A stretch of DNA of 48,868 nt from UHGV virus genome UHGV-0171424; one strand, written 5' to 3'. Source of the DNA: a virus. Every line of letters begins with the position of its first letter. Position 1 is the stretch's first letter. Below the pieces are notes generated by a model. It was not told the origin of the DNA. It saw nothing but the letters and a program-made list of their open reading frames with translations, and made no database searches. Both the position numbers and the translations under genes were made by a program. This document shows positions 1 through 48,868 of this stretch, piece after piece.

Positions 1-55
1 AGTAAATTCGCCACCCCGATATCTGTGGTATTTCGGGGTAAAATGAGGTATTGAC
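1..55 (+). repeat. 3' end of 301-bp direct repeat copy B (continues from 48623-48868 across the window junction)
   Basis: bases 1-55 are identical to 34827-34881; ends in TTGAC which forms the -35 of the downstream early promoter. Confidence 0.9.
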
Positions 56-82
56 CTGTAATTCTCTATTGTTTTATAGTAT
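51..82 (+). promoter_or_regulatory. sigma70-like early promoter (TTGACC -18- TATAGT)
   Basis: TTGACC at 51-56 and TATAGT at 75-80, followed by RBS GAAGGAGAGAAAC and ATG at 106. Confidence 0.5.
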
Positions 83-105
83 ATACTCTACAGAAGGAGA
101 GAAAC

Positions 106-687
106 ATGATTCATCTTAGAGATAATTGTCACGGAACTACAAAATTTAAAGAAACAGAATTGTGCAGTATTTGTGCACTTCATGACCACCATGATTTTGT
201 GAAAGCGAAAAATATGGGTCTTCCTGCGCGTAATGAACTCTATCAGAAAGTTCTCAATGGTCTTAACGATGGTCGATTGTGGAGGGTACAGAAGAAACCA
301 AACAGCGAATGTGGACATCCGGGCGTCCGTAACACCGCTGGTAAATGTGTCTTCTGCTTGACCGAGCAACGCATGACGGGGGAATGGAAAAAACCAAAAC
401 CAGCCATTGTTAACACCGCTGGTGAGGTTGATGCACTGCGCGAGAATATCGCAATGATTGAGCGCAACATTACAGTATTGAATGAGCAGTTGCAGATGAT
501 GAAAAACGCCCTGTTACTGAGTGAATCAGGAATTCACGTTGGTGTTATTAAAATGAAATCACCGCGCCAGCAAGCCATCGCCGACGGCAAACGCTGGTAC
601 ATTCCGTATGAGCCTTGCAAGCATTGCAATATTATTGCAGAACGTTATGTAGCGAATGGTCGCTGTCGTAATTGCGGTGGTAAATAA
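106..687 (+). CDS. Cys-rich early protein (multiple CxxC pairs, putative Zn-binding), first gene after the early promoter
   Basis: 193-aa ORF with strong RBS; CxxC...CxxC pairs (CSIC, CVFC, CKHC, CRNC); followed by terminator. Confidence 0.6.
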   Translation: MIHLRDNCHGTTKFKETELCSICALHDHHDFVKAKNMGLPARNELYQKVLNGLNDGRLWRVQKKPNSECGHPGVRNTAGKCVFCLTEQRMTGEWKKPKPAIVNTAGEVDALRENIAMIERNITVLNEQLQMMKNALLLSESGIHVGVIKMKSPRQQAIADGKRWYIPYEPCKHCNIIAERYVANGRCRNCGGK

Positions 688-691
688 TAAA

Positions 692-727
692 TAAAAAACA
701 AAGCCCGCTAAATGCGGGCCTTTTATT
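692..727. terminator. bidirectional rho-independent terminator
   Basis: AGCCCGC-TAAAT-GCGGGC hairpin flanked by an A-run upstream and a T-run downstream; lies between convergent genes. Confidence 0.7.
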
Positions 728-1902
728 TACTTGAGTAACTGTATTCCGTATTTCCCTTTCCCTTCCAGTCCGTACTGGTCCTTAATCATCTCCACAGGGA
801 TTGATATTCTACCAATCTCACCGTAGTCTCGATGATATGTTATGACGGTAGCACTTCTTCCGGAGTCGTAACCTCCGTTACTTGAATACTCGTCTTTGGC
901 CGCCAGAGTTTGGTGCATCTCAGTAACGAACATGTTGCTCTCTGCTACTTTCCGGTGATGATAGTGCCCCGTGTGTAGGTAGCCAAACTTAGTACGACCG
1001 TAAATCTCCCGGAACTTACTGGCAAATACTGCGTCCAACTTTTCCATTCTGGAACAATGCCCGTGATGGACACCAATCATCACTTTGCCGAATTCGATTG
1101 CATAATAGGGGCTCTGTTCTTCCACAATGGTCACGCGGGGATTATCGCAATACACCTCTTTAAACATCTCTCGCAACCACACGGCGGACGCGAGGTCATG
1201 GTTACCCGTGGCGATTAGCAGCGTCACTTTCCGATGCTTCTCCAGACACATGTTCACGGCTCGCTTAATCACACGGATAGCAGTCTGGACAACTTTGAAG
1301 AAACGCGTATCAGAGTCGAGAATATGTCCGGATGTTGGTGTAACCGCCTTCAGTCCGTCGAAGTGCAGGAAATCTCCCTGAAGGTTAATGAGACACTCTG
1401 TTGCGTTGGGTGCCAATGCTGTCGCTGATTTGAACCACGACGATATGAGATGCTCCGCAATGTTTGTATCATAATCGTCCCCACCCTCTTCTTCACATGC
1501 TAACATACCAATGTGTGCATCCGTTACTGTGTACATATTCAGGAGAGTGGTATCCTCATCACGGGATATTAAATTAATTTCCTCTAGTGGGGATAAGCAC
1601 TCTGTAAGCGCCGCAATCGCTTCCTGCATCATTTTTAACTGGCGCTCGGAGTCCACATCGGTCTTGACCCATTGCATCGCCAGGGTGCCGTCTGACTTCA
1701 CCAGTGACGATGTGCCTTTCACCTTGTAACCGTCCGGCACAAAGCGAGACACATTACCACCGTGACCCAGACCGCGCGCACCGAGACGTTTAATGCGGCG
1801 GTTAATGTTTCCCGGGCTCATACTGTACTTTTTCGCTATAGCATGACCACTCATTCCCGCAGTCACGTCGGCCAGTAATTGCTCATCGGTCAGTATACTC
1901 AT
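727..1902 (-). CDS. N-terminal HTH domain fused to calcineurin-like metallophosphoesterase
   Basis: 391 aa; N-terminal HTH-like segment (AIAKKYSMSPGNINRRIKRLG); MPP motifs D-x-H, GDFLHFDG, GNHD, GVHHGH, GHYHH. Confidence 0.6.
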   Translation of the reverse strand: MSILTDEQLLADVTAGMSGHAIAKKYSMSPGNINRRIKRLGARGLGHGGNVSRFVPDGYKVKGTSSLVKSDGTLAMQWVKTDVDSERQLKMMQEAIAALTECLSPLEEINLISRDEDTTLLNMYTVTDAHIGMLACEEEGGDDYDTNIAEHLISSWFKSATALAPNATECLINLQGDFLHFDGLKAVTPTSGHILDSDTRFFKVVQTAIRVIKRAVNMCLEKHRKVTLLIATGNHDLASAVWLREMFKEVYCDNPRVTIVEEQSPYYAIEFGKVMIGVHHGHCSRMEKLDAVFASKFREIYGRTKFGYLHTGHYHHRKVAESNMFVTEMHQTLAAKDEYSSNGGYDSGRSATVITYHRDYGEIGRISIPVEMIKDQYGLEGKGKYGIQLLK

Positions 1903-2192
1903 TACGCTTTGCTCCGGCTTTTAACTAACTGGTCAATAACAACCGTGAAGAACTGGTTACATCCTACATTCGGGTAGTCAATGCCAAACTTGTAACCCTT
2001 AATGATAAGGTCGGTCGCCGCAGGATTGCCGCCCGGGTTAGCTTGTTTAATCACTTCCTGTACACCCATCTGCGCACGTTGAGCGCTACAGCCGTTAAAG
2101 AGCAGGTTAGCAACCCGTGATTCATTTGCCTCAGCAGTAACAGCCGCATTGGCAGTACCGCACAGCATCAGACAGAACAGTAATTTACGCAT
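1902..2192 (-). CDS. small secreted/periplasmic protein (signal peptide, 2 Cys)
   Basis: MRKLLFCLMLCGTANA signal peptide with AxA cleavage site; RBS GGAGA 7 nt upstream of the ATG at 2192; the longer ORF 1902-2264 is probably an N-terminal over-extension. Confidence 0.5.
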   Translation of the reverse strand: MRKLLFCLMLCGTANAAVTAEANESRVANLLFNGCSAQRAQMGVQEVIKQANPGGNPAATDLIIKGYKFGIDYPNVGCNQFFTVVIDQLVKSRSKA

Positions 2193-2484
2193 TTTCGTAT
2201 CTCCAGGTATGCGCGCCTGCGCATTTGAGCGCGTGCGCCATAATTTCATCATTGACGACTGCAAACATCAGCTTCGTGGCATCAATCGTAAAGTGACGAC
2301 CGGCTAACAGGTCATCAAATGTCACATCGTGTTTACGTAACCATTCGTAAGCATCACGTGGACCGGTCACCAGCACATCATGACCCGCACAGTACAGCGC
2401 CCTTGCGAGCGCGATATTGTCCTTAATAGGTTCGCCCTGCGCATCCCGCAGTACACCGTCCAGGGCGAACAACACCGATTTCAC
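2185..2484 (-). CDS. small HAD-like (DxDG motif) protein, hypothetical
   Basis: 99 aa; N-terminus LFALDGVL resembles HAD motif I; operonic overlap with neighbours. Confidence 0.35.
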   Translation of the reverse strand: MKSVLFALDGVLRDAQGEPIKDNIALARALYCAGHDVLVTGPRDAYEWLRKHDVTFDDLLAGRHFTIDATKLMFAVVNDEIMAHALKCAGAHTWRYENA

Positions 2485-2708
2485 TCAACCTCCCACTTGA
2501 TGCTAGCGGCATGAGCCGCCAGGCATTTATTGAACCCGTCGTTGTTATTAGTCAGCCCAAGATTCCAGCCAGCAGTTAAGCCAGCTCTGTAGGCGCTCTC
2601 CTGCAAGTTTTCTACAGTGACGGTGCATGACTCCGGTTCTACCACCCGCGCCTCAGTCGCTAAACAGCGCTCCATCAATTGACAATAACTTAGTGCTTCC
2701 ATATCCAC
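2481..2708 (-). CDS. hypothetical protein
   Basis: 75-aa ORF; ATGA-type overlap with the downstream gene. Confidence 0.4.
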   Translation of the reverse strand: MDMEALSYCQLMERCLATEARVVEPESCTVTVENLQESAYRAGLTAGWNLGLTNNNDGFNKCLAAHAASIKWEVE

Positions 2709-2863
2709 TGCTCCCGCACTTTACCTTCGACAATGAGACGAGTGACACACAGCCCGTCCCGGTCAGCCTGTGCACGCATACGTGACAGTGTGTTTAGCGC
2801 CTGAACCTCGGTCATATTACCCAGCAGGTCAGACAGTTTGTGATGGCTGATGATGTTTTTCAT
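2690..2863 (-). CDS. small hypothetical protein (57 aa)
   Basis: ORF found by hand; RBS GGAGAGG 10 nt upstream of the ATG at 2863; below the ORF-track size cutoff. Confidence 0.35.
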   Translation of the reverse strand: MKNIISHHKLSDLLGNMTEVQALNTLSRMRAQADRDGLCVTRLIVEGKVREQWIWKH

Positions 2864-2886
2864 CTTGGTTGTTCCTCTCCGTTATT

Positions 2887-3063
2887 TTAACATGTGCATC
2901 CGAAATCGAATTCGGCGGCGAACGCTTCGTATTTTCTGAGAAGTTCGATGTAATCTTTACCGAGTTGACATGCTTCTTCGACTGTCAACTCTATCTGGTC
3001 GAGTGTGCTATCAGGTTGCATTTCCAAAAGAGTTTTGGCGATATCTTCTGTTGTTCTGCCCAT
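2887..3063 (-). CDS. small hypothetical protein (58 aa)
   Basis: ORF found by hand with RBS AGAGGG upstream of the ATG at 3063; more plausible than the opposing 2869-3099 plus-strand ORF; first gene downstream of the minus-strand palindromic promoter. Confidence 0.4.
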   Translation of the reverse strand: MGRTTEDIAKTLLEMQPDSTLDQIELTVEEACQLGKDYIELLRKYEAFAAEFDFGCTC

Positions 3064-3098
3064 CTTGTTGTACCCTCTGTTGTTGTTCCGATGACTTA

Positions 3099-3127
3099 AA
3101 GATAACTCACCTTGACGATGTCGTCAA
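3099..3127 (-). promoter_or_regulatory. palindromic early promoter, minus strand (TTGACG-acat-CGTCAA, 17-nt spacer, TATCTT)
   Basis: perfect 16-bp palindrome at 3112-3127; -10-like TATCTT at 3099-3104 on the minus strand. Confidence 0.5.
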
Positions 3128-3136
3128 CACTAATTG

Positions 3137-3158
3137 CAAAAAAAAGCCCCGAAGGGCT
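3137..3158 (-). terminator. rho-independent terminator after the primase-helicase gene
   Basis: GCCCTTCGGGGC hairpin followed by T8 on the minus strand; overlaps the primase stop codon. Confidence 0.75.
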
Positions 3159-5476
3159 TATTTAGTTTCCGCAAAGGCTAACGCGCTTGTATCACCCTGT
3201 GCCGCCGCGTAATGGCGCGCCACGTCTGCTGCATTTGTGAGATTAGCGTGAATATGTCCAATCTTGATATATAACCGTGGCTTACCACCGTCAATCATTA
3301 TCACGTTGTTCACGCGCCCATCCTTGAGCGCCGGGTGCCAGTCGTAACCCAGTTGACGCATCATGTCGCGACGTTTACCCACCGGCACAGTACGGTCGGC
3401 GCGCATCTGGCGTAACAGGTTGTCCAGTGCCTTACTGCTCACCCAACCACCCGCAAAGCCCTGACGACCCTCGTCAATTGCTTCCATAATTTCCTGCTCA
3501 ACACTACCGAGTGATGCTGTCACAGCCTCGTGAGTGCTGCTGGTCTCTGGTGCACGCTGACAATGTGTCGCCGGGTTAAATTGTGCGGGAATGGCGTAGT
3601 TCTCCAGATAATGCGTTACGGCTGCAAATCCGCCACCACGTTTGAGCCAGTCATACAGGTTGGGGAAGTAATCGCCACCCATACCGTCACGTACAATGTC
3701 GATATGCTCCTGCTGTGCGGTATAGAAAATGGCGAACCGGCGGTCATTAGCTGTCTTGCGCACGGCGTTTTTGTGGTTACTATTGAACATGAAGTTAGCA
3801 CACAGGCGGTGCATCACCTGGTCCTGCTGCATCGCACGCTTAGCGAGGTACTCACCAGTAATCATCGGCTTGAGTGTTTCAATCAGTTCGAGTTTCTGCT
3901 CCGGAACGTAAATGTCTTCCACGCCGATAAATATTTTATCGAACAGCCAGGCGTTGAACTTCTCACCAATTTCCTGCGCTGGCGGCATGTGGCTGTAACG
4001 TGAACCGACCGCTTCCATTACGCACAATGTGAACAGTGTTTTACCGTTACCTTCGACGCCCTGCAGCAATGGTGCCCATTTAAATTTAGTTCCCTTGTAC
4101 TGGACGCACGCCGCCATGTAGGACAACAGAATGTCGCGGTCACGCTCGACGGGTAACAGTTTGGTCAGATGAGTGAGGAAAGGTGTCACATCGCCCGGGA
4201 CGCTCGCCACCGTCACCGGTACGTATGCGTTAACATGACGCAAACCGTCTTCCTCAATAATGGCACCCTGTGACAGGTCCGGACGGAATGTCGAGCGGTC
4301 AACTTTCGGGAACATGATGCACTGACTCCGTGTGAAGGCTTCGAAAGCAGACTTTGTTGTTTTTTCGTTACTGTCATCTAACGCGAAGGCATAACCACCG
4401 TACATAACGTCGAATTGTTCCGATTTCAGCATTTGACCATTTGGGGTTAATACACGATGACTATCGGCTACATATACGCAGCCTTTAAAATGGTCTAATA
4501 ATTGAGACCCACCAATGAACTGATAGCCGCTGCGGATAATTGGCGTATTAGATTCTACAACCTGCGCGGGGGTCACCAGTTCAATCGGTGCGCCGACGCT
4601 ATAATAGGTTGTGAGAAGCCCGGCAGCGTTGAGGATGGTGCGCTCCAGGTAAGATTTATTGGTGAACCATTTATCTCTTTTGAGTCCACTTTGTAGCATC
4701 AGCGATTTAGTTCTTTCGCAGTTCCCACCTGTCCACCATAAAAGTCGGGTGGCGAGAGATGAATCGAGTGATGAACGGTCGTCATCTTCCGATACCACGC
4801 CGTTCCACAGGTCTTTGAAAGTGGCCTTACCACCAAAAACAACAGAAACCCCTTCCTTAGCCGCACACGCTTTTTCGATGAGTTTCGCATCATCCTCAAT
4901 CGGGTTACTGCCCACCTGTGGCGAATTCGTCCATTTCACCGACACCGCGGATTCTTCTTTCGGGAAATAGCGTGCAATTACTGTATTTAGTGCTCCGGTG
5001 GCATCGTGTTCCCACGACCCTTGCGCACTTGAACCAGTCAAAGCGACAAATCTTTCGGTGTGGTATAACTCAATACCGAGCGGTATGTTTTTACAAGCGT
5101 GCTCAGGGATGGAAGAATATCGTCCGATGATGTGTAAACCGGTGCCACTCTGCGAAATTTCAACATAGCACCCGGCGAAAGTCTGACACAGTTCCACGGC
5201 CAACGGAGACCACGCTCCGTCAATTAGACAATGGTCGATATCGATGAAGAAATATGGGTCTGTATCTGTGAACACAAACCCAACTCCGTCTGCACCCCGT
5301 GCGAGTGCGTCACCATACGTCAACCAGTCATTCGGGTTGGTTGTGGAACCGTGGGGTCGCTTGGTTGTTTTGTCACCCACTTTAACGAGTGAGTAAGGAA
5401 TATACTGTTTTCTCTCTGTAATCATCATTTCAGTAACCTTAACCAGTATTGTAATTCTGTTGACCATCGCAACCAT
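3158..5476 (-). CDS. DNA primase-helicase (N-terminal prim-pol/D5_N-like primase, C-terminal SF3 helicase)
   Basis: 772 aa; prim-pol motifs DIDH and SGTGLH; Walker A GVEGNGKT; size and architecture match P4-alpha/D5-type primase-helicases. Confidence 0.8.
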   Translation of the reverse strand: MVAMVNRITILVKVTEMMITERKQYIPYSLVKVGDKTTKRPHGSTTNPNDWLTYGDALARGADGVGFVFTDTDPYFFIDIDHCLIDGAWSPLAVELCQTFAGCYVEISQSGTGLHIIGRYSSIPEHACKNIPLGIELYHTERFVALTGSSAQGSWEHDATGALNTVIARYFPKEESAVSVKWTNSPQVGSNPIEDDAKLIEKACAAKEGVSVVFGGKATFKDLWNGVVSEDDDRSSLDSSLATRLLWWTGGNCERTKSLMLQSGLKRDKWFTNKSYLERTILNAAGLLTTYYSVGAPIELVTPAQVVESNTPIIRSGYQFIGGSQLLDHFKGCVYVADSHRVLTPNGQMLKSEQFDVMYGGYAFALDDSNEKTTKSAFEAFTRSQCIMFPKVDRSTFRPDLSQGAIIEEDGLRHVNAYVPVTVASVPGDVTPFLTHLTKLLPVERDRDILLSYMAACVQYKGTKFKWAPLLQGVEGNGKTLFTLCVMEAVGSRYSHMPPAQEIGEKFNAWLFDKIFIGVEDIYVPEQKLELIETLKPMITGEYLAKRAMQQDQVMHRLCANFMFNSNHKNAVRKTANDRRFAIFYTAQQEHIDIVRDGMGGDYFPNLYDWLKRGGGFAAVTHYLENYAIPAQFNPATHCQRAPETSSTHEAVTASLGSVEQEIMEAIDEGRQGFAGGWVSSKALDNLLRQMRADRTVPVGKRRDMMRQLGYDWHPALKDGRVNNVIMIDGGKPRLYIKIGHIHANLTNAADVARHYAAAQGDTSALAFAETK

Positions 5477-6123
5477 TCTGTTGCACCATCGAACCCCGTA
5501 AACCCGGCGGATTCGAATTTATCATGAAACATCTTTTCAAACTGTCGTGCTGTTTGTCCGTCACATTCTATACGCTCTATGACGGATACGTCAAACGGTG
5601 TTGCCCTTCTCAATTGAGAAAATCTCTGTTCGAAGTTGTTGGTTATCCCAATCTTCACGTATTGCCCACAATCGGAGCGAATTGCGTAGAGGGTAGCCGG
5701 TTTTGTTGAGTCAAATCCCGTCGTCGTACAACCCGGACAACGTGTACCCTTGTTTACGAAATTGGTATAGCTTACATCCCATTTGCCGTGTTGTTTGCAG
5801 AATATCTCGAATTTAGAATGTTGATTGATGTAGTCCCCGAGCCATGCTACAAATTCATAACCATTAATTGCGCAGATGTTGTTTATCTGGAGTTCCCTTT
5901 CCGGTGTTGAAGTCATTTGATTTTGTGCACAAGTGGGGCAACGTGCACCATGATTTATAAAGTTGTTAACCGATGGTGACCATTTACCGTGCTGTTCGCA
6001 GATGCAAATGAATTTACTATTGTTATTTCGGTACTCTTCAACCCATCCTGCGAAAGAGTAAATAGTACCTTCGCACAGTCGGGAGATTTGATCCTCCCGT
6101 TCCTGAGCAGTGTTTCTTCTCAT
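5425..6123 (-). CDS. homing-endonuclease-like protein: two Zn-ribbon repeats plus a C-terminal GIY-YIG/T5orf172-like domain
   Basis: repeats CEQHGKW...CPTC and CKQHGKW...CPGC; C-terminus LYAIR...YVKIGITNN...R fits the GIY-YIG-like T5orf172 fold; overlaps the primase start by 52 nt. Confidence 0.55.
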   Translation of the reverse strand: MRRNTAQEREDQISRLCEGTIYSFAGWVEEYRNNNSKFICICEQHGKWSPSVNNFINHGARCPTCAQNQMTSTPERELQINNICAINGYEFVAWLGDYINQHSKFEIFCKQHGKWDVSYTNFVNKGTRCPGCTTTGFDSTKPATLYAIRSDCGQYVKIGITNNFEQRFSQLRRATPFDVSVIERIECDGQTARQFEKMFHDKFESAGFTGFDGATEWLRWSTELQYWLRLLK

Positions 6124-6135
6124 TGAGAAGTGACC

Positions 6136-6456
6136 TTACAGTAAATATTCGTTCACTGCTTTGACTCGAATCTCACGTGGGGCCGAATTTGCGATTTTGT
6201 CACCCAACGCAATGCCTTGTGCAATGATTCCCAGATTTTCCTCCTCCACTGCACGCTGCATGACAGCATCGCGTAACGCAGACATGACTCCCCAGTGATG
6301 GTTGATACTGCCCATTGCCACGCCAGCTTCGGCTGCTACACCATCGCGGGTAAGGGTACCAAAGCCATCGCGCTGCGCCATTGTAAACGCTACTTCTAAA
6401 ATATTATCTTTGCTCATAATTTCGGTTCCATCAGGTAATTTGTTGCAGTATGGCAC
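6136..6456 (-). CDS. small TetR-family-like HTH DNA-binding protein
   Basis: ILEVAFTMAQRDGFGTLTRDGVAAEAGVAMGSINHHWG matches the TetR N-terminal HTH signature (…AGVSKGTLYHHF); only about 100 aa; GTG start at 6456 or ATG at 6414. Confidence 0.45.
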   Translation of the reverse strand: MPYCNKLPDGTEIMSKDNILEVAFTMAQRDGFGTLTRDGVAAEAGVAMGSINHHWGVMSALRDAVMQRAVEEENLGIIAQGIALGDKIANSAPREIRVKAVNEYLL

Positions 6457-6465
6457 AGGTTGACG

Positions 6466-6627
6466 GGATGGTCAATCCCTCCGCAGGTAGTGAACGACCG
6501 CAATTTGAAGAAACACACCGACAGCGCAAAGAAGTGCGAGCCATCCTGTAGCGGGAATTTTGTCAAACCATGTGCAGATAAGCCCCAAATACAAACCCGC
6601 GATACACCCATCTAAAAATAAAATCCA
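6466..6627 (-). CDS. small hydrophobic membrane protein (53 aa, 2 predicted TMDs)
   Basis: ORF found by hand, MNKWILFLDGCIAGLYLGLICTWF...; differs in frame from the track ORF 6414-6611. Confidence 0.3.
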
Positions 6628-6635
6628 CTTGTTCA

Positions 6636-7115
6636 TCACAACTCCCCCTCACCGCTGTAAAATTTAAAATCACCGCCCAGTCCGATAATGAGCGTCCCAA
6701 ACGCAAGCTGTGCCGCTTCGTGTTCCGTACCTTTATACTTCCATCCGGCTTTCTTTACCTCACGCGCCACAAACTGTCCAATGGTTGACCCGACCATATC
6801 AGGCGTGATAACCACGGGGCGAATACCGATGAGGTCGCTCGACTTGATACGCTTGTTCATCGCCGGGGAGTCATTGCAGATGCCATAGCGTACAACTCGA
6901 CCATTTTCGTCTTTTAACGCACCGCAATTGTTTCTGAAAAGTCGCCAACCCATCTTGCTTGCCAGTAGTCGCGCCTCATCCTGCACACGCGCTTCGGGCG
7001 TATCTTTGGTTGAGCGTGGGACGTCCAGTCCCACCATTGTCACAAGGTCAGCCAGCGCCTCAGCCGTGATACCGTGCTTACGTTGCCATTCGAGAAGTGT
7101 TGGTGTCATCCGCAT
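6636..7115 (-). CDS. VRR-NUC domain nuclease
   Basis: NNCGALKDENGRVVRYGICNDSP...SDLIGIRPVV...GxFVAREVKK fits the VRR-NUC PD-(D/E)xK signature. Confidence 0.65.
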   Translation of the reverse strand: MRMTPTLLEWQRKHGITAEALADLVTMVGLDVPRSTKDTPEARVQDEARLLASKMGWRLFRNNCGALKDENGRVVRYGICNDSPAMNKRIKSSDLIGIRPVVITPDMVGSTIGQFVAREVKKAGWKYKGTEHEAAQLAFGTLIIGLGGDFKFYSGEGEL

Positions 7116-7270
7116 ACCTCGACCCAATCGAATTTATCGAACAAAATTTCACTGTTAATTGTCACGACCGGTGAATACGATAACCATTCAATTCGCTCGA
7201 CAAGGACATGGGAGCCATCGGGCATCATTAATGTGTCCCCCAGATGCACATCTGCAATCAGTTTACGCAT
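7106..7270 (-). CDS. hypothetical small protein
   Basis: track ORF 7106-7330 trimmed to an internal Met to avoid a 68-nt out-of-frame overlap. Confidence 0.3.
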   Translation of the reverse strand: MRKLIADVHLGDTLMMPDGSHVLVERIEWLSYSPVVTINSEILFDKFDWVEVCG

Positions 7271-7451
7271 TTCGTTCACCTTTTCGCATACGAGCAAGAC
7301 AAAGTTTACAAGTGACTTTTGATTTGACACGAGTGGTTTTTCTCATGTAACCGCACAGTGCCCCTGACAAACCCATTCTAAAATAAGCCTGCCGCGCACT
7401 TAAAGGCATTTGACTATCTGTTTCCGGATGTCGCATGTGCAACTTACTCAT
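7263..7451 (-). CDS. small Cys-containing (Zn-finger-like) protein
   Basis: RBS AGGAGA upstream of the ATG at 7451 (MSKLHMRHPE...); the track N-terminal extension overlaps a terminator hairpin. Confidence 0.4.
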   Translation of the reverse strand: MSKLHMRHPETDSQMPLSARQAYFRMGLSGALCGYMRKTTRVKSKVTCKLCLARMRKGERNA

Positions 7452-7475
7452 AACCCAATCCTCTCTCTCTCCTAA

Positions 7476-7497
7476 TTCATCCACAAAACCCGCCGAG
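7476..7497 (-). terminator. intra-operon rho-independent terminator/attenuator
   Basis: minus-strand hairpin CCCGCCTCGGCGGG followed by TTTTGTGG, immediately after the stop of the 7503-7766 gene. Confidence 0.5.
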
Positions 7498-7502
7498 GCG
7501 GG

Positions 7503-7766
7503 TTAGATTTTACCTTCTCGCATGAGACCTTCCGCAAGAGTCATGATGTATTTTTTAGGTTCCCAGTTTAGTATCGCTTTAATCGCACCTTTTTCTGTTT
7601 TATAGGGTTTAATGAATGGTACAACTGCTTCGACGATGCCCCGACCGTAACCACGTTCAGTTTCCTGAAAAACACGAAACCCATCGTCAACTGCTTTGAC
7701 CACTAAGCGTTTGAAACATTGAACACCTGTTTCCGGGTTAGTGTAACGAGAATAGTAGACTTCCAT
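7503..7766 (-). CDS. hypothetical protein
   Basis: 87-aa ORF within the leftward early operon. Confidence 0.45.
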   Translation of the reverse strand: MEVYYSRYTNPETGVQCFKRLVVKAVDDGFRVFQETERGYGRGIVEAVVPFIKPYKTEKGAIKAILNWEPKKYIMTLAEGLMREGKI

Positions 7767-7800
7767 TTTGTATTTCCTTCAGTTCGTTTCGATGAACTAA

Positions 7801-9477
7801 CTATAACCCATCTTTGACGAGTCCGTCAACATCGTTTTGTATTTTTTCCATCAGTGCTATCGCATCGTCTTTTTTCAGACTTTGGGCACTCAACCAGTCG
7901 GTACGATAAGTCAGGAAAAATTTACGGAAAATTTCTTTGTCACTCATACCGTCGTGTCGCCAATAACCAGCAATAGTTGCCATCAGGCTATCCAGTTGCC
8001 CCAACACTTCCAGGCGCTCACGTTGACGTTTGACATTGGCCATCACTCCAGCGGGTGGTACATGCATCGCCGTCATCCTGTCACGCATTGCCTCGGGTGT
8101 CTCACGTGCTCCCACAACATCATTACGCATCTGTGCCAGTACATCCGGGTCAAGCTCGCACAGGTCACCGTCAACGAACTCTGGACCACTACGTTGCGCA
8201 GGTTTTGGTACAGGCTCACCACAGTCAGGACATGCATCGCGGAACCGTTCGTACACCGCCGCGCAAGTTGTACACACGCGCACCGTCGATGGTTCACTTT
8301 TACCTGTGCGACGCTCCCGGCGGTCAAGACTCCACTCACGCGGTGCGTCCGGTAAACCGTGGCGCATGACGTTCGATACGGCGTCGATGACCGTGAGATG
8401 TGTCTTCCCCGTGTCGGGACTGGTCCGCGTGCCTCGCCCAAACATCTGGCAAAAAAGCGCGTAGCTTTGCGTGGGTCGCGCAAATGATACGACTTCCAGG
8501 GAACTAACGTCCGTCCCTTCTGTGAGAACACTATCATTTACAATCTGTAAAACTTTTCCGCTGGCGATATCACGCAGTGCCTGAATGCGTTCACTGTCTT
8601 TCATCCGCCCCGATACAGCTACAGCAGGCACACCTTTTGCGCGATAGGCATCGGCAACTTCTTCCGCCATATCCACACCGACGGTGAAAGTTACACCCCG
8701 TTTACCGGGTGTAAATTTTAACCAGTGTTGAACTATGTCCCCCACAATGTGGGATTTACCTATTTCCACCTTGAGTTCTTTTTCGACATAATCGCCAGTC
8801 GTGGTGCTGACTTTAACTCTACCAAGATGTAAATCGGAAGGTGGACAATAAATTTTGTAATCCACCAGAAAACCCATCTCGATAAGGTCACGCATTCCCG
8901 GCCCGATAACGAGTGCGTCACCATATCCGTCTGTTTCACGCGACAACCCTTTTCCATCAGCCCGACATGGTGTAGCTGTCAACCCTAAACCGCGTGCACC
9001 CGCGTTATCAAGCGGTGTAAAAACACCACCCCACGTTTTTGAGTCGCGCGTATAATGGTGAAATTCGTCACCTATGATTGTTAATTTATCGCGGTACGCC
9101 TTCAGTTCGTCAATGTGTTGTTGTTTAACGGACTGAACTGAAGCGACGGTTATTTTTGCCGATGGATCATAATAAGTTCGTCCGTGGTCCTCCATGTGGA
9201 GCCTGATTGAATACTTTATTGTTGAGTGTGCTGCGATTATGTTGTGACGGAGTTCGTTTCTCGCCAGCGTGTTACTCAACTGTGATATTAGCTCTGAACG
9301 ATGTGCGGTAATCAGAACACGCTGCCCACGTGCCGCTTCTATTCGGGCTATTTCGCAAAGCACGCTGGCTTTACCACTGCCGGTCGGCATGACTAACACC
9401 ACAAAACGCTTACCAACAGCCCAATTTGCGTATACGTTATCAATCGCATTTTGTTGATAAGGTCGCATTATTAACAT
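7801..9477 (-). CDS. SF2 DEAD/DEAH-box DNA helicase with C-terminal Zn-ribbon
   Basis: Walker A PTGSGKA, motif II DEFHH, motif III LTATP, motif VI QMFGRGTR; C-terminal CTTC...CPDC. Confidence 0.8.
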   Translation of the reverse strand: MLIMRPYQQNAIDNVYANWAVGKRFVVLVMPTGSGKASVLCEIARIEAARGQRVLITAHRSELISQLSNTLARNELRHNIIAAHSTIKYSIRLHMEDHGRTYYDPSAKITVASVQSVKQQHIDELKAYRDKLTIIGDEFHHYTRDSKTWGGVFTPLDNAGARGLGLTATPCRADGKGLSRETDGYGDALVIGPGMRDLIEMGFLVDYKIYCPPSDLHLGRVKVSTTTGDYVEKELKVEIGKSHIVGDIVQHWLKFTPGKRGVTFTVGVDMAEEVADAYRAKGVPAVAVSGRMKDSERIQALRDIASGKVLQIVNDSVLTEGTDVSSLEVVSFARPTQSYALFCQMFGRGTRTSPDTGKTHLTVIDAVSNVMRHGLPDAPREWSLDRRERRTGKSEPSTVRVCTTCAAVYERFRDACPDCGEPVPKPAQRSGPEFVDGDLCELDPDVLAQMRNDVVGARETPEAMRDRMTAMHVPPAGVMANVKRQRERLEVLGQLDSLMATIAGYWRHDGMSDKEIFRKFFLTYRTDWLSAQSLKKDDAIALMEKIQNDVDGLVKDGL

Positions 9478-10136
9478 TTTGTCGGCCCCTTATACGTCTG
9501 ATTCTTACCCTTAAACGATGGTTCCGAAATTGCGCGTTCTACCGACCACCCGTAGCGGGTTAACCTGCCCTTCAAAGTGTAATAATTAACGCCTGATACC
9601 TCTGATAGTTCACGAATGTCATACATTTTTCCGTTGTACTCGTATTTCAGAGTATTGGTTCTGTTTAATGGTTGTTTTTCGTTTTCAATCCAAGTACAAT
9701 TTTCGGGACAATAGTCACCATCTACATCTTTTCTTTCCATTGTCACTTTTTCTTTGTACCCTGAAGATATTGCCCATGCGTGAAATGACTCAAAGTTGTG
9801 CCAGTCTTCACAAACCGTAATGCCGCGACCACCATAATGGGGAAAGTCCTTACACTCCGGGTTGTAACAGCGTTGCTTCATTGCTGTCCATACCCAGTTT
9901 AATTTTTGAAAACGTTTGGACAGACCGTGCGTTTTCAATGCTGGTGAACAACCACAATGTGATTTTTTTCCAGATTTTTTAGCAATTAACATTGTACTGA
10001 CGAGTCGTTCGGTTGTGCCTCCACATTCACACTTAAATGACCAAATCCAACCACCCCTTTCATTTGTGCGAACTGGTTTTATTGCTGTTAACATCCCAAA
10101 TTTTTCACCAGTAATATCTTTTCTATGGTTAGCCAT
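9471..10136 (-). CDS. HNH-family homing-endonuclease-like protein
   Basis: motifs W..MKQRCYNP....YGGRGI.VCEDW..F..F..WA and a C-terminal DVDGDYCPENCTW...EKQ..N resembling degenerate phage HNH endonucleases; good RBS. Confidence 0.45.
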   Translation of the reverse strand: MANHRKDITGEKFGMLTAIKPVRTNERGGWIWSFKCECGGTTERLVSTMLIAKKSGKKSHCGCSPALKTHGLSKRFQKLNWVWTAMKQRCYNPECKDFPHYGGRGITVCEDWHNFESFHAWAISSGYKEKVTMERKDVDGDYCPENCTWIENEKQPLNRTNTLKYEYNGKMYDIRELSEVSGVNYYTLKGRLTRYGWSVERAISEPSFKGKNQTYKGPTKC

Positions 10137-10188
10137 GTTTCACCTCTTCCAATGTCAAAACGTTGCCCCATTATGAGAGGTGATTCAC

Positions 10189-10359
10189 CACATGTCAACT
10201 ACATCTCCCACACTTTGCGCACGCTGTTCGACTCAACCATACGTGCCTTTCTGATTAGTTTACGTGCCACATACATCGGTATCTGCACATCGTCGAGGAA
10301 CCATTTGTCCTTCTTACTGACCGAATTGTACCAGCCGTAAGAAGGTCGGAGCAGTTGTT
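10189..10359 (-). CDS. small hypothetical protein (56 aa)
   Basis: ORF found by hand with RBS GGAG 9 nt upstream of the ATG at 10359. Confidence 0.3.
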
Positions 10360-10365
10360 TAATTT

Positions 10366-10593
10366 TCATAACAGTGGCTCCGCGTCGGGGTTGCGTTTCC
10401 AGTACGCCGCATAAATTTCCTGTTCAGTGTAATAGACACCCTTATGTGTTGTACCCGCACAGATTTCATCAAAGAAACCGTAACCCATCACTGTAATGAA
10501 CTCCCATTCTGGCATTTCCGAAAGAATTTTTACTTTGTTTTCAAAGTTCTGCTTTTCCACCATATCGGTAATCAATTGTCCCAACAGCGTCAT
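10366..10593 (-). CDS. hypothetical protein, first gene of the leftward early operon
   Basis: 75-aa ORF directly downstream of the leftward promoter. Confidence 0.45.
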   Translation of the reverse strand: MTLLGQLITDMVEKQNFENKVKILSEMPEWEFITVMGYGFFDEICAGTTHKGVYYTEQEIYAAYWKRNPDAEPLL

Positions 10594-10613
10594 CTCTCAT
10601 TACCTCTCTGTTA

Positions 10614-10656
10614 TTGACGATGGCGTCATTATGTCGCATCACCCACCCCGTGTCAA
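10614..10656 (-). promoter_or_regulatory. leftward early promoter (TTGACA -17- CATAAT) with the TTGACGatggCGTCA palindrome at its start site (operator-like position)
   Basis: minus-strand TTGACA at 10656-10651 and CATAAT at 10633-10628; palindrome at 10614-10628 lies immediately downstream of the -10. Confidence 0.55.
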
Positions 10657-10670
10657 ATTTAAAATTAGTG

Positions 10671-10699
10671 TTGACGAGTGCGTCATGGTGGTATAGAGT
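10671..10699 (+). promoter_or_regulatory. palindromic promoter (TTGACG-agtg-CGTCA, N8, TAGAGT)
   Basis: TTGACG at 10671-10676, CGTCA at 10681-10685, TAGAGT at 10694-10699; 17-nt spacer; drives the plus-strand replication gene block. Confidence 0.6.
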
Positions 10700-10731
10700 T
10701 CACCACATCGACAACAATGGAGGACAGAGAG

Positions 10732-11235
10732 ATGAGTAAATTAAGTGACTGGATTGAACAACATCGGGAACAACCCGAGCATGAGTTAGCGGTTCGTAAC
10801 TATTCAATGAATACTGAGTTGATGGAGCGCGAATTTGCAGAAGCGGAAAAATCCGGTGAAATTGTAATTTGTCAACATTGTGGGTATCCGGAAAACCCGA
10901 GTAGAAGCCTCGAAGGTAAATCGTTTATCAAACATCAGTGTTGCTTTCACTGCTGGTACTGGCTTCACAATCTGAATCTCATTAATGGTCCACGCTCAAA
11001 TGCCGTTATTGTTAATGGTGTACACCGTACAGATTCCGGTATGGCTAACAAAGATTCCGGTAAATTTTTGGGTCATGGCGGCGCAATGTGGTACTACCGT
11101 CATATTGGTGAAACTACTGTTCACGCCACAAATAACATGTGGCATCAGGGAGATATCCCCAAATCTCTTAACATTCCGGACAATGCTATTTTTTGTACCC
11201 GTGAAGAATACGAACAACAACAGGAGAGTAAATAA
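10732..11235 (+). CDS. hypothetical Cys/His-rich protein
   Basis: RBS GGAGGACAGAGAG upstream of the ATG at 10732; the track ORF start at 10678 is an over-extension through the promoter. Confidence 0.55.
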   Translation: MSKLSDWIEQHREQPEHELAVRNYSMNTELMEREFAEAEKSGEIVICQHCGYPENPSRSLEGKSFIKHQCCFHCWYWLHNLNLINGPRSNAVIVNGVHRTDSGMANKDSGKFLGHGGAMWYYRHIGETTVHATNNMWHQGDIPKSLNIPDNAIFCTREEYEQQQESK

Positions 11236-12135
11236 ATGATTAGGTTAACCATTCCAAATGATGACAGCGTGGCATTATACCACTTTGGTAAGTCGTTAAT
11301 CAGTATGGCTGCAGCTATCGACGGTGCACCGGACTGGGTAGTTATTACGGCTCAGGAATACGACCGATTGAAACAACTGGAAGAATTATCACAGGCTCAG
11401 CACATTGAACTAAATATCGACTCATCTGATATTGAGCAACTGCGCGAAGCTCTGAAAAAGGTCAAACCGGCTGGATTGATTCAGACAGATGTGATTGTCG
11501 ATACCACCGCGCAACAGGTTGAGTCGCTGGCTACAAATGTTGTTGACCGTGAGGTGCATTTTGACAATCCAGAACCCACCACCGACTCAACCGGTACACC
11601 GTGGGACGAGCGTATTCACTCCGCCAGTAAGGCGCTCAATGCGGACGGTACGTGGCGTCTGCGCCGTAAGCTGAAAGACATGGATGAGGTAGAGTGGGCA
11701 GCATTTGTTGAGTCGGTGAAGGGTGAGTTACATACTCAAACACCAGTAGTGACCAATGAAGAAGTTAAAACCCCGAACTCCGTGGAAATTGGTGAACCGA
11801 CACGGGAAGAAGTTGATAACGTCGAACCACCCGTAACACCGCCGGGCGATGACTTCCACACTGACGCAGGCGTGGTAACCGAGCAAACCGTTGTGGGTAT
11901 TCCGCCAATCCCTGTACCGCCGCCGGTAGTTGTTGTACCACCTGTACCGGAAGTAGCTGAGTGGGACTTCCCGCGCCTAATGACCTTCCTGACCGAGCGT
12001 CACGGTAAGATTGATGTGGCAACCGTGAACGCGCTGCTGGCGCAGGATGGCATGTCGTCGGTACAGGAACTGAACGTCCACTCGGATAAAATTGGTCCGT
12101 TCGTGACACGTGTTAAAGCGTATTTAGGGGAGTAA
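11236..12135 (+). CDS. hypothetical replication-module protein with a Pro-rich linker; shares the GTPWDERIH motif with the DNA polymerase
   Basis: 299 aa; linker VGIPPIPVPPPVVVVPPVP; the 23-nt block GGTACACCGTGGGACGAGCGTAT is also present in the pol gene. Confidence 0.5.
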   Translation: MIRLTIPNDDSVALYHFGKSLISMAAAIDGAPDWVVITAQEYDRLKQLEELSQAQHIELNIDSSDIEQLREALKKVKPAGLIQTDVIVDTTAQQVESLATNVVDREVHFDNPEPTTDSTGTPWDERIHSASKALNADGTWRLRRKLKDMDEVEWAAFVESVKGELHTQTPVVTNEEVKTPNSVEIGEPTREEVDNVEPPVTPPGDDFHTDAGVVTEQTVVGIPPIPVPPPVVVVPPVPEVAEWDFPRLMTFLTERHGKIDVATVNALLAQDGMSSVQELNVHSDKIGPFVTRVKAYLGE

Positions 12136-12140
12136 TCACA

Positions 12141-13265
12141 ATGAGTAACTTACCCAAAGTATCTGACGCCGGACAATGGATGGTCTGTAACGGGTCATTC
12201 CGAGCACAACAGGCTCACCCGCCGCTGAATGTCGAACCGTCGCAGTCACGTCTTGAGGGACGTGCCGCACACGAAGTGGCTCAGAAGTTATTCAAAAATG
12301 AGCCATTCAGTGGTCTGGTGGGTAGTTTGTCAAAGGATGGAATTATCATCACAGACGAACTGTTTGATGCCGCTCGTGAGTATTTTAACGAGGTGTGGGG
12401 TTATTGTAACACTCACGGGCGAGTGCACGACCTTCACGTTGAAGAAGTGTGTCCTGTTCCGGGTTACGGTGACTGGTACTGCATCCCTGATGCATGGGTG
12501 TACGTACCGGAAGTGAAGGTGTTACGTGTCTGGGACGCGAAATTCGGTCACCGTATTGTTGACCCGTTTGAAAACTGGCAGTTGTTGATTGAAGCGTTCA
12601 GTATTTGCGAACAATTCCAGTCGCCGCCGGGCATTATTGAACTGGTCATCGTACAGCCACGCGGATTCAGCAGTGAAGGTACAGTACGTAAATGGGTGCT
12701 CACATACGACGAACTGTATGCATACCGGCAGCAGGTGAACGAGACGATGCCCCGCGTGCTGGATGCCACGCCGATGTGCACGTCCGGACCACACTGTCTC
12801 GACTGTAGCGCACGTGCACACTGTGACACGCTGAAGCAACAGAGTTATGCAGGTGTGGACTACGTACAGTCGTTGCAGACGCATAATTTGTCCGGTCATG
12901 CACTGGGCGTTGAGTTGCGACTCCTGCAGCGTGCACAGGAGATGATTAAAATGCGTCTCAGTGGTCTGGAGGAACAGGCACTGCATGAGATTAAGCAGGG
13001 GCAACACGTGACATTCTACAGCGCTAAAACCACATACGGTCGTAAGCGCTGGAAGAAAGATGTACCGGTGGACCAGGTGATTATGATGGGGGATTTACTC
13101 GGTCAAAATCTTCGTAAGCCACAGGAACTGGACACACCCGCACAGTGTGCGAAAAAAGGTATCGACCCGTCCGTTATTGAGCAGTACGCTGAAACACCTG
13201 TCACGGGTGTCAAGCTGGAACAGGTTGATGAGCGCAGTATCCGTAGCGTATTTGAGAGGAAGTGA
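12141..13265 (+). CDS. PD-(D/E)xK nuclease, DUF2800/Cas4-like with a C-terminal Cys cluster
   Basis: 374 aa; CTSGPHCLDCSARAHC cluster; conserved position upstream of the DUF2815 gene and the polymerase gene. Confidence 0.65.
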   Translation: MSNLPKVSDAGQWMVCNGSFRAQQAHPPLNVEPSQSRLEGRAAHEVAQKLFKNEPFSGLVGSLSKDGIIITDELFDAAREYFNEVWGYCNTHGRVHDLHVEEVCPVPGYGDWYCIPDAWVYVPEVKVLRVWDAKFGHRIVDPFENWQLLIEAFSICEQFQSPPGIIELVIVQPRGFSSEGTVRKWVLTYDELYAYRQQVNETMPRVLDATPMCTSGPHCLDCSARAHCDTLKQQSYAGVDYVQSLQTHNLSGHALGVELRLLQRAQEMIKMRLSGLEEQALHEIKQGQHVTFYSAKTTYGRKRWKKDVPVDQVIMMGDLLGQNLRKPQELDTPAQCAKKGIDPSVIEQYAETPVTGVKLEQVDERSIRSVFERK

Positions 13266-13525
13266 TTATGTTTGGATTTGGTAAAAAGCAGCAATCCGTA
13301 ACAGTGCGTGTCCCCCGTGATGACCTGTCACTGGAACAAATTATCCTTCATCTTTCTAATCAGAAGGACCATGACAAGTGGCCCGACAGTGACGACATTC
13401 AGTCACTTTTAATTCATTTAGGGTCATCATTTAACATTATTAATCGGAGTGATAATAAACCCGGAACCAACATTCATCGCGCGCTGTTTCTGTGCATAGC
13501 GCTTTTACTGCGTAAGATGAAATAA
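13262..13525 (+). CDS. hypothetical protein
   Basis: 87-aa ORF, ATGA overlap with the upstream gene. Confidence 0.4.
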   Translation: MIMFGFGKKQQSVTVRVPRDDLSLEQIILHLSNQKDHDKWPDSDDIQSLLIHLGSSFNIINRSDNKPGTNIHRALFLCIALLLRKMK

Positions 13526-13529
13526 CTGC

Positions 13530-13558
13530 TTGACGCACCCGTCAAACTAACGTAGTAT
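13530..13558 (+). promoter_or_regulatory. palindromic promoter (TTGACG-cacc-CGTCAA, N7, TAGTAT)
   Basis: TTGACG at 13530-13535, CGTCAA at 13540-13545, TAGTAT at 13553-13558. Confidence 0.5.
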
Positions 13559-13568
13559 TCAAATCGCC

Positions 13569-13587
13569 GGGAGACAGAGGGTCTCCC
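13569..13587 (+). other. stem-loop in the 5' leader of the SSB-like gene
   Basis: GGGAGAC-agagg-GTCTCCC perfect 7-bp stem, 26 nt upstream of the ATG at 13613. Confidence 0.4.
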
Positions 13588-13612
13588 ACACTTAGCAGAG
13601 AGGATTTAAAAG

Positions 13613-14425
13613 ATGGCTCAATTTACTTTCGTTACCCCTGTTGCTCGCCTGATTCACGGTCACCCGCTGAAGCAAAACGTACGCACCGATGATGTCACAA
13701 AGCAGCCGGTTATCGGTAAAGATGGTCAGCCGGTTAAAGAAATTTACATCGGTATCGCAATTCCTAAAACTGGTGAAGTGGACTGGAAAGATACCGAATG
13801 GGGTAAACAAATCGTAATGGCGGCACTGGACGCTGAAAACGGTTATGATGTTGGTACCACTCGTCGCCCGGATTTTTCCTGGAAAGTAATCGATGGCGAT
13901 AGCGACATCCCGAACAAAGCTGGTCACGCGCCGAACAGCGACGAATACAAACGCGGTCACTGGGTCTTGCACCTGAACACCCGCATCCCGTACAACTGCT
14001 ATCATGTCGGCAAATATAATCCGCTCGATGCGATTCAGGACATAAACGCTATTAAACTCGGTGATTATGTCCGTGTGAATATCGTGGCGAAAGGTAATAA
14101 GCCGTCTAAAACTCCGGGCGTATATTTGAACCCGAACCTGCTCGAACTTTCACGCTCTGGCGAAGCGATTGTTCGTGAAGGTAGCGGTCCGGATGCAGCA
14201 AGCGTATTCGGCGGTAGTGCACCTGCTCAGGTAGCACCGACCCCAGCCCCAGCTGCTCCCGCACCTGCAACACCGCCGCCAGCAACTGACTTACTGGTGA
14301 CACCGCCGCCGGTTGTTGAAGAGAAGTATAGCTACAACGGCGCCGTGTATACCAAAGCACAGTTGCTCGGTATGCCCGGCTGGAGCGAAGAGTTAATCGC
14401 ACAACACTGTCAGAAAGTAGCATAA
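13613..14425 (+). CDS. DUF2815-family phage SSB-like protein
   Basis: 270 aa; typical position between the DUF2800 nuclease and the DNA polymerase; C-terminal Pro/Ala-rich linker. Confidence 0.6.
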   Translation: MAQFTFVTPVARLIHGHPLKQNVRTDDVTKQPVIGKDGQPVKEIYIGIAIPKTGEVDWKDTEWGKQIVMAALDAENGYDVGTTRRPDFSWKVIDGDSDIPNKAGHAPNSDEYKRGHWVLHLNTRIPYNCYHVGKYNPLDAIQDINAIKLGDYVRVNIVAKGNKPSKTPGVYLNPNLLELSRSGEAIVREGSGPDAASVFGGSAPAQVAPTPAPAAPAPATPPPATDLLVTPPPVVEEKYSYNGAVYTKAQLLGMPGWSEELIAQHCQKVA

Positions 14426-14432
14426 ACACAAC

Positions 14433-14459
14433 GCCCCGGTGTGAGCCGGGGTTTATTTG
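14433..14459 (+). terminator. rho-independent terminator
   Basis: CCCCGGTGTGAGCCGGGG hairpin followed by TTTATTT. Confidence 0.65.
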
Positions 14460-14475
14460 ACTGGAGAGGTGTATC

Positions 14476-14607
14476 ATGACCGAACTCGACCCACGACTGA
14501 AAAAGATTGATGAAAAGTTAGCCGAACTGGAACGCGCTATTAAACAGGTGCAGGAGCAACGCCGGGAATACATCAACCAGAGAGGGCTTAACAAATGTTC
14601 AAAGTAG
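14476..14607 (+). CDS. small coiled-coil protein (43 aa)
   Basis: RBS GGAGAGG upstream of the ATG at 14476; found by hand. Confidence 0.35.
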   Translation: MTELDPRLKKIDEKLAELERAIKQVQEQRREYINQRGLNKCSK

Positions 14608-14756
14608 GCGACCTGGTAGTTCTTAAAAGCGGCGGACCGGTGATGGTGGTTATCAGCACATCACTCATTGGCGCAGAATGTCAGTTCTACAACGAGAAAC
14701 GCGGTGAATATGACTCAATTGTCATCATACACGAAGCACTGGAGGAGTTTAAGTAA
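14595..14756 (+). CDS. small protein (53 aa), DUF2158/YodC-like
   Basis: MFKVGDLVVLKSGGPVMVV... resembles small YodC-like proteins; overlapping operonic arrangement. Confidence 0.35.
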   Translation: MFKVGDLVVLKSGGPVMVVISTSLIGAECQFYNEKRGEYDSIVIIHEALEEFK

Positions 14757-14944
14757 TGGCGATTAAAGTAACCAATGAGTTAAACGCCTATGATGAACCA
14801 TCGAAAACATCAGTCAGAATCCATTCTCACTGGAATGAGCCAAAGAAAATAGTGGTTGAGTTTGTCGGTGGTGAAAAACGAACACTCATCGCCAGTGAAT
14901 TGTTAGCGGCAATCAAAAACGCTACGAATACCGACCGTTTCTAA
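14756..14944 (+). CDS. hypothetical protein
   Basis: 62-aa ORF, TAATG overlap. Confidence 0.4.
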   Translation: MAIKVTNELNAYDEPSKTSVRIHSHWNEPKKIVVEFVGGEKRTLIASELLAAIKNATNTDRF

Positions 14945-14967
14945 GCCCCTTAACTGGGGCTTTTCTT
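14944..14967 (+). terminator. rho-independent terminator (partial, upstream of the polymerase gene)
   Basis: AGCCCC-TTAACT-GGGGCT hairpin followed by TTTTCTT. Confidence 0.6.
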
Positions 14968-14983
14968 ACAGAGAGGAACAGAG

Positions 14984-17158
14984 ATGCACTATTTATCAAA
15001 ATGCGAGGATGCAACTTGCGGCAAAACATACCCTGCTGACCTCCACAATTGCCCCCACTGTGGGGCTGATTCAGCGTTCTCCAGTATTGCACCACTGGAC
15101 CCCAAGTGGTGGCCTTACGACATTGAAACGTATCCAAACATTTTTACTGCCACTTTCATCCATGCTGCGACCGGTATGGAACTGGTGTATGAAATTAGTG
15201 ACCGTAAAAACCAACAGCAAGAAATGGTTGACTTCATATTCAACCTGGGAAAATCCGGCGCATGGGGCGTGGGCTTTAACAACATGTCATTCGACTACCC
15301 CGTGTTGCATTTCATCGCACATAACCCCGGTTGCACAGTGAAGGATATTTACGACTGCTCACAACGAACCATTAAGGTGAGTAACGTTAATCGTTGGTCT
15401 GTGATGATGTGGGACCGTGACCAGATATTTCCACAGTTGGATTTGCTGTTGCTCAATCATTTCGACAACAAGGCACGCATGACAAGCCTGAAAGCGCTCG
15501 AAGTTGCAATGAAATCGCCAAACGTGAAAGACCTTCCTTTCCCTGTTGGAATGGCTCTGAACGATGCCCAGAAAGATGAATTAATCACGTATAACATTCA
15601 TGACGTGCGCGAAACGACGAAATTTATGATGCGCTGTCTGTCGGCTATTCAGTTTCGTGAAGAACTGTGCCAGACACACGGTCGCAACTTTATGAACCAT
15701 AACGACACGAAAATCGGTAAAGATTATTTCGTTATGGAACTGGAGAAAAACGGAATCCAGTGCTTCAACCGTGACGATAAGGGTCGAAAGCTCGGACCAC
15801 GGCAAACCCCACGTGAAAGCATTTGTTTCGCAGATGTGATTTTTCCATACATCAAATTTGACCGCCCGGAATTCAACGAGATTTTGAAGCGCTTCCAGTC
15901 GAAAACCATTTACAAAAAAGAACTCGATGAACTGGAAAAAGCAGAAGGAAAAAAAGATAAATTAGTGACAAAAGGTGTGTTTAGCGACCTGGAATGTACC
16001 ATTAATGGGTACACTTTTGTATTTGGTGTCGGCGGCATCCACGGGTCGATTGAGTCCCAGATTGTGGAAACGAATGACACACATCAACTCGTCGACATCG
16101 ATGTTTCAAGCATGTACCCCAGCATAGCGATTGCAAACCGTATTTACCCGGAACATCTGGGGGAGAAGTTTTGCGATATCAATGAATACTTCTTCAATGA
16201 GCGTATGCGCGTAGGGAAGAAAACTACACCGGGTGCAGTGTACAAGCTCTCAATGAATGGTGTGTACGGCGACAGTAACAACGCGTTTGGACCATTTTAC
16301 GACCCGAAATACACGATGACTGTCACTGTCAACGGTCAGTTAATGCTTGCAATGTTATGTGAGGGATTGATGAAAATCCCCGGCCTATCCATTGTGCAAA
16401 CGAACACTGATGGCGTCACGATGATGTGTCCACACGTTGAGCTCGACAATATGCGCGCAATTTGTCGGGCATGGGAAGCAATCACCAAACTGGAACTTGA
16501 GGAAGTGTTCTACAAGCGTATGCCAATCCGCGACGTCAACAATTACTTGGCTCTCAATAATAAAGGAAATATAAAACGCAAGGGAGCTTACGAATACGAG
16601 TACCAATGGCATCAGGACCCATCCGCAACAATCGTGGGTAAAGCTGCTGAAGCCGCACTCCTGTTTGACACTGACATCCGCACGTTTATCACGCAGCATC
16701 GTGACCCGTTCGATTTTATGCTGCGAGCAAAAGTGCCTCGTTCTGCACGTCTGGTGATGCGTTGGCCGGAATGGGGCGCTGAACGAGAAATGCAGAATAC
16801 CACACGTGTGTTTATCTCGCGCAACGGTGGGTCACTGGTCAAGCTGTTACCTCCAACAGGTGTACCGGGTACATGGAAGCGTAAGAACGGTATCAAAGAC
16901 GACGTGTACAATACGGTAATGCGTGAGATTACCGGTCAACCGGGAGACCTCGACAGCATAGGTACACCGTGGGACGAGCGTATCCACACGAAGAGTCGCA
17001 GCAAGCATGATGTAGTGCGTGAAACCGGGATGTATGTCGGATGGAAGGTAACAGAGTGTGCCGATGCTAATGATTTCGACTGGGGGAGTCTGGACTATGA
17101 GTATTATGTGAAGGAAGCGGAAAAGTTAGTTTTACCGTTGACGAGCGCGTCAAAATAG
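14984..17158 (+). CDS. DNA polymerase (family-B-like motifs) with 3'-5' exonuclease and N-terminal Zn-ribbon
   Basis: 724 aa; N-terminal CGKT...CPHCG; Exo I YDIET; motif A DIDVSSMYPSI; motif B KLSMNGVYG; motif C-like TNTDG. Confidence 0.75.
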   Translation: MHYLSKCEDATCGKTYPADLHNCPHCGADSAFSSIAPLDPKWWPYDIETYPNIFTATFIHAATGMELVYEISDRKNQQQEMVDFIFNLGKSGAWGVGFNNMSFDYPVLHFIAHNPGCTVKDIYDCSQRTIKVSNVNRWSVMMWDRDQIFPQLDLLLLNHFDNKARMTSLKALEVAMKSPNVKDLPFPVGMALNDAQKDELITYNIHDVRETTKFMMRCLSAIQFREELCQTHGRNFMNHNDTKIGKDYFVMELEKNGIQCFNRDDKGRKLGPRQTPRESICFADVIFPYIKFDRPEFNEILKRFQSKTIYKKELDELEKAEGKKDKLVTKGVFSDLECTINGYTFVFGVGGIHGSIESQIVETNDTHQLVDIDVSSMYPSIAIANRIYPEHLGEKFCDINEYFFNERMRVGKKTTPGAVYKLSMNGVYGDSNNAFGPFYDPKYTMTVTVNGQLMLAMLCEGLMKIPGLSIVQTNTDGVTMMCPHVELDNMRAICRAWEAITKLELEEVFYKRMPIRDVNNYLALNNKGNIKRKGAYEYEYQWHQDPSATIVGKAAEAALLFDTDIRTFITQHRDPFDFMLRAKVPRSARLVMRWPEWGAEREMQNTTRVFISRNGGSLVKLLPPTGVPGTWKRKNGIKDDVYNTVMREITGQPGDLDSIGTPWDERIHTKSRSKHDVVRETGMYVGWKVTECADANDFDWGSLDYEYYVKEAEKLVLPLTSASK

Positions 17159-17166
17159 TTTAGAGT
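17138..17166 (+). promoter_or_regulatory. palindromic promoter (TTGACG-agcg-CGTCAA, N7, TAGAGT) overlapping the pol stop codon
   Basis: TTGACG at 17138-17143, CGTCAA at 17148-17153, TAGAGT at 17161-17166. Confidence 0.55.
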
Positions 17167-17198
17167 TAGTCATATCAACAACGGAGAGGGTAGACGAG

Positions 17199-17528
17199 AT
17201 GAAAGTGTTAGTTATTTACCAAAACATCCCTGAATCAACCAATGTTCACATCATTGAAGCGGACGGTGAGGATTTGGAGATACTTAAAAAATGTCACAAC
17301 TGTTATGTGAATGCTGGAGATATGACGGATGAGCAAGAGAAAGCTACTGACAAACTGAATTTCTTCCTGTCAAAACCGGAATACATCGATGAAGAATTTG
17401 CGAATCAGGTTGCGTTACCAGTGGGAGAAGGGGCTAAGTGGTGGGGTACCATGGTAGATGACTCCAATCCCATCGACCTGTCGAAATACAATGTAGACCT
17501 TGTGGTCTGTACTGGGTTCTTAATGTAA
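17199..17528 (+). CDS. acidic small protein (net charge about -12), hypothetical
   Basis: 109 aa rich in D/E; single-gene unit with its own promoter and terminator. Confidence 0.5.
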   Translation: MKVLVIYQNIPESTNVHIIEADGEDLEILKKCHNCYVNAGDMTDEQEKATDKLNFFLSKPEYIDEEFANQVALPVGEGAKWWGTMVDDSNPIDLSKYNVDLVVCTGFLM

Positions 17529-17536
17529 TAAAACTA

Positions 17537-17565
17537 CCGGCGCGTCACTGCGCCGGGTCCAAGAG
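17537..17565. terminator. bidirectional terminator hairpin between convergent genes
   Basis: CCGGCGCG-tcact-GCGCCGG stem; T-rich tract on the minus strand (TAGTTTTATT). Confidence 0.6.
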
Positions 17566-17856
17566 TTTTCGACGCATTTCAGCAAGTTCAATTTCTGCCT
17601 TTTCACGCTCAATTCGCGCAATGATTTCCTTTTCCTTACGCTCGGCGGACTCATTACGAATTCGCCGTATGTGGCCGTAAATCATAATGATGGTCAACAG
17701 AATACCGCACAGGGTGGCAAAGATACCGATGGTTTCGGGGGTGATACCGTATTTAGTCATCAACCCCGTCATCGTCGTCCCGCTTGCTACCAGTGCCCCC
17801 GCTTGTGTGTTTCCGGTGAAGCTCATAGTATTTTCTCGCTTTGATGTACCACTCAA
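17545..17856 (-). CDS. holin-like protein (single TMD, charged C-terminus)
   Basis: 103 aa; TMD IGIFATLCGILLTIIMIY; highly charged C-terminal tail; adjacent to the lysis genes. Confidence 0.45.
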   Translation of the reverse strand: MSGTSKRENTMSFTGNTQAGALVASGTTMTGLMTKYGITPETIGIFATLCGILLTIIMIYGHIRRIRNESAERKEKEIIARIEREKAEIELAEMRRKLLDPAQ

Positions 17857-18263
17857 CGACCTGCGCCAACATAAGGATGATGACCAGAGTTGTCGATACG
17901 AACCGCAATACCTCCAGCATCGTCACTGTCCTTTTTCAGTATCGTGAGGATTGCCGCGCAGTATAACATCGTGAACATTGCCGCATAGACGTCGAGCGGT
18001 TGATAGAAAAACCACAGGGGCCAGCCCATCAGATTAATCAACATGGAAACAATGCTGATGAGCATCATATCAAGAGACTTTCGGGATGTTCCGAACCGGT
18101 ACAGAATACCGGCTACGATGAAATCACAAAATGCGGCGAGGAAAAAATAAATCGAACCATCCAGATTGCCGCACAACTCCTGGAAAAGAGTTGCCACCAT
18201 CACAAAGAGAAATGAGGCTCCCCGGGGTCTGGCGATTACTGAGGCAATCAGGAAGGTGTACAT
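17853..18263 (-). CDS. 4-TMD membrane protein (possible holin/antiholin partner)
   Basis: 136 aa with four hydrophobic segments; ATGA overlap with the holin-like gene. Confidence 0.4.
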   Translation of the reverse strand: MYTFLIASVIARPRGASFLFVMVATLFQELCGNLDGSIYFFLAAFCDFIVAGILYRFGTSRKSLDMMLISIVSMLINLMGWPLWFFYQPLDVYAAMFTMLYCAAILTILKKDSDDAGGIAVRIDNSGHHPYVGAGR

Positions 18264-18266
18264 TGT

Positions 18267-18377
18267 CTATTTGGTCCGGCGTTTTACTTTGGCACCGCCC
18301 GCGTCACCGGTTTTACTGCGGGGTTTTACATTTGCGCCACCGGCGTCACCTGCTTTACGTGGTTTAGTCTTGTACAT
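18267..18377 (-). CDS. possible 36-aa basic tandem-repeat peptide (KAGDAGGANVK / KTGDAGGAKVK)
   Basis: ORF spanning an imperfect 33-bp tandem DNA repeat; RBS-like AAGGG upstream; speculative. Confidence 0.2.
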   Translation of the reverse strand: MYKTKPRKAGDAGGANVKPRSKTGDAGGAKVKRRTK

Positions 18378-18431
18378 TTTATCGCCCTTGTATGTTAGGA
18401 TTAAGCCTAATTGTACAGCAGGTGTTACCAA

Positions 18432-18992
18432 ATGAAAAATCCTTTAAGTAAACAAATGACCGCCCTTCTCACCGCATTTGCAATGGGTGGTACGGGTACT
18501 GCGGTAGTCACGCAGACGGACATCCTCAATCAGTTCCTGAACGAGAAGGAAGGGAACAGGCTGACGGCATATCTGGACAGTGCAAATCCTCCCATCTGGA
18601 CCATCTGCCGGGGTGTGACGCGCATCGATGGTAGGCCGGTGACAAAGGGTATGCGGCTTACTGAAAAGCAATGCGACCTTCTGAACGACAAAGAAGCGCA
18701 AAAGTCGCTCAAATGGGTACGTGACAATATCCCGGTAAAACTAAACCCGGTACAACAGGTTGGCATTGCATCGTTCTGCCCGTACAACATTGGTCCCACC
18801 AAATGTAAGGGGTCGACATTCTTCAAATTGCTGCAAAAAGGCGACTGGAAGAACGCGTGCAAACAGATTCCTCGTTGGGTGTTTGATGGTGGTCGTGACT
18901 GCCGCATTAAAAGTAACAACTGTTCCGGGCAGCCGATTCGCCGGGAGCAGGAAGAGTATTTGTGCCTGTATACACTGGGGGAATCGAAATGA
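18432..18992 (+). CDS. SAR endolysin (T4-type GH24 lysozyme with N-terminal signal-anchor-release domain)
   Basis: catalytic E-x8-D-x5-T motif EGNRLTAYLDSANPPIWTICRG; N-terminal Gly/Ala-rich weakly hydrophobic segment ALLTAFAMGGTGTAVV. Confidence 0.75.
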   Translation: MKNPLSKQMTALLTAFAMGGTGTAVVTQTDILNQFLNEKEGNRLTAYLDSANPPIWTICRGVTRIDGRPVTKGMRLTEKQCDLLNDKEAQKSLKWVRDNIPVKLNPVQQVGIASFCPYNIGPTKCKGSTFFKLLQKGDWKNACKQIPRWVFDGGRDCRIKSNNCSGQPIRREQEEYLCLYTLGESK

Positions 18993-19318
18993 CAATGTTA
19001 CAGCGGGTAGTAATTGTTGTGGGAATCGTATTCGTGACATGTACATATTGGCTAGGTTATTATCACGGTGAGCGGTCGGTCAAGCTGGACGATTTCAAAG
19101 AATACAAAGCAGCCGTCGAAGCCCGTGACGCGCTGCAGGAAAAACTCAATGCTTCTGATGTGGAATTGCAGAAAAAGCAACAGGAACTGGAAGAAGCCCG
19201 GGCCAGAAAAGTCGGTGAAAAAGTCATCGTCTACCGTGACCGAATCAAAGACTCCGCCACCGCTCAGTGTGTCAAAGAGAGTGGTATCCTCGACCTGTAT
19301 GATGCGACCGTAAAATGA
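18989..19318 (+). CDS. i-spanin (Rz-like: N-terminal TMD plus coiled coil)
   Basis: MTMLQRVVIVVGIVFVTC TMD then a charged helical region; RBS GGGGG; overlaps the endolysin stop. Confidence 0.6.
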   Translation: MTMLQRVVIVVGIVFVTCTYWLGYYHGERSVKLDDFKEYKAAVEARDALQEKLNASDVELQKKQQELEEARARKVGEKVIVYRDRIKDSATAQCVKESGILDLYDATVK

Positions 19319-19551
19319 AAAAACTTATCCTGCTGGTAGCAGTACTTACTTTAACCGCCTGCGCTCAGGAAGTGCGTAATTGCCCGCCTCCGTCTAACGA
19401 CCTGCTTACGCCGAGCGGTGAGTTGTGGACAACCGATGGTGACCCCGAAAAGGCCGCTACGGTAATCCCACATAACGGGGAAGTTCTGATGGCCGACCGG
19501 GACAGAGTGTCCCGGTGGCAAAACTGGTGGGAAGGTTGTAAAATCTTATGA
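19315..19551 (+). CDS. o-spanin (Rz1-like outer-membrane lipoprotein, separate gene)
   Basis: lipobox LTLTAC, Pro-rich mature part, ATGA overlap with the i-spanin. Confidence 0.6.
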   Translation: MKKLILLVAVLTLTACAQEVRNCPPPSNDLLTPSGELWTTDGDPEKAATVIPHNGEVLMADRDRVSRWQNWWEGCKIL

Positions 19552-20439
19552 GTATTCTTCGATGATGACGATTCCCGGGCGTCCAGCGGCACCGTTTCTC
19601 AATGGCTGAGATGGACCGTTGGAACACCCGGATGCTCCGGAACCCCAACCACCGCCGGTTACTGCCGGGTTGTTGATTGTCTGCACCGCACCACCCACAC
19701 CCGTGAGCCCATCTGAACCCCTGGAACCGATAGTGACATCGGTCGAAATGGCGAAGCCAGCGGCGGAACCCGGTCCAGAAACACCGAAGATGTTCCAGCC
19801 GGTAGGGGAATTACTGTTGGCGTTGGCGACTGGTTGGAATGGTGGGGTTGCCGGACCAGCCGGTAGGCCGGCTTTACCACCCGGACAGCTAATCAAGGTG
19901 CCCACGGACGTCGTTCCACCATCGCCACCGTAAGTGGATGAAGATGTGCCACCGGCACCACCCGCACCAATCGTCACTTGCAGAGAATTAATCGTGGCAA
20001 CATCGTAAATGCCCTCAGCATAAGCACCGGCCCCACCACCGTTACTCATCGATGTTTGACCGGCCCCAGTGGCTGCCGCCGCGGAGCTACCACCGCCACC
20101 ACCAACCGCTCTAATTCTCCACTTTTTGGCACCCGGGGTCTTCGATACCACCGTATTGGTTGTGAACGCGCGGACATTAAGTAATCTTCCCGGTGTCGCA
20201 ATCATCAACGCATCATAAAGTTGACTGTTCACCCCATTATCGACAGTCCCGTTCGGCGTAACACCTGCTACGTTAAGCACGCGAGCGAAAAAACCACTCA
20301 TATCGTTGGCCCAATCAGCCTCGAAATATGAACCATCTTCTGCTGTCGGTGATGTACGGTTTTTAAATGCGCCCTGAGGTTGCTCCGTCGTGGGATTTTC
20401 AAACCGCCCTGGATAACGATTGCTACGGTCTAAAGCCAT
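19546..20439 (-). CDS. glycine-rich tail fiber protein
   Basis: 297 aa; long Gly/Ser/Ala-rich repeats (GGGGGSSAAAATGAG..., GAGGAGGTSSSTYGGDGG); last gene of the tail operon. Confidence 0.5.
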   Translation of the reverse strand: MALDRSNRYPGRFENPTTEQPQGAFKNRTSPTAEDGSYFEADWANDMSGFFARVLNVAGVTPNGTVDNGVNSQLYDALMIATPGRLLNVRAFTTNTVVSKTPGAKKWRIRAVGGGGGSSAAAATGAGQTSMSNGGGAGAYAEGIYDVATINSLQVTIGAGGAGGTSSSTYGGDGGTTSVGTLISCPGGKAGLPAGPATPPFQPVANANSNSPTGWNIFGVSGPGSAAGFAISTDVTIGSRGSDGLTGVGGAVQTINNPAVTGGGWGSGASGCSNGPSQPLRNGAAGRPGIVIIEEYS

Positions 20440-20442
20440 TAT

Positions 20443-21210
20443 TTAAACTCCTATAAATCCGGTCGCTTGTGCCAATGAGTCACCAAACTGAGTTGATGAG
20501 TCACCTGCCTGTACATAATCATAAGCCTCAAGGAAACCATTGAATTTTACACCCTGCGGCTTCGGAACGAAAGAGGCATTGAGGAGCGCCCACCGTTCGA
20601 GGTCTGTGATTTGCCCGTAGAATTCCACGGAGAAACTCATGTCCTCACCGTCAACCAGACGAGTAACCTGTGCGTTAGGTAACAGGAAATTCACCCCATT
20701 AATAATGTCTTCAATGGTCGCGTATGAGTTGTTTTTAAGAATTTTAGATTTAATTGCCAGGCGATATAAGTTGTCCGACATTGCCATCGACTGGTCAACA
20801 GATGGCACACTACACATCGCAGAGGTGTCACCGAATTCAGCAGGACCATTAACATCGCTGGCGCACATCGCCGTTTCCATAGTGACTTCACCCATAAAAT
20901 CCCTGGGTATCACCACAATGCGCCCAATAACGTCTAGTTGCTCACCTTGCGCACCGTCGATCGAATACATAATACGGACAGCTGCAGCCACATCTGCAAT
21001 CTGCGTACCCAGACTACGCGTGATGTTATACCAAGCGGCAGCCTTTGGCTTGTTACGATACTGAGCGTAGATGCGATTTGGGGCATCTGACTCATTTGCG
21101 ACGTAGCCGCTGACAATCGTCAGCGGTACGAAGTAGGGGGCCGGGAAGAAGTTCATCAGTACCCACGGGAATTGATGGAAGATGTAGTAATGATACCGCG
21201 AATCTCTCAT
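20443..21210 (-). CDS. tail/baseplate-associated protein (gpI-like, putative)
   Basis: 255 aa; lies between the tail spike and distal fiber genes. Confidence 0.35.
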   Translation of the reverse strand: MRDSRYHYYIFHQFPWVLMNFFPAPYFVPLTIVSGYVANESDAPNRIYAQYRNKPKAAAWYNITRSLGTQIADVAAAVRIMYSIDGAQGEQLDVIGRIVVIPRDFMGEVTMETAMCASDVNGPAEFGDTSAMCSVPSVDQSMAMSDNLYRLAIKSKILKNNSYATIEDIINGVNFLLPNAQVTRLVDGEDMSFSVEFYGQITDLERWALLNASFVPKPQGVKFNGFLEAYDYVQAGDSSTQFGDSLAQATGFIGV

Positions 21211-21256
21211 TAGTCAATTCAGGTGCGTTGTGGACGGGTGAAAGGGGCTTACGCCC

Positions 21257-21406
21257 CTAAACTATTTCAAATGTCAATCCTTCTTTGTCAGAAAACCCGT
21301 TATTCATTAAGTAATCCAACACGTAATCTTGTTTTTCAATTTCGTCGGAAAACGATGAGTCGCCATCATCTATTTCCACTGTAACCGGAAGGTCGCCGGT
21401 TGTCAT
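21257..21406 (-). CDS. small acidic protein (49 aa), possible fiber assembly factor
   Basis: ORF found by hand immediately downstream of the tail spike gene; followed by an AGGGGC-GTAA-GCCCCT hairpin. Confidence 0.3.
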   Translation of the reverse strand: MTTGDLPVTVEIDDGDSSFSDEIEKQDYVLDYLMNNGFSDKEGLTFEIV

Positions 21407-21442
21407 AAACCACACGTTTACTTTCAACATTTAATACCCTCC

Positions 21443-23449
21443 CTATGTGAAATTGATGATGAAATTATCGATATCAATCACCGCGCCTTCACGGCAGCGG
21501 ATAGATACTTCACAATATTCGGCGCCCTGTGGTACTCGACCCTGTATGAATTGTCCCACAGATTGCCACCCGCTCGGAGTATTAGTGAAAGAACTACTTG
21601 CACCCGATTGGATCGATTTGTCAGCCCTGTCGTAGAACGTAACGGTTAGTGCTCCCGCCGTCGTCCCTGTACCGGCGGTTATGGTATTGACTTGACACGT
21701 GGTCCTGTAATAACCATGTTGCGTTACTTTTACTTTTTGACTCAGGAAACAACTTGACGACTCGGACGATGTCATTCTCGCTCCATAGACACCTGTTTTC
21801 TTGTATTCCGTACCTACTACGCACGTTTGAGTGCTGACTCCCGTGCTGTTAAATGTCCACGATGATAAATCACCGGACTCGAAGCCGGGATTCAATGTTG
21901 GGTTTAGCGATTTATGAAGTGGGATATTCCCGGCACCAGAACGGATATCGCCGATACAATGACTCGCCGTAACATACCCGTTACCCTCAACAAAAGTTCT
22001 CAACCCTTCTTCCCCGTTCTGGAAGGGATAGTCATTCCCCGGCGTTTTAACGAGAGTGATGTCGATGAAGGCATTTTCCCCTACGTAGAATAACGGTTTC
22101 GTTTGCAGCGACGGGTTATTACACACAAGTGTACACCCATTAAGGATGAGTCGCGCCGCAATTCCCGTTACTTCTCCGTAGCGATACCACGCTGACGCCC
22201 CTGGATTTTCAATATTAGCCGCCGAATCCAAGATGACCATGGCACCATTCCCTGTTATCTTAATCGGGGTATTTAACACTGATGTACCAGGCATCCCAAT
22301 GGCAAAACTCGCACATTCCACAAGTATCGGACATCCTTTCATGTCGAATATTTTGCAATTTTGGAAAGTAATTGACTCTCCGGAGTCCGAAAGACCAGCT
22401 GGGAAGTGCATCGCATATGTGCCTCCGGTTGACTCCATCATGAACCCACAATTGATGAATTTATAACGCCAGGTACTATTGGAGCCCCCTAAAACGATGT
22501 CAGCAGTGGAAAACATGCAGTTTTCAATCTTACAGTCGCCATTATAGGTGCCGTTGCTGGAATTGTTATTGTTTCCGATTAACAGCAACTGCTGACCAAT
22601 GTTTTGGATCGCACCTTTGACTTTTATACCACGCATGGATGTACAGTGGTTGTCTGACCCAGCAGGATATGGGCGACTGGAATGAACCCATAAACAGTAA
22701 GGGGCAGTACAACCTGTAAAGTCAATATAGGCGATGCCATTGGGGCTCTCGAAAGAATAGTACCCTAAATCCACTTCCAAACCTTGCGACCCAGTTACAT
22801 AATAGGTTTTCCCCGCCTGTAACACCACATTGACTTTGTTGGACTTCGCATAAGATAGCGCCGACTGGAGCTGTTCTGTGTCAGTGCCTGGTAAATCCTC
22901 CGGCATTATAAACTTAGTTCTTCTGTTAAAAATCTCTATATAATTGTCAAGCCGAGTACCATCGGAATGGGTTACCAGCGAAGTACCGGGAATCGCGGAC
23001 GATGCCAGGTTTTGTCGCAGTAACTGATCCGTACGTGGCCTCCAGTTGACATCGGATAGTGGATCTGTGTCTGGGGGCACAACGTGTGGTAACGTACCCA
23101 CCCATGAATACCAGTTATTGTCCGCCGGGTTGTACACTGCTTTATTGCGGTCTGTAGTATCAAGTGTGCCACCGGTGCTGAAGTCGAAACTACTCGGTTC
23201 GAATGTCGAATTCATTAGCGCATCGATTGCTGATGCTGCCGATGCTGCGGCGTCAGCAGCCGAACTAGAAGCACTATTTGCACTATTAAGTGAATTCGTA
23301 GCACTGCCTGCAGCGGCTGTAGCTGAAGCCGATGCACTCGATACAGCCGCCGATGCGGCGGCTCTCAAATCATCAACTTGCCGGAAGTTATCATCCAGTT
23401 CGTCCCACGTTAAGGGTCGACCTAGGTCTGCACGTTTGATAATGGTCAT
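21443..23449 (-). CDS. tail spike / receptor-binding protein with beta-helix (pectate-lyase-like) domain
   Basis: 668 aa; N-terminus RADLGRPLTWDELDDNF typical of tail fiber/spike anchors; Ala/Ser-rich coiled segment; long beta-rich central domain. Confidence 0.6.
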   Translation of the reverse strand: MTIIKRADLGRPLTWDELDDNFRQVDDLRAAASAAVSSASASATAAAGSATNSLNSANSASSSAADAAASAASAIDALMNSTFEPSSFDFSTGGTLDTTDRNKAVYNPADNNWYSWVGTLPHVVPPDTDPLSDVNWRPRTDQLLRQNLASSAIPGTSLVTHSDGTRLDNYIEIFNRRTKFIMPEDLPGTDTEQLQSALSYAKSNKVNVVLQAGKTYYVTGSQGLEVDLGYYSFESPNGIAYIDFTGCTAPYCLWVHSSRPYPAGSDNHCTSMRGIKVKGAIQNIGQQLLLIGNNNNSSNGTYNGDCKIENCMFSTADIVLGGSNSTWRYKFINCGFMMESTGGTYAMHFPAGLSDSGESITFQNCKIFDMKGCPILVECASFAIGMPGTSVLNTPIKITGNGAMVILDSAANIENPGASAWYRYGEVTGIAARLILNGCTLVCNNPSLQTKPLFYVGENAFIDITLVKTPGNDYPFQNGEEGLRTFVEGNGYVTASHCIGDIRSGAGNIPLHKSLNPTLNPGFESGDLSSWTFNSTGVSTQTCVVGTEYKKTGVYGARMTSSESSSCFLSQKVKVTQHGYYRTTCQVNTITAGTGTTAGALTVTFYDRADKSIQSGASSSFTNTPSGWQSVGQFIQGRVPQGAEYCEVSIRCREGAVIDIDNFIINFT

Positions 23450-24654
23450 ACGATAGTCACCGTGATGTTTGAGGTTGTCCAGCGGGATAATTCGTTAAAC
23501 TTAATGGTAACATTCGCTGTGCCGCCATTCAACGTCATACTGTTAACGTAGCTATTACCGTATGAACCAATAACTTTGTTAATAGGTGTGTAAAGTGAAC
23601 TGTACGGAACTGTTTCACCGATATCAAACCCGTCCGGCTTAAAACCGTACTCTGTCGGAATTAGACCACCCGCAGCGTATTCCATGATGGCGTCCTGAAT
23701 GAGTGGCTCAAGGGTCGCCTGAGACGGTAGCGTACCGTCATCTTTGATTTCGATGACCACCACCATATCCACATACACGGGGCGACTGAATTTGATATCT
23801 TTGGTCATCGTGGGGTAAGTAGGCGACGTGACCGTGACTGTCACACCGGTTCCAGCCTGATAAAGTGCGACACCCGGGTTCTTTTTAAGGTAAATAGCCA
23901 TCGCCACATCATCGTCCGTACCACCATCAACGATGGGCGCAATGCTGTGGCCGGGTTGACCATTACTGTCAGTTGTGGCTTCGTCGTTCTCATAGACACG
24001 CACACGGCGTACACCATCCACATTGAACAGTTGTCCCAGCATTGAATCAACCTGGTTACTACCCGGCAGACCTACAGCTGTTGCTCGTTTAAGGCGTAGC
24101 GACCCATCCGATTCAGCAGATGTACCGGGTGTTGCTGGAGTGGGGTTATTAACTGATACCAGACCAGCAACCGTGTCCACAATGGTTGTGATGGTGTTGG
24201 CGTCCGCTTCGATTTCACCAACCGTGGTACAGGTGATATCGACCGTTGCGGTACCTGAACTATCCAGTGTCCACGTCTGGTCAAGAGTAAATCGATAACC
24301 CGTCACAGACGACTCAAAGCGTGTACCCGCAGGAACCTGAGTACCGGCAACACCCGTTAACACAAACCCTGTAACAGTGGACGCGGTACCTTCACTCCTG
24401 ACGGTACCTGTCAGCGCGCAAATCACATCGAGGTCATAGCCACTGGCTTTGTTCGGGTCTTTGGAGTTATAAGCCTGTTGTAACACTTCATCGAGTGCGG
24501 AGAAGATTTCAGCATCGTGCGCCATCTTCAACCCATCGGGGGTGGACGGGTCAAGATTCCAGTTACTGTCGATATCCAGATATAACTGTTTTTCTTCGTC
24601 GAACCAGTCATTCTGTGATTTTACGCTATAGCCGGTACTGGTTAATTCAGCCAT
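23446..24654 (-). CDS. baseplate J-like protein (P2 gpJ / Mu gp47 family)
   Basis: 402 aa; size and position after the gp25-like gene; ATGA overlap. Confidence 0.6.
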   Translation of the reverse strand: MAELTSTGYSVKSQNDWFDEEKQLYLDIDSNWNLDPSTPDGLKMAHDAEIFSALDEVLQQAYNSKDPNKASGYDLDVICALTGTVRSEGTASTVTGFVLTGVAGTQVPAGTRFESSVTGYRFTLDQTWTLDSSGTATVDITCTTVGEIEADANTITTIVDTVAGLVSVNNPTPATPGTSAESDGSLRLKRATAVGLPGSNQVDSMLGQLFNVDGVRRVRVYENDEATTDSNGQPGHSIAPIVDGGTDDDVAMAIYLKKNPGVALYQAGTGVTVTVTSPTYPTMTKDIKFSRPVYVDMVVVIEIKDDGTLPSQATLEPLIQDAIMEYAAGGLIPTEYGFKPDGFDIGETVPYSSLYTPINKVIGSYGNSYVNSMTLNGGTANVTIKFNELSRWTTSNITVTIV

Positions 24655-24994
24655 TCTCGGTCACCGTTAATAATCCGTAGGAGGTCAACACGCTGGCGGT
24701 GACCGTATAAGTTTTGTTGTCGATGTCGAAATCGGTACTAAAACTGGTCAACTGCAGGACACCGGGAGTACCGGAGATACGTTCACGGAGGCGTGCTTCG
24801 CGGACATCCATAGAAGTTTGTTTGTTGAGTATCTCCTGAAACCACGGTGTACCGTCGGTCACATCCCGGAAATACTCACCCAGAAACAGACGCAGACGAG
24901 TACGTATTGTCTGTTCTATTTCCAGTTGTTCGGTGATGAACATCGAACCCTGGGTAACGATGTCACCATCTTCATCTAATTTACGTACTGTCAT
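24647..24994 (-). CDS. baseplate wedge protein, gp25/GPW-like
   Basis: 115 aa (P2 gpW is 115 aa); conserved position between the spike and J. Confidence 0.55.
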   Translation of the reverse strand: MTVRKLDEDGDIVTQGSMFITEQLEIEQTIRTRLRLFLGEYFRDVTDGTPWFQEILNKQTSMDVREARLRERISGTPGVLQLTSFSTDFDIDNKTYTVTASVLTSYGLLTVTENG

Positions 24995-25668
24995 TAGTTA
25001 TTCGGCCCCGTATTAGAACCACCGGAAGCAACGCCGCCATGAGTGTGACCATTGAGTTCTTTACCATCCAGCACCAGAGAGTTCAGTGCGGTGATGTTCC
25101 CGTCTTTATCAATGGTCACACCATTGATACTCACTGTGCCGTTTGCAAGAAGTTGGACGTTGCCGTTCCCATTAGCCATTATGCACGAACCATCACCCTT
25201 TAACCAGACGTGCTGTGACGCGTCGGCATTGCGCAAGCGTATCCCATCGTTAGAAAAACTTGCAATCAGGTTATCAAGTGAACGGATTCCCGGTACAAAC
25301 ATTGCGTCCTGTTTGTGATGAAAGCGTTTGACGGGATTAGCAGCAATGCCGCCAGTCTGCTTCCATCCATCAATGCAACGTTGACTGAAATGTACCATAC
25401 CCTCACAACCCGGATTGACGGCGAATTCCAGTACGAAGTCATCGCCCGGAAAACTTACAGGAACGTCCACAATGGGTGGTGGGTCGAACGTAGTTTTAGC
25501 GACATCATCGGTCCGGGTGATTCCCAGTTGAATCTGCGCACGTTGGGTATCCGGGTCGAACGTCAGCACGTAACCCGGGATACACGTGTACACGTCCTTC
25601 ATGTTCTCGAAAAACGTGTCATTGGTGACGTTCTGTAAAAACGAGCGGCGCTGGTTAATGTCGGTCAT
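24994..25668 (-). CDS. baseplate central spike protein (P2 gpV / Mu gp45-like)
   Basis: C-terminal spike-like NGTVSINGVTIDKDGNITALN...GHTHGG; strong RBS AGGAGGG upstream of the ATG at 25668; the track start at 25710 is a GTG over-extension into the promoter. Confidence 0.6.
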   Translation of the reverse strand: MTDINQRRSFLQNVTNDTFFENMKDVYTCIPGYVLTFDPDTQRAQIQLGITRTDDVAKTTFDPPPIVDVPVSFPGDDFVLEFAVNPGCEGMVHFSQRCIDGWKQTGGIAANPVKRFHHKQDAMFVPGIRSLDNLIASFSNDGIRLRNADASQHVWLKGDGSCIMANGNGNVQLLANGTVSINGVTIDKDGNITALNSLVLDGKELNGHTHGGVASGGSNTGPNN

Positions 25669-25703
25669 GTCGCCCTCCTGTGAAAATAATGTCAAGTATA
25701 CTA

Positions 25704-25732
25704 TTGACACTCACGTCAAACAATGTAATTAT
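25704..25732 (+). promoter_or_regulatory. palindromic promoter (TTGACA-ctca-CGTCAA, N7, AATTAT) antisense within the baseplate operon
   Basis: TTGACA at 25704-25709, CGTCAA at 25714-25719; only instance with no downstream ORF. Confidence 0.5.
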
Positions 25733-25739
25733 TTATTCA

Positions 25740-26239
25740 CAGGCATATAGCACATGTGTCTTTAGCGGTCCGGGGTGTCCTATTCCTTCGCATCAGCGGG
25801 TAGCCGGAATGTGTAGCCAGGCATGCACGAATACGGTTGGTCACCGTGGCGGTTCGACCAATACAACAGGTAAGGGTGTTTAGGCTACTAAGAAATCATC
25901 CGAGGCAATCAGACCTATCTTCTGTTAAGTGCCCTTTCCTGTTGTAACCCCCGAGGAGGTGGTCAACATCTTGCTGACGGGCAAGCCGTAAGTGACTGGA
26001 GTAATGTTGTGAAACATAACAACAGTTGCGACGATGGTTTAGAGTTGTGGTGAATACGTAGGTCGATACGTTAGAGACGGCACCCCTTGATGAGGACAGC
26101 GCTATCTCTGGAGAATAGTCTTGGGTACGTGTGATGCCAGAGAAAGCCGGAGTTCGACACCGGCCACCACAACTGTAAACCATAATCTCTCTGTTGTGCT
26201 CCTGCATGTTTGCCCCGGTCTCCGGGGCTTTTTTTTTTT
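25740..26239 (+). ncRNA. candidate ~500-nt non-coding RNA / structured transcript (unknown family)
   Basis: 569-bp gap in the minus-strand operon with no credible ORF on either strand; bounded by a plus-strand palindromic promoter and a strong plus-strand terminator; GC-rich helical segments. Confidence 0.45.
26212..26239 (+). terminator. strong rho-independent terminator (plus strand only)
   Basis: GCCCCGG-tct-CCGGGGC hairpin followed by T11; on the minus strand it is an A-run then hairpin, so not a minus-strand terminator. Confidence 0.8.
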
Positions 26240-26888
26240 ACAAATCCAAAAGTGTCGTAACCTGGCTGGCAACATTCGTTGCGGCTGTCTTCACATTGAT
26301 GTAACCACGCTCAATCAGTCCGGATATGGATGTGCTGGAAACGTCGTTACTGTTCAACTGATACTGTGCCGGTTGTGAACCGTTTGCCACGCGGTCAAGC
26401 GTGACAATCTGCTGCAGTTCAGCAACAAATATCAGTCCGTTCTCATTCTCCGGGTCTTTAGAGCGCCCGATACGCTGGATGACCATATTGTTCAGCGTGA
26501 TTTCACCCGTATCCACCGTGAATACCTGTCCGGAGTACATGAAATCGAGCAAAGTGTTCAGTGTTGTACTGGAGCGGGTTTCATTTGAGCCGCTCAACCA
26601 CCCCGCGAACAGACCAGCACCTACGGCAGTAAACGGATTGTCATCGACGAGATTTGTCAACGCCCCGGTGAAATCGGTGATACTGACTTTCAACGGGTTG
26701 TTCGATACCGCACCCGTCATCGTGTAACGAATAGGCTGATAGATAATGTGGTCCGCAATTGGTGCACCTGTCTCAATGGGGTATTGCACGATGTCCACAC
26801 TGGCATCAAGGTCATCAGACAGGACAGCATCGAACTGAAGCGACCCAAGCTGTGGGCCGCGCTTTACCAGAAGGTTAATTAAACTCAT
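26238..26888 (-). CDS. baseplate protein (Mu gp44/P-like, putative)
   Basis: 216 aa; conserved position between the N-like gene and the spike gene. Confidence 0.45.
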   Translation of the reverse strand: MSLINLLVKRGPQLGSLQFDAVLSDDLDASVDIVQYPIETGAPIADHIIYQPIRYTMTGAVSNNPLKVSITDFTGALTNLVDDNPFTAVGAGLFAGWLSGSNETRSSTTLNTLLDFMYSGQVFTVDTGEITLNNMVIQRIGRSKDPENENGLIFVAELQQIVTLDRVANGSQPAQYQLNSNDVSSTSISGLIERGYINVKTAATNVASQVTTLLDL

Positions 26889-28309
26889 AACATGTATGCC
26901 TTACCTTGTCTGAATCGTTCCTCAACACGTCGCCACACGTCACCGACAGTAATATAACCTTTATGGTCCGTGTCAAGCCCTGCGTTCTGATTGTACGCTG
27001 TAGAAGGTGATGAGTACATCACGGTTGTGGAAGGTTTACCGATGAATGCCGGACTGAATACAGCCATGTACACGTCGCCCATTGTTTTGTAACGCCCTTT
27101 GTACTGATTAAAATAATCAGTAATCGGACCTCTCACCTGTTCAGCTGCAGTCATTGACAGGATGACATTTTTATTGCGTCCGTATTTAGTCTGAAACGCA
27201 CTTGTCCACCCGGCGTTAGTAAACTGAATCAGTCCTACCGCGCCGGATTTGCTGTTCTTTGACTGTGGATTGAAGTTAGACTCTGCAGATATTACAGCCA
27301 TAATCCAGTTGGGACTGATACCCAGACTTTGCCCAAGTTTACGCACCTCGGTACGGAAATCCTGCTGCTGACTGGCATCCTCACCCTGCACGCCAACACG
27401 CCCGTAAATAAGACGATTACCAACATCACTATTTGTCGTGGTGGTATCCATTGACCCGGCGCGCACAGCTTTGACAAATGTGTACCAGTCAGGGCCATGT
27501 GTGTCTCCAGTATGCTGAATGGTCTGAACGTTCCAGTCACCTTCCAGTTTAGCGTCGACGGTTGTCTGGAACTCCACCGCCCCAAAATCAAATTTAGGCC
27601 ATTTTGATTCAATATTAAGCACCGATGCGGGTGTCATACGGGGGTCAAGACGCATTTTAACGTCACAGAATACGCCATCAATGCCGCCGTGAAGCGTGGG
27701 CGCATCAATCATCCCGGTGGCGGAACTGATTTTGATGGGGGTGGCTTTACGGTCATCAGACGGAAATCCGACAAACACTTGACCAGCGTACAGATGCCAT
27801 TCAAAGCCGTATGCCTTAGCCAGAATGTCAAGTTCCTTGCTGATATCGGAGCTAACGTTATAGCCGCCAGCCATGACAATAGAGGTAAATTTGTCCTCAC
27901 CATTGACAAGATATAACGGTTTAGACCAGTCCTGTGCGAGACTGGTCAAGACGTCAAACAATGTCACGCCCTTACCGAAACTTGCACTTGTTGTCCCACC
28001 GTCGAGCACGTTGCTACCGCTGCGACACGTCACACGGGTGATAATGTCGGTACCGTCACGAATAGTGAAAACGTTGGTGACAAACCCGGTAAAAATCTGA
28101 CCGATACGCGACTGATACCCAGCGCGAAAAACAACGGTCTGATTCGGTTCAATCTTCGTTGTCGGTGCAAGATTCCACAAGCGAAATTCACAGGTGCTCA
28201 AACTGTCGCCGGTATATGTTGTCACATCGAACGAGCACCGGAGCATCGGGTACGACTGTGTAATGAAATTCCTTGTGTCAATGAGTATTTCATACTGGCG
28301 CAAATCCAT
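26885..28309 (-). CDS. tail protein (Mu N / P2 gpD-like) with C-terminal lytic transglycosylase (SLT) domain
   Basis: 474 aa; SLT motifs AVISAESNFNPQS and GAVGLIQFT; follows the tape measure gene. Confidence 0.6.
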   Translation of the reverse strand: MDLRQYEILIDTRNFITQSYPMLRCSFDVTTYTGDSLSTCEFRLWNLAPTTKIEPNQTVVFRAGYQSRIGQIFTGFVTNVFTIRDGTDIITRVTCRSGSNVLDGGTTSASFGKGVTLFDVLTSLAQDWSKPLYLVNGEDKFTSIVMAGGYNVSSDISKELDILAKAYGFEWHLYAGQVFVGFPSDDRKATPIKISSATGMIDAPTLHGGIDGVFCDVKMRLDPRMTPASVLNIESKWPKFDFGAVEFQTTVDAKLEGDWNVQTIQHTGDTHGPDWYTFVKAVRAGSMDTTTTNSDVGNRLIYGRVGVQGEDASQQQDFRTEVRKLGQSLGISPNWIMAVISAESNFNPQSKNSKSGAVGLIQFTNAGWTSAFQTKYGRNKNVILSMTAAEQVRGPITDYFNQYKGRYKTMGDVYMAVFSPAFIGKPSTTVMYSSPSTAYNQNAGLDTDHKGYITVGDVWRRVEERFRQGKAYML

Positions 28310-28311
28310 TG

Positions 28312-29763
28312 TCAGTAACTCCTTTGCCGGGTCTGGTCAATTGCCTGAGGGTACACCTGCGTCTCAAGATGATTTACGGTGTAGCGGCCAATTGCGTTAC
28401 CGTCCAGTATCACGTCGCCCTGTGTAGTGAAATTGCCGTTAAGCTGAATCGGACGGTTTATGGACTCCATAATCTTAGTCAGCTGCTGACTTTGCTGCGC
28501 ATAATTATTGGTCACCGGACTTGCTTCGGCACCATATGAACCGTCATTAACCAGGGATGAATTCTCCCACTGTGGAAGCTGTTCGGTATTCGTCGTGTTA
28601 TCGACGATGTTGTTATTGGCCGGGTTATACAGTGAATTATTTCGACGTAATGCGGAGAGTGTGTCATCATCTACCGTTCTGTTATCAGAATCGTTGACCC
28701 AATTCTCCCGCTTTGCCCAGAACGGTGTACCACCCCAGGCGGGAGTTTCAACAGTGGATGATTTGTTATTAATTGTCGCATTATTGGCATTTGTACCCAA
28801 GTTGTTAATCCAGTCATCCATTTTCTTAATCCACGGGATGGACTGCATTGCATTTTCATATGCCTTATATATCCCGTGTTCGGACACATCTTTCCCAAAG
28901 GAGCTGGTTTTCAACCAGTTATCAAGTCTACCTACGACACCGGATACGGTATTACTCAGACTGGTAATATCTGGTACGAGCATGTCGGCAATGGTGTTAC
29001 CCAGACTCTCGAATTTTTGTTGAGTGTCAATTATGGTCTGATTGATTGCGTTCAGCGCGGCATTATGTTTCTCGGTGTACCCCATTTCAGCGGCACGGGC
29101 TTTTGATACTTCCAGCGTTGTGGCGCCGAACTCCTGCCATACTCTGACAGTAGCCGGGTCGAGACCTAAAATATCAGCCACGTTGCTCTGACGCGTCGTA
29201 TCGAGACGCTGGAACTGTCCGGCAATGTCGCTGTAAATATCCTCACGTGTACGCCCAGTGGGGTTATCGACACGGATTCCTGCGACCGCTAGTTGCTGAA
29301 TCATCCCGGCGTCACCGGTCTGAATACGGTTAATCCCACGTTCAATATTTAAAAGACTGTTTGTCGTTGCTTGCCGGTCGCCGCCACGCTGTTCGGCCAG
29401 TGCGCCAAGTCCGTAAACCTCAGTCGGTCCGAACTGACTGGTTACAAGCCGGTTGTTCAGGTCGTAAGCCTGTTGTGCTTTCTTCGACTCAAACGCCCAC
29501 GCTGCGCCGACACCCGCGGCAACACCGGACATCGCGAGTCCGGCAGCTTTGAAAGTGGTGACCAGACTCATAATGCGTGATTTTGAATTTTCTACACCGG
29601 TTTTAACACCCTTGTCGAGCGACTTACCGACATCGTCCATCTGACTACCGGCTTGCTCCGCCGATTTGCCGAGATTGTCGATATCTTTTTCGGCCTGTTC
29701 AGCACCTTTACCATCGTAAGAGATACCGAGGCCGACGAGGAACTGCGTGATGATGTTAGCCAT
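28312..29763 (-). CDS. tail tape measure protein
   Basis: 483 aa, largely helical/low-complexity; position after the tail chaperone genes. Confidence 0.55.
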   Translation of the reverse strand: MANIITQFLVGLGISYDGKGAEQAEKDIDNLGKSAEQAGSQMDDVGKSLDKGVKTGVENSKSRIMSLVTTFKAAGLAMSGVAAGVGAAWAFESKKAQQAYDLNNRLVTSQFGPTEVYGLGALAEQRGGDRQATTNSLLNIERGINRIQTGDAGMIQQLAVAGIRVDNPTGRTREDIYSDIAGQFQRLDTTRQSNVADILGLDPATVRVWQEFGATTLEVSKARAAEMGYTEKHNAALNAINQTIIDTQQKFESLGNTIADMLVPDITSLSNTVSGVVGRLDNWLKTSSFGKDVSEHGIYKAYENAMQSIPWIKKMDDWINNLGTNANNATINNKSSTVETPAWGGTPFWAKRENWVNDSDNRTVDDDTLSALRRNNSLYNPANNNIVDNTTNTEQLPQWENSSLVNDGSYGAEASPVTNNYAQQSQQLTKIMESINRPIQLNGNFTTQGDVILDGNAIGRYTVNHLETQVYPQAIDQTRQRSY

Positions 29764-30059
29764 TATTCAGGCACCCACAGAAGATGATTATCAACGCCGA
29801 GGTTATCAATGGTTACCTCATCACCCACAAAGAAGAAGCGACCCAGTCCGGCGCGGTATGCTTTACTGACCTCAGCATTCGGGACAAGCATTGCACCGGT
29901 GATGTGGTTGATACCATCCTGTGAGACAGTCATTGTCCACGCGGGCTTGTCGGTGTAACTGATGTAATCCAGCGCGAAGTCGAGAACGTTGTCGCCCAAC
30001 TTGACCGTAAAGGTCTGATGAGAGTTGGACGCGCCGTTATTTAGGGGAATTTCTTGCAT
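29763..30059 (-). CDS. hypothetical tail-module protein
   Basis: 98-aa ORF; ATGA overlap with the TMP start; its start region overlaps the end of the putative frameshift extension. Confidence 0.4.
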   Translation of the reverse strand: MQEIPLNNGASNSHQTFTVKLGDNVLDFALDYISYTDKPAWTMTVSQDGINHITGAMLVPNAEVSKAYRAGLGRFFFVGDEVTIDNLGVDNHLLWVPE

Positions 30060-30620
30060 TGTTTATCGCCTCAATATACTTACCCTGCAATTCATCCATC
30101 GCAAAGTGAAATTGTTCGACTTCAGCAAGCGATATTGTACCATCTTTTAACTGCGCCCATGTACAAAGAGGTGGACATACTCCCTCAATACCCGTGCAAA
30201 CCCGCATGAAGTACCAGTTGACCGGGCTGGGTCGCCCGGTGTCCTTTACTCGTCTTTGTTTGCGTTTTGCACGTAATCGAAAAAATCAGCGTAAACCCAC
30301 AGGAACAATTCAGCCAGCAGAGTATTCAGCGTCATCATTTTACCGGGGAAATCATTCACCGTGATTTTCGTGTTGGTACCCGCTGTCAACGCTTTGCTCA
30401 GGAGTACCTCGATAATGCGTTGCTTGACGTGATGCGGTACAGCGGTGAGCAACAGGGTTACATCTTTGACGCCAAGTTCACCGCCGTTTTTGTAAACGTT
30501 GGCAGCGTGTGCGATAAACTGCGCGCTCACCAGGGATAACAGTTCATCCTGCTCAATTGCGGAAGGCATCGCGGCGTTCACGGTGATGTCGCCAGCGGTA
30601 AAAGTTTTAACGAGTGACAT
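30040..30620 (-). CDS. tail assembly chaperone with candidate -1 frameshift extension (G/GT-like)
   Basis: zero-frame product 30246-30620 (124 aa); slippery T_TTT_TTC at 30279-30285 ten codons before the stop; -1 frame open for 82 codons to a TAA at about 30040. Confidence 0.4.
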
Positions 30621-30680
30621 TGTTATTTCTCCGGTTGTTAGTCGTTACAGTGTACACTTGACGAAATCATCAATCAATTG

Positions 30681-30709
30681 TTGACGGTGGCGTCAAGGTG
30701 GGTTATAGT
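30681..30709 (+). promoter_or_regulatory. palindromic promoter (TTGACG-gtgg-CGTCAA, N7, TATAGT)
   Basis: TTGACG at 30681-30686, CGTCAA at 30691-30696, TATAGT at 30704-30709. Confidence 0.6.
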
Positions 30710-30739
30710 TACCCCAACAGAACAACAGGAGAGTACAAA

Positions 30740-31024
30740 ATGATTCGTGAACAAGACCGTAAAGCATGGCGCAAATTTAAAATTCAGTTGGTAGTCATTA
30801 TGGCTGCGGCACTGTCGGCAACAATTTACTGCAACAGCGCCCACGCTGCACAGGGTAAACAATTCCAGATTTATGACGGGCAGACTGACACGATTTGCAC
30901 GTATCATGAAAACGAATTTGGTTATGCGGAAAGTGATGACCCGGCGTATATGGGTACCGGCGTTTGCTGGCGTAAAGATATGATGGATAAAGCAAACTTT
31001 CATATTCGGAGCAAAAGAAAATGA
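30740..31024 (+). CDS. small secreted/periplasmic protein (moron gene)
   Basis: RBS AGGAGAG upstream of the ATG at 30740; N-terminal signal/TMD LVVIMAAALSATIYCNSAHAAQG; 94 aa. Confidence 0.55.
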   Translation: MIREQDRKAWRKFKIQLVVIMAAALSATIYCNSAHAAQGKQFQIYDGQTDTICTYHENEFGYAESDDPAYMGTGVCWRKDMMDKANFHIRSKRK

Positions 31025-31476
31025 GAAGAGTGACAAAAGAAAATCTGAGTGTACAAATCGACCGACTGCGCAAAATAAAAGATGAGCAAGGTCAGTTATC
31101 GATGAGTAGTGAGTACACGCTTCAAGCGTATGAGATGCTCCTGGCGACGATGGAGGCCGAGCCGGATTGTAATGAGCGCCAGCTTTTCTGTTCAACCGAT
31201 ACGTCGAGGATGAAGAAGGTAATTTCTGTCTCTGCTGGGACCGAGGGTACGCCACTATATCGCCACGCGCAGCCAGCGCCGGCAGTGCAATGCCCATTCC
31301 CTTGTGGATGGGACAATTTGAACAAATTGGCTATTCGGGATGCCGCGTTCATTGCTCGTGGCTTAGTCGAAGGTGAGCCAACTACTGAGGCGCAACGTCA
31401 GGCCGCCATATCGAACAATGACCGGCTGCTGAAAGTTATTTCCGCCTGCCGCGCCGCCATGCTCAACCAGAAATAA
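31021..31476 (+). CDS. hypothetical cytoplasmic protein (moron gene)
   Basis: 151 aa; ATGA overlap with the upstream gene. Confidence 0.5.
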   Translation: MRRVTKENLSVQIDRLRKIKDEQGQLSMSSEYTLQAYEMLLATMEAEPDCNERQLFCSTDTSRMKKVISVSAGTEGTPLYRHAQPAPAVQCPFPCGWDNLNKLAIRDAAFIARGLVEGEPTTEAQRQAAISNNDRLLKVISACRAAMLNQK

Positions 31477-31479
31477 CTA

Positions 31480-31504
31480 AGGGGCCGATTGGCCCCTTTC
31501 GTTT
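31480..31504 (+). terminator. rho-independent terminator closing the moron
   Basis: AGGGGCC-gatt-GGCCCCT hairpin followed by TTCGTTT. Confidence 0.6.
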
Positions 31505-31919
31505 AGCTTGCCGGACCCTTTGTCGCAGTCCATGAATTGAACTCAAAAATCCACTGGTCATCGGTAATTGTCTGACCACCACGCCCGCGCGGACCATCGT
31601 TCACAATCACACCTTCCGCACCGACAGCAGCATCAAGCGTGCCAATCTGAGTATAGGTTAACTCGATGTTAGCCTTGCTCAGAAACAGCCCGTTGATATA
31701 CGCGGAGTCAGCTGAACCAGGGTTGAGGTTCAGCGTGACACGACGACCCGGGTTAATGCGGTCCAGACGAATAGCATTACCGCCCAGACCACGGCGCAAC
31801 GCAGTGGACGCGTCAATCGGTTCATCGGTGTACGGTGGGTCAGACTCCCCGAAATCAGAAATGATTCGGCCATTAATTGTGATGACCGTGTTACTTGTGG
31901 AAAAGTTTTCTAATGACAT
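31503..31919 (-). CDS. tail tube protein
   Basis: 138 aa, immediately downstream of the sheath-like gene. Confidence 0.5.
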   Translation of the reverse strand: MSLENFSTSNTVITINGRIISDFGESDPPYTDEPIDASTALRRGLGGNAIRLDRINPGRRVTLNLNPGSADSAYINGLFLSKANIELTYTQIGTLDAAVGAEGVIVNDGPRGRGGQTITDDQWIFEFNSWTATKGPAS

Positions 31920-31932
31920 CGGTCATTCTCCA

Positions 31933-33069
31933 TTAATAAACGTCAACGGTGACGTCACAGATGCGGATGCTGCCAGCTTTGAACACACGCATGTTAATCG
32001 GTGCAGACTTACGTGCCGCGCGGTCAGAATCGGACAGGTCGAGAATATCCGTCGCTTTGGTCAGCACTTCGAAGCCATCGGTGTACGCTTCCAGACCAGT
32101 GTCGGGGCTGGTGTAATTGCGCGGGCCGAGATAGCGGTTACGGATGTACTGTTTACCGACACGTTTGGCCGCACCAATGAGCGCTTCCTGACCAACCGGA
32201 GTCTGCGGAAGTTTGGTGGTCTGATTAACGATGGTGTTGTACAGTTCCACGCGCAGAGAGTTCACGAAGGCGTCCAAATCGACGATATCGGAAATAGACT
32301 CACCGTAGGTGCTGTGTGACCACGTCTGTAACCAGCGACCACTGTCAGCGCTACCTTGCAGGTCGAGCACACTGTAGAATGCGCAGCGTTTTGCAACCAT
32401 TGCGTTCTGTTCGGTGTCGGACAGGTCTTCAGCAGCAACACCAGGAGATTTCTTAAACTCAGTGTCAATAGTGCTGTTGTCGGCGCTGTAATTGACTGAG
32501 ACAGAATGCTTGATAAGCGCATAGGCCGCATATGGGTCAGTTGCGTGAGCCACGGTGAATGCGTGACGATAGCCCAGCGTGTTCAGCTGTGAACAGATGT
32601 CATCGCCGGCGTCCGGGTTGCGAATTTTAACCACAGCCTCACCGGTCTGGCTGTTCGGGAACATGACACTGTTCTCTTCACACCAGGATGCGATCGACAA
32701 TACGTCTGCCTCTGTTGCCAGCACGTCTTTGGTAACGAGGGTCCAGTACCAGTAATGCTTGTCAAATGCTTTGGTCAGCGTTGCTTTGATATCGACATCA
32801 TCGTCAGCGGTAGCCCACACGGTGAGTTTCGGTACCGCCGGAGTAGAGCCGAGGAATTTGGCACCGGCCTTGTACGTCTCGGTTGTGGTGGCAAAGTCAG
32901 CAGCGAGGGAAGCGGTGGAATAGTAGGTGCGCACCGTGTCTTCGGTGAAACCTACCGGGAGTTCAGAGTTTTTAGCAAACAACATCGCGGAAGCGAAGTT
33001 TGCCGTACTCAATCCCGCCGGAGAAATCCGGGTTGTAATGGGGATGATTTGTTCAATTGGAAAAGACAT
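31933..33069 (-). CDS. tail sheath-like protein (DUF3383-like)
   Basis: 378 aa; position upstream of the tube, chaperone and TMP genes as in contractile-tail modules. Confidence 0.5.
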   Translation of the reverse strand: MSFPIEQIIPITTRISPAGLSTANFASAMLFAKNSELPVGFTEDTVRTYYSTASLAADFATTTETYKAGAKFLGSTPAVPKLTVWATADDDVDIKATLTKAFDKHYWYWTLVTKDVLATEADVLSIASWCEENSVMFPNSQTGEAVVKIRNPDAGDDICSQLNTLGYRHAFTVAHATDPYAAYALIKHSVSVNYSADNSTIDTEFKKSPGVAAEDLSDTEQNAMVAKRCAFYSVLDLQGSADSGRWLQTWSHSTYGESISDIVDLDAFVNSLRVELYNTIVNQTTKLPQTPVGQEALIGAAKRVGKQYIRNRYLGPRNYTSPDTGLEAYTDGFEVLTKATDILDLSDSDRAARKSAPINMRVFKAGSIRICDVTVDVY

Positions 33070-33109
33070 TTACGAGTCCTCGTAAGTTACAGTGTGCACA
33101 CGTTGACCA

Positions 33110-33691
33110 TTATATCGAAATTTCACCGGATTGATAGTTCACACCGGGTTCGGCGTCAACATATCTTAACTGAAGCGTGCCATTTTCGAAATATACCTGG
33201 TCCATACCCTCACCAATGGTGAAAGGAACGTGCAGAATATTATTCACTGTCACCGTGTTCACTGCTTCGTAAAGCAGTTTAACGATGATTTGCGCACGCT
33301 GTTCGAAGTTACTAGCCTGCAGCGCTGTCAGATTATTAACAGGTTCGGTCCCACCCCATCCGATACCGGCTTTCCACAGGGGCCAGCATACGTCCGGGCG
33401 CTTATGACATTCCTTCAGCATTTCGGCGTACCGCATTGCTTCACCACGGAAGAAATTAATTTCACAGGATGCGACAATCTGCGCGCGAATTTCATACACG
33501 ATAGTATCATTTGCGCCGTCAGTCATGATGATGTTCGCCTGACCGCGTTCACGAATGCTCTGACGTGGACGCACAGACGCGTAGGGGCCGTTCGGAGACG
33601 GTCCGTTGGGGTCGGCAAGGATACACTCGCTGACGCCCGTCACGTTGAGTATATGCGGCCTGAGAGCCGCAAAGATTTCATTGTTGGTCAT
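33110..33691 (-). CDS. neck / tail-completion protein (putative)
   Basis: 193-aa ORF between the head-tail joining genes and the sheath gene. Confidence 0.35.
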   Translation of the reverse strand: MTNNEIFAALRPHILNVTGVSECILADPNGPSPNGPYASVRPRQSIRERGQANIIMTDGANDTIVYEIRAQIVASCEINFFRGEAMRYAEMLKECHKRPDVCWPLWKAGIGWGGTEPVNNLTALQASNFEQRAQIIVKLLYEAVNTVTVNNILHVPFTIGEGMDQVYFENGTLQLRYVDAEPGVNYQSGEISI

Positions 33692-34031
33692 AGCGGTCCA
33701 CGATTACCTTACAGTATTTACGCCACGGGCGATTGTCGGTGCGAATAACTTTCCAGCGCTGACCCAGGAACACCCATTCACCATCGAGTGCAATTGAGTC
33801 GAGGTCACCATTGTTAACGTATATTTTACGTGGGTCAACGATGCGCTGACCACCTTGTTGCAAGAAATCAAGTTCCTTGTCACTCAGTGGCTGAATGTTC
33901 ACCGTGAATGCAACTGGTGCGGATGTCACGGGTGTCCAGATACCGTCCACGTATGAGCCAGATTTACCCACATGTGTCGCCGGTACAGATTTAAACACGT
34001 TGTCAATATGACCACGCATTGACAGACTCAT
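33678..34031 (-). CDS. head-tail joining / neck protein (putative)
   Basis: 117-aa ORF, operonic overlaps on both sides. Confidence 0.35.
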   Translation of the reverse strand: MSLSMRGHIDNVFKSVPATHVGKSGSYVDGIWTPVTSAPVAFTVNIQPLSDKELDFLQQGGQRIVDPRKIYVNNGDLDSIALDGEWVFLGQRWKVIRTDNRPWRKYCKVIVDRYDQQ

Positions 34032-34531
34032 AAGATACCCTCATCAGGTTTTTCATTGGTGACCTTGTACGTTACGCTTGCACGTAGTGCGCCGGTGTCG
34101 ATAAGTGGATTGTCCGAACCTTTCTGTTCGATTGTGTAATCGCTGTTCGGTGGCGTGCGAAGGTCAGTCATGTACTGCTGCACCGCACCGACTGCGAATG
34201 CGCCCACTTGTTCAAGCACATGGTCAAGCGGTAAATCATTAGCCACGCCGTGAGCGATGGTGTCCACGATGTCCTGTTTACCACTTTGCACACCGGGTAT
34301 CAGCCAGGGGCGCGGCGGGATAGGTGCGGGATTGCCGTACAATTTGTTATTCGGGTTACCATAATTCAGCAATGCGCCAAGCTGGGCATTTGTCATACCG
34401 GAGTCAGGATGTTCACCTGCGTCCGAATGGATGCCGACAGTCACAGTCTTTTGACCGGCTTTAGTGTATTGCTCCAGTTTCGAACGTATTGCCTGTTTGG
34501 CTTGCTGTAGCGCTTTAATGTTGACTGACAT
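34028..34531 (-). CDS. virion morphogenesis protein (Mu G-like, putative); first gene of the tail operon
   Basis: 167 aa; ATGA overlap downstream; preceded by the late promoter. Confidence 0.4.
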   Translation of the reverse strand: MSVNIKALQQAKQAIRSKLEQYTKAGQKTVTVGIHSDAGEHPDSGMTNAQLGALLNYGNPNNKLYGNPAPIPPRPWLIPGVQSGKQDIVDTIAHGVANDLPLDHVLEQVGAFAVGAVQQYMTDLRTPPNSDYTIEQKGSDNPLIDTGALRASVTYKVTNEKPDEGIL

Positions 34532-34554
34532 AGTGTACCCTCGTTTGTCAAGAC

Positions 34555-34565
34555 ATTATCACACA
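34555..34565 (-). promoter_or_regulatory. late promoter for the tail operon: extended -10 (TGTGATAAT) 16 bp from the repeat boundary
   Basis: minus-strand TGTGATAAT about 25 nt upstream of RBS GAGGG and the ATG at 34531; no good -35, which suggests activator dependence. Confidence 0.45.
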
Positions 34566-34580
34566 ACGTTGCGCCAGTAT

Positions 34581-34881
34581 CCACACACCCCGTTGAAACT
34601 CGTTCGGGGTACTTCATCGGGGTATCAAAAACTCTTTAGTTTTCAGTACTATACTACTTATTACCCCTATACCCCTATAAAATAGTAATTAGTAGTAATA
34701 GAAAGTATATAATAAATAGTATAAATGTAATATAATACATAATGTATACTTTATAAGGTTTATAAGGGGGAAGAAGGGAAGAATGTACGGGGTGTTCGGT
34801 TATGCTCGTAAACCTATGATTATGAAAGTAAATTCGCCACCCCGATATCTGTGGTATTTCGGGGTAAAATGAGGTATTGAC
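34581..34881 (+). repeat. 301-bp direct repeat copy A (AT-rich, hairpin-containing)
   Basis: identical to 48623-48868 plus 1-55; starts CCACACACCCCGTTGAAACTCGTTCGGGG and ends GGTATTGAC. Confidence 0.95.
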
Positions 34882-34905
34882 GAATACGTCAACCACTGAT
34901 ACACT
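34877..34905 (+). promoter_or_regulatory. palindromic early promoter (TTGACG-aata-CGTCAA, N7, TACACT)
   Basis: TTGAC from the repeat end plus unique G; CGTCAA at 34887-34892; TACACT at 34900-34905. Confidence 0.55.
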
Positions 34906-34936
34906 CATTCTATAAATTACAGAGAGGGGTAACACC

Positions 34937-35389
34937 GTGTCATTTGCATCTTATATTTTAAAAAAAATAAATTATGTCCCTGAAGAGGAAGTGAAGTCCG
35001 ATGAGAGTCGGGCGCGCCAACGTGAACACTCTGCATCTCATGACATTCCACAAGGTGTTGTACAGACATCGCGCGGACCAATGCGAATTACAAAAAGTGG
35101 AAAAATAGATGGCCGAAGTCTGGCACGAGGGAAACCCAAAAATTGGGACCGCGTGCCACGCGGAGTGAAATCGTATGAGCACATCATCCTTCGTGACATC
35201 TTTGAAAATGCGAAACCCGGTGAGGAATTTGCATGGGACTGGAGAACGGAAGCAACATATTCGGACATTAAGTTGCGAACCGCACAGTTGACATACGCAT
35301 ACAAAATCGCGGAGATATACGAACATAAGGTCTCGCTTTCCGCAAAACCAGGGTACATGGTGATTAAATATGTGGGCAATAAAGCATGA
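34937..35389 (+). CDS. basic early protein, hypothetical
   Basis: GTG start with strong RBS AGAGAGGGG; 150 aa; first gene after the repeat A promoter. Confidence 0.5.
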   Translation: MSFASYILKKINYVPEEEVKSDESRARQREHSASHDIPQGVVQTSRGPMRITKSGKIDGRSLARGKPKNWDRVPRGVKSYEHIILRDIFENAKPGEEFAWDWRTEATYSDIKLRTAQLTYAYKIAEIYEHKVSLSAKPGYMVIKYVGNKA

Positions 35390-35918
35390 GTCCGGAACAG
35401 TTTTATTTACAACGAAAGATAAATTTATCGCGCTTAACCGCGCACAACATGGCTGGAGAGTTGAAGAAGTGAGTGAAATGAACGTTTACCTGTCACGTCC
35501 TGGTGCACGTATTCCAACGTATGCAACGTCAGGAAGCGCGTGCTTCGATGTTTATGCTGCACTCGATAAACCAGTGCTAATTCGCAACGGTGAGCCTGTA
35601 ATCATTCCCACAGGGCTTAAATTTGATATACCAGTTGGACATGCTTTGATGATTTACTCACGCAGTGGTCACGGGTTTAACAGCGATGTCCGTCTGTCAA
35701 ATTGTACCGGCGTCATTGACAGTGACTACACTGGTGAATTGATGGTCAAGTTGACGCAGGATGTTGACCATCATGAAGGTGTGTTCTGGGTTAATCACGG
35801 TGACCGGATCGCACAGGGGGTGCTGATTCCGGTCGAACAAGTGACGTTTAAGCAAATCAGTGAACCACCTCAACAGAAAACTAACCGTCAGGGTGGTTTT
35901 GGGAGTACCGGAAGTTAA
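35370..35918 (+). CDS. dut: dUTPase
   Basis: motifs SRSGHG and GVIDSDYTGEL; true start may be the internal ATG at about 35478 (MNVYLSRPG...). Confidence 0.75.
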   Translation: MWAIKHESGTVLFTTKDKFIALNRAQHGWRVEEVSEMNVYLSRPGARIPTYATSGSACFDVYAALDKPVLIRNGEPVIIPTGLKFDIPVGHALMIYSRSGHGFNSDVRLSNCTGVIDSDYTGELMVKLTQDVDHHEGVFWVNHGDRIAQGVLIPVEQVTFKQISEPPQQKTNRQGGFGSTGS

Positions 35919-35919
35919 C

Positions 35920-36546
35920 TCATGATGCGATAATGCCAGAGGCGCGCAGCTGGGTAAGCAGGTCATTTAATTTTGTCGCAACCACGTTAACAGCCGTGGT
36001 TGCCGAGGTAGCCACGGAAGCTGCTTCCTCTCCTGATACCGTCTGCGAGCCGACATTGGGTACAGCTGAACCCTGCGTGAACTTATCGCCGGCCATTGCC
36101 GTTGATGCGGTTGTGCCAATGACCAGACTTGAAGTACCCGCGCCAATTGCGGTACGTGCTGCGGCGGCGTTCGCACCTGCGGCGATAACAGTAGGTTTCC
36201 CGGTAATATTATCCCACGCCACAGAGCCGCCACCTGAAGGGGTCACGGTTCCCATCATTTGAATCATTGTATTGTTGCGGATGATTGGCGCACCCAATGG
36301 CTGAATCTCATTAGTCATGACTGCCGTTACAGCGTCAGCCAGACCTCGTGAATCTACACCAACAACAGCTCGATAATCGTCAGAGATGTACCCGCTTACC
36401 GGCTCACCTGTGACAACCACCTGTCGAGGCTCACCACCTTGTATGAATATCTCACCAAGTGGCGTTTTACCTGTTGCGGCATTGACGAGCGCAACGAGTT
36501 CGCTAACTGTATTAGCAGAAAGAACTTCGTAAGTTGTTACCGACAT
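35920..36546 (-). CDS. virion structural protein (Ala/Gly/Thr-rich), hypothetical
   Basis: 208 aa in the head-tail region; low-complexity A/G/T/S-rich central part. Confidence 0.4.
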   Translation of the reverse strand: MSVTTYEVLSANTVSELVALVNAATGKTPLGEIFIQGGEPRQVVVTGEPVSGYISDDYRAVVGVDSRGLADAVTAVMTNEIQPLGAPIIRNNTMIQMMGTVTPSGGGSVAWDNITGKPTVIAAGANAAAARTAIGAGTSSLVIGTTASTAMAGDKFTQGSAVPNVGSQTVSGEEAASVATSATTAVNVVATKLNDLLTQLRASGIIAS

Positions 36547-36555
36547 TTAATTACC

Positions 36556-36990
<435 letters not shown>

Positions 36991-36994
36991 TTAA

Positions 36995-37312
36995 TTAGGA
37001 GGCGGTTTTTACTGCCTCAATTTCTTGTTGAAGACGTGGCTTCTTCCAGCGTGTATCAACTTTGATACCCAGTTCTTCGGCTTCTGCACGAAGTTTGTCA
37101 ATGGTCACATCGTCGGCGTCTGAGTCAGGGTTGACCAGTTCACCACTTGTGACGACCAGTTCACCTGCGTCCTGATATGCACTGACCAGACTGTAAATTG
37201 CCGGAGTAACTTCGAATTCTTTCGAATCACCCGGTGCCAGCATACGTTTCATCACATCTTCTTCACCCGGCATCATGAACGGGCGCGCGGAAATATTTTT
37301 CACAGTAATCAT
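36995..37312 (-). CDS. small structural-module protein with Rho-N-like C-terminal motif
   Basis: 105 aa; C-terminus EELGIKVDTRWKKPRLQQEI resembles the Rho N-terminal/SAP-like motif. Confidence 0.35.
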   Translation of the reverse strand: MITVKNISARPFMMPGEEDVMKRMLAPGDSKEFEVTPAIYSLVSAYQDAGELVVTSGELVNPDSDADDVTIDKLRAEAEELGIKVDTRWKKPRLQQEIEAVKTAS

Positions 37313-37344
37313 AAATCACCTTTAGTTGCAATACTTACCCGTTG

Positions 37345-38736
37345 TTATTTTACCCACAACAGCTTGTCCTGTCCAGAATCGTAGATACGTGAGACACCTT
37401 CTGACTCATACCATTGCGTCTGTGTCATTCCATCCGGTGCGCGGTTCCACTTCTCACGTGATTCGGTTGTGCAACCATTTACAATCCTGAACCCCACTGT
37501 CGTGGTTGAAAGTGTGAAACCAGCATTAATATAACTGGAACCGCTGAACAAATCCCGGTCAACGTATGAATAGGCGCGGTTAATGTTGTTAACCGTGGTA
37601 GCATGTTTCCACAGGCGGGACAGTCCACCCGGGACATTACACGCAGTCGCATATCGTACCAGTTCCCATTCGTTCTTTTTCTGCCAGTTTGTCAGGCTGA
37701 TTACGGCGACTAAGGTATCATCGTGTTGCAGACCATAATGTACGGTCGCACCCCGGAAACCCTGTACGTGGTGTTTCTCCATGAACGCCTTCGCTTCAGA
37801 CGTCGAAACTTCCACAATGTTACATTTTCGGGCAAACACTTTGTCGGATACCACGCCAAGTGCGTTGCGAATGATATTTTCCACCTGTTCGCGGCGCTCA
37901 TTCCAGACATCCTCGCGAATGCTTATCAGACGATATCCTGCGGCTTCCACGCGGTGACGCTTGGTGATGTGATACTTCTTATCCTTCGTGCGCTCATCGT
38001 GCCAGTACAGACCGTTAAATTCTATTGCCAGATTGTGTGACGGCACTACAACATCGAGTTCCAGCGGTCCAATGATTGTACGGTCGGATTGTACCGCATC
38101 GGGACAAATGGAACGGACGAAGTTGAAGACTTCTGTTTCGGCTTTGGATACTCCGGAGTTGGAGCATTTTGGGCAACCAGACCCCTGCCTCACGTGAATA
38201 TCCGCTAGTTGTTCGAAATCTCCGTGCACTGGACAACGTATGGAGACTGTTTGGTCAATCCTCAAATAATTTGTATATGTGTAGTCGTATTTATCTCCGT
38301 GTTTGACTCTTGCTTTTTTCACCCATTCATCTTTTGACATTTTACCGCCACGATTACAGGCTGGACAACCTGAGCCACGTAGATGTACTTTGATACTCTG
38401 ATTAAACTCCCCATGATCGGGACATATTACCACCAGTGATTTTGCGTCTGCGACACGGTACTGATATCTACCGGAGTGTATCATCGTTGCTTTCTCTATT
38501 ACTTCATCAATTGGGGTGCTACGTTTAGAAGCAGAACGCTTGTCCCCACATTTGGGACAGCCGATTCCGGCGAGGTGGCTGTATGCTTTTTGGTGGAATA
38601 CTCCGTGTTCGGGACAGATTATCGACACTGTGTCATGTACTTTGTCGAAGGAGACACCAGAGTAATCATATTTACCATCGTGTTTCTGAGACGCTCTCTG
38701 CTTAAAAATATCAACCGTTACTCTAACTCGTTTCAC
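37345..38736 (-). CDS. homing-endonuclease-like protein: Zn-ribbon repeats plus Vsr/DUF559-like PD-(D/E)xK nuclease domain
   Basis: three repeats CP(E/D/V)HG.F.Q....HL.G.GCP.C; AIEFNGLYWHDE...ISIRE resembles the Vsr/DUF559 fold; GTG start at 38736 with RBS AAGAGGA; own promoter; the track start at 38793 is the -35 TTG. Confidence 0.55.
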   Translation of the reverse strand: MKRVRVTVDIFKQRASQKHDGKYDYSGVSFDKVHDTVSIICPEHGVFHQKAYSHLAGIGCPKCGDKRSASKRSTPIDEVIEKATMIHSGRYQYRVADAKSLVVICPDHGEFNQSIKVHLRGSGCPACNRGGKMSKDEWVKKARVKHGDKYDYTYTNYLRIDQTVSIRCPVHGDFEQLADIHVRQGSGCPKCSNSGVSKAETEVFNFVRSICPDAVQSDRTIIGPLELDVVVPSHNLAIEFNGLYWHDERTKDKKYHITKRHRVEAAGYRLISIREDVWNERREQVENIIRNALGVVSDKVFARKCNIVEVSTSEAKAFMEKHHVQGFRGATVHYGLQHDDTLVAVISLTNWQKKNEWELVRYATACNVPGGLSRLWKHATTVNNINRAYSYVDRDLFSGSSYINAGFTLSTTTVGFRIVNGCTTESREKWNRAPDGMTQTQWYESEGVSRIYDSGQDKLLWVK

Positions 38737-38764
38737 TGTGCAATCCTCTTTTGCGTTTGTACCG

Positions 38765-38793
38765 ATACTACATATTTTATATTCGTGTGTCAA
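38765..38793 (-). promoter_or_regulatory. sigma70 promoter (TTGACA -17- TAGTAT) for the endonuclease-like gene
   Basis: near-consensus hexamers on the minus strand immediately downstream of the capsid-gene terminator. Confidence 0.6.
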
Positions 38794-38823
38794 CGCAAAA
38801 GAAAAGCCCTCCGAAGAGGGCTT
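38794..38823 (-). terminator. rho-independent terminator after the major capsid gene
   Basis: AGCCCTC-ttcg-GAGGGCT hairpin followed by TTCTTTTGCG on the minus strand. Confidence 0.75.
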
Positions 38824-38845
38824 AGGATGCTACTGAGGGTAGGTA

Positions 38846-39880
38846 TTACAGCATGTCGAGGTAGATTGCACTCAGAGGATAGCGAATTTCGGTGCCCGAA
38901 ATCTTATACTCTGCCGGTACAGTTACGGCCAGACCTTTGTTCTGTGGTGCCAACATACGGAACGGAATCGGCTTAGCAACACCCAGGTTGCGGTCGTTCT
39001 TCTCGTAGATGAGCACGCGGTCTTTCGAACTGTTGGACACGCCGCCCGCAGCCAGTTCCGCAGCGGTCAGCTGGAAACGAACCTGAATGTCAATTTCCTG
39101 ACCGGTCATCAGAGTGTATGCGTTGTTGGTTTTGAAAAACTCCATTACTGTAGTGTCAGAGTAACCAGTCATCAGCGTGCTGTTCATGCGCTTCCACAGG
39201 TCCGGGAATACGCGAACGGTATTCGGCAGATGGAAGTTTTTGGACAGTTTGATGATGTCGAACAGCGGGTCGTTGAGCATGTTGAACAGCTCCTGACCGG
39301 TGGCGGTGGTGTAGTCGACGGTCGCCTTAGTCACGGTCACATTGCCGTTATTGAACAGACCGGCCATCCCCAGTTGTGAATCACCAAAATAAGCCACTTT
39401 CTGACTGTGTTCTTCATAGCCACGATATGCCAGCTGCTGCTGCATGGTGTCAATTGGCATGTTCTGAGACGCAGTGGTGCGCAGCTCGTCAATGCTGTAA
39501 TGGCACTCGATGCCGCCGTAGTTCAGCGGTACAGTGTGGAGTTTCGCAGATTGAGCGACGTGCGGCAGGTCCATGGCGTTTGCGCCGATGAACTTCCCAA
39601 CCGTGACGCCATCATAGCTCCGGTACACCCAATGGTTCGCATGTTCCGGGATGCCGGATACAACCGGAATATCCTGCAGATAGGTGATATCAGCATACGG
39701 CGTTGCATAAATGGTTTGCTCAACCTGTGCCAGCTGAGAGATATAGAACGCGATACCACCGTCAGCATCACGGAATTCAGCCGGAACGTTGATAGCGTTC
39801 TGACCATCCAGATACTGTTTAACCCACGGGTTACCCGCGATAGTCTGTGCGTCAAGTACAACGCTGTTTAATTTGTCCAT
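38846..39880 (-). CDS. major capsid protein
   Basis: 344 aa; position after the protease/scaffold and decoration-like genes; followed by a strong terminator, typical for MCP genes. Confidence 0.7.
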   Translation of the reverse strand: MDKLNSVVLDAQTIAGNPWVKQYLDGQNAINVPAEFRDADGGIAFYISQLAQVEQTIYATPYADITYLQDIPVVSGIPEHANHWVYRSYDGVTVGKFIGANAMDLPHVAQSAKLHTVPLNYGGIECHYSIDELRTTASQNMPIDTMQQQLAYRGYEEHSQKVAYFGDSQLGMAGLFNNGNVTVTKATVDYTTATGQELFNMLNDPLFDIIKLSKNFHLPNTVRVFPDLWKRMNSTLMTGYSDTTVMEFFKTNNAYTLMTGQEIDIQVRFQLTAAELAAGGVSNSSKDRVLIYEKNDRNLGVAKPIPFRMLAPQNKGLAVTVPAEYKISGTEIRYPLSAIYLDML

Positions 39881-39882
39881 TA

Positions 39883-40371
39883 TTAACCCCCAACAACCAG
39901 AGACAGTTTAGCCAGACCACCGGTTGTCGCGGCAGTGAGGAATTTAGCACCAGGAATGGCAACCGACAAAGTTGCTGATTCACCCGCCGTCTTAGCGAAA
40001 TCGCCGGTCTGAGTCGCACCGACACGCAGGAATGCAGCGTCACCAACGGCAACAGCCTCTGCCACAGTTACCCAGATCACGCCAGCAGTGAGCACAGATG
40101 CCGGACGATCAACCGGAGCACCGAAAGTTGCGCCGTCAGCGTAAGAGCGGTTCAGTTCACGAACCAGTACGCCCACGAAGTCGCCAGCTGTGGAGCTGGC
40201 AGTCGCAGCCTTAAAGCCTTTCTCGCCGCTACGTACAACACCTTTACCATATGCGACGGTTGCGGTGTCATCGTTAATTTTGGAAACGATGTTCGCTACT
40301 TGTCCGTCGGCGACCATCCCGGTAAAGGCTGCGTCGTGATTCAGACCGTAGCTGGTTGCATTAATAGCCAT
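39883..40371 (-). CDS. head decoration/auxiliary head protein (putative)
   Basis: 162-aa ORF between the scaffold/protease gene and the MCP gene. Confidence 0.35.
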   Translation of the reverse strand: MAINATSYGLNHDAAFTGMVADGQVANIVSKINDDTATVAYGKGVVRSGEKGFKAATASSTAGDFVGVLVRELNRSYADGATFGAPVDRPASVLTAGVIWVTVAEAVAVGDAAFLRVGATQTGDFAKTAGESATLSVAIPGAKFLTAATTGGLAKLSLVVGG

Positions 40372-40382
40372 CTATGTCACCC

Positions 40383-41501
40383 TTATTTAAGTTTACCAGT
40401 CTGACGCAGCAGTGCTTCTTGTGCGCGGGACAGTACAGGTTTTGCGTCGGCTACCGGCTGTTTGATGTCTTTAGCGCCATCTTTAGCCAGTTGCTCAAGC
40501 TGTGAGTCTACCACAGGTTTCACCGGTTCTTCCACAGCCATGTCGAAAGCGGCTTCAACATAGGCGGCGGATTTTTCAGCCCAGTCAACAGAAGGACGTT
40601 TAACAGCGAGAGCGGTACGTTTGATTACGACCGGGTCCATGCTGTCACAGGTGAATTCATCGCCAGCAACTTTACGCGCTGAGGAGGTAACACGTGCAAT
40701 TGCTTCCACGCGTGCTTTCAGGGCTTCGTCGCTGCATTTGGTGGTCAGGTCGGCAACCTGCTCCATTGCTGCGTCGAGTTGAGCCTGTACGGTTTCTTTG
40801 GCGGCTTCGGCGTCACTGACACGCTGTTCTAAGCGTTTGAACGCGTCTACCACCGCAGCATCCGCCACATCAACTTTTAGCCCGGTGTCAGTGGTGATTT
40901 GATACATGGGTTTTTTCTCCATATTATCGAAGATACGCGCCATTGCACCCGCACGAGCACGGTCAACAATTGCAACGTGGTTAATTTTAATCTGAGTCTG
41001 TCGGAAGTCGTATGGTTCACCTTCCGGCGTTGTCCCTGGTGTGTCATCATACACCGCCGTGTAACCCGCTGACAACTCACACTTACCGGTTTCGACAGCC
41101 TCAATCGCGTCTTTATCCTTGATAACCATATCCACAATGACGAAATCGCCGTCCTGACGACCGACACTCGTTACAACACCAACGGAAGTATTACGGTACG
41201 TGGAAGCATTGACAAGCGTAGGAGGATGGTTATTCGTGACATCTGCGCCGAGATAGCTCTGAAGTGATTCATCATTAAACACTTCTTCGGGGGGACGGTA
41301 CACACGGATAATGTCGTTCGGTGCGCGGTCCTTCAGTCCCAGTTCCGAAGCGAGATATTCCTGAATACCAGTACGAGCGGCTTTACCGGGCACACGCAAA
41401 AATCCCTCATCCGTGTAAACACGTTGGGAATTCAGTGCAAAACTTTTACGGTCATTGTGTGTTACGGTGATTTGCATGTTGACGAATCCGTCAGAGTATG
41501 C
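40383..41501 (-). CDS. prohead protease / scaffold fusion (Mu I-like)
   Basis: N-terminal protease-like domain plus C-terminal Ala/Glu/Lys-rich coiled coil; the track start at 41561 is probably an over-extension across the divergent promoter. Confidence 0.55.
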   Translation of the reverse strand, partial: AYSDGFVNMQITVTHNDRKSFALNSQRVYTDEGFLRVPGKAARTGIQEYLASELGLKDRAPNDIIRVYRPPEEVFNDESLQSYLGADVTNNHPPTLVNASTYRNTSVGVVTSVGRQDGDFVIVDMVIKDKDAIEAVETGKCELSAGYTAVYDDTPGTTPEGEPYDFRQTQIKINHVAIVDRARAGAMARIFDNMEKKPMYQITTDTGLKVDVADAAVVDAFKRLEQRVSDAEAAKETVQAQLDAAMEQVADLTTKCSDEALKARVEAIARVTSSARKVAGDEFTCDSMDPVVIKRTALAVKRPSVDWAEKSAAYVEAAFDMAVEEPVKPVVDSQLEQLAKDGAKDIKQPVADAKPVLSRAQEALLRQTGKLK

Positions 41502-41507
41502 CATAGT
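41479..41507 (+). promoter_or_regulatory. palindromic promoter (TTGACG-aatc-CGTCA, N8, CATAGT)
   Basis: TTGACG at 41479-41484, CGTCA at 41489-41493, CATAGT at 41502-41507; divergent from the protease/scaffold gene. Confidence 0.5.
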
Positions 41508-41553
41508 GATAATCGTTAAACACATAATACATATATTTCGGAGGAGATACAAC

Positions 41554-42012
41554 ATGACCACGTGGAACTACATCATCGGTAGTGAGAAGGACTTCGAAGG
41601 TGCGCCGGATTGGGCGAGTATGGTAATAAAATTCCAGGGGCAAACAATCTTTGAGGAACACGCTACTCCTCTACTGGGTATTAGTCGTTTTTCGATTGAA
41701 GGTGACAAGTCCGTCGAAGTTTGGGATGACGACACTGTATCTGGTGGAGCAATCATCGCCCAACGTGAACCCGTAGTAACCAATGACATGGTCAACCATC
41801 CGCCACACTACACACAAGGTGGTATTGAGTGTATCGATGCCATCAAAGCCGCCACAGTTGGTAAAACCGGTATCGAGGCGGTATGTGTGGCGAATGTCGT
41901 TAAATATCTGTGGCGCTACGAAGAGAAGAACGGCCTGGAAGATGTGAAAAAGGCCCGCTGGTATCTTGAGCGTCTGATTAGTGAACTGAACGGGGTGAAA
42001 GCAAATGAGTGA
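41554..42012 (+). CDS. DUF3310-family phage protein
   Basis: RBS GGAGGAGA upstream of the ATG at 41554; conserved NHPPHYTQGGIE motif typical of DUF3310. Confidence 0.55.
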   Translation: MTTWNYIIGSEKDFEGAPDWASMVIKFQGQTIFEEHATPLLGISRFSIEGDKSVEVWDDDTVSGGAIIAQREPVVTNDMVNHPPHYTQGGIECIDAIKAATVGKTGIEAVCVANVVKYLWRYEEKNGLEDVKKARWYLERLISELNGVKANE

Positions 42013-42187
42013 TAACAATAATCTTGTGATGCTGAACTTGCTACGCTCGAAAGGTGTATCAGTCTGTAAAACACCGTCCGGTATTGTTGCATACGGTCTG
42101 TCTCGCTTGAGTCAATCAGAGCATGAGATGTTTAACCGGATGACTCAGACCGAATTGTTAGCAGCGCTCAGGATGCAGAAAGTATGA
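42005..42187 (+). CDS. hypothetical protein
   Basis: 60-aa ORF with overlapping start. Confidence 0.35.
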   Translation: MSDNNNLVMLNLLRSKGVSVCKTPSGIVAYGLSRLSQSEHEMFNRMTQTELLAALRMQKV

Positions 42188-42381
42188 CCAGCATCATACC
42201 ACGTTACCCAACCGGGACACTTGTGAAGTTGTTCCCCAACGGTGTCGTTACGGGTGTTGTCGCAAACGTAATAGACGATGAGTCACCACGCTACTATGTG
42301 CAGTGGGACGATGGTACTTACAGCTGTCACACGCAGCGCGATTTAAAACGAGTGGGGACATTGTATGGCAAACTGGATTAA
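42184..42381 (+). CDS. hypothetical protein
   Basis: 65-aa ORF, ATGA overlap. Confidence 0.4.
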   Translation: MTSIIPRYPTGTLVKLFPNGVVTGVVANVIDDESPRYYVQWDDGTYSCHTQRDLKRVGTLYGKLD

Positions 42382-42556
42382 GTGTAGTGAGCGGATGCCG
42401 GAAGGGCTTGATGATGTGCTGGTTACTGATGGTGATAATATTGAAATGAAATGGTGGGATGGTGACGATTAGGATAGTTGGGCGGAGCGTAACTCGAATA
42501 TCTGCGGCGACGATGTGACTCACTGGATGCCGTTACCCAAGCTACCGCAGGAGTGA
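42365..42556 (+). pseudogene. DUF551-family gene interrupted by an in-frame amber (TAG at 42470-42472)
   Basis: N-terminal part WIKCSERMPEGLDDVLV and C-terminal part VTHWMPLPKLP both match DUF551 and are in the same frame, separated only by TAG. Confidence 0.5.
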
Positions 42557-42613
42557 CACTATGGACTACCTTCTGCTTTGTGTCGGCGTTGTGATTTGGG
42601 TCAAATATTTATG

Positions 42614-42643
42614 TTGACGAGTTCGTCAGGGATGACGTATACT
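42614..42643 (+). promoter_or_regulatory. palindromic promoter (TTGACG-agtt-CGTCA, N9, TATACT)
   Basis: TTGACG at 42614-42619, CGTCA at 42624-42628, TATACT at 42638-42643. Confidence 0.5.
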
Positions 42644-42676
42644 TAATTCATCAACAACAGAGAGGGTTTGAGACAA

Positions 42677-42826
42677 ATGAACACTTTACTTCCCGGCTAC
42701 GACCGCCCCGTATCAGAGGCGCACATTGTCGATAAAGAACTGTTACAGGTCGCACAACAGCTTGCACGCAAGCATGACGATTGGGCGCTCGCTAACGCTG
42801 CATTACGTGAGGCATACGGAAAATGA
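42677..42826 (+). CDS. small hypothetical protein (49 aa)
   Basis: RBS AGAGGG upstream of the ATG at 42677; ATGA overlap with the next gene. Confidence 0.4.
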   Translation: MNTLLPGYDRPVSEAHIVDKELLQVAQQLARKHDDWALANAALREAYGK

Positions 42827-43020
42827 ACCATAAACCCGTTAAGGCGGTAATGCTCCACAACAATGACCGGATTATCGATGTGGACGGTGTTATCACCGTG
42901 ACAAATTTCAAAATGAACTTCCGCGAGGACATCGTGACATTTACCGCGACCAAAGAGGATGACTCAGTATCTGAGCGCTGGATAGCGATGGACCGACTTG
43001 TTAATAAGGTTACTTCTTAG
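42823..43020 (+). CDS. hypothetical protein
   Basis: 65-aa ORF. Confidence 0.4.
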   Translation: MNHKPVKAVMLHNNDRIIDVDGVITVTNFKMNFREDIVTFTATKEDDSVSERWIAMDRLVNKVTS

Positions 43021-43771
43021 CCTCATACCGCTCCACTGCCGCCGCTGTGACTGGTCTCGCCACACAGCGGCAATTTATTGGCTGACCCGGGAATGTCGGT
43101 ACACCATCGACGACAGGTAAATCTGACCACTTAAATACACCTTCACCGAATCCCACATCGCGCTTTGCAACCTCAACATGACTATGGCGCACCCGCTCGT
43201 CCTGTGACGTTACCCATTTGAAATACTCAATACCACTGTTCGTCTGACGGATACGATTCATGTCACCCTGTATCTTCCCATACTGGTCTGTGGCGATAAG
43301 TTTGGCTCGACGTTCTGTGATACCAAATTGTTTAACGAGCGCTTCCTCGATGTAACTGGGGCGCATACCGTTACGCATATTGGTCATGACGATGTTCTGC
43401 ACCTGCTCCAGATACTGAGCCGGAATAGACTGAATGAGTTTAGCATTCTGATACGATGCAGCGCTCAGATATTCCTGTAACTGCGTATCGCCGCCGTACA
43501 GATTGATAGCGAATGAGCGGGCGTTATCCTTTGCCGCAGTCTGTACAAACTGTGACGCGATGGTTTCAGCCTGGCGACGAGCAAATGCACCGAGCCACCG
43601 TGTGAGCAACTGATTAATCGCCGAGGTGATGGTATCACTCCAGCCGTCGGCGGTGTACTCCGGCGCAAGCTGTTTCACCAATGGTACGATGTTGGCGTCC
43701 ACATCCTCACGAACCAGCCGTGCAACCTGTTTCAGCTGGCGATAATAATTTAGCTCTGTTTGTCGTGACAT
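43010..43771 (-). CDS. head morphogenesis protein (Mu F / SPP1 gp7-like)
   Basis: 253 aa; typical position downstream of the portal gene in Mu-like head modules. Confidence 0.6.
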   Translation of the reverse strand: MSRQTELNYYRQLKQVARLVREDVDANIVPLVKQLAPEYTADGWSDTITSAINQLLTRWLGAFARRQAETIASQFVQTAAKDNARSFAINLYGGDTQLQEYLSAASYQNAKLIQSIPAQYLEQVQNIVMTNMRNGMRPSYIEEALVKQFGITERRAKLIATDQYGKIQGDMNRIRQTNSGIEYFKWVTSQDERVRHSHVEVAKRDVGFGEGVFKWSDLPVVDGVPTFPGQPINCRCVARPVTAAAVERYEAKK

Positions 43772-43773
43772 GC

Positions 43774-43802
43774 TTGACGACCTCGTCAGTATGGTGTAGA
43801 GT
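43774..43802 (+). promoter_or_regulatory. palindromic promoter (TTGACG-acct-CGTCA, N8, TAGAGT)
   Basis: TTGACG at 43774-43779, CGTCA at 43784-43788, TAGAGT at 43797-43802; begins 3 nt from the start codon of the divergent F-like gene. Confidence 0.55.
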
Positions 43803-43839
43803 GTATGTGTTAGTTAAATATTATCACAGGAGATGAGAG

Positions 43840-44697
43840 ATGACATTACTTGAACTATTACGCCAGGAATTACCAAAACGTGGCGGTTGGCCGAAGGGTG
43901 CAGTAAAAGCTACCTCTTACGGTTTCATCCCGGGTGTTCATTTTTGGGATGATAACGATTTCGTGGTGGATTACAGCGACTTAACCACTCGCGCGTTAGG
44001 TGAAGAAAAAATCACACGCGAACAATACGAGGCAACTGGCTGGGACGGTACAGGTTTGCCGCCGGTGTCATACTTAAAATCAGTTCTAGATTATGATGAG
44101 GAAACCGGAGATTTCACGTGGAAACCTCGAATTGAAGGCGATTTTTCTACGAAATGTCAATTCGTATCTTGGTCAAACAGATTTGCAGGAAAGAAAGCTG
44201 GAACAATAGTCACCAAAAAGAGAAAATCATATCTGAAGATTAATTTAGGTGGTAAGAATTATTATGCACATCGAATAGCATACGCCATTTTGAACGATTG
44301 TTGGCCAGAAAATGAGATTGACCATATAAATGGGAATTCATTGGATAATTCAAAAACAAACTTGAGACAAGTTACAAGAAAGGAAAATTGTCGAAACGTG
44401 TCGTTAATCCCAAATTCAACTAGTGGTTATTGTGGTGTTAATTGGCATGAACCATCTGGTAAATGGCGAGCAAGAGTTAAAATCGACGGTAAAGAGAATT
44501 ATATTGGACTCTTCGACGACCCACAAGAAGCCGCAATTCGCATAAAAGCGATTAGAGACGCTGTCGGGTTCCATAAGAATCACGGTCAAGACCTCCGCTC
44601 AGAAGCGGAACGCGCGATTGATGAAATGGTTCGGCTGTCCGGAGTGTCAATTGGTGCGGCTAAGATTCTGTATGATGCGGGGTATCGGAAGGGTTAA
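43840..44697 (+). CDS. HNH homing endonuclease with AP2 DNA-binding domain
   Basis: HNH motif ENEIDHINGNSLDNSKTNLRQVTRKEN; AP2-like GYCGVNWHEPSGKWRARVKIDGKENYIGLFDDPQEAA. Confidence 0.7.
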   Translation: MTLLELLRQELPKRGGWPKGAVKATSYGFIPGVHFWDDNDFVVDYSDLTTRALGEEKITREQYEATGWDGTGLPPVSYLKSVLDYDEETGDFTWKPRIEGDFSTKCQFVSWSNRFAGKKAGTIVTKKRKSYLKINLGGKNYYAHRIAYAILNDCWPENEIDHINGNSLDNSKTNLRQVTRKENCRNVSLIPNSTSGYCGVNWHEPSGKWRARVKIDGKENYIGLFDDPQEAAIRIKAIRDAVGFHKNHGQDLRSEAERAIDEMVRLSGVSIGAAKILYDAGYRKG

Positions 44698-44756
44698 TCA
44701 CATGTCCCGGCGGAAGTCGGGATTTTCAAATTCAGTATCATCGTGGGTGACGTGGC

Positions 44757-45377
44757 ATGACTAAACCAAAGCAAAAAGAAACTGAAACAGACAGCGAGTA
44801 TGCTCTTAGAATTTCAGAATGGAAAGAGATGCGAAAAGAGTACAAGAGAAAGTGGAATGAGCAGAATCGGTCACATACTTCCCAATACAACAAGAAATGG
44901 CAATCTGAGAACGTAGAAAAAGTTTCACGGTATAGAGAGGAGTATTACAAACAAAACAAACACGTCATTACTGAAAGGGTGATTGATTGGCAAAGAAAAA
45001 ATCCTGAGAAGTATGCCGATAAATCAAAAAGACATTATCTTGCCAACAAGGATAAGTTTGCAACCAGATTGGTCAAAAGAAGAGCGAACTTAATACAGGC
45101 CTCAATCGGTAAAGATGTGGAAAAAGTCTATTCGCAACTATACAGATATGCGAAGCTACTTGGCGGTAACCTCGAAGTAGACCACATCATTCCGTTGCAA
45201 GGCGTGGATGTCAGAGGGTTACATACCTCGGAAAATCTCTGTCTATTACCGAGAGAAATAAATCGTTCGAAAGGTAATAAATTTGACCAAGAAGCATACT
45301 TCTACTTCTTCAAAAGATACCCGAGATGTACCGCTTCGAGACTGTACGCGAGGTACATCTCGGGTAGATTAGGATAG
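44757..45377 (+). CDS. HNH endonuclease
   Basis: HNH motif LEVDHIIPLQGVDVRGLHTSENLCLLPREINRSKGNK; Lys-rich N-terminal region. Confidence 0.65.
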   Translation: MTKPKQKETETDSEYALRISEWKEMRKEYKRKWNEQNRSHTSQYNKKWQSENVEKVSRYREEYYKQNKHVITERVIDWQRKNPEKYADKSKRHYLANKDKFATRLVKRRANLIQASIGKDVEKVYSQLYRYAKLLGGNLEVDHIIPLQGVDVRGLHTSENLCLLPREINRSKGNKFDQEAYFYFFKRYPRCTASRLYARYISGRLG

Positions 45378-46766
45378 TTTTGCCATTATCTCATCATGAG
45401 ACAGACCATCTGTCACGTACTGGTTATAGCGTATCCAGAACGCATCCTGTTGTTCGGTGAGTTTTGGTTCATCGTCAGGGGGAGACGCAACGTAATCTGA
45501 CTCCGCCGAAGCCTGTTTATCTATTTCACCATCTTCAAACTGATATTCTTCGGATGATTCGAGATTGCGCATGATTTGTGATGGTCTCACTATCCCCTCC
45601 GCCAGATATGCCAAATCTTTATCAGCCCGGGTTTTGGCAGCTTGTGCAATCTGCAATTCATTAGGCTGTGCAAGTGGCCGCCACTCATAGTTAAAGTCGT
45701 CAGGCCAGTAACCCAAGGCGCTACGTACCAACACCTCATCGAGCTGGCGCAACCCCGGGTCAACCTGTGTCAGCTGTTTGGAGCGGATGGAGTTGTTGTA
45801 GTTGTTCATGTCCCCTTCGCCGGTGGCGTTCATGCCCTTAGCAGAGGTACCGAACAGGCGCGTAACGGGAATATCAGCCGCACCACTAATCCACGTCATG
45901 AACGTCTCAAGCACCGGTGCAACACCGCCCAGGTCGAGCGTCTTACGTTCGTATGACTCATCACCGTCCAGCAGGGCCATCTGCACCAGTGACTTCATCT
46001 GACTGAACAGTGTATAACGCGACACAATTGCATCATCCTGGTCACTGGCTAACTCGTCGGACAGTCCCTCACGTTTGACCACATCGACGTTTGCCTCCTG
46101 CATCAGTTCCGCGATGCCGTCCTTTGATGCGACCATGTCCATGATGTCATCGAGGCACACGCGTAACTCACTGTCACCCCATCCCTGCGTCTGGACCATC
46201 TGGCGACGAGGGATACGCTTGCCACTGAAACGCGCAAAATGGGTCCAGTGGATTTGCTGACCACCACCAGTAATGGTGTAATGCTCCGGCATCATGTAGT
46301 TAGGTGCCAGAATGTCCCAGGTGTTCAGGGTGAGCGGTGACATGTCGTAACGGTCAAACACGATGCAACGTTTTAAATCACCTTTACGAATACGGCTCAC
46401 GTCGAGCGGCTTTGACAGGTCCTGACCAGTCAGCATGAGAATACCGCCGCCGCCGTACAGACGCGCCCATGTAACAGCCTCCTGCACGTTGGCAGCAACC
46501 ATCAGCCGGTCTTCTTCGATGCGGATGTCATCGGCTTCCTTGCACTTGATGGTGCGCCACTCACGGCACATATCTTCAGCGGGAATTTCCACAATTTGAC
46601 GGGCGAGCCAGTTAGTCTGGTAAGCCGCGTCGAGTTGTTGCCAGTTGGACAGCGCAGCATACTGGAACATATTGTGAGAGCGTTTCGCTTTCCACGTTCC
46701 GAGGCCAGACACGACGTTGACCAGCCCGTCGGTGGTGTGAAGGTTTGTTTTAGCAGCCTTAGCCAT
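45369..46766 (-). CDS. portal protein
   Basis: 465 aa; immediately downstream of TerL with ATGA overlap; size and position typical of Mu-like portals. Confidence 0.7.
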   Translation of the reverse strand: MAKAAKTNLHTTDGLVNVVSGLGTWKAKRSHNMFQYAALSNWQQLDAAYQTNWLARQIVEIPAEDMCREWRTIKCKEADDIRIEEDRLMVAANVQEAVTWARLYGGGGILMLTGQDLSKPLDVSRIRKGDLKRCIVFDRYDMSPLTLNTWDILAPNYMMPEHYTITGGGQQIHWTHFARFSGKRIPRRQMVQTQGWGDSELRVCLDDIMDMVASKDGIAELMQEANVDVVKREGLSDELASDQDDAIVSRYTLFSQMKSLVQMALLDGDESYERKTLDLGGVAPVLETFMTWISGAADIPVTRLFGTSAKGMNATGEGDMNNYNNSIRSKQLTQVDPGLRQLDEVLVRSALGYWPDDFNYEWRPLAQPNELQIAQAAKTRADKDLAYLAEGIVRPSQIMRNLESSEEYQFEDGEIDKQASAESDYVASPPDDEPKLTEQQDAFWIRYNQYVTDGLSHDEIMAKLS

Positions 46767-46768
46767 GT

Positions 46769-48196
46769 TTATAAAATCTCCGACGCTGTTCGGCGTGCGA
46801 GTAATCCGCGACTATTGGCAATGATAAACGAATCCGCGATGTTTGGCGACATGATGTCTCGTTTTGCCAAATCTTTTTTACTTTCAACCTTGACTTTACC
46901 ACTATTGTCGAAGTCCCGCATTGGTGTAGACAACTCGTCGATGAGTTTGTCCAACAGTTTTGCATCGATATCACTTGACAAGCTAATCATCTGGTCAACC
47001 GGAAACTCCCGACCCTTTGTGACAGCCAGGTACGTATTGCGGAACCGGTCAGCAGTGAGCCACCATGTCTGTGCTTTCAGATTGGCAAAGAAATCTTCAT
47101 TGTTGATGCGGGTATCGCCGTATTTCTTTTTCGGGTCGGACACTTTGCCGCCCGCATTGAATTTGAAGTGTCTGTGCCATCCTGCGGCGTTCAGGTGCGA
47201 ACCTGTGCCAGCGCCCACCCCGATACTGTCGTAACCAATGTGGGACGCTCCAGCGCGTTCTGCGGTAAGTTTGACACGCATCGCTGACTCACGCAGTTCA
47301 TCCTCGCCACCTTTCCACTCATCCAGTCCAATACACACGCTGCCGTCCATCGTGGTCGATGCGTTTTTATCATCGCCAGAGTCAGCAACGTCGTAACCAA
47401 CAGTTTTACCGCCGAACCAGTTGCCGCCAACTTTCTTGTGAGCATCGATAGCGGCCTGAAGCCAGGAACGCTTGATAACCACACGGTCATCATTGTCACG
47501 TGGTACGCCAAGGTAAATATGCTGGTATTCTTCGAAATCTTCGGCCTTGGCTGATTCAATGTCGGCCAGAGCTGTGGCAGACAGAAATGGATTCTCGTTG
47601 TAATTAATTAAACGAGTAATAGTTCCGGCGGGCGGATTTAATACAAGACGCTTATATGCGAAATCAGTCGCAAGACGCGGGTTAAATGTGACCCATATTT
47701 CAGCATCTTCGTTACGCATAATTGTTGGACGAATTGTGGCAAACATATCTTCCGTTAAATTATGTGCCTCTTCAATCCACGCCACGGATGCTTTTTCAAA
47801 TGATTTAATTTCGTCAATATTGCGGGCCATACCGTAAAAACGAAATAATGAACCATTAGTTTTATGCTCAATAGCATCTGCATAAACTTTAAAATTCTTG
47901 TCCAGTCCGAAATAACTGATTTTATCTTTCAGGAGTGTATATACCGAATCAGCGATACGGTTCTGGTACATGCGTAAACACAGGAAACGCTGCTCCATAA
48001 AATTGGCGCGCGCTATGGCCACGCCTGCGGCATCGTGAGACTTCGACGACATACGACCGCCGTACAGCGTGCGAAAGCGTACACGCTGCCCATCAGGCGC
48101 TGTACGCGTTTTCCAGAAGTCCCGCAGTGCCGGGTTAAGCGTTGGATTAGTCACCGTAGAAATCGTCCAGTGTTTTGCGGATATCCACTTCACCAC
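46769..48196 (-). CDS. terL: terminase large subunit
   Basis: 475 aa; N-terminal ATPase Walker A-like YGGRMSSKS; size and gene order TerS-TerL-portal. Confidence 0.75.
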   Translation of the reverse strand: MVKWISAKHWTISTVTNPTLNPALRDFWKTRTAPDGQRVRFRTLYGGRMSSKSHDAAGVAIARANFMEQRFLCLRMYQNRIADSVYTLLKDKISYFGLDKNFKVYADAIEHKTNGSLFRFYGMARNIDEIKSFEKASVAWIEEAHNLTEDMFATIRPTIMRNEDAEIWVTFNPRLATDFAYKRLVLNPPAGTITRLINYNENPFLSATALADIESAKAEDFEEYQHIYLGVPRDNDDRVVIKRSWLQAAIDAHKKVGGNWFGGKTVGYDVADSGDDKNASTTMDGSVCIGLDEWKGGEDELRESAMRVKLTAERAGASHIGYDSIGVGAGTGSHLNAAGWHRHFKFNAGGKVSDPKKKYGDTRINNEDFFANLKAQTWWLTADRFRNTYLAVTKGREFPVDQMISLSSDIDAKLLDKLIDELSTPMRDFDNSGKVKVESKKDLAKRDIMSPNIADSFIIANSRGLLARRTASEIL

Positions 48197-48563
48197 TCAG
48201 TTCGATGAGTTGCTTATCCAGTCCCAGGAGTTTCGCCTTACCCATCGTCGCACCAGTCGCGGCAGACGCTTGCACAGTGTCGGCGGTCAGAGCGGCAATG
48301 CGCGCCTCTTCCAGCTCGGCAATGAGTGAATCAACTGTCACATTATGACGCTTGATATGTCCTTCACGCAGTTGACCAATTCTACGGTTAACATTGGGCT
48401 TATCGAGCAGACGTGATGCGTCCACAGCGATAGTGTTCGCATTCTTACGGTCGGACTTGTAAGCCTGACGATAAGCCTCGGATGCGTTCCCCGTCTCAAC
48501 GAAGACGCGGCAGAATTTCTCCTGCTGTTCGGTAACGCCGAATTCGTTAAGTGGTCTTGCCAT
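48147..48563 (-). CDS. terS: terminase small subunit
   Basis: about 138 aa, helical DNA-binding N-terminus (QQEKFCRVFVETGNASEAYRQA); overlaps the TerL start; ATG at 48563 preferred over the GTG at 48575. Confidence 0.6.
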   Translation of the reverse strand: MARPLNEFGVTEQQEKFCRVFVETGNASEAYRQAYKSDRKNANTIAVDASRLLDKPNVNRRIGQLREGHIKRHNVTVDSLIAELEEARIAALTADTVQASAATGATMGKAKLLGLDKQLIELSGEVDIRKTLDDFYGD

Positions 48564-48596
48564 GATAGTCCCCACGTTATTGTCTCTAATGCCACG

Positions 48597-48605
48597 ATTT
48601 TACCA
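48597..48605 (-). promoter_or_regulatory. late promoter for the packaging/head operon: extended -10 (TGGTAAAAT) 18 bp from the repeat boundary
   Basis: minus-strand TGGTAAAAT about 30 nt upstream of the terS ATG; same geometry relative to the repeat as the tail-operon promoter. Confidence 0.45.
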
Positions 48606-48622
48606 TGACTGTACCGTCATTG

Positions 48623-48868
48623 CCACACACCCCGTTGAAACTCGTTCGGGGTACTTCATCGGGGTATCAAAAACTCTTTAGTTTTCAGTACTATACTACT
48701 TATTACCCCTATACCCCTATAAAATAGTAATTAGTAGTAATAGAAAGTATATAATAAATAGTATAAATGTAATATAATACATAATGTATACTTTATAAGG
48801 TTTATAAGGGGGAAGAAGGGAAGAATGTACGGGGTGTTCGGTTATGCTCGTAAACCTATGATTATGAA
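48623..48868 (+). repeat. 301-bp direct repeat copy B (5' 246 bp; the last 55 bp are at window positions 1-55)
   Basis: identical to 34581-34826; continuity across the window end and start shows a circular or permuted representation. Confidence 0.95.

Follow-up and report, generated by a model that had tools for sequence, protein, structure and literature searches.

Does a short palindrome that recurs at the promoters of a phage genome form part of the promoters themselves, or is it the binding site of a regulator laid over them? The question is raised by the control region at 10614-10699 of the window (i.e., the whole stretch of DNA analysed, 48,868 bp), where one copy of a 16-base unit, TTGACG-N4-CGTCAA, covers the start site of a leftward early promoter and a second copy supplies the -35 region of a rightward one. 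The initial annotation had set two readings side by side, a phage-specific promoter class and a site for a dimeric regulator embedded in the promoters, and had named a small TetR-like protein or a host factor as possible binders. The comparative evidence collected here appears to favour the embedded operator, with the TetR-like protein as its binder.

Genome organization and relatives

The window holds the complete genome of a myophage infecting Klebsiella, genus Jedunavirus, apparently closed into a circle. Members of this genus are common candidates for phage therapy of Klebsiella pneumoniae infections. The closest records were 1611E-K2-1, KpV52 and JustaPhage, with an identity of approximately 92-95% in the aligned parts; their coverage did not exceed 80% of a 24-kb query, which points to a mosaic relationship. 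A perfect 301-bp repeat crosses the ends of the window. Neither an RNA polymerase (virion RNA polymerase included) or sigma factor nor an integrase is annotated in the close relatives, and Rfam and tRNA scans of the window yielded no matches. The gene layout is as follows.

Leftward early operon: ~10.6 kb down to 0.7 kb, minus strand; helicase, nuclease, small TetR-like protein (hereafter mini-TetR), primase
Rightward operon: 10.7-17.5 kb, plus strand; exonuclease, Gp2.5-like SSB, DNA polymerase
Lysis cassette: 18411-19551, plus strand
Long structural operons: minus strand; broken up by short plus-strand accessory-gene islands (dUTPase, HNH, endonuclease VII)

Occurrence of the palindrome

The exact motif TTGACG-N4-CGTCA gave 18 strand matches in the window, corresponding to 12 distinct sites, versus 0.03 expected from dinucleotide shuffles of the window. 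Allowing one mismatch resulted in 30 matches versus 1.65 expected and added three sites, for a total of 15. The partner arm N4-CGTCA was found after 18 of the 48 TTGACG hexamers in the window, the frequency of CGTCA being 0.0016 per position. Many of the sites lie at or near early promoters. All 11 sites of the initial annotation were recovered at their coordinates, ten as exact copies and the one at 25704 with one mismatch (TTGACA), and the -10 hexamers and the spacing of 17-18 nt that it had quoted were correct. Its list was incomplete, lacking 5580(-), 7815(-), 6461(-, one mismatch) and 30658 (one mismatch); with the three additional minus-strand sites, the minus-strand early units are seen to carry the motif too. 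The sites and the leftward early promoter are given below.

3099..3127, minus: palindromic promoter TTGACGACATCGTCAA-N7-TATCTT, directly past the primase terminator and ahead of the small gene 2887-3063(-)
5565..5594, minus: palindromic promoter TTGACGTATCCGTCAT-N8-TAGAAT, ahead of the primase gene 3158-5476(-) and within the 3' end of the inserted endonuclease gene 5425-6123(-)
6447..6475, minus: promoter of the mini-TetR gene itself, TTGACCATCCCGTCAA-N7-CATACT; position 6 is C, making it a one-mismatch variant
7800..7829, minus: palindromic promoter TTGACGGACTCGTCAA-N8-TATAGT, within the final helicase codons, ahead of 7503-7766(-)
10614..10629: operator-only palindrome TTGACGATGGCGTCAT, overlapping the last -10 bases and the start site of the leftward promoter; own -10 absent
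10628..10656, minus: leftward early promoter P_L, TTGACA-17-CATAAT, 11/12 match; spacer without palindrome, operator at the start site
10671..10699, plus: rightward early promoter P_R, TTGACG-AGTG-CGTCAT then TAGAGT, spacer 17; palindrome 10671-10686, downstream ATG 10732
13530..13558, plus: palindromic promoter TTGACGCACCCGTCAA-N7-TAGTAT, ahead of the Gp2.5-like ssDNA-binding/annealing gene 13613-14425
17138..17166, plus: palindromic promoter TTGACGAGCGCGTCAA-N7-TAGAGT, within the final DNA polymerase codons, ahead of 17199-17528
25704..25732, plus: one-mismatch site TTGACACTCACGTCAA-N7-AATTAT, followed by ~170 nt without a convincing ORF; kept in relatives
30658..30673: auxiliary one-mismatch palindrome TTGACGAAATCATCAA, 23 bp upstream of 30681, -10 absent; identical in 1611E and KpV52
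30681..30709, plus: palindromic promoter TTGACGGTGGCGTCAA-N7-TATAGT, for the island 30740-31476 embedded among tail genes
34877..34905, plus: palindromic promoter TTGACGAATACGTCAA-N7-TACACT, for the island 34937-35918, including a dUTPase-like gene
41479..41507, plus: palindromic promoter TTGACGAATCCGTCAG-N7-CATAGT, for a small-gene island; on the opposite strand it abuts a possible ATG of the head protease gene
42614..42643, plus: palindromic promoter TTGACGAGTTCGTCAG-N8-TATACT, for the small genes 42668-43020
43774..43802, plus: palindromic promoter TTGACGACCTCGTCAG-N7-TAGAGT, for the HNH / endonuclease VII island 43840-45377

The promoters at 30681, 34877, 41479, 42614 and 43774 are oriented against the surrounding late operons, and the palindrome at 43774 lies 2 nt from the ATG (43771) of a head morphogenesis gene on the opposite strand. 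A structured RNA in the ~170-nt stretch after 25704 was considered and found unsupported (fold z-score -0.8).

Promoter geometry

Thirteen of the 15 sites are of promoter type, i.e., with a -10-like hexamer 17-18 nt downstream, in a single orientation and ahead of early/middle genes, on both strands. When -10 hexamers were graded by a simple score against background, a -10-like hexamer (TAnnnT-like) exceeded approximately the 90th percentile at 12 of the 15 sites, again at a spacer of 17-18 and in one orientation. Bidirectional promoters sharing one -35 were ruled out because the -10 is present in one orientation only. Among the 13 promoter-type sites the -35 hexamer is TTGACG at 11, the remaining two being TTGACC and TTGACA; accordingly, 11 of the 13 have G at position 6, and all have C at position 11. 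The TTGACC variant ahead of the mini-TetR gene (TTGACC...CATACT) is kept in four Jedunaviruses.

The sequence of P_R is identical to one annotated as 'promoter' in the GenBank record of KpV52, and P_L is likewise annotated there. In total, four of the ten palindrome sites of KpV52 are labelled plain 'promoter', with the symmetry unmentioned, and a fifth annotated promoter abuts the operator-only site.

Strong promoters without a palindrome were found at 51-80 and 10170-10198. The former, TTGACC-18-TATAGT, serves the unit 106-687(+) and has no right arm; no palindrome was found upstream of the lysis cassette 18411-19551(+) either. The earlier statement that every plus-strand unit is preceded by the motif was thus too strong.

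The sites 10614 and 30658 are palindromes without a -10 of their own and do not serve as -35 elements. The placement of the 10614 copy at the P_L start site (TTGACA-17-CATAAT), as originally described, was borne out: it overlaps the -10 and the start and has no -35 role. This palindrome is kept in 1611E, KpV52 and KsaM-C1, with differences confined to the N4.

Constraint on the two arms

Substitutions were counted over 26 orthologous site comparisons between the window and 1611E-K2-1, KpV52 and KsaM-C1.

Left arm: 0/156 substitutions
Right arm: 0/130 substitutions
Central N4: 15/104 substitutions
Position 16: 4/26 substitutions
Flanks: 118/1560 substitutions

Regarding both arms together, no substitution was found at 286 positions, which differs from the flanks with a Fisher p of 2e-9; the right arm differs from the N4 with a Fisher p of 3e-6. 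As the detection of orthologs demanded a match of one arm only, detection bias cannot account for the invariance of both. Constraint on the right arm equals that on the -35 arm, and selection acts on it independently of the -35.

The sigma-70 holoenzyme is not known to read bases -25 to -21 in a sequence-specific manner, so that the constraint on the right arm requires recognition by some other factor. A two-fold symmetric site whose halves are spaced by 10 bp is characteristic of dimeric helix-turn-helix proteins. It might still be argued that the right arm is a spacer element of a phage-specific promoter class, adjusting promoter strength or timing, with no separate binder and a host RNA polymerase possibly modified by the phage; the left arm is a near-consensus -35 at a fixed distance to the -10, and most copies of the motif occur exclusively at promoter-like positions. 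Such an account is distinctly unlikely, however. Apart from the limited reading of the spacer by sigma-70, it leaves the perfect two-fold symmetry unexplained and has no place for 10614 and 30658, which are not -35 elements; the paralogous arm-less promoters still look strong. In addition, the spacer holds a different palindrome in Pseudoalteromonas phage PY6 (see below).

The candidate regulator

The mini-TetR gene had been delimited as 6136-6456; its TetR_N domain was found as expected, but the most likely start is the ATG at 6417, giving a shorter protein.

6136..6417, minus: mini-TetR gene; 93 aa, TetR_N helix-turn-helix plus three short helices

Residues 6-52 match Pfam TetR_N (PF00440) with 29.4 bits versus a cut-off of 24. 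The NCBIfam models of full-length TetR proteins matched the N-terminus only, with scores far below their cut-offs, and no dedicated NCBIfam model for mini-TetR was found. AlphaFold2 gave a compact seven-helix model (pLDDT 95.4, pTM 0.87). Foldseek searches with this model retrieved TetR-family structures only, the best local superpositions covering 58-59 columns at ~2 A; all targets were 170-214 aa in length. The C-terminal ligand-binding and dimerisation domain of TetR-family proteins comprises ~120-150 aa (helices 4-9/10). This domain is absent from the 93-aa protein, in which three short helices follow the DNA-binding domain. Given its length relative to the targets and the match to TetR_N only, mini-TetR consists, in the predicted structure, of a TetR-type DNA-binding domain followed by a short helical tail, and a ligand pocket is missing. 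As the canonical dimerisation domain is missing, dimer formation is an assumption here.

The protein corresponds to PHROG 8723, which is listed as 'unknown function'. An HMMER scan of 1.84 billion representative proteins yielded 1,502 clusters (50% identity) at E <= 1e-10, with size classes of ~93-115 aa and ~162-175 aa. About half of the 150 best-scoring clusters are ~166 aa long and have an extra N-terminal TetR-like helix-turn-helix fused in tandem, an arrangement which fits a putative working unit with two helix-turn-helix motifs.

The promoter of the mini-TetR gene contains the 16-bp palindrome in the window (6460), 1611E, KpV52, KsaM-C1, PEi21, CP-T1 and the sequences L138-L140. The 'winged helix' protein 727-1902(-) was rejected as a binder; it is the DNA repair exonuclease of PHROG 704 and is missing in CP-T1 and PEi21.

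Distribution in other phages

A tblastn search with mini-TetR returned 97 phage records, including distant phages of 43-45 kb (Vibrio CP-T1, Edwardsiella PEi21, and phages of Shewanella, Pseudomonas, Alteromonas and Pseudoalteromonas). Among the genomes inspected, the gene lies downstream of the helicase, mostly just upstream of the primase. In an unbiased count of gapped palindromes TTGAC-N6-GTCAA also ranked top in CP-T1 and PEi21. With one mismatch allowed, 13-20 sites per genome versus ~1.5 in shuffled sequences were found in the window, 1611E, KpV52, KsaM-C1, CP-T1 and PEi21, and for nearly all of them a -10 is located at 16-19 nt, mostly 17-18.

Syntenic palindromic promoters occur in phages of Vibrio, Edwardsiella and Shewanella and in four uncultivated phages, which were reached via distant mini-TetR homologues; all of them encode mini-TetR. 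The distant phages have an equivalent promoter at the syntenic position of the 13530 site. Regarding the four uncultivated phages, synteny is as in the window, and palindromic promoters directly precede the mini-TetR gene, precede the SSB gene (within the 3' end of a DUF2800 exonuclease gene) and occur in the divergent control region. Only four ORFs of the window have homologues in all six more distant genomes, namely mini-TetR, nuclease, helicase and exonuclease, and mini-TetR is the sole regulator-type protein among them.

In Pseudoalteromonas phage PY6, whose mini-TetR is 30% identical, the palindrome is TAGCGC-N4-GCGCTA, likewise of the form 6-N4-6. Its five copies each lie in the spacer between the TTGAC -35 and the TACACT -10 of otherwise similar promoters, i.e., apart from the -35, from which it follows that the palindrome is separable from that element. 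The first residues of the recognition helix read V-[A/S/G]-[M/T/A]-G in the TTGAC-type lineages versus I-S-P-P in PY6. Given a single alternative specificity and phylogenetic confounding, covariation of recognition helix and operator is only suggestive. A search for related loci with the PY6 protein found no relatives, and one with the CP-T1 protein found two CP-T1/138-type contigs only.

A de novo search revealed no recurrent promoter-associated palindrome in the mini-TetR phages Vibrio 97.13, 367.14, AeroV_348, PD0307, 1.009.O, R9Y2 and Psp6; in these seven phages mini-TetR may control few sites, or sites beyond detection. As a separate observation, GACG-N4-CGTC is enriched in SppYZU01 and CGAC-N6-GTCG in R9Y2 (12 vs. 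~1 expected). These were set aside as further operators, most copies being without promoter-like context and possibly intragenic, with an effect of codon usage being possible.

Alternatively, the palindrome could be bound by a host factor, either RutR or a comparable full-length member of the TetR family, or some other dimeric regulator with a helix-turn-helix, which would couple early transcription of the phage to host physiology. The outer 5+5 bases equal those of the RutR operator consensus, TTGACCAnnTGGTCAA (PMC2475637), and the key RutR positions 4 and 13 are matched. Moreover, L076 and L065, two fragments of GC-rich viral contigs, have the same promoter architecture, with no detectable relation to proteins of the window and no mini-TetR in their readable part of 9-13 kb; Pfam searches of the L076 ORFs were uninformative. 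Nevertheless, a host binder is considered unlikely. Positions 6/11 are consistently G/C, whereas RutR prefers C/G, and mini-TetR itself has no specific similarity to RutR among solved structures. The motif is kept together with the phage regulator, and ahead of its gene, in Klebsiella, Edwardsiella, Vibrio and Shewanella phages and in uncultivated ones, and in PY6 the sequence of the palindrome is altered with its architecture retained.

Comeau et al. 2012 remarked only on 'tetR-like cellular regulators' in CP-T1 and relatives (PMC3391216). An earlier description of the palindrome or of a function of mini-TetR was not found in the searchable literature.

Cassette junctions and secondary structure

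Homology between genomes repeatedly stops at the palindrome, which could indicate that it is micro-homology for cassette swaps and is conserved for that reason. In KpV52 the site at 18805 has the upstream flank of window site 30681 and a downstream flank resembling that of 43774; the loci 13530, 6460 and 10614 each have one flank kept and the other replaced; and the 301-bp repeat across the window ends terminates at the TTGAC of the palindromic promoter at 34877. Cassettes naturally start at promoters, however, and for this reason the coincidence of junctions with palindromes does not discriminate between readings. Recombination alone also fails to explain zero substitutions in the arms next to a free N4, the fixed distance to the -10, or syntenic conservation across phages with 30-40% identical proteins, and as the sole cause it is very improbable. 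Cassette exchange at the palindrome is compatible with an operator and best seen as a by-product, junctions falling there because every cassette has this short sequence in common.

Hairpins in RNA or DNA (a terminator, a processing site or an N4-type cruciform promoter) and a restriction/modification target GAC-N6-GTC were also weighed and are barely credible. A simple scan flagged two sites as terminator-like, and the core GAC-N6-GTC resembles an interrupted type II restriction site. The stems are weak, though (-4 to -7.5 kcal/mol), and without U tracts or T runs, which rules out an intrinsic terminator; for the majority of sites the predicted start is further downstream, and their own promoter would leave them untranscribed. 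An N4-type promoter is at odds with the lack of an annotated virion RNA polymerase in the relatives. Phages usually deplete restriction sites, whereas enrichment was seen here. Neither hairpins nor a restriction target would explain the link to a -10 at 17-18 nt.

Proposed mechanism

On balance, the sites are probably sigma-70 promoters with an embedded operator for mini-TetR, which would act as a ligand-independent shut-off or feedback repressor. This interpretation is favoured by the constraint on the right arm next to a drifting N4, by the position of 10614 on the -10/start site of P_L with no -35 function, by the fact that the motif travels with the mini-TetR replication module, including the regulator's own promoter, and by the different 6-N4-6 palindrome in the promoter spacers of PY6. 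Counting against it are the seven mini-TetR phages in which no recurrent palindrome was detected, the fragments L076 and L065, and the strong promoters at 51-80 and 10170-10198 that have no palindrome.

The sites would be host sigma-70-type promoters of phage early/middle genes, serving both of the divergent operons for replication and recombination as well as the small islands on the plus strand that lie antisense in the late structural operons. Within the 16-bp operator, the left arm would double as the -35 (TTGACG), and the right arm, CGTCA[A], would lie in the spacer one helical turn away; the most likely occupant is a dimer of the phage-encoded mini-TetR. At the start of infection the near-consensus promoters would be strong on naked DNA, with mini-TetR supplied by the leftward early operon and by its own weaker promoter. 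Bound to -35 to -20, or to the -10/start site of P_L, the protein would exclude RNA polymerase, and its accumulation would jointly damp or shut off ~13 promoters, its own included. Silencing of the island promoters would prevent head-on firing into late transcription. In a secondary, evolutionary role, the common palindrome marks, and possibly mediates, cassette-exchange junctions.

A further-reaching proposal, that the half-size, ligand-free TetR proteins of this family (PHROG 8723) are master repressors with operators in the -35 region of every early/middle promoter, and that in the 'strictly lytic' therapeutic Klebsiella Jedunaviruses such a circuit silences the whole early programme and thereby allows a repressed carrier or pseudolysogenic state and superinfection immunity, is quite improbable. 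It is hinted at by CP-T1, a relative recorded as coming from an induced lysogen, with an integrase not noted in the record.

If mini-TetR acts as proposed, one 93-aa protein and one 16-bp sequence would account for the coordination of ~13 transcription units and for the silencing of early promoters antisense within late operons. A function would be assigned to a very large unannotated phage family, that of a minimal TetR DNA-binding module without a sensor, and the palindrome would be the sequence at which these phages swap cassettes. TTGACG-N4-CGTCAA and TAGCGC-N4-GCGCTA, with their proteins, are candidate compact orthogonal repressor/operator parts for synthetic biology.

Comparison with known systems

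The 6-N4-6 layout, its half-sites separated by 10 bp, is a typical one for TetR-family operators, which are palindromes of ~15-17 bp and usually overlap the promoter of the regulator gene or of a neighbour. Like the phage unit, the RutR operator is a palindrome of 16 bp whose half-sites are separated by one helical turn, and its outer TTGAC...GTCAA is identical (PMC2475637), whereas the inner bases are G6/C11 in the phage versus C6/G11 in RutR, so that the phage unit is not a full match to a RutR site (C6/A7, T10/G11). The NemR operator, TAGACCGACTGGTCTA, has the same length and half-site spacing. As in TetR-family regulator/operator pairs, the candidate binder has a TetR_N helix-turn-helix and an operator lies ahead of the regulator's own gene. 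The phage protein differs from TetR-family regulators in its length (93 aa versus ~170-215 aa) and in having no ligand-binding/dimerisation domain; lacking the former, it would not be inducible by a small molecule in the usual way. A further difference is that the phage operator is fused to the -35 of ~13 promoters genome-wide.

Phage repressors with many operators include C1 of P1, the repressor acting on the early-promoter inverted repeats of Streptomyces phage phiC31, and gp71 of mycobacteriophage L5 with its 'stoperators'. These systems share with the one proposed here a single phage DNA-binding protein, a dozen or more dispersed sites, many of them on early promoters, and coordinated shut-off. 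They differ in that those phages are temperate, their repressors serve immunity and are not TetR-like, whereas the window phage is regarded as virulent, and in that the operator in the window has bases in common with the -35 hexamer. The sites of L5, moreover, are asymmetric and act inside transcription units. Lambda Cro and phi29 p4/p6 are comparable as early products that lower early promoters and their own expression, as mini-TetR would do, but act at one or a few control regions, in contrast to operator copies spread over the early/middle units.

The promoter-early stem-loops (PeSLs) of T4-type phages are proposed recombination substrates with no dedicated binding protein. Like the palindrome, they are short conserved inverted repeats at early promoters. 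They lie at the borders of exchangeable cassettes, and at several loci junctions coincide with the palindrome as well; unlike for the PeSLs, sequence constraint and geometry point to recognition by a protein in the present case. Dispersed-operator phage repressors and TetR operators of such geometry are thus already known, and what would be new here is a TetR module of half size that lacks a sensor, a putative operator for it fused to the -35 of the early/middle units, and the deep conservation of both with the replication module.

Palindromes adjoining late genes and 5' leaders

Several of the palindromes (TTGACG-N4-CGTCAA, the proposed operator, with its left arm forming the promoter -35 and its right arm in the spacer) stop 1-2 nt from the ATG of a late gene on the opposite strand (head morphogenesis, protease and tail genes). 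Those next to such an ATG in the window, in the close relative KpV52 and in the distant phages PEi21 (Edwardsiella) and CP-T1 (Vibrio) are:

Window 43771-43789
Window 41477-41494
KpV52 7525-7542
PEi21 4735 and 19894
CP-T1 23361 and 30663

Given this spacing, the ribosome-binding region of the late gene would fall within the palindrome, as at site 43774, where the N4 holds GAGG. Translation of the late genes might be coupled to occupancy of the early promoter, or to an mRNA hairpin, via the ATG-adjoining palindromes.

The predicted 5' leaders have in common a CA-rich element (CATCGACAACAA or CAACAAC) immediately before the Shine-Dalgarno sequence, 15-35 nt 3' of each -10, for example:

10705-10725, CA-rich leader element
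17172-17190, CA-rich leader element
42650-42665, CA-rich leader element

Similar leaders are present in PEi21, CP-T1, Pseudoalteromonas phage PY6, AeroV_348 and PD0307, and the element may be a translational enhancer or a start-site context.

Inserted endonuclease genes

The genome carries several homing-endonuclease-type genes (CapR plus T5orf172/GIY-YIG-like, two HNH and one endonuclease VII-like), of which those at 5425-6123 and 9471-10136 are insertions compared with the close relative 1611E-K2-1 (1611E). Each inserted gene comes with a predicted promoter from which the gene downstream of it would again be expressed.

5425-6123 (-), homing-endonuclease-type gene, inserted
5565-5594, palindromic promoter accompanying 5425-6123
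9471-10136 (-), homing-endonuclease-type gene, inserted
10170-10198, second TTGACA-17-CATAAT promoter, accompanying 9471-10136
43840-44697 (+), homing-endonuclease-type gene
44757-45377 (+), homing-endonuclease-type gene

Direct repeat and the region after promoter 25704

A perfect direct repeat of 301 bp is AT-rich and terminates exactly at a promoter TTGAC. One copy runs across the ends of the window, which indicates that this genome is closed into a circle.

34581-34881, first copy of the repeat
48623-48868 plus 1-55, second copy of the repeat

The whole palindrome is present at the copy at 34877; the copy at 51 runs on as TTGACCtgtaattctc, without the right arm. The short internal palindromes of the repeat also have paired copies in 1611E and KpV52. 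The repeat might be an origin or a packaging-related sequence.

Downstream of the one-mismatch palindromic promoter at 25704 lies a stretch lacking a convincing ORF:

25733-25895 (+), ~170 nt

Its beginning is kept in 1611E, KpV52 and KsaM-C1. Rfam and tRNA searches yielded no match, and folding gave a z-score of only -0.8. A small RNA may be made here, or a transcript that runs antisense to the baseplate operon.

Helix-turn-helix proteins

In the family of the mini-TetR (the 93-aa TetR_N protein proposed to bind the palindrome), roughly half of the 150 representative clusters (50% identity) that score best are ~166 aa long with an extra N-terminal TetR-like helix-turn-helix, predicted to place two DNA-binding motifs on a single chain (e.g., P0121, P0125, P0131, P0137 and many others); SppYZU01 gp43, with an additional helix-turn-helix, belongs to this class. 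The following gene is labelled 'winged helix-turn-helix domain-containing protein' in RefSeq relatives:

727-1902 (-), match to PHROG 704 (DNA repair exonuclease), E = 5e-141

Its helix-turn-helix matches in Pfam were all under the cut-offs.

Palindromes in other phages

GACG-N4-CGTC in SppYZU01 and CGAC-N6-GTCG in R9Y2 each occur at 12 sites genome-wide, ~tenfold over first-order Markov expectation. Most copies lack a promoter-like context and are possibly intragenic; codon periodicity might explain the enrichment, as might binding sites scattered inside genes. In two IMG/VR uncultivated viral contigs, L076 (5672-10662; GC 63%) and L065 (6648-8007; GC 68%), TTGAC-N6-GTCAA occurs 5-6 times, accompanied by a -10 and a leader that is conserved; the fragments readable here contain neither a mini-TetR nor detectable homology to window proteins. 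In PY6, TAGCGC-N4-GCGCTA lies between TTGAC (-35) and TACACT (-10) in five promoter-like units (7108, 8015, 12383, 19993 and 28189). The mini-TetR of this phage is 30% identical, and its operator specificity seems to be a different one.

Follow-up and report, generated by a model that had tools for sequence, protein, structure and literature searches.

A candidate plus-strand cassette of small structured RNA modules, one of them apparently tRNA-shaped, within the baseplate operon of a virulent phage

In the phage genome UHGV-0171424, analysed here as a single stretch of 48,868 nucleotides (the window), minus-strand baseplate genes bound a 569-nt ORF-poor gap (25669-26237), with the gene boundaries at 25668 and 26238. 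The first-pass annotation of this DNA had read the gap as an ORF-poor plus-strand unit, antisense within the baseplate operon and delimited by a promoter and a terminator. The antisense location follows from the minus-strand genes on both sides, and the unit itself was recovered by our promoter scan, terminator scan, and ORF checks. The features recognized in it are collected in Table 1.

Table 1. Features of the gap in 5' to 3' order, with the evidence on which each assignment is based
Feature	Coordinates	Strand	Evidence
sigma-70-type promoter	25691..25732	+	promoter scan; conservation in relatives
M1, leader RNA	25740..25862	+	recurrence in phages; compensatory changes
M2, long hairpin	25863..25945	+	conserved base stem, covarying upper stem
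M3	25946..26034	+	IMG/VR and Jedunavirus homologues; covarying hairpin
M4, tRNA-shaped RNA (predicted)	26036..26181	+	folds of variants, pair counts, covariation
CU-rich unpaired 3' tail, AUAAUCUCUCUGUUGUGCUCCUGCAUGUUU	26182..26211	+	conserved core; weak Rfam matches
intrinsic terminator	26212..26239	+	hairpin/T-tract scan; hairpin and T tract in all relatives

The promoter comprises a -35 hexamer TTGACA (25704-25709), a 17-nt spacer, and a -10 hexamer AATTAT ending at 25732, which a preceding TG turns into the extended element TGTAATTAT (25724-25732). Its hexamer score is unremarkable on its own, with 4 such sites against 3.7 expected in a 3-kb region and about 16 in the whole window. The -35 hexamer is part of a set of inverted half-sites, namely TGTCAA (25691-25696), TTGACA itself, and GTCAA (25715-25719), which are near-invariant in the 32 non-redundant relatives displayed, though the downstream cargo changes; the -10 hexamer varies in these relatives by point changes only. 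This near-invariance, together with agreement with the consensus at 10 of 12 positions, upholds the palindromic plus-strand promoter previously called at 25704-25732. The half-sites around the -35 hexamer may constitute an operator, and transcription is predicted to start near 25739-25740.

At the opposite end, the terminator is formed by the stem GCCCCGG (26212-26218), a TCT (UCU) loop, the return strand CCGGGGC (26222-26228), and a T11 tract (26229-26239) that runs into the stop codon of the minus-strand gene 26238-26888. A scan of the whole window for hairpins with a perfect stem, 4 or more G/C in it, and 5 or more T after it returned it as the sole plus-strand terminator and the strongest on either strand, in agreement with the first-pass annotation. 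As it has no U tract on the minus strand, minus-strand read-through is plausible. The hairpin differs in three relatives, and the core of the adjacent CU-rich tail, UCUCUCUGU, is retained even where relatives have another terminator. Weak, sub-threshold Rfam matches to the terminator-type sRNAs ncS54 and anti-hemB fall in this tail. It may serve as the seed region of a terminator-linked small RNA, putatively one of the Hfq-dependent terminator type; a U11 intrinsic terminator and a conserved CU-rich stretch are both there.

The four longer ORFs of the gap that were scanned, including the 103-aa minus-strand ORF 25896-26207, have no Pfam match, and comparison with the gaps of relatives showed none of them to be conserved, the DNA in question being missing from most relatives. 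A conserved protein-coding ORF, the finding that the first-pass annotation had regarded as fatal to its proposal, was thus looked for among the relatives and none was found. An Rfam scan, which had been suggested along with it, matched no family: at both gathering and permissive thresholds the window gave only sub-threshold, terminator-driven sRNA matches. A search of the literature text with the core sequences found no paper. Where the flanking genes have more distant relatives, at 43-55% identity, the genes are ordered differently and no comparable gap exists, so that these relatives are uninformative.

Comparison of 33 non-redundant relatives showed that the promoter persists and that all of them have an intrinsic terminator, with a cargo in between that ranges from 287 to 1007 nt through gain and loss of discrete modules. 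The cargo of the window consists of four modules (M1-M4) and the CU-rich 3' tail. In the commonest relatives, the gap is about 288 nt long and contains M1 along with a short hairpin and the terminator, but not M2, M3, or the M4 interior. Modules are gained and lost independently among near-identical phages, and none is universal among the relatives; therefore, no single essential function is implied. Nor are the modules unique to the phage of the window, as they are also present in P1, the Stx2 phages, D3, Taipeivirus, and N4-like phages. Hence, the earlier proposal of a single RNA of roughly 500 nt gives way to a set of separable modules, each also found alone in unrelated phages.

Bas81 and Citrobacter phage K1M have plus-strand RNA islands of a similar kind within their tail gene clusters. 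Such islands, the presence of one promoter and one terminator, a plus-strand fold more stable than that of shuffled sequences (z = -3.0; the minus strand has z = -3.9), and the probable minus-strand read-through of a one-directional terminator would all be in keeping with one non-coding RNA of about 500 nt folding as a single unit, or acting mainly as a cis-antisense partner of the minus-strand tail mRNA. We consider this unlikely in view of the independent module turnover and the sparse commonest form. Moreover, each module occurs alone at places with no opposing tail mRNA, for example in tRNA clusters, in the P1 ban operon, and in lambdoid operon leaders, and since the same modules work in these other genomic contexts, cis-antisense pairing cannot be their main role.

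Most Jedunavirus gaps, even the minimal ones, have M1, which also matches more than 120 IMG/VR contigs and is found in 79 phage records, among them the Stx2 phages, P1, P7, and phiV10. Two hairpins, GGCAUAU-AGCAC-AUGUGUC (25742-25760) on the 5' side and GGUC-ACCGUGGCGGUUC-GACC on the 3' side, are accompanied by the conserved blocks UUAGCGGUCCGGGG and GGUAGCCGGAAUGUG (25799-25813). The first hairpin shows a compensatory change from A-U to G-C, and the second changes from GGUC/GACC to AACC/GGUU to CACC/GGUG. An antiterminator RNA of the HK022 put type was considered for both M1 and M4, HK022 being missing from the lists of M1 and M4 matches and put being unannotated in its record; it was set aside as an identity, though for M1 it may be kept as a speculative candidate.

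In M2, a conserved base stem, ACAACAGGUAAG / CUUUCCUGUUGU, encloses a swappable interior of about 50 nt. The interior type of the window is 90-96% identical to those in Taipeivirus, Phapecoctavirus, N4-like phages, and Bas81, and in Phapecoctavirus it lies directly 3' of a tRNA-Thr; other Jedunaviruses have unrelated interiors within the same stem. The upper stem has 73.6% of its cells paired against 50% in shuffles, and the stem cells include 150 G-U as against 48 A-C. T-arm-like hairpins occur in 4 of 136 interiors of the M2 type (0.1 expected). We also tried to account for the interiors as tRNA fragments and rejected this, because such hairpins are confined to a small minority and anticodon-like loops are not enriched.

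M3, with matches in 43 IMG/VR contigs besides the Jedunavirus relatives, contains an extended Shine-Dalgarno-like element GAGGAGGUGGUC (25953-25964), located 8-10 nt upstream of a conserved UUG that starts a mini-ORF of six codons (MLTGKP-stop, 25971-25991). Further downstream is a GNRA hairpin AUGUU-GUGA-AACAU (26004-26017), which covaries (ACGUA/UACGU versus AUGUU/AACAU). In prophages, the Shine-Dalgarno-like element has up to 12 nt matching the complement of the 16S rRNA 3' end, and in other phages the module stands immediately upstream of small ORFs. A Lys-Pro-stop context slows termination. These observations raise the alternative that the cassette makes a small protein, such as the MLTGKP peptide behind a very strong ribosome-binding site, or another micro-protein; the spaced Shine-Dalgarno-like element, the Lys-Pro-stop ending, and the fact that the only substitution of the window in the mini-ORF is a synonymous change from GGU to GGC would favor it. 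However, even in homologues with identities of about 77%, a 26-nt block of M3 does not vary, every third codon position included, which points to a constraint on the RNA itself. M3 is also missing from most Jedunavirus gaps, this alternative would explain one module at best, and with no other conserved ORF or Pfam match we regard it as quite improbable.

M4 is the most elaborate of the modules. Its closing stem P1 pairs GUUGUGGUG (26044-52) with CACCACAAC (26165-73), is extended in the window by GGUUUAGAG/UGUAAACC, and is followed by the junction AAU. Next come the hairpin P2 (ACGUA-GGUCGA-UACGU, 26056-71), an insert of 74 nt in the window (26072-26145), and the hairpin P4 (GCCGG-AGUUCGACA-CCGGC, 26146-64), with a predicted loop-loop kiss between GUCGA (26062-66) and UCGAC (26154-58). 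Of two segments that the first-pass annotation had taken for GC-rich helices, GCCGGAGTTCGACACCGGC is indeed hairpin P4, whereas CCCCCGAGGAGGTGG is the Shine-Dalgarno-like start of M3. We define the M4 family by P1 GUGGUG/CACCAC, J = AAU, a P2 of 5 bp with a GGYYGA loop, a P4 of 5 bp with a 9-nt loop, and P2 and P4 loops that are complementary over 5 bp; the window has all of these within 26044-26173, with GUCGA:UCGAC as its loop pair.

Folding with covariation across homologous phages, another proposed check, gave strong support for this structure. In the pair counts, 94% of cells are paired as against at most 51% when the strands are slid, the IMG/VR samples having been drawn with sequence patterns that hide variation at the fixed positions. 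Pairs changed on both sides number 16 against 5.8 in shuffles, a value reached by none of 500 shuffles, and the two types of loop-loop contact are never mixed. The inserts are of 96 different kinds and range from 6 to 175 nt. Both halves of the window's M4 match the covariance model of the family (R1) with E ~1e-4 each, values to be read with the window's own sequence in the training alignment. Together with the covariation and compensatory changes in the other modules, these results support the earlier view that the gap encodes structured non-coding RNA.

The strand of action can also be read from these data: G-U outnumbers A-C in M4 (41 versus 14 cells) as it does in M2, and this excess, with the loop-loop covariation of M4, indicates a single-stranded plus-strand RNA. 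The same asymmetry and covariation count against an element acting as DNA, whether an origin of replication, a packaging site or genome end, or a stretch to which a regulatory protein binds. The GenBank Jedunavirus records JD001, KB2, KLPPOU148, and 1611E-K2-1 are linearised inside the gap, which, like the inverted half-sites around the -35 hexamer, could be taken to suggest such an element, but there is no GC-skew inflection at the gap and the modules are internal in many other phages. An element of this kind is, in our assessment, extremely improbable.

Beyond the Jedunaviruses, the M4 core is found in more than 120 IMG/VR contigs, in 224 phage records including P1, P7, D3, the Stx2 phages, and HK633, and in 1354 of 5426 complete E. 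coli genomes, where none of the 30 places listed has an annotation apart from a 'hypothetical protein' and an unrelated tRNA-Gly. An exact 23-mer of the core recurs in the genomes of 102 species, mostly Gamma- and Betaproteobacteria, the remainder being two Alphaproteobacteria and a small number of MAGs placed in other phyla; 93 of the 102 also have the 3' core, many of them with compensatory changes in P4. A tRNA lies within 1.5 kb at only 18 of 120 M4 loci, and in all 18 it is co-oriented with the module. In phiWec188 and a P1-like plasmid, the modules begin a few nucleotides past the 3' (CCA) end of a tRNA. The window has a dedicated promoter and terminator for its modules despite having no tRNA gene.

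Such associations bear on the notion that the gap is non-functional debris, a hotspot of decayed tRNA genes, recombination scars, and homing-endonuclease insertions. The highly variable content, the T-arm-like hairpins of some M2-type interiors, the links to tRNA clusters, and the HNH endonuclease gene that BUCT_49532 carries in the same slot would agree with it. Nevertheless, debris would not be expected to preserve an exact 23-mer in three proteobacterial classes, to change in a compensatory manner in four helices as well as at a loop-loop contact, or to retain a dedicated promoter and terminator in every relative, and we judge this reading improbable. Neither did the narrower suggestion of an intron or mobile-element remnant survive: the gap has no Rfam intron match and no homing-endonuclease remnant, the HNH protein of BUCT_49532 giving a best tblastn E-value of 2.5 against it.

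Among known RNAs, the closest family to M4, judging by architecture, is STnc100 (RF02076) with its reported relative PasD. Both are experimentally detected prophage sRNAs, from Salmonella and pathogenic E. coli, and PasD is Hfq-bound by RIL-seq, with validation by northern blot. The Rfam consensus of STnc100 reads caUGGUG-AAUC-hairpin (5 bp, 6-nt loop)-variable middle-CCGGG AGGCA CCCGG-CACCAug, and M4 has its UGGUG stem, A-A-U junction, 5-bp hairpin with a 6-nt loop, and terminal 5-bp hairpin. Thus, the two share a 7-bp closing stem with the UGGUGAAU motif and two flanking hairpins around a variable centre, the last hairpin abutting the closing stem, and STnc100/PasD and M4 occupy the same niche in prophage late regions near Q, holin, or stx genes. 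In a P1-like array, an STnc100-like unit (39.2 bits, below the gathering threshold of 47 bits) even sits where an M4 unit would. Yet cross-detection failed both ways: the STnc100 model has no match in the window even at E<=10 and none on the canonical M4 units at 20 loci, and the M4 model misses the STnc100-like unit. As neither model finds the other's family, the link consists of the shared architecture and an 8-nt motif. The hairpin sequences differ, the last loop has 5 nt in STnc100 and 9 nt in M4, and the 5-bp loop-loop kiss is specific to M4, which also has a far wider spread, extending to virulent phages and, among bacteria, to Gamma-, Beta-, and some Alphaproteobacteria.

The other comparison is with tRNA itself. 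M4 shares with it a 7-bp plus 5-bp coaxial stack in which the 3' strand of the closing stem adjoins the 'T' stem without an intervening nucleotide, a D-like hairpin past a 3-nt connector, and an elbow-type loop-loop contact; the columns corresponding to the acceptor stem (3-9/52-58) have at least 87% standard pairs (at least 96% for 4-9), and P4 has 100%. The modules also resemble tRNA genes in location and orientation. Conversely, the T-like loop of P4 has 9 nt and no T-loop motif, the M4 of the window has no anticodon stem-loop, and some members have no arm at all at that position (a 6-nt linker). The tRNA models had no match in 25600-26300, either at the gathering threshold of Rfam or with E<=10 allowed, and ARAGORN found no tRNA gene in the window, also with the -ps setting, an 80% score cut-off giving one spurious 90-nt call over M3. 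In its tRNA and tmRNA modes, at relaxed settings too, it gave nothing credible in the window or in the gaps of the 33 relatives. We also considered M4 units as unusual decoding tRNAs with various anticodons. An anticodon-arm-like hairpin is found anywhere in 7 of 96 inserts, and at the tRNA position only in a Lys-UUU-like subfamily; with this subfamily alone having such an arm and some units armless, we rejected the idea. NCCA directly follows P1 in 13 of 111 units, which is not distinctive because the flanks are A/C-rich; a 3' CCA does not appear to be a consistent feature.

The replacement of the anticodon arm within an acceptor/T-arm stack with an elbow is also seen in the tRNA-like domain of tmRNA, in YrlA, and in viral 3' tRNA-like structures, all of which are handled by tRNA enzymes. 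Unlike these, M4 has no tag reading frame, no Ro-binding stem, and no location at a genome 3' end; neither ARAGORN in tmRNA mode nor Rfam reported a tmRNA in the window, and Rfam gave no match to YrlA there. In its organization, the cassette recalls the phage operons from which several small RNAs and tRNAs are made on one transcript and freed by processing. The P1 ban operon, with its dicF-like region and tRNAs, itself contains M2-M4 units and M1, and the stable RNAs C and D of the T4 tRNA cluster offer a likeness in general organization. In contrast to the P1 ban and T4 operons, the cassette of the window lacks both tRNA and protein genes.

With the anatomy, conservation, covariation, strand, and distribution of the cassette established here, we propose that the gap is probably a self-contained, protein-free plus-strand cassette that makes a string of small folded RNAs acting in trans. 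Its host-type sigma-70 promoter would be transcribed early by the host RNA polymerase into a precursor of about 490 nt ending at the strong intrinsic terminator, in which M1, M2, M3, and M4 would fold independently ahead of the CU-rich tail. Host nucleases that process tRNAs and other RNAs (RNase P, E, III) would then release stable small RNAs, and these products would act in trans on conserved host machinery, either as scaffolded base-pairing sRNAs like STnc100/PasD or as tRNA-like decoys that engage factors binding tRNA, for instance tRNA-targeting defences. On comparative grounds, M4 appears to imitate the geometry of tRNA, with a hypervariable structured insert in place of the anticodon arm. 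The modules, in turn, appear to be widespread and mostly unannotated phage and prophage RNA families that elsewhere reside in or beside tRNA clusters and in the leaders of early and late operons.

A further reading, which we put forward tentatively and hold to be possible if on balance doubtful as a whole, is that M4 represents an unrecognised class of tRNA-shaped 'display scaffold' RNAs of Proteobacteria phages, exchanged with M1-M3 as cassettes. The constant part of such an RNA would hijack the tRNA-processing or tRNA-binding machinery of the host and the insert would provide a specificity particular to each copy, for example as a decoy for a defence nuclease or as a programmable regulator; P1 'plp' and 'upl' and many 'hypothetical proteins' would really be RNA genes.

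If our proposal is true, some very common phage and prophage DNA, carried by roughly one in four complete E. coli genomes and by P1, Shiga-toxin phages, and therapeutic Klebsiella phages, would be an array of RNA genes and not spacer or small 'hypothetical proteins'. The window would offer the cleanest natural test case, a stand-alone cassette with its own promoter and terminator in an engineerable virulent phage, for which natural variants with different module sets exist, and hence a handle on the function of the STnc100/PasD group. It would likewise be a natural instance of the 'tRNA scaffold' principle of RNA engineering. These findings would be relevant to the annotation of therapy phages and possibly to phage-host conflicts over tRNA.

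The window represents the essentially complete genome of a Klebsiella myophage of the Jedunavirus type; its gap region shares 98.6% identity with phage RCIP0055. The first-pass annotation had described a 569-nt gap in the minus-strand baseplate operon, bounded by a plus-strand promoter and by the strongest terminator in the window, and lacking any protein-like ORF. This description is borne out at the sequence level: the gap separates the two flanking genes as proposed, the promoter-like site and the terminator are both present, and the four longer gap ORFs scanned yielded no Pfam matches. In a scan for perfect-stem hairpins followed by T-runs, the terminator is the sole such match on the plus strand of the whole window and tops both strands. 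The score of the promoter is, by itself, not above chance. Three inverted half-sites of the TTGAC/GTCAA type (TGTCAA, TTGACA and GTCAA, at 25691-25719) surround its -35 hexamer and may together form the operator of a regulator from the phage or the host. The deposited Jedunavirus genomes JD001, vB_KleM_KB2, KLPPOU148 and 1611E-K2-1 start or end within the gap, probably through a convention taken over from JD001, with a physical genome end at this point being a conceivable alternative.

Features of the gap and its flanks, including the RNA modules M1 to M4 named in plus-strand order
Feature	Position	Strand
Baseplate spike ('puncturing') protein gene	24994-25668	minus
Promoter-like site (TTGACA, 17 nt, AATTAT, with TG ahead of AATTAT)	25704-25732	plus
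M1	25740-25862	plus
M2	25863-25945	plus
M3	25946-26034	plus
M4	26036-26181	plus
CU-rich tail, then terminator	3' of M4	plus
Terminator (hairpin of 7 GC pairs, then 11 T)	26212-26239	plus
Gene on the other flank of the gap	26238-26888	minus

Relatives found in IMG/VR, in metagenomes and in GenBank gave 33 non-redundant versions of the gap, 287 to 1007 nt in length. Their ends are constant: almost no variation is seen in the -35 hexamer or in the inverted half-sites flanking it, the -10 differs by point changes only, and a hairpin with a T-tract terminator is present in every relative, with a different hairpin in three. Between these ends, blocks of cargo have been cleanly gained or lost. In the commonest form, the cargo is reduced to M1, which most Jedunaviruses retain, and a short hairpin ahead of the tail and terminator. 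In Klebsiella phage BUCT_49532 (L002 2150-2731, equivalent to 25739-25955 of the window), an ORF for a 193-aa HNH endonuclease stands behind the same promoter instead of M1 and M2, and is followed by M3, M4, the tail and the terminator; hence, the slot can hold a protein-coding gene too. No tRNA was found in the slot of any relative or in the window as a whole. More distant relatives (L031, L037 and L039; 43-55% protein identity) display a different gene order without a non-coding gap, namely genes for a 216-aa protein, a 100-aa protein, a hub or lytic transglycosylase, and the spike; L037 has an additional 191-aa gene ahead of that for the spike.

BLAST searches with the gap against phage genomes recovered its pieces in phages that otherwise share nothing with the window phage. 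M2 occurs at 90-96% identity in Taipeivirus (~160 kb), Phapecoctavirus, the N4-like Gamaleyavirus, Bas81 and others. Pattern scans of viral contigs detected the M4 core and M1 in at least 120 each and M3 in 43. The M4 core is further present in 224 phage records, including P1, P7, D3, Stx2 phages, HK633 and mEp460, and in 1354 of 5426 complete E. coli genomes, where it resides on chromosomes and ~70-106-kb plasmids, at least one of them P1-like. At the 30 E. coli places listed, the only annotated features over it are a single 'hypothetical protein' and an unrelated tRNA-Gly. The genomes of 102 species contain an exact 23-mer of the core; most are Gamma- and Betaproteobacteria, two are Alphaproteobacteria, and a few are MAGs placed in other phyla.

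The modules recur in characteristic neighborhoods. M2 of phiWec188 begins directly 3' of tRNA-Thr, within a tRNA cluster and on its strand, and M4 of a lambdoid Klebsiella prophage lies 3' of the Q gene and four tRNAs and 5' of the holin gene. In the C1-controlled ban operon of P1 and P1-like plasmids, the promoter and operator are succeeded by a dicF-like region, tRNA-Asn, tRNA-Thr, three to four M2-M4 units, tciABC, tRNA-Ile, M1 and ban. The P1 record (AF234173; L462 854-1423) places two minus-strand ORFs, plp ('putative lipoprotein') and upl, opposite the M2-M4 units of this array, and in the RefSeq annotation of a P1-like plasmid no CDS is called there; plp and upl may be misannotated RNA genes. 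An E. coli prophage displays the order early promoter, M1, M2-type hairpin, M4, further hairpin and yfdP. M1 lies just 3' of early promoters in several prophages, and an M2-type stem is found downstream in 100 of 119 M1 loci and an M4 core in 46. An E. coli prophage (L196) also carries, upstream of its repressor region, a bona fide match to the isrK sRNA (26-102, minus strand; 60 bits, threshold 50).

Plus-strand RNA islands comparable to that of the window lie antisense in the tail gene clusters of Bas81 and Citrobacter phage K1M. The minus-strand cluster of Bas81 (L073 2001-2683) contains M2, tRNA-Ser and tRNA-Arg, and that of K1M (L356 540-900) a promoter, M3 and a small ORF; both genomes are siphophage- or myophage-like. 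The first-pass annotation had posited one candidate ~500-nt ncRNA, antisense to the baseplate operon. The feature is real, but the modularity and the other genomic contexts contradict a single large or cis-antisense RNA, and it is more likely a cassette of small RNAs.

M4 adopts an identical fold in all variants folded: a closing stem (P1, reliably paired over 7 bp), an AAU junction, a 5-bp hairpin with the loop GGCUGA or GGUCGA (P2), an insert ranging from 6 to 175 nt, of which at least 96 distinct sequences occur, and a 5-bp hairpin with a 9-nt loop (P4), abutting the 3' strand of P1 with 0 nt between. Across 84 distinct cores with the insert taken out, standard pairs occupy 94% of cells, as against 28-51% with partners slid, and both partners have changed in 16 of 24 pairs, as against 5.8 in shuffles (0 of 500 equaled the observed value). 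While the 3' half of the IMG/VR sample is fixed by the search pattern, a sample anchored in the 5' half displays compensatory P4 variants such as GCCUG/CAGGC, GCAGG/CCUGC, GUAGG/CCUAC and GUCGG/CCGAC. The P2 and P4 loops share a 5-nt complementarity that covaries as a block: GUCGA is matched by UCGAC in 7 of 7 cores, whereas GCUGA-type cores never have UCGAC and nearly all have UCAGC or a one-base variant. Such conservation and covariation contradict the alternative that the gap contains mere debris.

This architecture parallels that of tRNA: P1 and P4 reproduce the 7/5 stack of acceptor and T-arm, P2 occupies the place of the D-arm behind a 3-nt connector, a loop-loop kiss replaces the D-loop/T-loop elbow, and the insert stands in for the anticodon and variable arms. 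One insert subfamily even forms a Lys-UUU-type anticodon stem-loop with a long extra arm. The majority of inserts are unrelated structured hairpins, and in some units the insert is no more than a 6-nt linker; M4 is thus tRNA-shaped yet not a decoding tRNA. It is rejected by tRNA and tmRNA detectors, and CCA ends are not consistent. Anticodon-arm-like hairpins of some units (L076, L077, L180 and L183 in M4; L196 2700-2790; L195 2740-2800) copy either a Lys-UUU-type arm (GCGGA-CUUUUAA-UCCGU) or one with a CAU anticodon and G-C pairs as in initiator tRNA (GGG-CUCAUAA-CCC or GGGGUCAUAUCCC). Such hairpins could serve as mimics of anticodon-nuclease targets.

The G-U over A-C asymmetry (41 versus 14 cells in M4, 150 versus 48 in M2), the orientation of promoter and terminator, and the co-orientation of 18 of 18 tRNAs near M4 identify the RNA as the plus strand. 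This strand asymmetry contradicts a DNA-level element, as does the absence of a skew signal.

The remaining modules are likewise structurally constrained. The upper stem of M2 covaries extensively (GGG/CCC, GAG/CUC, GAA/UUC and many others), and compensatory hairpin changes are seen in M1 and M3. The 5' strand of M2, CAGGUAAGGGUG (25866-25877), appears to be identical to 12 nt within the RNase P RNA of E. coli (…AUCAGGUAAGGGUGAAAGG…), which may be a coincidence. M3 starts with a purine-rich, Shine-Dalgarno-extending stretch, GAGGAGGUGGUC in the window and AGGAGGUGAUCC in prophages, the latter a 12-nt complement of the 16S rRNA 3' end. After 8-10 nt come a conserved UUG, a six-codon frame, MLTGKP-stop, ending in Lys-Pro-stop (25953-25991 from the Shine-Dalgarno-like stretch to the stop), and a GNRA hairpin; the 26-nt block with this frame is invariant even at ~77% homologue identity. 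In other phages small ORFs immediately follow M3; in the window only M4 lies downstream. M3 may be a translated, ribosome-binding or ribosome-stalling leader element, and a micro-protein could explain M3 at most. The 3' tail retains UCUCUCUGU 5' of the terminator even where the terminator differs, a layout like that of terminator-linked base-pairing sRNAs, which suggests that it might play such a role.

An Rfam scan matched STnc100 to the final unit of the P1-like array at 39 bits (threshold 47). In the STnc100 consensus, as in M4, a 7-bp stem closes the structure, a 5-bp hairpin carries a 6-nt loop, the center is variable, and another 5-bp hairpin abuts the closing stem; the UGGUGAAU start is identical too. 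The STnc100 model scored neither the window nor canonical M4 units, and our M4 model did not score the STnc100-like unit. As neither detects the units of the other, we treat M4 as a distinct and much more widespread sister family of STnc100 rather than a member. STnc100 and its reported relative PasD are experimentally detected prophage sRNAs: PasD is bound by Hfq in RIL-seq and validated by northern blot, and STnc100 lies 75 nt 3' of stx2 and is found in vesicles. A 2023 survey of viruses predicted ~10,000 candidate structured RNAs, some of them tRNA-like; the core sequences of our modules were absent from the paper texts searched.

A conserved promoter and terminator enclose exchangeable, structurally constrained plus-strand RNA modules, which are associated with tRNA genes and widely distributed, and of which M4 has a tRNA-like geometry. 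We propose that the consensus-like sigma-70 promoter would allow early transcription by the host polymerase, and that the precursor would be cut by host RNases, like tRNA precursors and dicF-type transcripts, into products acting in trans. An M4 core that is extremely conserved from one host class to another suggests that its host partner is conserved as well, and the hypervariable insert and rapid module turnover in near-identical phages suggest a role in specificity or an arms race. The products could be scaffolded base-pairing sRNAs, like STnc100 and PasD, or tRNA-like decoys that engage tRNA-binding factors, for instance tRNA-cleaving defenses; both readings fit these observations. We read the cassette as a stand-alone set of small structured RNAs. 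They belong to phage RNA families that are widespread and for the most part unannotated, and one of them is a tRNA-shaped relative of STnc100.

Follow-up and report, generated by a model that had tools for sequence, protein, structure and literature searches.

The tail gene block of a Klebsiella phage of the genus Jedunavirus raises the question of why a short plus-strand unit lies between the minus-strand genes for the tail chaperone and the tail tube, and what it does there. The window analyzed here, with a length of 48,868 nt, is the whole phage genome, and the unit (30681-31504) comprises a plus-strand promoter, ORF-A (94 aa), the coupled ORF-B (151 aa) and a hairpin terminator (Table 1). 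The original prediction described it as a moron, that is, a plus-strand unit with its own promoter and terminator embedded in the minus-strand tail block, and all of these predicted elements were recovered where it had placed them. Taken as a whole, the locus is in our view, which we hold with modest confidence, a fixed Jedunavirus accessory-gene slot that resembles both morons and hyperplastic regions and is situated where the sheath-tube genes meet the chaperone-tape measure genes.

Table 1. Predicted features of the slot and of its flanks (positions in the window)
Feature	Position	Strand	Description
Candidate late-gene signal, 14-mer GTGTACACTGTAAC	30644..30657	-	23 nt upstream of chaperone start; uncertain
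Second palindrome copy, degenerate, TTGACGAAATCATCAA	30658..30673	.	23 bp from first copy; kept in related loci
Promoter/operator module	30681..30709	+	-35 TTGACG; palindrome partner CGTCAA 30691-30696; -10 TATAGT 30704-30709
Conserved leader, ~30 nt	30710..30739	+	ACAACAGGAGAG and AGGAG Shine-Dalgarno 30727-30731
ORF-A, 94 aa	30740..31024	+	phrog_31975; family alignment; codon-position test
ORF-B, 151 aa, mosaic, probably cytoplasmic protein	31021..31476	+	modules, AF2, nucleotide identity to prophage genes
Hairpin terminator AAGGGGCC-GATT-GGCCCCTT and T-tract	31479..31504	.	between convergent ORF-B and tube stop codons
Sheath	flank		DUF3383 / phrog_205
Tube	flank	-	phrog_280
Chaperone	flank	-	phrog_9141; RefSeq label tail assembly chaperone
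Plug	flank		Pam3 gp18-like
Tape measure protein	flank		

The slot promoter (TTGACG-17-TATAGT) matches the consensus at 10 of 12 positions, and its -35 element is one arm of a perfect 16-bp palindrome, TTGACG-GTGG-CGTCAA (30681-30696). In 25 related loci the palindrome arms and the -10 element are invariant and the central 4 nt are free. The palindrome occurs 16 times in the genome (3.4 expected), and the extended family TTGACG-N4-CGTCAA-N7/8-TAnAGT has 14 matches (0.49 expected); at most of the directional sites, the -10 element follows at 17-18 bp and an ATG at +59 to +66. The ATG of ORF-A conforms to this family standard, lying at +59 (about 59 nt from the -35 element) and 8 nt after an AGGAG Shine-Dalgarno motif (30727-31), and was therefore preferred to a GTG start that would yield a 108-aa protein. 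Members of the family stand before replication and nucleotide-metabolism genes and before other opposite-strand islands; a properly spaced -10 element is found upstream of no structural gene, and one copy of the palindrome precedes the baseplate spike gene. The other palindrome arm was considered as part of a divergent sigma-70 promoter for the minus strand, a reading rejected for want of an acceptable -10 element.

Judged by its sequence, the slot promoter is the phage's own sigma-70-like promoter/operator module, one of about a dozen copies, and because the same family serves replication genes, host RNA polymerase probably transcribes the slot in the early or middle phase of infection. A literature search found transcript data for no member of the genus. 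The palindrome would probably be shut off later by a dimeric phage regulator, the obvious candidate being a small TetR-type HTH protein of 106 aa (6136-6456), and the tail genes would then be transcribed late, antisense to the slot, without a collision. If this holds, the palindromic module would offer a handle on the transcription program of the genus.

At the other end of the slot, the 26-nt gap that separates the ORF-B stop codon (31476) from the convergent stop codon of the tube gene (31503) is filled by a hairpin (31479-31498), whose folding energies are -16.4 (plus strand) and -17.2 kcal/mol (other strand) and which is followed by TTTCGTTT. The scan flagged this terminator on the minus strand; it is thus probably bidirectional and common to the slot and the convergent tube gene. 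The stem is kept in all loci irrespective of the cargo, including a compensatory GGGACC/GGTCCC change in locus L024, and the loop varies.

The designation as a moron is fair for the architecture but otherwise stands only in part. Morons are defined (PMC3594210, after Juhala et al. 2000) by a promoter and a terminator of their own, both of which are present here at the sequence level, and by expression from a repressed prophage that benefits the lysogen, for which no sign was found: the 86 genes annotated in the sister phage 1611E-K2-1 include neither an integrase nor an immunity repressor, and the promoter is of a lytic-cycle type. The genus is described as lytic (e.g., PMC9007800), and in a virulent phage the prophage-expression logic of classical morons is inapplicable. 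In favor of an insertion, the tube and chaperone genes are adjacent, abutting or overlapping, in the distant relatives Edwardsiella MSW-3 and Alcaligenes CASP1; against a moron in the strict sense are the native promoter, the virulent phage and the fixation of ORF-A in the genus.

Every Jedunavirus locus carries an insert, the gap between the chaperone and tube genes ranging from 394 to 5007 bp, and ORF-A is present in all 26 of the related loci that were mapped. Because ORF-A is fixed across the genus, it is not a recent insertion, and swapping is limited to what follows this gene. The cargo 3' of ORF-A ranges from none to about 3 kb and falls into at least 10 families, which by Pfam assignment include Rha/antirepressor (Rha/KilAC-like), homing-endonuclease, HslV-like and modular proteins. 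ORF-A is the sole gene of the slot in loci L021 and L024 and is followed by unrelated cargo elsewhere, so that the two proteins are not a functional pair, and the suggestion that ORF-A is the secreted partner of ORF-B had to be abandoned. As judged from sequence comparison, the cargo is swapped by recombination behind a constant first gene. Exchange appears to take place at the ORF-A/ATGA junction, at the repeated linker that encodes YRHAQPA, and at the shared last codons together with the terminator; of these joints, the linker alone was seen directly, as a 132-nt indel. In the more distant phage vB_KsaM-C1 (chaperone 53% identical), the same slot has a near-identical palindromic promoter, with one arm one base shorter, a GC-rich hairpin terminator of its own with a different sequence, and an unrelated gene inside. 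If the slot is what we take it to be, it would be a natural and evidently tolerated insertion site for payload genes.

A moron in the tail operon that gives exclusion is HK97 gp15 (PMC3594210, which reviews Juhala et al. 2000 and Cumby et al. 2012). The two units have in common that extra DNA adjoins the tail assembly chaperone gene in the tail operon, that a promoter and a terminator of their own are present, that a small and, for ORF-A, predicted envelope-targeted protein is encoded, and that the unit is missing from related phages. However, gp15 is made from the prophage of a temperate phage, whereas the phage studied here is virulent; gp15 resembles YebO, resides in the inner membrane and is not similar to ORF-A; and the slot has the opposite orientation, draws on the promoter family native to the phage and accepts multiple cargos instead of a single insert. 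Hyperplastic regions or accessory hotspots, for example, in the T4 superfamily and in P2-like phages, have a fixed position, conserved flanks and early-type promoters, and they carry small, fast-changing ORFs and homing endonucleases. All of these traits recur here, but unlike hyperplastic regions, the slot is embedded in the late tail block in opposite orientation, retains one constant, putatively exported gene and ends at a terminator that probably also serves the tube gene.

The position between the tube and chaperone genes is also the sole argument for regarding ORF-A, ORF-B or both as tail-assembly or virion accessory factors encoded on the other strand. We consider this extremely improbable, given the opposite orientation, a promoter class common to replication genes, the absence of the genes from MSW-3 and CASP1 and their replacement by an unrelated gene in vB_KsaM-C1, the dispensability and variability of ORF-B, and the predicted export of ORF-A, since tails assemble in the cytoplasm. 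Homology to tail-assembly components, which the original prediction had named as evidence that would count against it, was looked for in PHROGs, Pfam, NCBIfam and the PDB, and neither protein resembles tail chaperone, tube, completion, baseplate or other structural families. More generally, Pfam, NCBIfam and PADLOC returned no family match for ORF-A or ORF-B, PHROGs placed both only in families labeled "unknown function," sequence and profile searches of the PDB with four queries gave no matches, and Foldseek searches of the PDB with the low-confidence models yielded chance-level hits, none of them at E < 0.8. Neither gene has a paralogue in the rest of the genome, and scanning the locus for Rfam families and tRNAs gave no match. 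A GC content unlike that of the neighboring genes is a further trait of morons; here, ORF-A (44.2%) and the upstream spacer (42%) lie below the flanks (49-53%), and ORF-B (51.8%) does not differ from them.

The N-terminal signal predicted for ORF-A was identified as a Sec-type signal peptide of 36 residues (30740-30847), with an n-region of net charge +4, an h-region of 16 residues and a predicted cleavage site between AHA and AQ, the cleavage being judged by hand. The mature protein of about 58 aa would contain the invariant Cys53 and Cys76 and a basic tail, and AxA signal peptides together with paired cysteines recur in every relative. We infer that ORF-A is exported by the Sec pathway, cleaved after AHA and stabilized by a disulfide bond that forms in the periplasm. 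A lipobox reading (…TIYC) was dismissed, as the Tyr at -1 is unfit and the Cys is absent from relatives. In the plus frame of the related loci, the variable columns are distributed over the three codon positions as 23/16/58, a pattern that clearly points to purifying selection on ORF-A in its own right. For a 207-aa antisense ORF (30674-31297) the distribution is 76/53/41, and this ORF is spurious.

A full-library HMM search with the ORF-A profile recovered 10 proteins only. In RCIP0081, an identical signal peptide in the same slot is fused to a long two-domain form of ORF-A; other relatives have ToxN and DUF3800 as neighbors on a contig that is probably a Yersinia plasmid, lie close to int in a temperate phage, or are found in the vicinity of ArdA on a 369-kb contig that resembles a plasmid. 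Weak profile matches to Cna-B/SpaA-like repeats, present in large surface proteins of Gram-positive bacteria (E ~1e-6 when the repeats are summed), seem to reflect a common beta-hairpin motif and were not taken as homology.

What might such a protein do? By analogy with T4 Spackle or HK97 gp15, ORF-A might act at the envelope to exclude the entry of further DNA, the mechanism that we prefer, although we hold it with low confidence; its target might be the lytic transglycosylase of an incoming tail or a component of the host envelope. Spackle (gp61.3) is produced early, inhibits the tail lysozyme from within the periplasm and mediates superinfection exclusion (PMC7677548, PMC7650644). ORF-A would share with it the early timing in a virulent myovirus and a precursor of about 95 aa that carries a Sec signal peptide and gives rise to a small periplasmic protein, and both phages have a peptidoglycan hydrolase associated with the tail: the gp5 lysozyme in T4 and here the hub protein with an SLT domain (26885-28309). 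Unlike Spackle, ORF-A has no sequence or profile match in the PDB and no fold match, its AlphaFold2 model being of low confidence (pLDDT 59.9), and it is predicted to be beta-rich with a disulfide. A mirror-tree comparison of ORF-A with the SLT domain and neighboring proteins gave a weak correlation (Spearman r = 0.27 at best, for the SLT-domain distances). In a broader version, which we consider quite improbable, ORF-A would be the short form of a new family of Sec-exported, disulfide-bonded proteins common to virulent and temperate phages and conjugative plasmids, which would block periplasmic DNA entry, for example, by inhibiting specialized lytic transglycosylases of phage tails and conjugation machines, and the slot, from palindromic promoter to terminator, would be a dedicated capture site at which a virulent phage of the therapeutic type samples genes of host prophages.

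The same properties of ORF-A would also suit a regulator of lysis timing, i.e., a periplasmic antiholin or lysis-inhibition factor like T4 RI: it is small and putatively exported, has a long charged N-region followed by a hydrophobic segment, is kept across a genus of virulent phages and is probably expressed before lysis. Nevertheless, ORF-A is unlinked to the endolysin/spanin cluster (18411-19551), its relatives are also found on plasmids, where lysis control has no role, and the canonical AxA sites in all relatives favor a released periplasmic protein over a SAR anchor, so that a function in lysis timing appears distinctly improbable. Few Klebsiella phages are isolated for therapy as often as the Jedunaviruses. 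If exclusion is the function of ORF-A, a conserved early exported protein would affect how these phages can be combined in cocktails and the outcome of superinfection.

The start codon of ORF-B overlaps the stop codon of ORF-A (ATGA); ORF-B is translationally coupled to ORF-A and has an intact frame. The view that it is a cytoplasmic protein was supported by the lack of any hydrophobic segment. An N-terminal helix hairpin (aa 1-48) is followed by a disordered variable linker (aa 49-88) that ends in PLYRHAQPAP and by a conserved C-module (aa 89-151) with the near-invariant Cys91, Cys95 and Cys143; the AlphaFold2 model is of low confidence (pLDDT 63.1). ORF-B is 86-89% identical at the nucleotide level, over 223 nt, to nin-region genes of Klebsiella prophages, where its relatives adjoin Lar and a weak Ead/Ea22-like match and where genes for Dam and PAPS reductase lie elsewhere in the same region. 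On this evidence, ORF-B is assembled from modules that also circulate in the nin regions of Klebsiella lambdoid prophages, and it is probably a cytoplasmic, oligomeric helical protein of the nin-region type.

Mosaic nin-region or Ea22-type proteins of lambdoid prophages are often annotated as "DUF551 domain-containing" (PMC10834534; PMC4776307). ORF-B shares with nin-region proteins the N-terminal helical leader, the EAEP and PLYRHAQP linkers, the C-module and a nucleotide identity of up to 89%, and its block-wise mosaic architecture is that described for Ea22 variants. In contrast to these proteins, however, it has no Pfam match to DUF551 (PF04448), which is missing also from the phage orthologues, and none to Ead/Ea22-like (PF13935) at E < 0.1. 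In the alignment ORF-B ends (…AAMLNQK) before the WIPVSERMP…HWMPLP module of the DUF551-named relatives and thus is without the C-terminal domain that most relatives carry. A further difference is the location, in the tail region of a virulent phage instead of the early operon of a prophage. If the exchange is real, genes pass between resident prophages and a phage deemed "strictly lytic," which would bear on safety claims and on how fast such phages gain anti-defense or interference genes.

The most likely role for ORF-B, though a doubtful one, is interference with the host or with prophages, or anti-defense. This notion can be extended to the whole slot, which would then be mainly a carrier of anti-defense or host/prophage-interference payload, ORF-B and the other cargos alike, with ORF-A as a mere conserved anchor. 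The hypervariable cargo exchanged with prophage nin regions, with its neighbors Lar and the Ead/Ea22-like match, the Rha/KilAC antirepressor-like nature of some alternative cargos and the early type of the promoter would fit, but no known defense or anti-defense family was matched (Pfam, NCBIfam, PHROGs, PADLOC), ORF-A is evidently under purifying selection of its own and in some loci occupies the slot alone, and ORF-B is truncated compared with most homologues. We therefore consider this extension unlikely.

Truncation could also mean that the locus is a dump for recombination products and selfish DNA at a tolerated operon boundary, in which ORF-B is a non-functional fragment that persists by virtue of conserved joints and the terminator. 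Homing-endonuclease-like genes (DUF723 and REase-like) are indeed found in the slot of five loci, the sister gene of ORF-B is labeled "partial" in RefSeq, ORF-B differs from the sister phage by the 132-nt repeat-mediated indel at the linker repeat, it is without DUF551, and its middle 45 residues are predicted by AF2 to be disordered. Set against this are the intact, translationally coupled frame, an enrichment of variation at third codon positions (20/19/38 in the plus frame of related loci) and a C-module that is nearly invariant, including its three cysteines, across dozens of prophage proteins, and a mere dump is accordingly rather improbable. For ORF-B itself, the truncation and the indel fit decay as well as function, and it may be a decaying remnant within the accessory slot that we favor.

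On the chaperone side of the slot, the 14-mer GTGTACACTGTAAC is a candidate late-gene signal for the minus strand. Its only other exact copy (33086-33099) is located 16 nt upstream of the sheath start; when up to two mismatches are allowed, the two exact matches increase to five, with 1.5 expected. A different palindrome, GTGTRYACAC, was rejected as a shared late operator, as it matches the sheath site only. The 14-mer is invariant in nearly all related loci.

All elements of the opposite-strand cassette that had been predicted at 30681-31504 (a promoter-like site, two open reading frames and a hairpin) were located and proved to be real and correctly described. In a 12-kb promoter scan, its promoter-like site was one of four with the top score. 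The overlap of the stop codon of ORF-A, the gene of an exported-type protein of 94 aa, with the start codon of ORF-B, the gene of a cytoplasmic-type protein of 151 aa, indicates that the two genes are translationally coupled. Variable alignment columns are distributed over codon positions 1/2/3 as 23/16/58 in ORF-A and 20/19/38 in ORF-B; the antisense ORF of 207 aa (76/53/41 in its own frame) was rejected as a gene because its codon-position statistics carry no sign of coding selection. It should be noted that length-based gene callers could wrongly choose this antisense ORF.

Features of the cassette, its surroundings and related elements of the genome
Feature	Position	Strand	Remarks
Palindrome family sites (start positions)	3112, 5579, 6460, 7814, 10614, 10671, 13530, 17138, 25704, 30658, 30681, 34877, 41479, 42614, 43774		
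TetR_N-only protein (PF00440 HTH), 106 aa	6136-6456	minus	palindrome directly upstream, 6460-6475
Tail assembly chaperone, 124 aa	30246-30620	minus	RefSeq annotation; phrog_9141
14-mer GTG(T/C)ACACTGTAAC	30644-30657	minus	23 nt upstream of chaperone start
Second palindrome copy	30658-30673		degenerate; 23 bp from the first
Antisense ORF, 207 aa	30674-31297	minus	overlaps ORF-A and ORF-B
Promoter-like site TTGACG-17-TATAGT	30681-30709	plus	10/12 consensus match
ORF-A	30740-31024	plus	AGGAG 8 nt 5' of ATG
ORF-B	31021-31476	plus	start overlaps ORF-A stop as ATGA
Hairpin AAGGGGCC-GATT-GGCCCCTT	31479-31498		between convergent ORF-B and tube stops, filling the 26-nt gap
Tail tube	31503-31919	minus	phrog_280
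Tail sheath	31933-33069	minus	DUF3383, phrog_205
14-mer GTG(T/C)ACACTGTAAC	33086-33099	minus	16 nt upstream of sheath start
301-bp exact direct repeat	34581-34881; 48623-48868 + 1-55		second copy wraps the window ends
dUTPase island	34937-35918	plus	150-aa protein and dUTPase (PF00692)
HNH endonuclease genes	43840-44697; 44757-45377	plus	between head-related and portal genes
DUF6889-like ORF, 56 aa		minus	neighbour
Plug, Pam3-gp18-like		minus	neighbour
Tape measure protein		minus	neighbour

Over the 1.8 kb around the cassette, Klebsiella phages RCIP0030 and RCIP0047 match at 99.4% identity, and dozens of further Jedunavirus myophages at 90-98%. The records of "Acinetobacter phage LAPP1" and "Pectobacterium phage PEAT2" (MN923124.1, NC_044940.1) share 93-95% identity with Klebsiella Jedunaviruses across this locus, which casts doubt on their host labels. 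In Edwardsiella phage MSW-3 and Alcaligenes phage CASP1, no DNA separates the tube gene from the chaperone gene, the two being adjacent or overlapping; judged by this comparison, the cassette is an insertion relative to these distant relatives. Phage vB_KsaM-C1, with a chaperone 53% identical, carries one unrelated opposite-strand gene in the same slot, with a near-identical promoter (TTGTTGACG-agtg-CGTCA…TAGAGT) ahead of it and, at its end, a GC-rich hairpin that differs in sequence from the present one. Therefore, the expression slot is older than its present contents.

The interval between chaperone and tube was mapped in 26 loci (4 GenBank phages, 21 IMG/VR contigs and the window), where it ranges from 394 to 5007 bp. 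The shortest form (L021, L024) consists of the promoter, ORF-A and the terminator, and nothing else. Other occupants are ORF-B-type modular proteins of five sequence clusters, Rha plus KilAC/ANT antirepressor-like proteins (in some loci located on both sides of ORF-A), an HslV-like protein, and a candidate homing endonuclease of 482 aa with DUF723 and restriction-endonuclease-like parts. Several occupants have only 41-58 aa, among them a zinc ribbon and small membrane proteins. Compared in this way, the slot is hypervariable and ORF-A, found in 26 of 26 loci, is constant. The original prediction had treated the two proteins as partners; as ORF-A stays fixed, alone or with other cargo, they do not form a dedicated pair. 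All 61 GenBank phage records with the ORF-A domain are Jedunavirus-like. In RCIP0081 (3056-3616 of its locus) and BUCT_47333, the place of ORF-A is taken by a 186-aa protein with an identical signal peptide and a longer, two-domain mature part, the type seen on plasmids and in a temperate phage.

The promoter had been regarded as part of the inserted unit, and this did not hold, because it is a member of a phage-wide family. With at most two mismatches allowed, the window contains 16 copies of the palindrome TTGACG-N4-CGTCAA (3.4 expected; 16 reached in 0 of 100 shuffles), and the extended pattern with a TAnAGT -10 occurs 14 times (0.49 expected), including four perfect copies, one of them that of the cassette. 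Thus, the promoter is the phage's own and was not brought by the insert. At least 11 sites are unidirectional, most of them with a -10 at a spacing of 17-18 bp and with 59-66 nt between the -35 and the start codon; a ACAACAGAGAGG-type leader is common to some. Family sites lie 5' of primase, helicase, exonuclease and polymerase-region genes and of a small TetR-type gene, and also head other opposite-strand islands within the structural block, for example, the dUTPase island. No family copy with a properly spaced -10 lies upstream of a structural gene in the window; one palindrome copy lies upstream of the baseplate spike gene. In 25 related loci, both 6-bp arms and the -10 are invariant and the central 4 nt are free to vary, which is the characteristic pattern where a dimeric protein, besides sigma-70, recognizes the site. 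The 106-aa TetR-type protein is an obvious candidate for a palindrome-binding, putatively autoregulated repressor. The cassette probably belongs to the early or middle regulon and would later be silenced via the palindrome; a literature search retrieved no Jedunavirus transcriptome.

The signal peptide of the ORF-A precursor combines a net charge of +4 in the n-region with a hydrophobic core of 16 residues and an AHA|AQ site; cleavage there is predicted to release a mature protein of 58 residues (6.8 kDa, pI about 6) that has two invariant cysteines and a basic tail. Indels are tolerated in the signal region, while the mature part is almost invariant. The family is tiny, with 44 clusters among 5.8 billion proteins and 10 matches in a full HMM scan of 1.8 billion representatives. 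Distant relatives all have canonical AxA signal peptides, most of them also an extra helical domain with its own cysteine pair, and mobile elements carry them in their accessory regions. On a probable Yersinia plasmid contig the gene directly follows ToxN and precedes DUF3800; on a conjugative plasmid of Yersinia ruckeri it adjoins an AAA ATPase; on a plasmid-like contig of 369 kb it lies near ArdA, where the surroundings resemble a leading region; and in a P22/lambda-like temperate phage its neighbourhood includes int. AlphaFold2 modelled ORF-A poorly (pLDDT 59.9), with three short strands and a helix behind the signal helix, and neither Foldseek, queried with this low-confidence model, nor PDB profile searches returned structural relatives. 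Most economically, ORF-A would be read as a periplasmic participant in envelope-level conflict between mobile elements. T4 Spackle is the nearest analogue by lifestyle and a functional precedent without homology: made early by a virulent myovirus, it acts in the periplasm as an inhibitor of the tail lysozyme with which further phage superinfect (PMC7677548). The tail hub protein of the present phage carries an SLT domain; a mirror-tree comparison of this domain with ORF-A gave r = 0.27, the highest of six comparisons and not convincing. That ORF-A acts by envelope-level exclusion is a tentative proposal, to which we give less than an even chance.

Homologues of ORF-B number more than 540 and come mostly from Klebsiella, Raoultella and Citrobacter chromosomes. 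Three blocks are apparent in the alignment: the N-terminal leader, which ends in …LLATMEAEP; an insert that varies and has PLYRHAQPAP at its end; and a module of some 60 residues (QCPFPCGWDNLNKLAIQDAA…ISACRAAML), nearly invariant and including three conserved cysteines. Many relatives run on into DUF551 or include a DUF550-type pyrophosphohydrolase module, and ORF-B ends before either; Pfam searches with ORF-B and its phage orthologues gave no match, so that the "DUF551" label of sister genes is borrowed. In prophages, the relatives occupy nin-region positions bounded by the replication genes and Q; one is two genes away from Lar and has a weak Ead/Ea22-like match as its next-but-one neighbour, a context that fits the described mosaicism of Ea22 variants (PMC10834534). 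Nucleotides 222-444 are 86-89% identical to prophage genes without gaps, which indicates fairly recent exchange between the virulent phage and prophages of its host. Compared with phage 1611E-K2-1 (L001 2500-2760; window 31200-31320), ORF-B is shorter by exactly 132 nt, the stretch between two 21-nt direct repeats TATCGCCACGCGCAGCCAGCG encoding YRHAQPA; this clean repeat-mediated indel shows that recombination uses the linker-coding repeats as joints. Unrelated cargos have the last codons (…AMLNQK) and the terminator in common, which marks a right-hand joint. AlphaFold2 predicts helical hairpins at residues 6-45 (pLDDT 76-91) and 97-149, connected by a disordered 45-residue linker, and a fold search with this model gave no match. 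A role in host or prophage interference or in anti-defence is the preferred reading of ORF-B, at less than an even chance; that ORF-B is a decaying remnant is clearly less probable still.

The originally proposed moron architecture is recognizable in the sequence, with extra DNA, its own promoter and its own terminator. The deviating GC content expected of a moron is seen in ORF-A (44%, against 49-53% in the flanks) and not in ORF-B (51.8%); expression from a prophage does not apply, since a lysogeny module is absent from the genus. The cassette also resembles T4-like hyperplastic regions in being a variable island, under an early-type promoter, of a virulent myovirus. By position and envelope targeting, the nearest, non-homologous analogue is the HK97 gp15 moron, which adjoins the chaperone gene in the tail operon and confers exclusion (PMC3594210).

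The hairpin (folding energies of -16.4 and -17.2 kcal/mol for the plus and the minus strand, respectively) is kept in every locus irrespective of the preceding gene, with a variable loop and, in L024, a compensatory GGGACC/GGTCCC change. On the minus strand it lies 3' of the tube stop and therefore probably attenuates sheath-tube transcripts as well. The 14-mer has two exact copies in the genome, is conserved in relatives, and may be a late-gene signal (5 matches at up to two mismatches against 1.5 expected, which is weak statistically). As it lies upstream of both sheath and chaperone, the late genes may form two units, sheath-tube and chaperone-tape measure, that meet at the slot.

Further opposite-strand islands were observed. 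MSW-3 (L032 4998-6305) has a different one, with five small genes, between the plug gene and the tail-fibre/lysozyme gene. The first HNH gene of the window has a palindromic promoter at 43774, the leader of which recurs 5' of the Rha-type cargo in the slot of three loci (L016, L017, L019). The dUTPase island, inside the structural block, is headed by the family copy at 34877, and its 150-aa protein gave no family match. Both copies of the 301-bp repeat contain an AT-rich stretch and end within the -35 TTGAC of a promoter; the repeat may stem from a duplication, mark a recombination joint or reflect an assembly issue.

Follow-up and report, generated by a model that had tools for sequence, protein, structure and literature searches.

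In phage phi29, the early/late switch region sets the promoters A2c/A2b against A3 and involves the proteins p4 and p6; a single factor acts both as repressor of the early promoters and as activator of the late one. The late promoters of P2 and P4 depend on zinc-finger activators of the Ogr/Delta type and possess a dyad (TGT-N12-ACA) near position -55, and Mu uses its C protein. The hrs of baculoviruses, which consist of tandem palindromes of ~30 bp at many loci and bind IE-1, act as transcriptional enhancers and are candidate origins of replication. In T7-type replication systems, origins consist of a promoter plus AT-rich DNA, and the origins of T7 and T4 involve activating transcription from flanking promoters. 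T4-like phages also harbor promoter-early stem-loops (PeSLs), mobile regulatory cassettes that mediate modular shuffling (PMC2839356, PMC4122927).

The window, i.e., the whole stretch of DNA that was analyzed (48,868 nt; UHGV virus genome UHGV-0171424), is the complete genome of a Jedunavirus (JD001/KpV52 group), a myophage of Klebsiella. It contains two copies of an intergenic element (copies A and B; Table 1) that are identical in 301 of 301 nt and have sharp ends, with identity extending 0 nt beyond either of them (the first outside base differs in each case), which bears out the pair of identical 301-bp repeats reported in the first-pass annotation. With 35% GC, the repeat is poorer in GC than the genome (48.7%). 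In related phages, terS and the gene of a 193-aa protein adjoin across the same element, which indicates that the window represents a closed circular map. Because short-read assemblers may erase one or two real differences between near-identical repeats, the "perfect" identity of 301/301 nt could be "nearly perfect". A repeat of ~300 bp breaks short-read assemblies; several IMG/VR contigs stop inside the element, and the window itself begins inside it.

Table 1. Features of the repeat pair and its flanks in the window (positions of the 48,868-nt stretch).
Feature	Position	Strand	Remarks
Copy A, 301-bp cassette	34581..34881		exact repeat; between leftward neck/tail operon and rightward variable accessory unit; same locus in 12/12 whole relatives
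Copy B, first 246 nt	48623..48868		exact repeat; directly upstream of terS; runs on at 1-55 over the circular junction
Copy B, last 55 nt	1..55		exact repeat; ends in TTGAC -35 of rightward promoter-like site
Leftward promoter-like site, neck/tail operon	34555..34583	-	TGGATA-17-(TG)GATAAT; locus-specific -10; -35 position straddles repeat boundary; flank kept in relatives
Leftward promoter-like site, terS-terL-portal operon	48597..48626	-	GTGGCA-18-(TG)TAAAAT; flank kept in relatives
Rightward promoter-like site at copy A	34877..34905	+	TTGACG-17-TACACT; TTGAC is final 5 nt of repeat
Rightward promoter-like site, 193-aa zinc-ribbon gene	51..80	+	TTGACC-18-TATAGT
Starts of the eight GGGT(A/G) boxes in copy A	34586, 34607, 34620, 34662, 34670, 34790, 34838, 34862
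Left dyad (two GGGTR boxes)	34587..34610		ACCCCG-N12-CGGGGT; copy B equivalent 48629-48652; kept in 27-30/35 copies
Box CGGGGTATC	34618..34626	+	GGGT core invariant, 35/35 aligned copies
AT-rich core (inner 130 nt)	34641..34770		23% GC; inner part most variable: two sequence types, indels of 12 and 41 nt in relatives
Tandem boxes TTACCCC-TATACCCC	34661..34676	-	GGGTA on minus strand; followed by highly conserved block TATAAAATAGTAATTAGTA
Box ACGGGGTG	34787..34794	+	inside near-invariant block AATGTACGGGGTnTTCGGTTATGC
Right dyad	34839..34865		ACCCCG-N15-CGGGGT; copy B equivalent 13-39; fixed distance to TTGAC -35, no indel where TTGAC present
Tail-completion/Neck1 gene	34028..34531	-	first in leftward neck/tail operon (left of copy A); phrog_222, E 1e-44
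terS (probable ATG 48563)	48147..48575	-	first in leftward packaging operon (left of copy B); phrog_51 and PF03592
terS, terL, portal	45369..48575	-	left of copy B; PHROG/Pfam
Accessory unit (150-aa ORF and dUTPase)	34937..35918	+	right of copy A; PHROG/Pfam; hypervariable slot among relatives
Conserved 193-aa protein gene	106..687	+	right of copy B, transcribed away from it; three CxxC-type zinc-ribbon motifs, central coiled coil

The repeat can be regarded, with moderate confidence, as a duplicated intergenic control cassette of ~300 bp that serves two divergent promoter pairs. The cassette is conserved across the genus Jedunavirus and its sister genus Peatvirus, and its interpretation as a control element is supported by its position, its boundaries, the fixed spacing to the promoter elements, and the conservation of its boxes. 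A consensus scan detected four outward-facing promoter-like sites, which represent consensus matches rather than mapped transcription starts. The extended -10 elements of the leftward sites (TGTGATAAT and TGGTAAAAT; TGGATA and GTGGCA at the -35 positions) are kept in the relatives, where the sole variation in the flank of copy B concerns the "n" of TGn. In agreement with the first-pass annotation, which had placed an extended -10 element close to one boundary of the repeat and had derived the -35 element of the rightward promoters from the other, the left end of the repeat is separated from the TG of the extended -10 elements by 17 nt, and its right end coincides exactly with TTGAC at both copies. 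AAAAT-rich DNA is located upstream of both rightward sites. The homology between the copies gives way, precisely at its ends, to promoter flanks that are conserved but specific to each locus; the repeat fills the gap between the outward-facing sites, as expected from the geometry that had been proposed for the starts of the packaging/head operon and of the neck/tail operon. In the case of KpV52, the depositors themselves annotated one promoter per direction within the element.

Other candidate late promoters lack the element, e.g., TGTGATAAT at position 43828 upstream of a head-morphogenesis gene. The candidate late promoters number at least five, and the cassette precedes just two of them, so that it is not a general late-promoter element. 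Of the shared regulatory module postulated in the first-pass annotation, the geometry (position, boundaries, and spacing) is supported, but not a general requirement at late promoters; the alternative arms encountered in several relatives (see below) weaken the interpretation further.

The right end of the repeat touches on a second family of sites. Palindromes of the type TGAC-N6-GTCA occur 16 times in the genome, compared to 0.75 expected by chance, and most of them have the form tTGACG-N4-CGTCA and are followed by a -10-like hexamer at a distance of 17 nt from TTGACG. The terminal TTGAC of copy A forms one half of such a palindrome (34878-34891). A scan for terminators found none inside the element, whose dyads have loops of 12-15 nt and no T-run; the sole terminator-like hairpin is the flanking TGAC palindrome (34876-34893).

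The genes around both copies were assigned by PHROG and Pfam scans, which yielded the same context as described in the first-pass annotation. The slot to the right of copy A differs among the relatives and is occupied by a dUTPase, a methyltransferase, an HNH nuclease, or a DNA-binding protein. The 193-aa protein encoded to the right of copy B belongs to a family that is confined to these phages. It has no relatives in Pfam, NCBIfam, or PDB and does not match Ogr_Delta; its AlphaFold model is confident (pLDDT 87.6) and matches only coiled coils in PDB. With its zinc-ribbon motifs, the protein is a mere candidate for a factor that possibly binds the boxes of the cassette.

The anatomy of the cassette is based on an alignment of 35 distinct copies and on footprinting. 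The eight GGGT(A/G) boxes, compared to 1.4 expected from the genome-wide density (P ~ 9e-5), are irregular in orientation and spacing, and their cores form invariant or near-invariant columns of the alignment. The two copies also comprise 12 of the 35 CGGGGT sites of the genome. Dyads of the type ACCCYG-N-CRGGGT are restricted to the two copies genome-wide and are absent from the upstream regions of other virion genes. The stretches that connect the terminal boxes to the promoter elements show zero indels, while the AT-rich core does have indels. Assuming that transcription starts ~7 nt beyond the -10 element, the center of the left dyad would be at approximately -50 of the leftward site, a position that it occupies at both loci of the window and in most relatives. 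Even in copy B of Pectobacterium phage PEAT2, which has only ~55% identity, the ACCCC boxes and the terminal TTGAC are retained. A search of 185,579 bacterial and archaeal genomes with a conserved 22-base pattern of the element yielded no match.

In copy A of pKp383, copy B of MEW1, and three copies from IMG/VR, another arm takes the place of the left dyad. In pKp383 and MEW1, this arm of ~100 nt (CCACAATAAAGCCACAG...) has the same starting point, a CCACA boundary, and shifts most other boxes away from the -10 element; both phages are viable despite this exchange. An alternative right arm is present in several A copies and in one B copy. With alternative arms at either locus, the cassette is modular and moves from one locus to the other.

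The pair is a general trait of these phages. The 301-bp query matched 160 places in 71 related phage records, with two to three places in every listed record, three places representing one copy split by the record start. In all 12 relatives that were fetched whole, whose loci were anchored on the neck and terS genes, the copies are located upstream of the neck/tail-completion gene and of terS, so that the comparison with related phages proposed in the first-pass annotation attests the conservation of both copies. The 12 relatives include PEAT2, a member of the sister genus Peatvirus, with the pair at both loci. A distant relative from Vibrio (1.186.O) possesses only a 57-nt repeated late-promoter-like motif and no 300-bp pair. 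Terminal redundancy, which had already been considered inappropriate, is ruled out, because the copies are 14,042 nt apart on the closed map and are internal in records with other start points (e.g., at 9450 and 22984 in JD001). An assembly artifact is likewise ruled out by the two to three places in every listed record of the 71; the range of A-B identities (55-100%) excludes a copy-paste error of the assemblies. Previous work on the phiPLPE group reported only GC-rich tandem repeats (PMC3391216), and Tandem Repeats Finder found no repeats in a study of Jedunavirus (PMC10276810). The literature search retrieved no paper that describes the Jedunavirus repeat, and the pair of ~300-bp cassettes is apparently previously undescribed.

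The two copies evolve in concert. Copies A and B of the same genome are identical in the window and JustaPhage (100% over 301 nt), in 1611E-K2-1 (100% over 289 nt), and in pKp383 (100% over 233 nt), and are highly similar in JD001 (95.8% over 285 nt) and KpV52 (95%); the values for other genomes range from 55 to 88%. Among 11 non-redundant genomes, the mean identity of A and B within a genome (85.4%) exceeds that between genomes (75.7% for A-A, 77.3% for B-B, and 76.6% for A-B; permutation p = 0.0009). In no more than 10 of 22 cases does the nearest foreign copy occupy the same locus, and three genomes with identical pairs differ from each other by 8-19%. Locus-specific lineages are thus absent; both loci share one pool through intragenomic gene conversion and recombination between phages, and the equal A-A, B-B, and A-B identities between genomes rule out an ancient duplication followed by independent evolution at each locus.

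As the copies are drawn from such an exchanging pool, their identity of 100% in the window reflects recent gene conversion. The sequence is most closely related to copy B of JD001 (95%), not to any A copy, and is generally nearer to B copies, which suggests that copy A was overwritten by B-type sequence and that conversion probably ran from B to A. Of the two causes to which the first-pass annotation had attributed the perfect identity, the comparison of 11 genomes supports gene conversion, whereas an extreme constraint is at odds with the identities among relatives (55-96%) and with the core indels of 12 and 41 nt. Excision by recombination between the copies is plausible. An exchange of precisely the 14-kb head module that lies between the two repeats was considered and rejected. 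The identity to cmc20193, which drops from ~99.6% to ~91% across each copy, is suggestive of such an exchange, but the 1-kb identity profile documents fine mosaicism throughout the genomes, so that the steps at the repeats are not special.

Under the interpretation as a control cassette, each copy spans the distance from a leftward promoter-like site with an extended -10 element, serving virion genes, to a rightward sigma70-type site (-35 TTGAC) in front of a short and probably early unit. The eight GGGT(A/G) boxes, arranged as two terminal dyads and internal sites, surround an AT-rich core that is probably easily bent or melted. We infer that a protein encoded by the phage or the host binds the boxes and sets the outward promoters alike at both loci. 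The same setting at both loci would cause the packaging/head genes and the neck/tail genes to be switched together.

It is unlikely, though worth considering, that the elements represent two origins of replication, with the GGGTR boxes as iterons, the core of 23% GC as the site of unwinding, and the flanking promoters perhaps providing activation. Such a function would agree equally well with the eight short boxes that lie, in both orientations, on either side of the 130-nt core. It would also agree with the phage's own replication genes, which encode a system related to the T7 type (a DNA polymerase, a gp2.5-like SSB, and a primase-helicase). A near-consensus DnaA box (GTATCCACA; 34577-34585) is located on the boundary of copy A but is missing from copy B, and neither copy adjoins an initiator gene. 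The possible origin mentioned in the first-pass annotation finds no support in the cumulative GC skew, which reaches its minimum at ~10.6 kb (in the divergent replication-gene region) without any turn at the two repeats (34.7 and 48.7 kb), although the skew is weak evidence because it largely follows the direction of transcription in this genome. An origin function also leaves unexplained why, in both genera, the elements are placed precisely where the two virion operons have their 5' ends.

Control and replication could also be combined in the same element, a proposition that we consider quite unlikely. In this case, the cassettes would be dual enhancer/origin elements similar to the hrs. A phage protein that recognizes the GGGT(A/G) boxes, possibly the adjacent zinc-ribbon/coiled-coil protein, would act on both copies, co-activate both operons, and perhaps prime replication. 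The phage would actively keep the copies matched by gene conversion because the same factor must read both.

The interchangeability of the copies at both loci is also compatible with a recombination-prone linker of the PeSL type that has no dedicated role apart from that of ordinary promoters, is spread and homogenized by homologous recombination, and has its main effect in the shuffling of modules and cargo. The alternative left arm, carried by copy A of pKp383 and by copy B of MEW1, the hypervariable cargo to the right of copy A, and the stepwise changes in identity to cmc20193 would fit such a role. It is nevertheless improbable, since the contrast between invariant box cores and a variable core, which persists across two genera and even in the diverged copy B of PEAT2, indicates selection on the sequence itself. 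In addition, the number of copies is limited to two, their loci are the same throughout, and with fine mosaicism everywhere, the identity steps at the repeats are unremarkable.

Sites for headful packaging are another case in which binding sites cluster around a central region. In the pac sites of SPP1 and P1, the binding sites of the small terminase subunit TerS flank the cleavage region, and the box clusters on either side of the AT-rich center recall the layout of P1 pac. If the boxes of the cassette were to bind TerS around a cleavage region in the same manner, copy A would represent either an additional pac site or the relic of one. The location of copy B next to terS is in line with this possibility, as are the type of the terminase (Terminase_3/Terminase_2) and the report that IME346 has no fixed termini, which fits headful packaging (PMC9007800). 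However, copy A is located 14 kb away, beside the neck gene, and is conserved in all relatives without an obvious role in packaging. Moreover, TerS is highly divergent among the genomes (63-99% amino acid identity), yet the boxes are unchanged. Overall, a pac function is very improbable.

The dyads could form local hairpins, as assumed in the first-pass annotation, but their conservation does not bear the signature of an RNA. An Rfam search of the element yielded no match at E <= 1, and neither strand folds better than shuffled sequences (z = -1.5 and -1.3). When the 35 distinct copies are aligned, 85% of the cells of the two helices are paired, as in shuffled controls, and covariation does not exceed that of shuffles, with a single two-sided (compensatory) change in two related copies. 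The dyads are thus conserved as sequence and not as base-paired structure. These results render it extremely unlikely that the element encodes a small RNA, and the same holds for a micropeptide, e.g., from a 29-codon ORF (34783-34872) that would be present in two gene copies: although its ATG and first ~20 codons (MYGVFGYARK...) are kept in almost all copies and small ORFs have been called here in some RefSeq records, its length is unstable (9 to 43 codons), its substitutions are not biased toward the third position (15/12/18 for the three codon positions), the Shine-Dalgarno-like run is not kept in the second core type, and an ORF that traverses the core is ruled out by the 41-nt core indel of SBP copy A.

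Jedunaviruses are widely isolated candidates for phage therapy against Klebsiella. The cassette and the 16-member family of TGAC palindromes with their promoter-like hexamers provide a first concrete map of likely control sites for their gene expression. For those who engineer these phages, the repeat pair is a potential deletion hotspot. It also constitutes a clean natural case of concerted evolution of a non-coding element in a 49-kb lytic phage and may be used to measure rates of intragenomic conversion.

The cassette shares individual features with each of the systems introduced above. Like the late promoters of P2 and Mu, the leftward sites combine a poor -35 element with a good -10 element and an upstream N12 dyad near -50, and the zinc-finger proteins of the Ogr/Delta type have a possible parallel in the gene of the zinc-ribbon protein next to copy B. 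In P2 and Mu, however, the activator site is present at every late promoter, whereas the cassette precedes no more than two of the candidates, which number at least five; in some relatives, one locus is devoid of the dyad. Iteron origins (ori-lambda, P1 oriR, and the promoter-linked origins of T7 and T4) resemble the cassette in the repeated boxes that flank an AT-rich segment and in the proximity of promoters, but the cassette differs by its two copies at operon heads, the absence of an adjacent initiator gene, the lack of a skew signal, and the irregularity of its boxes in orientation and spacing.

The phi29 switch region likewise comprises a few hundred base pairs between divergent early and late promoters, with inverted-repeat sites and bendable AT-rich DNA. 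By contrast, it is a single region with a known binding protein and has no sequence similarity to the duplicated cassette. The baculovirus hrs, too, are AT-rich repeats that are dispersed, almost identical to each other, and subject to concerted evolution, and they contain palindromic sites for protein binding (putative in the case of the cassette); since they form tandem arrays at many loci of a eukaryotic virus, the likeness is an analogy only. Within these limits, the phi29 switch region and the hrs are the nearest functional analogies of the cassette.

PeSLs and the cassette are both repeated intergenic elements in which a sigma70-like promoter, AT-rich DNA upstream of it, and inverted repeats occur together (PMC2839356, PMC4122927). 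Both adjoin variable accessory genes and act as crossover points of recombination within and between phages (PMC2839356, PMC4122927), and in either case, such direct repeats could in principle loop out circles. PeSLs differ in that they are short, occur in dozens of copies only in hyperplastic regions, and have stem-loops that are terminators (PMC2839356, PMC4122927), whereas the cassette is 300 bp long, is present exactly twice, at fixed loci that head virion operons, contains eight boxes, and has no terminator-like stem-loop inside. The 16 TGAC-N6-GTCA palindromes of the phage are more PeSL-like than the 301-bp element. Although the cassette departs from them in copy number, size, and terminators, PeSLs are its closest described system.

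The main promoter/operator family of this phage looks like a set of TGAC-N6-GTCA palindromes, which occurs 16 times in the window against a chance expectation of 0.75. Most of them take the form tTGACG-N4-CGTCA, lie in intergenic DNA, and are followed by a -10-like hexamer 17 nt past the TTGACG. Copy A of the 301-bp repeat, upstream of the neck/tail operon, is bordered by one such palindrome, and another is situated 2 nt off the left end of copy B, upstream of the packaging/head operon.

A second kind of promoter-like motif occurs upstream of virion genes. The extended -10-like motifs TGTGATAAT and TGTGAAAAT recur in front of neck and head morphogenesis genes without the 301-bp cassette, and the late switch as a whole might rest on promoters that are independent of a -35 element. 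The motif at 25679 is located on the plus strand and so does not point into the baseplate gene at 25710, which runs leftward and has TGTGAATAA as its own motif upstream. In the distantly related Vibrio phage 1.186.O, a motif of ~57 nt (…TTATACTGTGA-N6-TCACA…GGAG) is repeated upstream of genes for head morphogenesis, head completion/neck, tail completion, and the tail, and is probably the late-promoter motif of that phage.

The surroundings of the repeat differ considerably among related phages. The rightward unit that starts from copy A is hypervariable, with the gene contents given in the table. An alternative left arm of ~100 nt (CCACAATAAAGCCACAGAATGCGGG...) occupies locus A of pKp383 but locus B of MEW1, and the right flank of copy A in MEW1 carries an alternative right arm (GTTTTCGGGTAATCGTTCACTTTTTGATCGG...) as a tandem duplicate. 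The 300-bp repeat has evidently also broken short-read assemblies: position 1 of the window corresponds to offset 247 of the repeat, and several IMG/VR contigs (11.5-35.6 kb) appear to stop within ~25-160 nt of the conserved pattern, as judged by the position of the match in the locus where the locus is only part of its contig.

Two small features lie within or at the edges of the repeat. A 29-codon ORF (MYGVFGYARKPMIMKVNSPPRYLWYFGVK) has a start and first 20 codons that are conserved among the copies and a length that ranges from 9 to 43 codons; a search for codon-position bias in this ORF across the repeat copies found none. The left boundary of copy A is spanned by GTATCCACA, which is conserved in the A copies and shares 8 of its 9 positions with the DnaA-box consensus TTATCCACA; its counterpart in copy B, ATTGCCACA, shares 6 of 9.

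Gene content varies also elsewhere. The HNH endonuclease gene and the Hef-like ORF that interrupt the head gene region are present in some relatives and absent from others. In pKp383, three segments of ~300 nt with a mutual identity of 96-100% lie within a run of small genes of the plus-strand unit; they are a local paralogous expansion that the window does not share.

Features of the window and of related phages (L-numbers, loci of related phages)
Feature	Genome	Position	Strand	Remark
Copy A rightward slot	window	34937-35918	+	150-aa ORF, dUTPase; equivalent slot in L002, L003, L005, L043, L046
Copy A rightward slot	KpV52, JustaPhage			DNA/RNA-binding protein
Copy A rightward slot	PEAT2			cytosine methyltransferase
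Copy A rightward slot	SBP			dUTPase, methyltransferase, HNH nuclease
Copy A rightward slot	JD001			small ORFs
TGAC-N6-GTCA palindromes	window	3113, 5580, 6461, 7815, 10615, 10672, 13531, 14711, 17139, 25705, 30682, 34878, 41480, 42615, 43775, 48606
Extended -10-like motifs	window	34555-34563, 43820-43828, 25679-25687
~57-nt motif	1.186.O (L049)	5083-5139, 21159-21215, 22624-22673, 25388-25444
Alternative left arm	pKp383 (L006)	~41880-41990
Alternative left arm	MEW1 (L047)	~38350-38450
~300-nt segments	pKp383 (L006)	45090-47737
Start and end in repeat	window	1 and 48868		related loci L010, L015, L019, L026, L029, L040
29-codon ORF	window	34783-34872		second at 48825-46, across junction
DnaA-box-like site	window	34577-34585
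HNH endonuclease gene	window	43840-44697	+	interrupts head gene region
Hef-like ORF	window	37345-38793	-	homing-endonuclease-sized; interrupts head gene region
Zinc-ribbon protein	window	106-687	+	193 aa, conserved
TetR-type protein	window	6136-6456	-	106 aa; NCBIfam E 1e-7

Two products are of interest as possible regulators. The zinc-ribbon protein combines a central coiled coil with three CxxC/CxH zinc-ribbon motifs, the first of which is absent in some relatives, and its family of 35 clusters occurs only on ~48-kb contigs of this phage group. Comparison of its AlphaFold model (pLDDT 87.6) with folds in the PDB gave no match except coiled coils. The TetR-type protein consists of a helix-turn-helix domain and little else, is kept in relatives, whose annotations call it a TetR regulator, and is a plausible candidate for binding the TGAC palindromes. 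These palindromes resemble PeSLs (promoter-early stem-loops, regulatory cassettes of T4-like phages) with a stem-loop that overlaps the -35 element.
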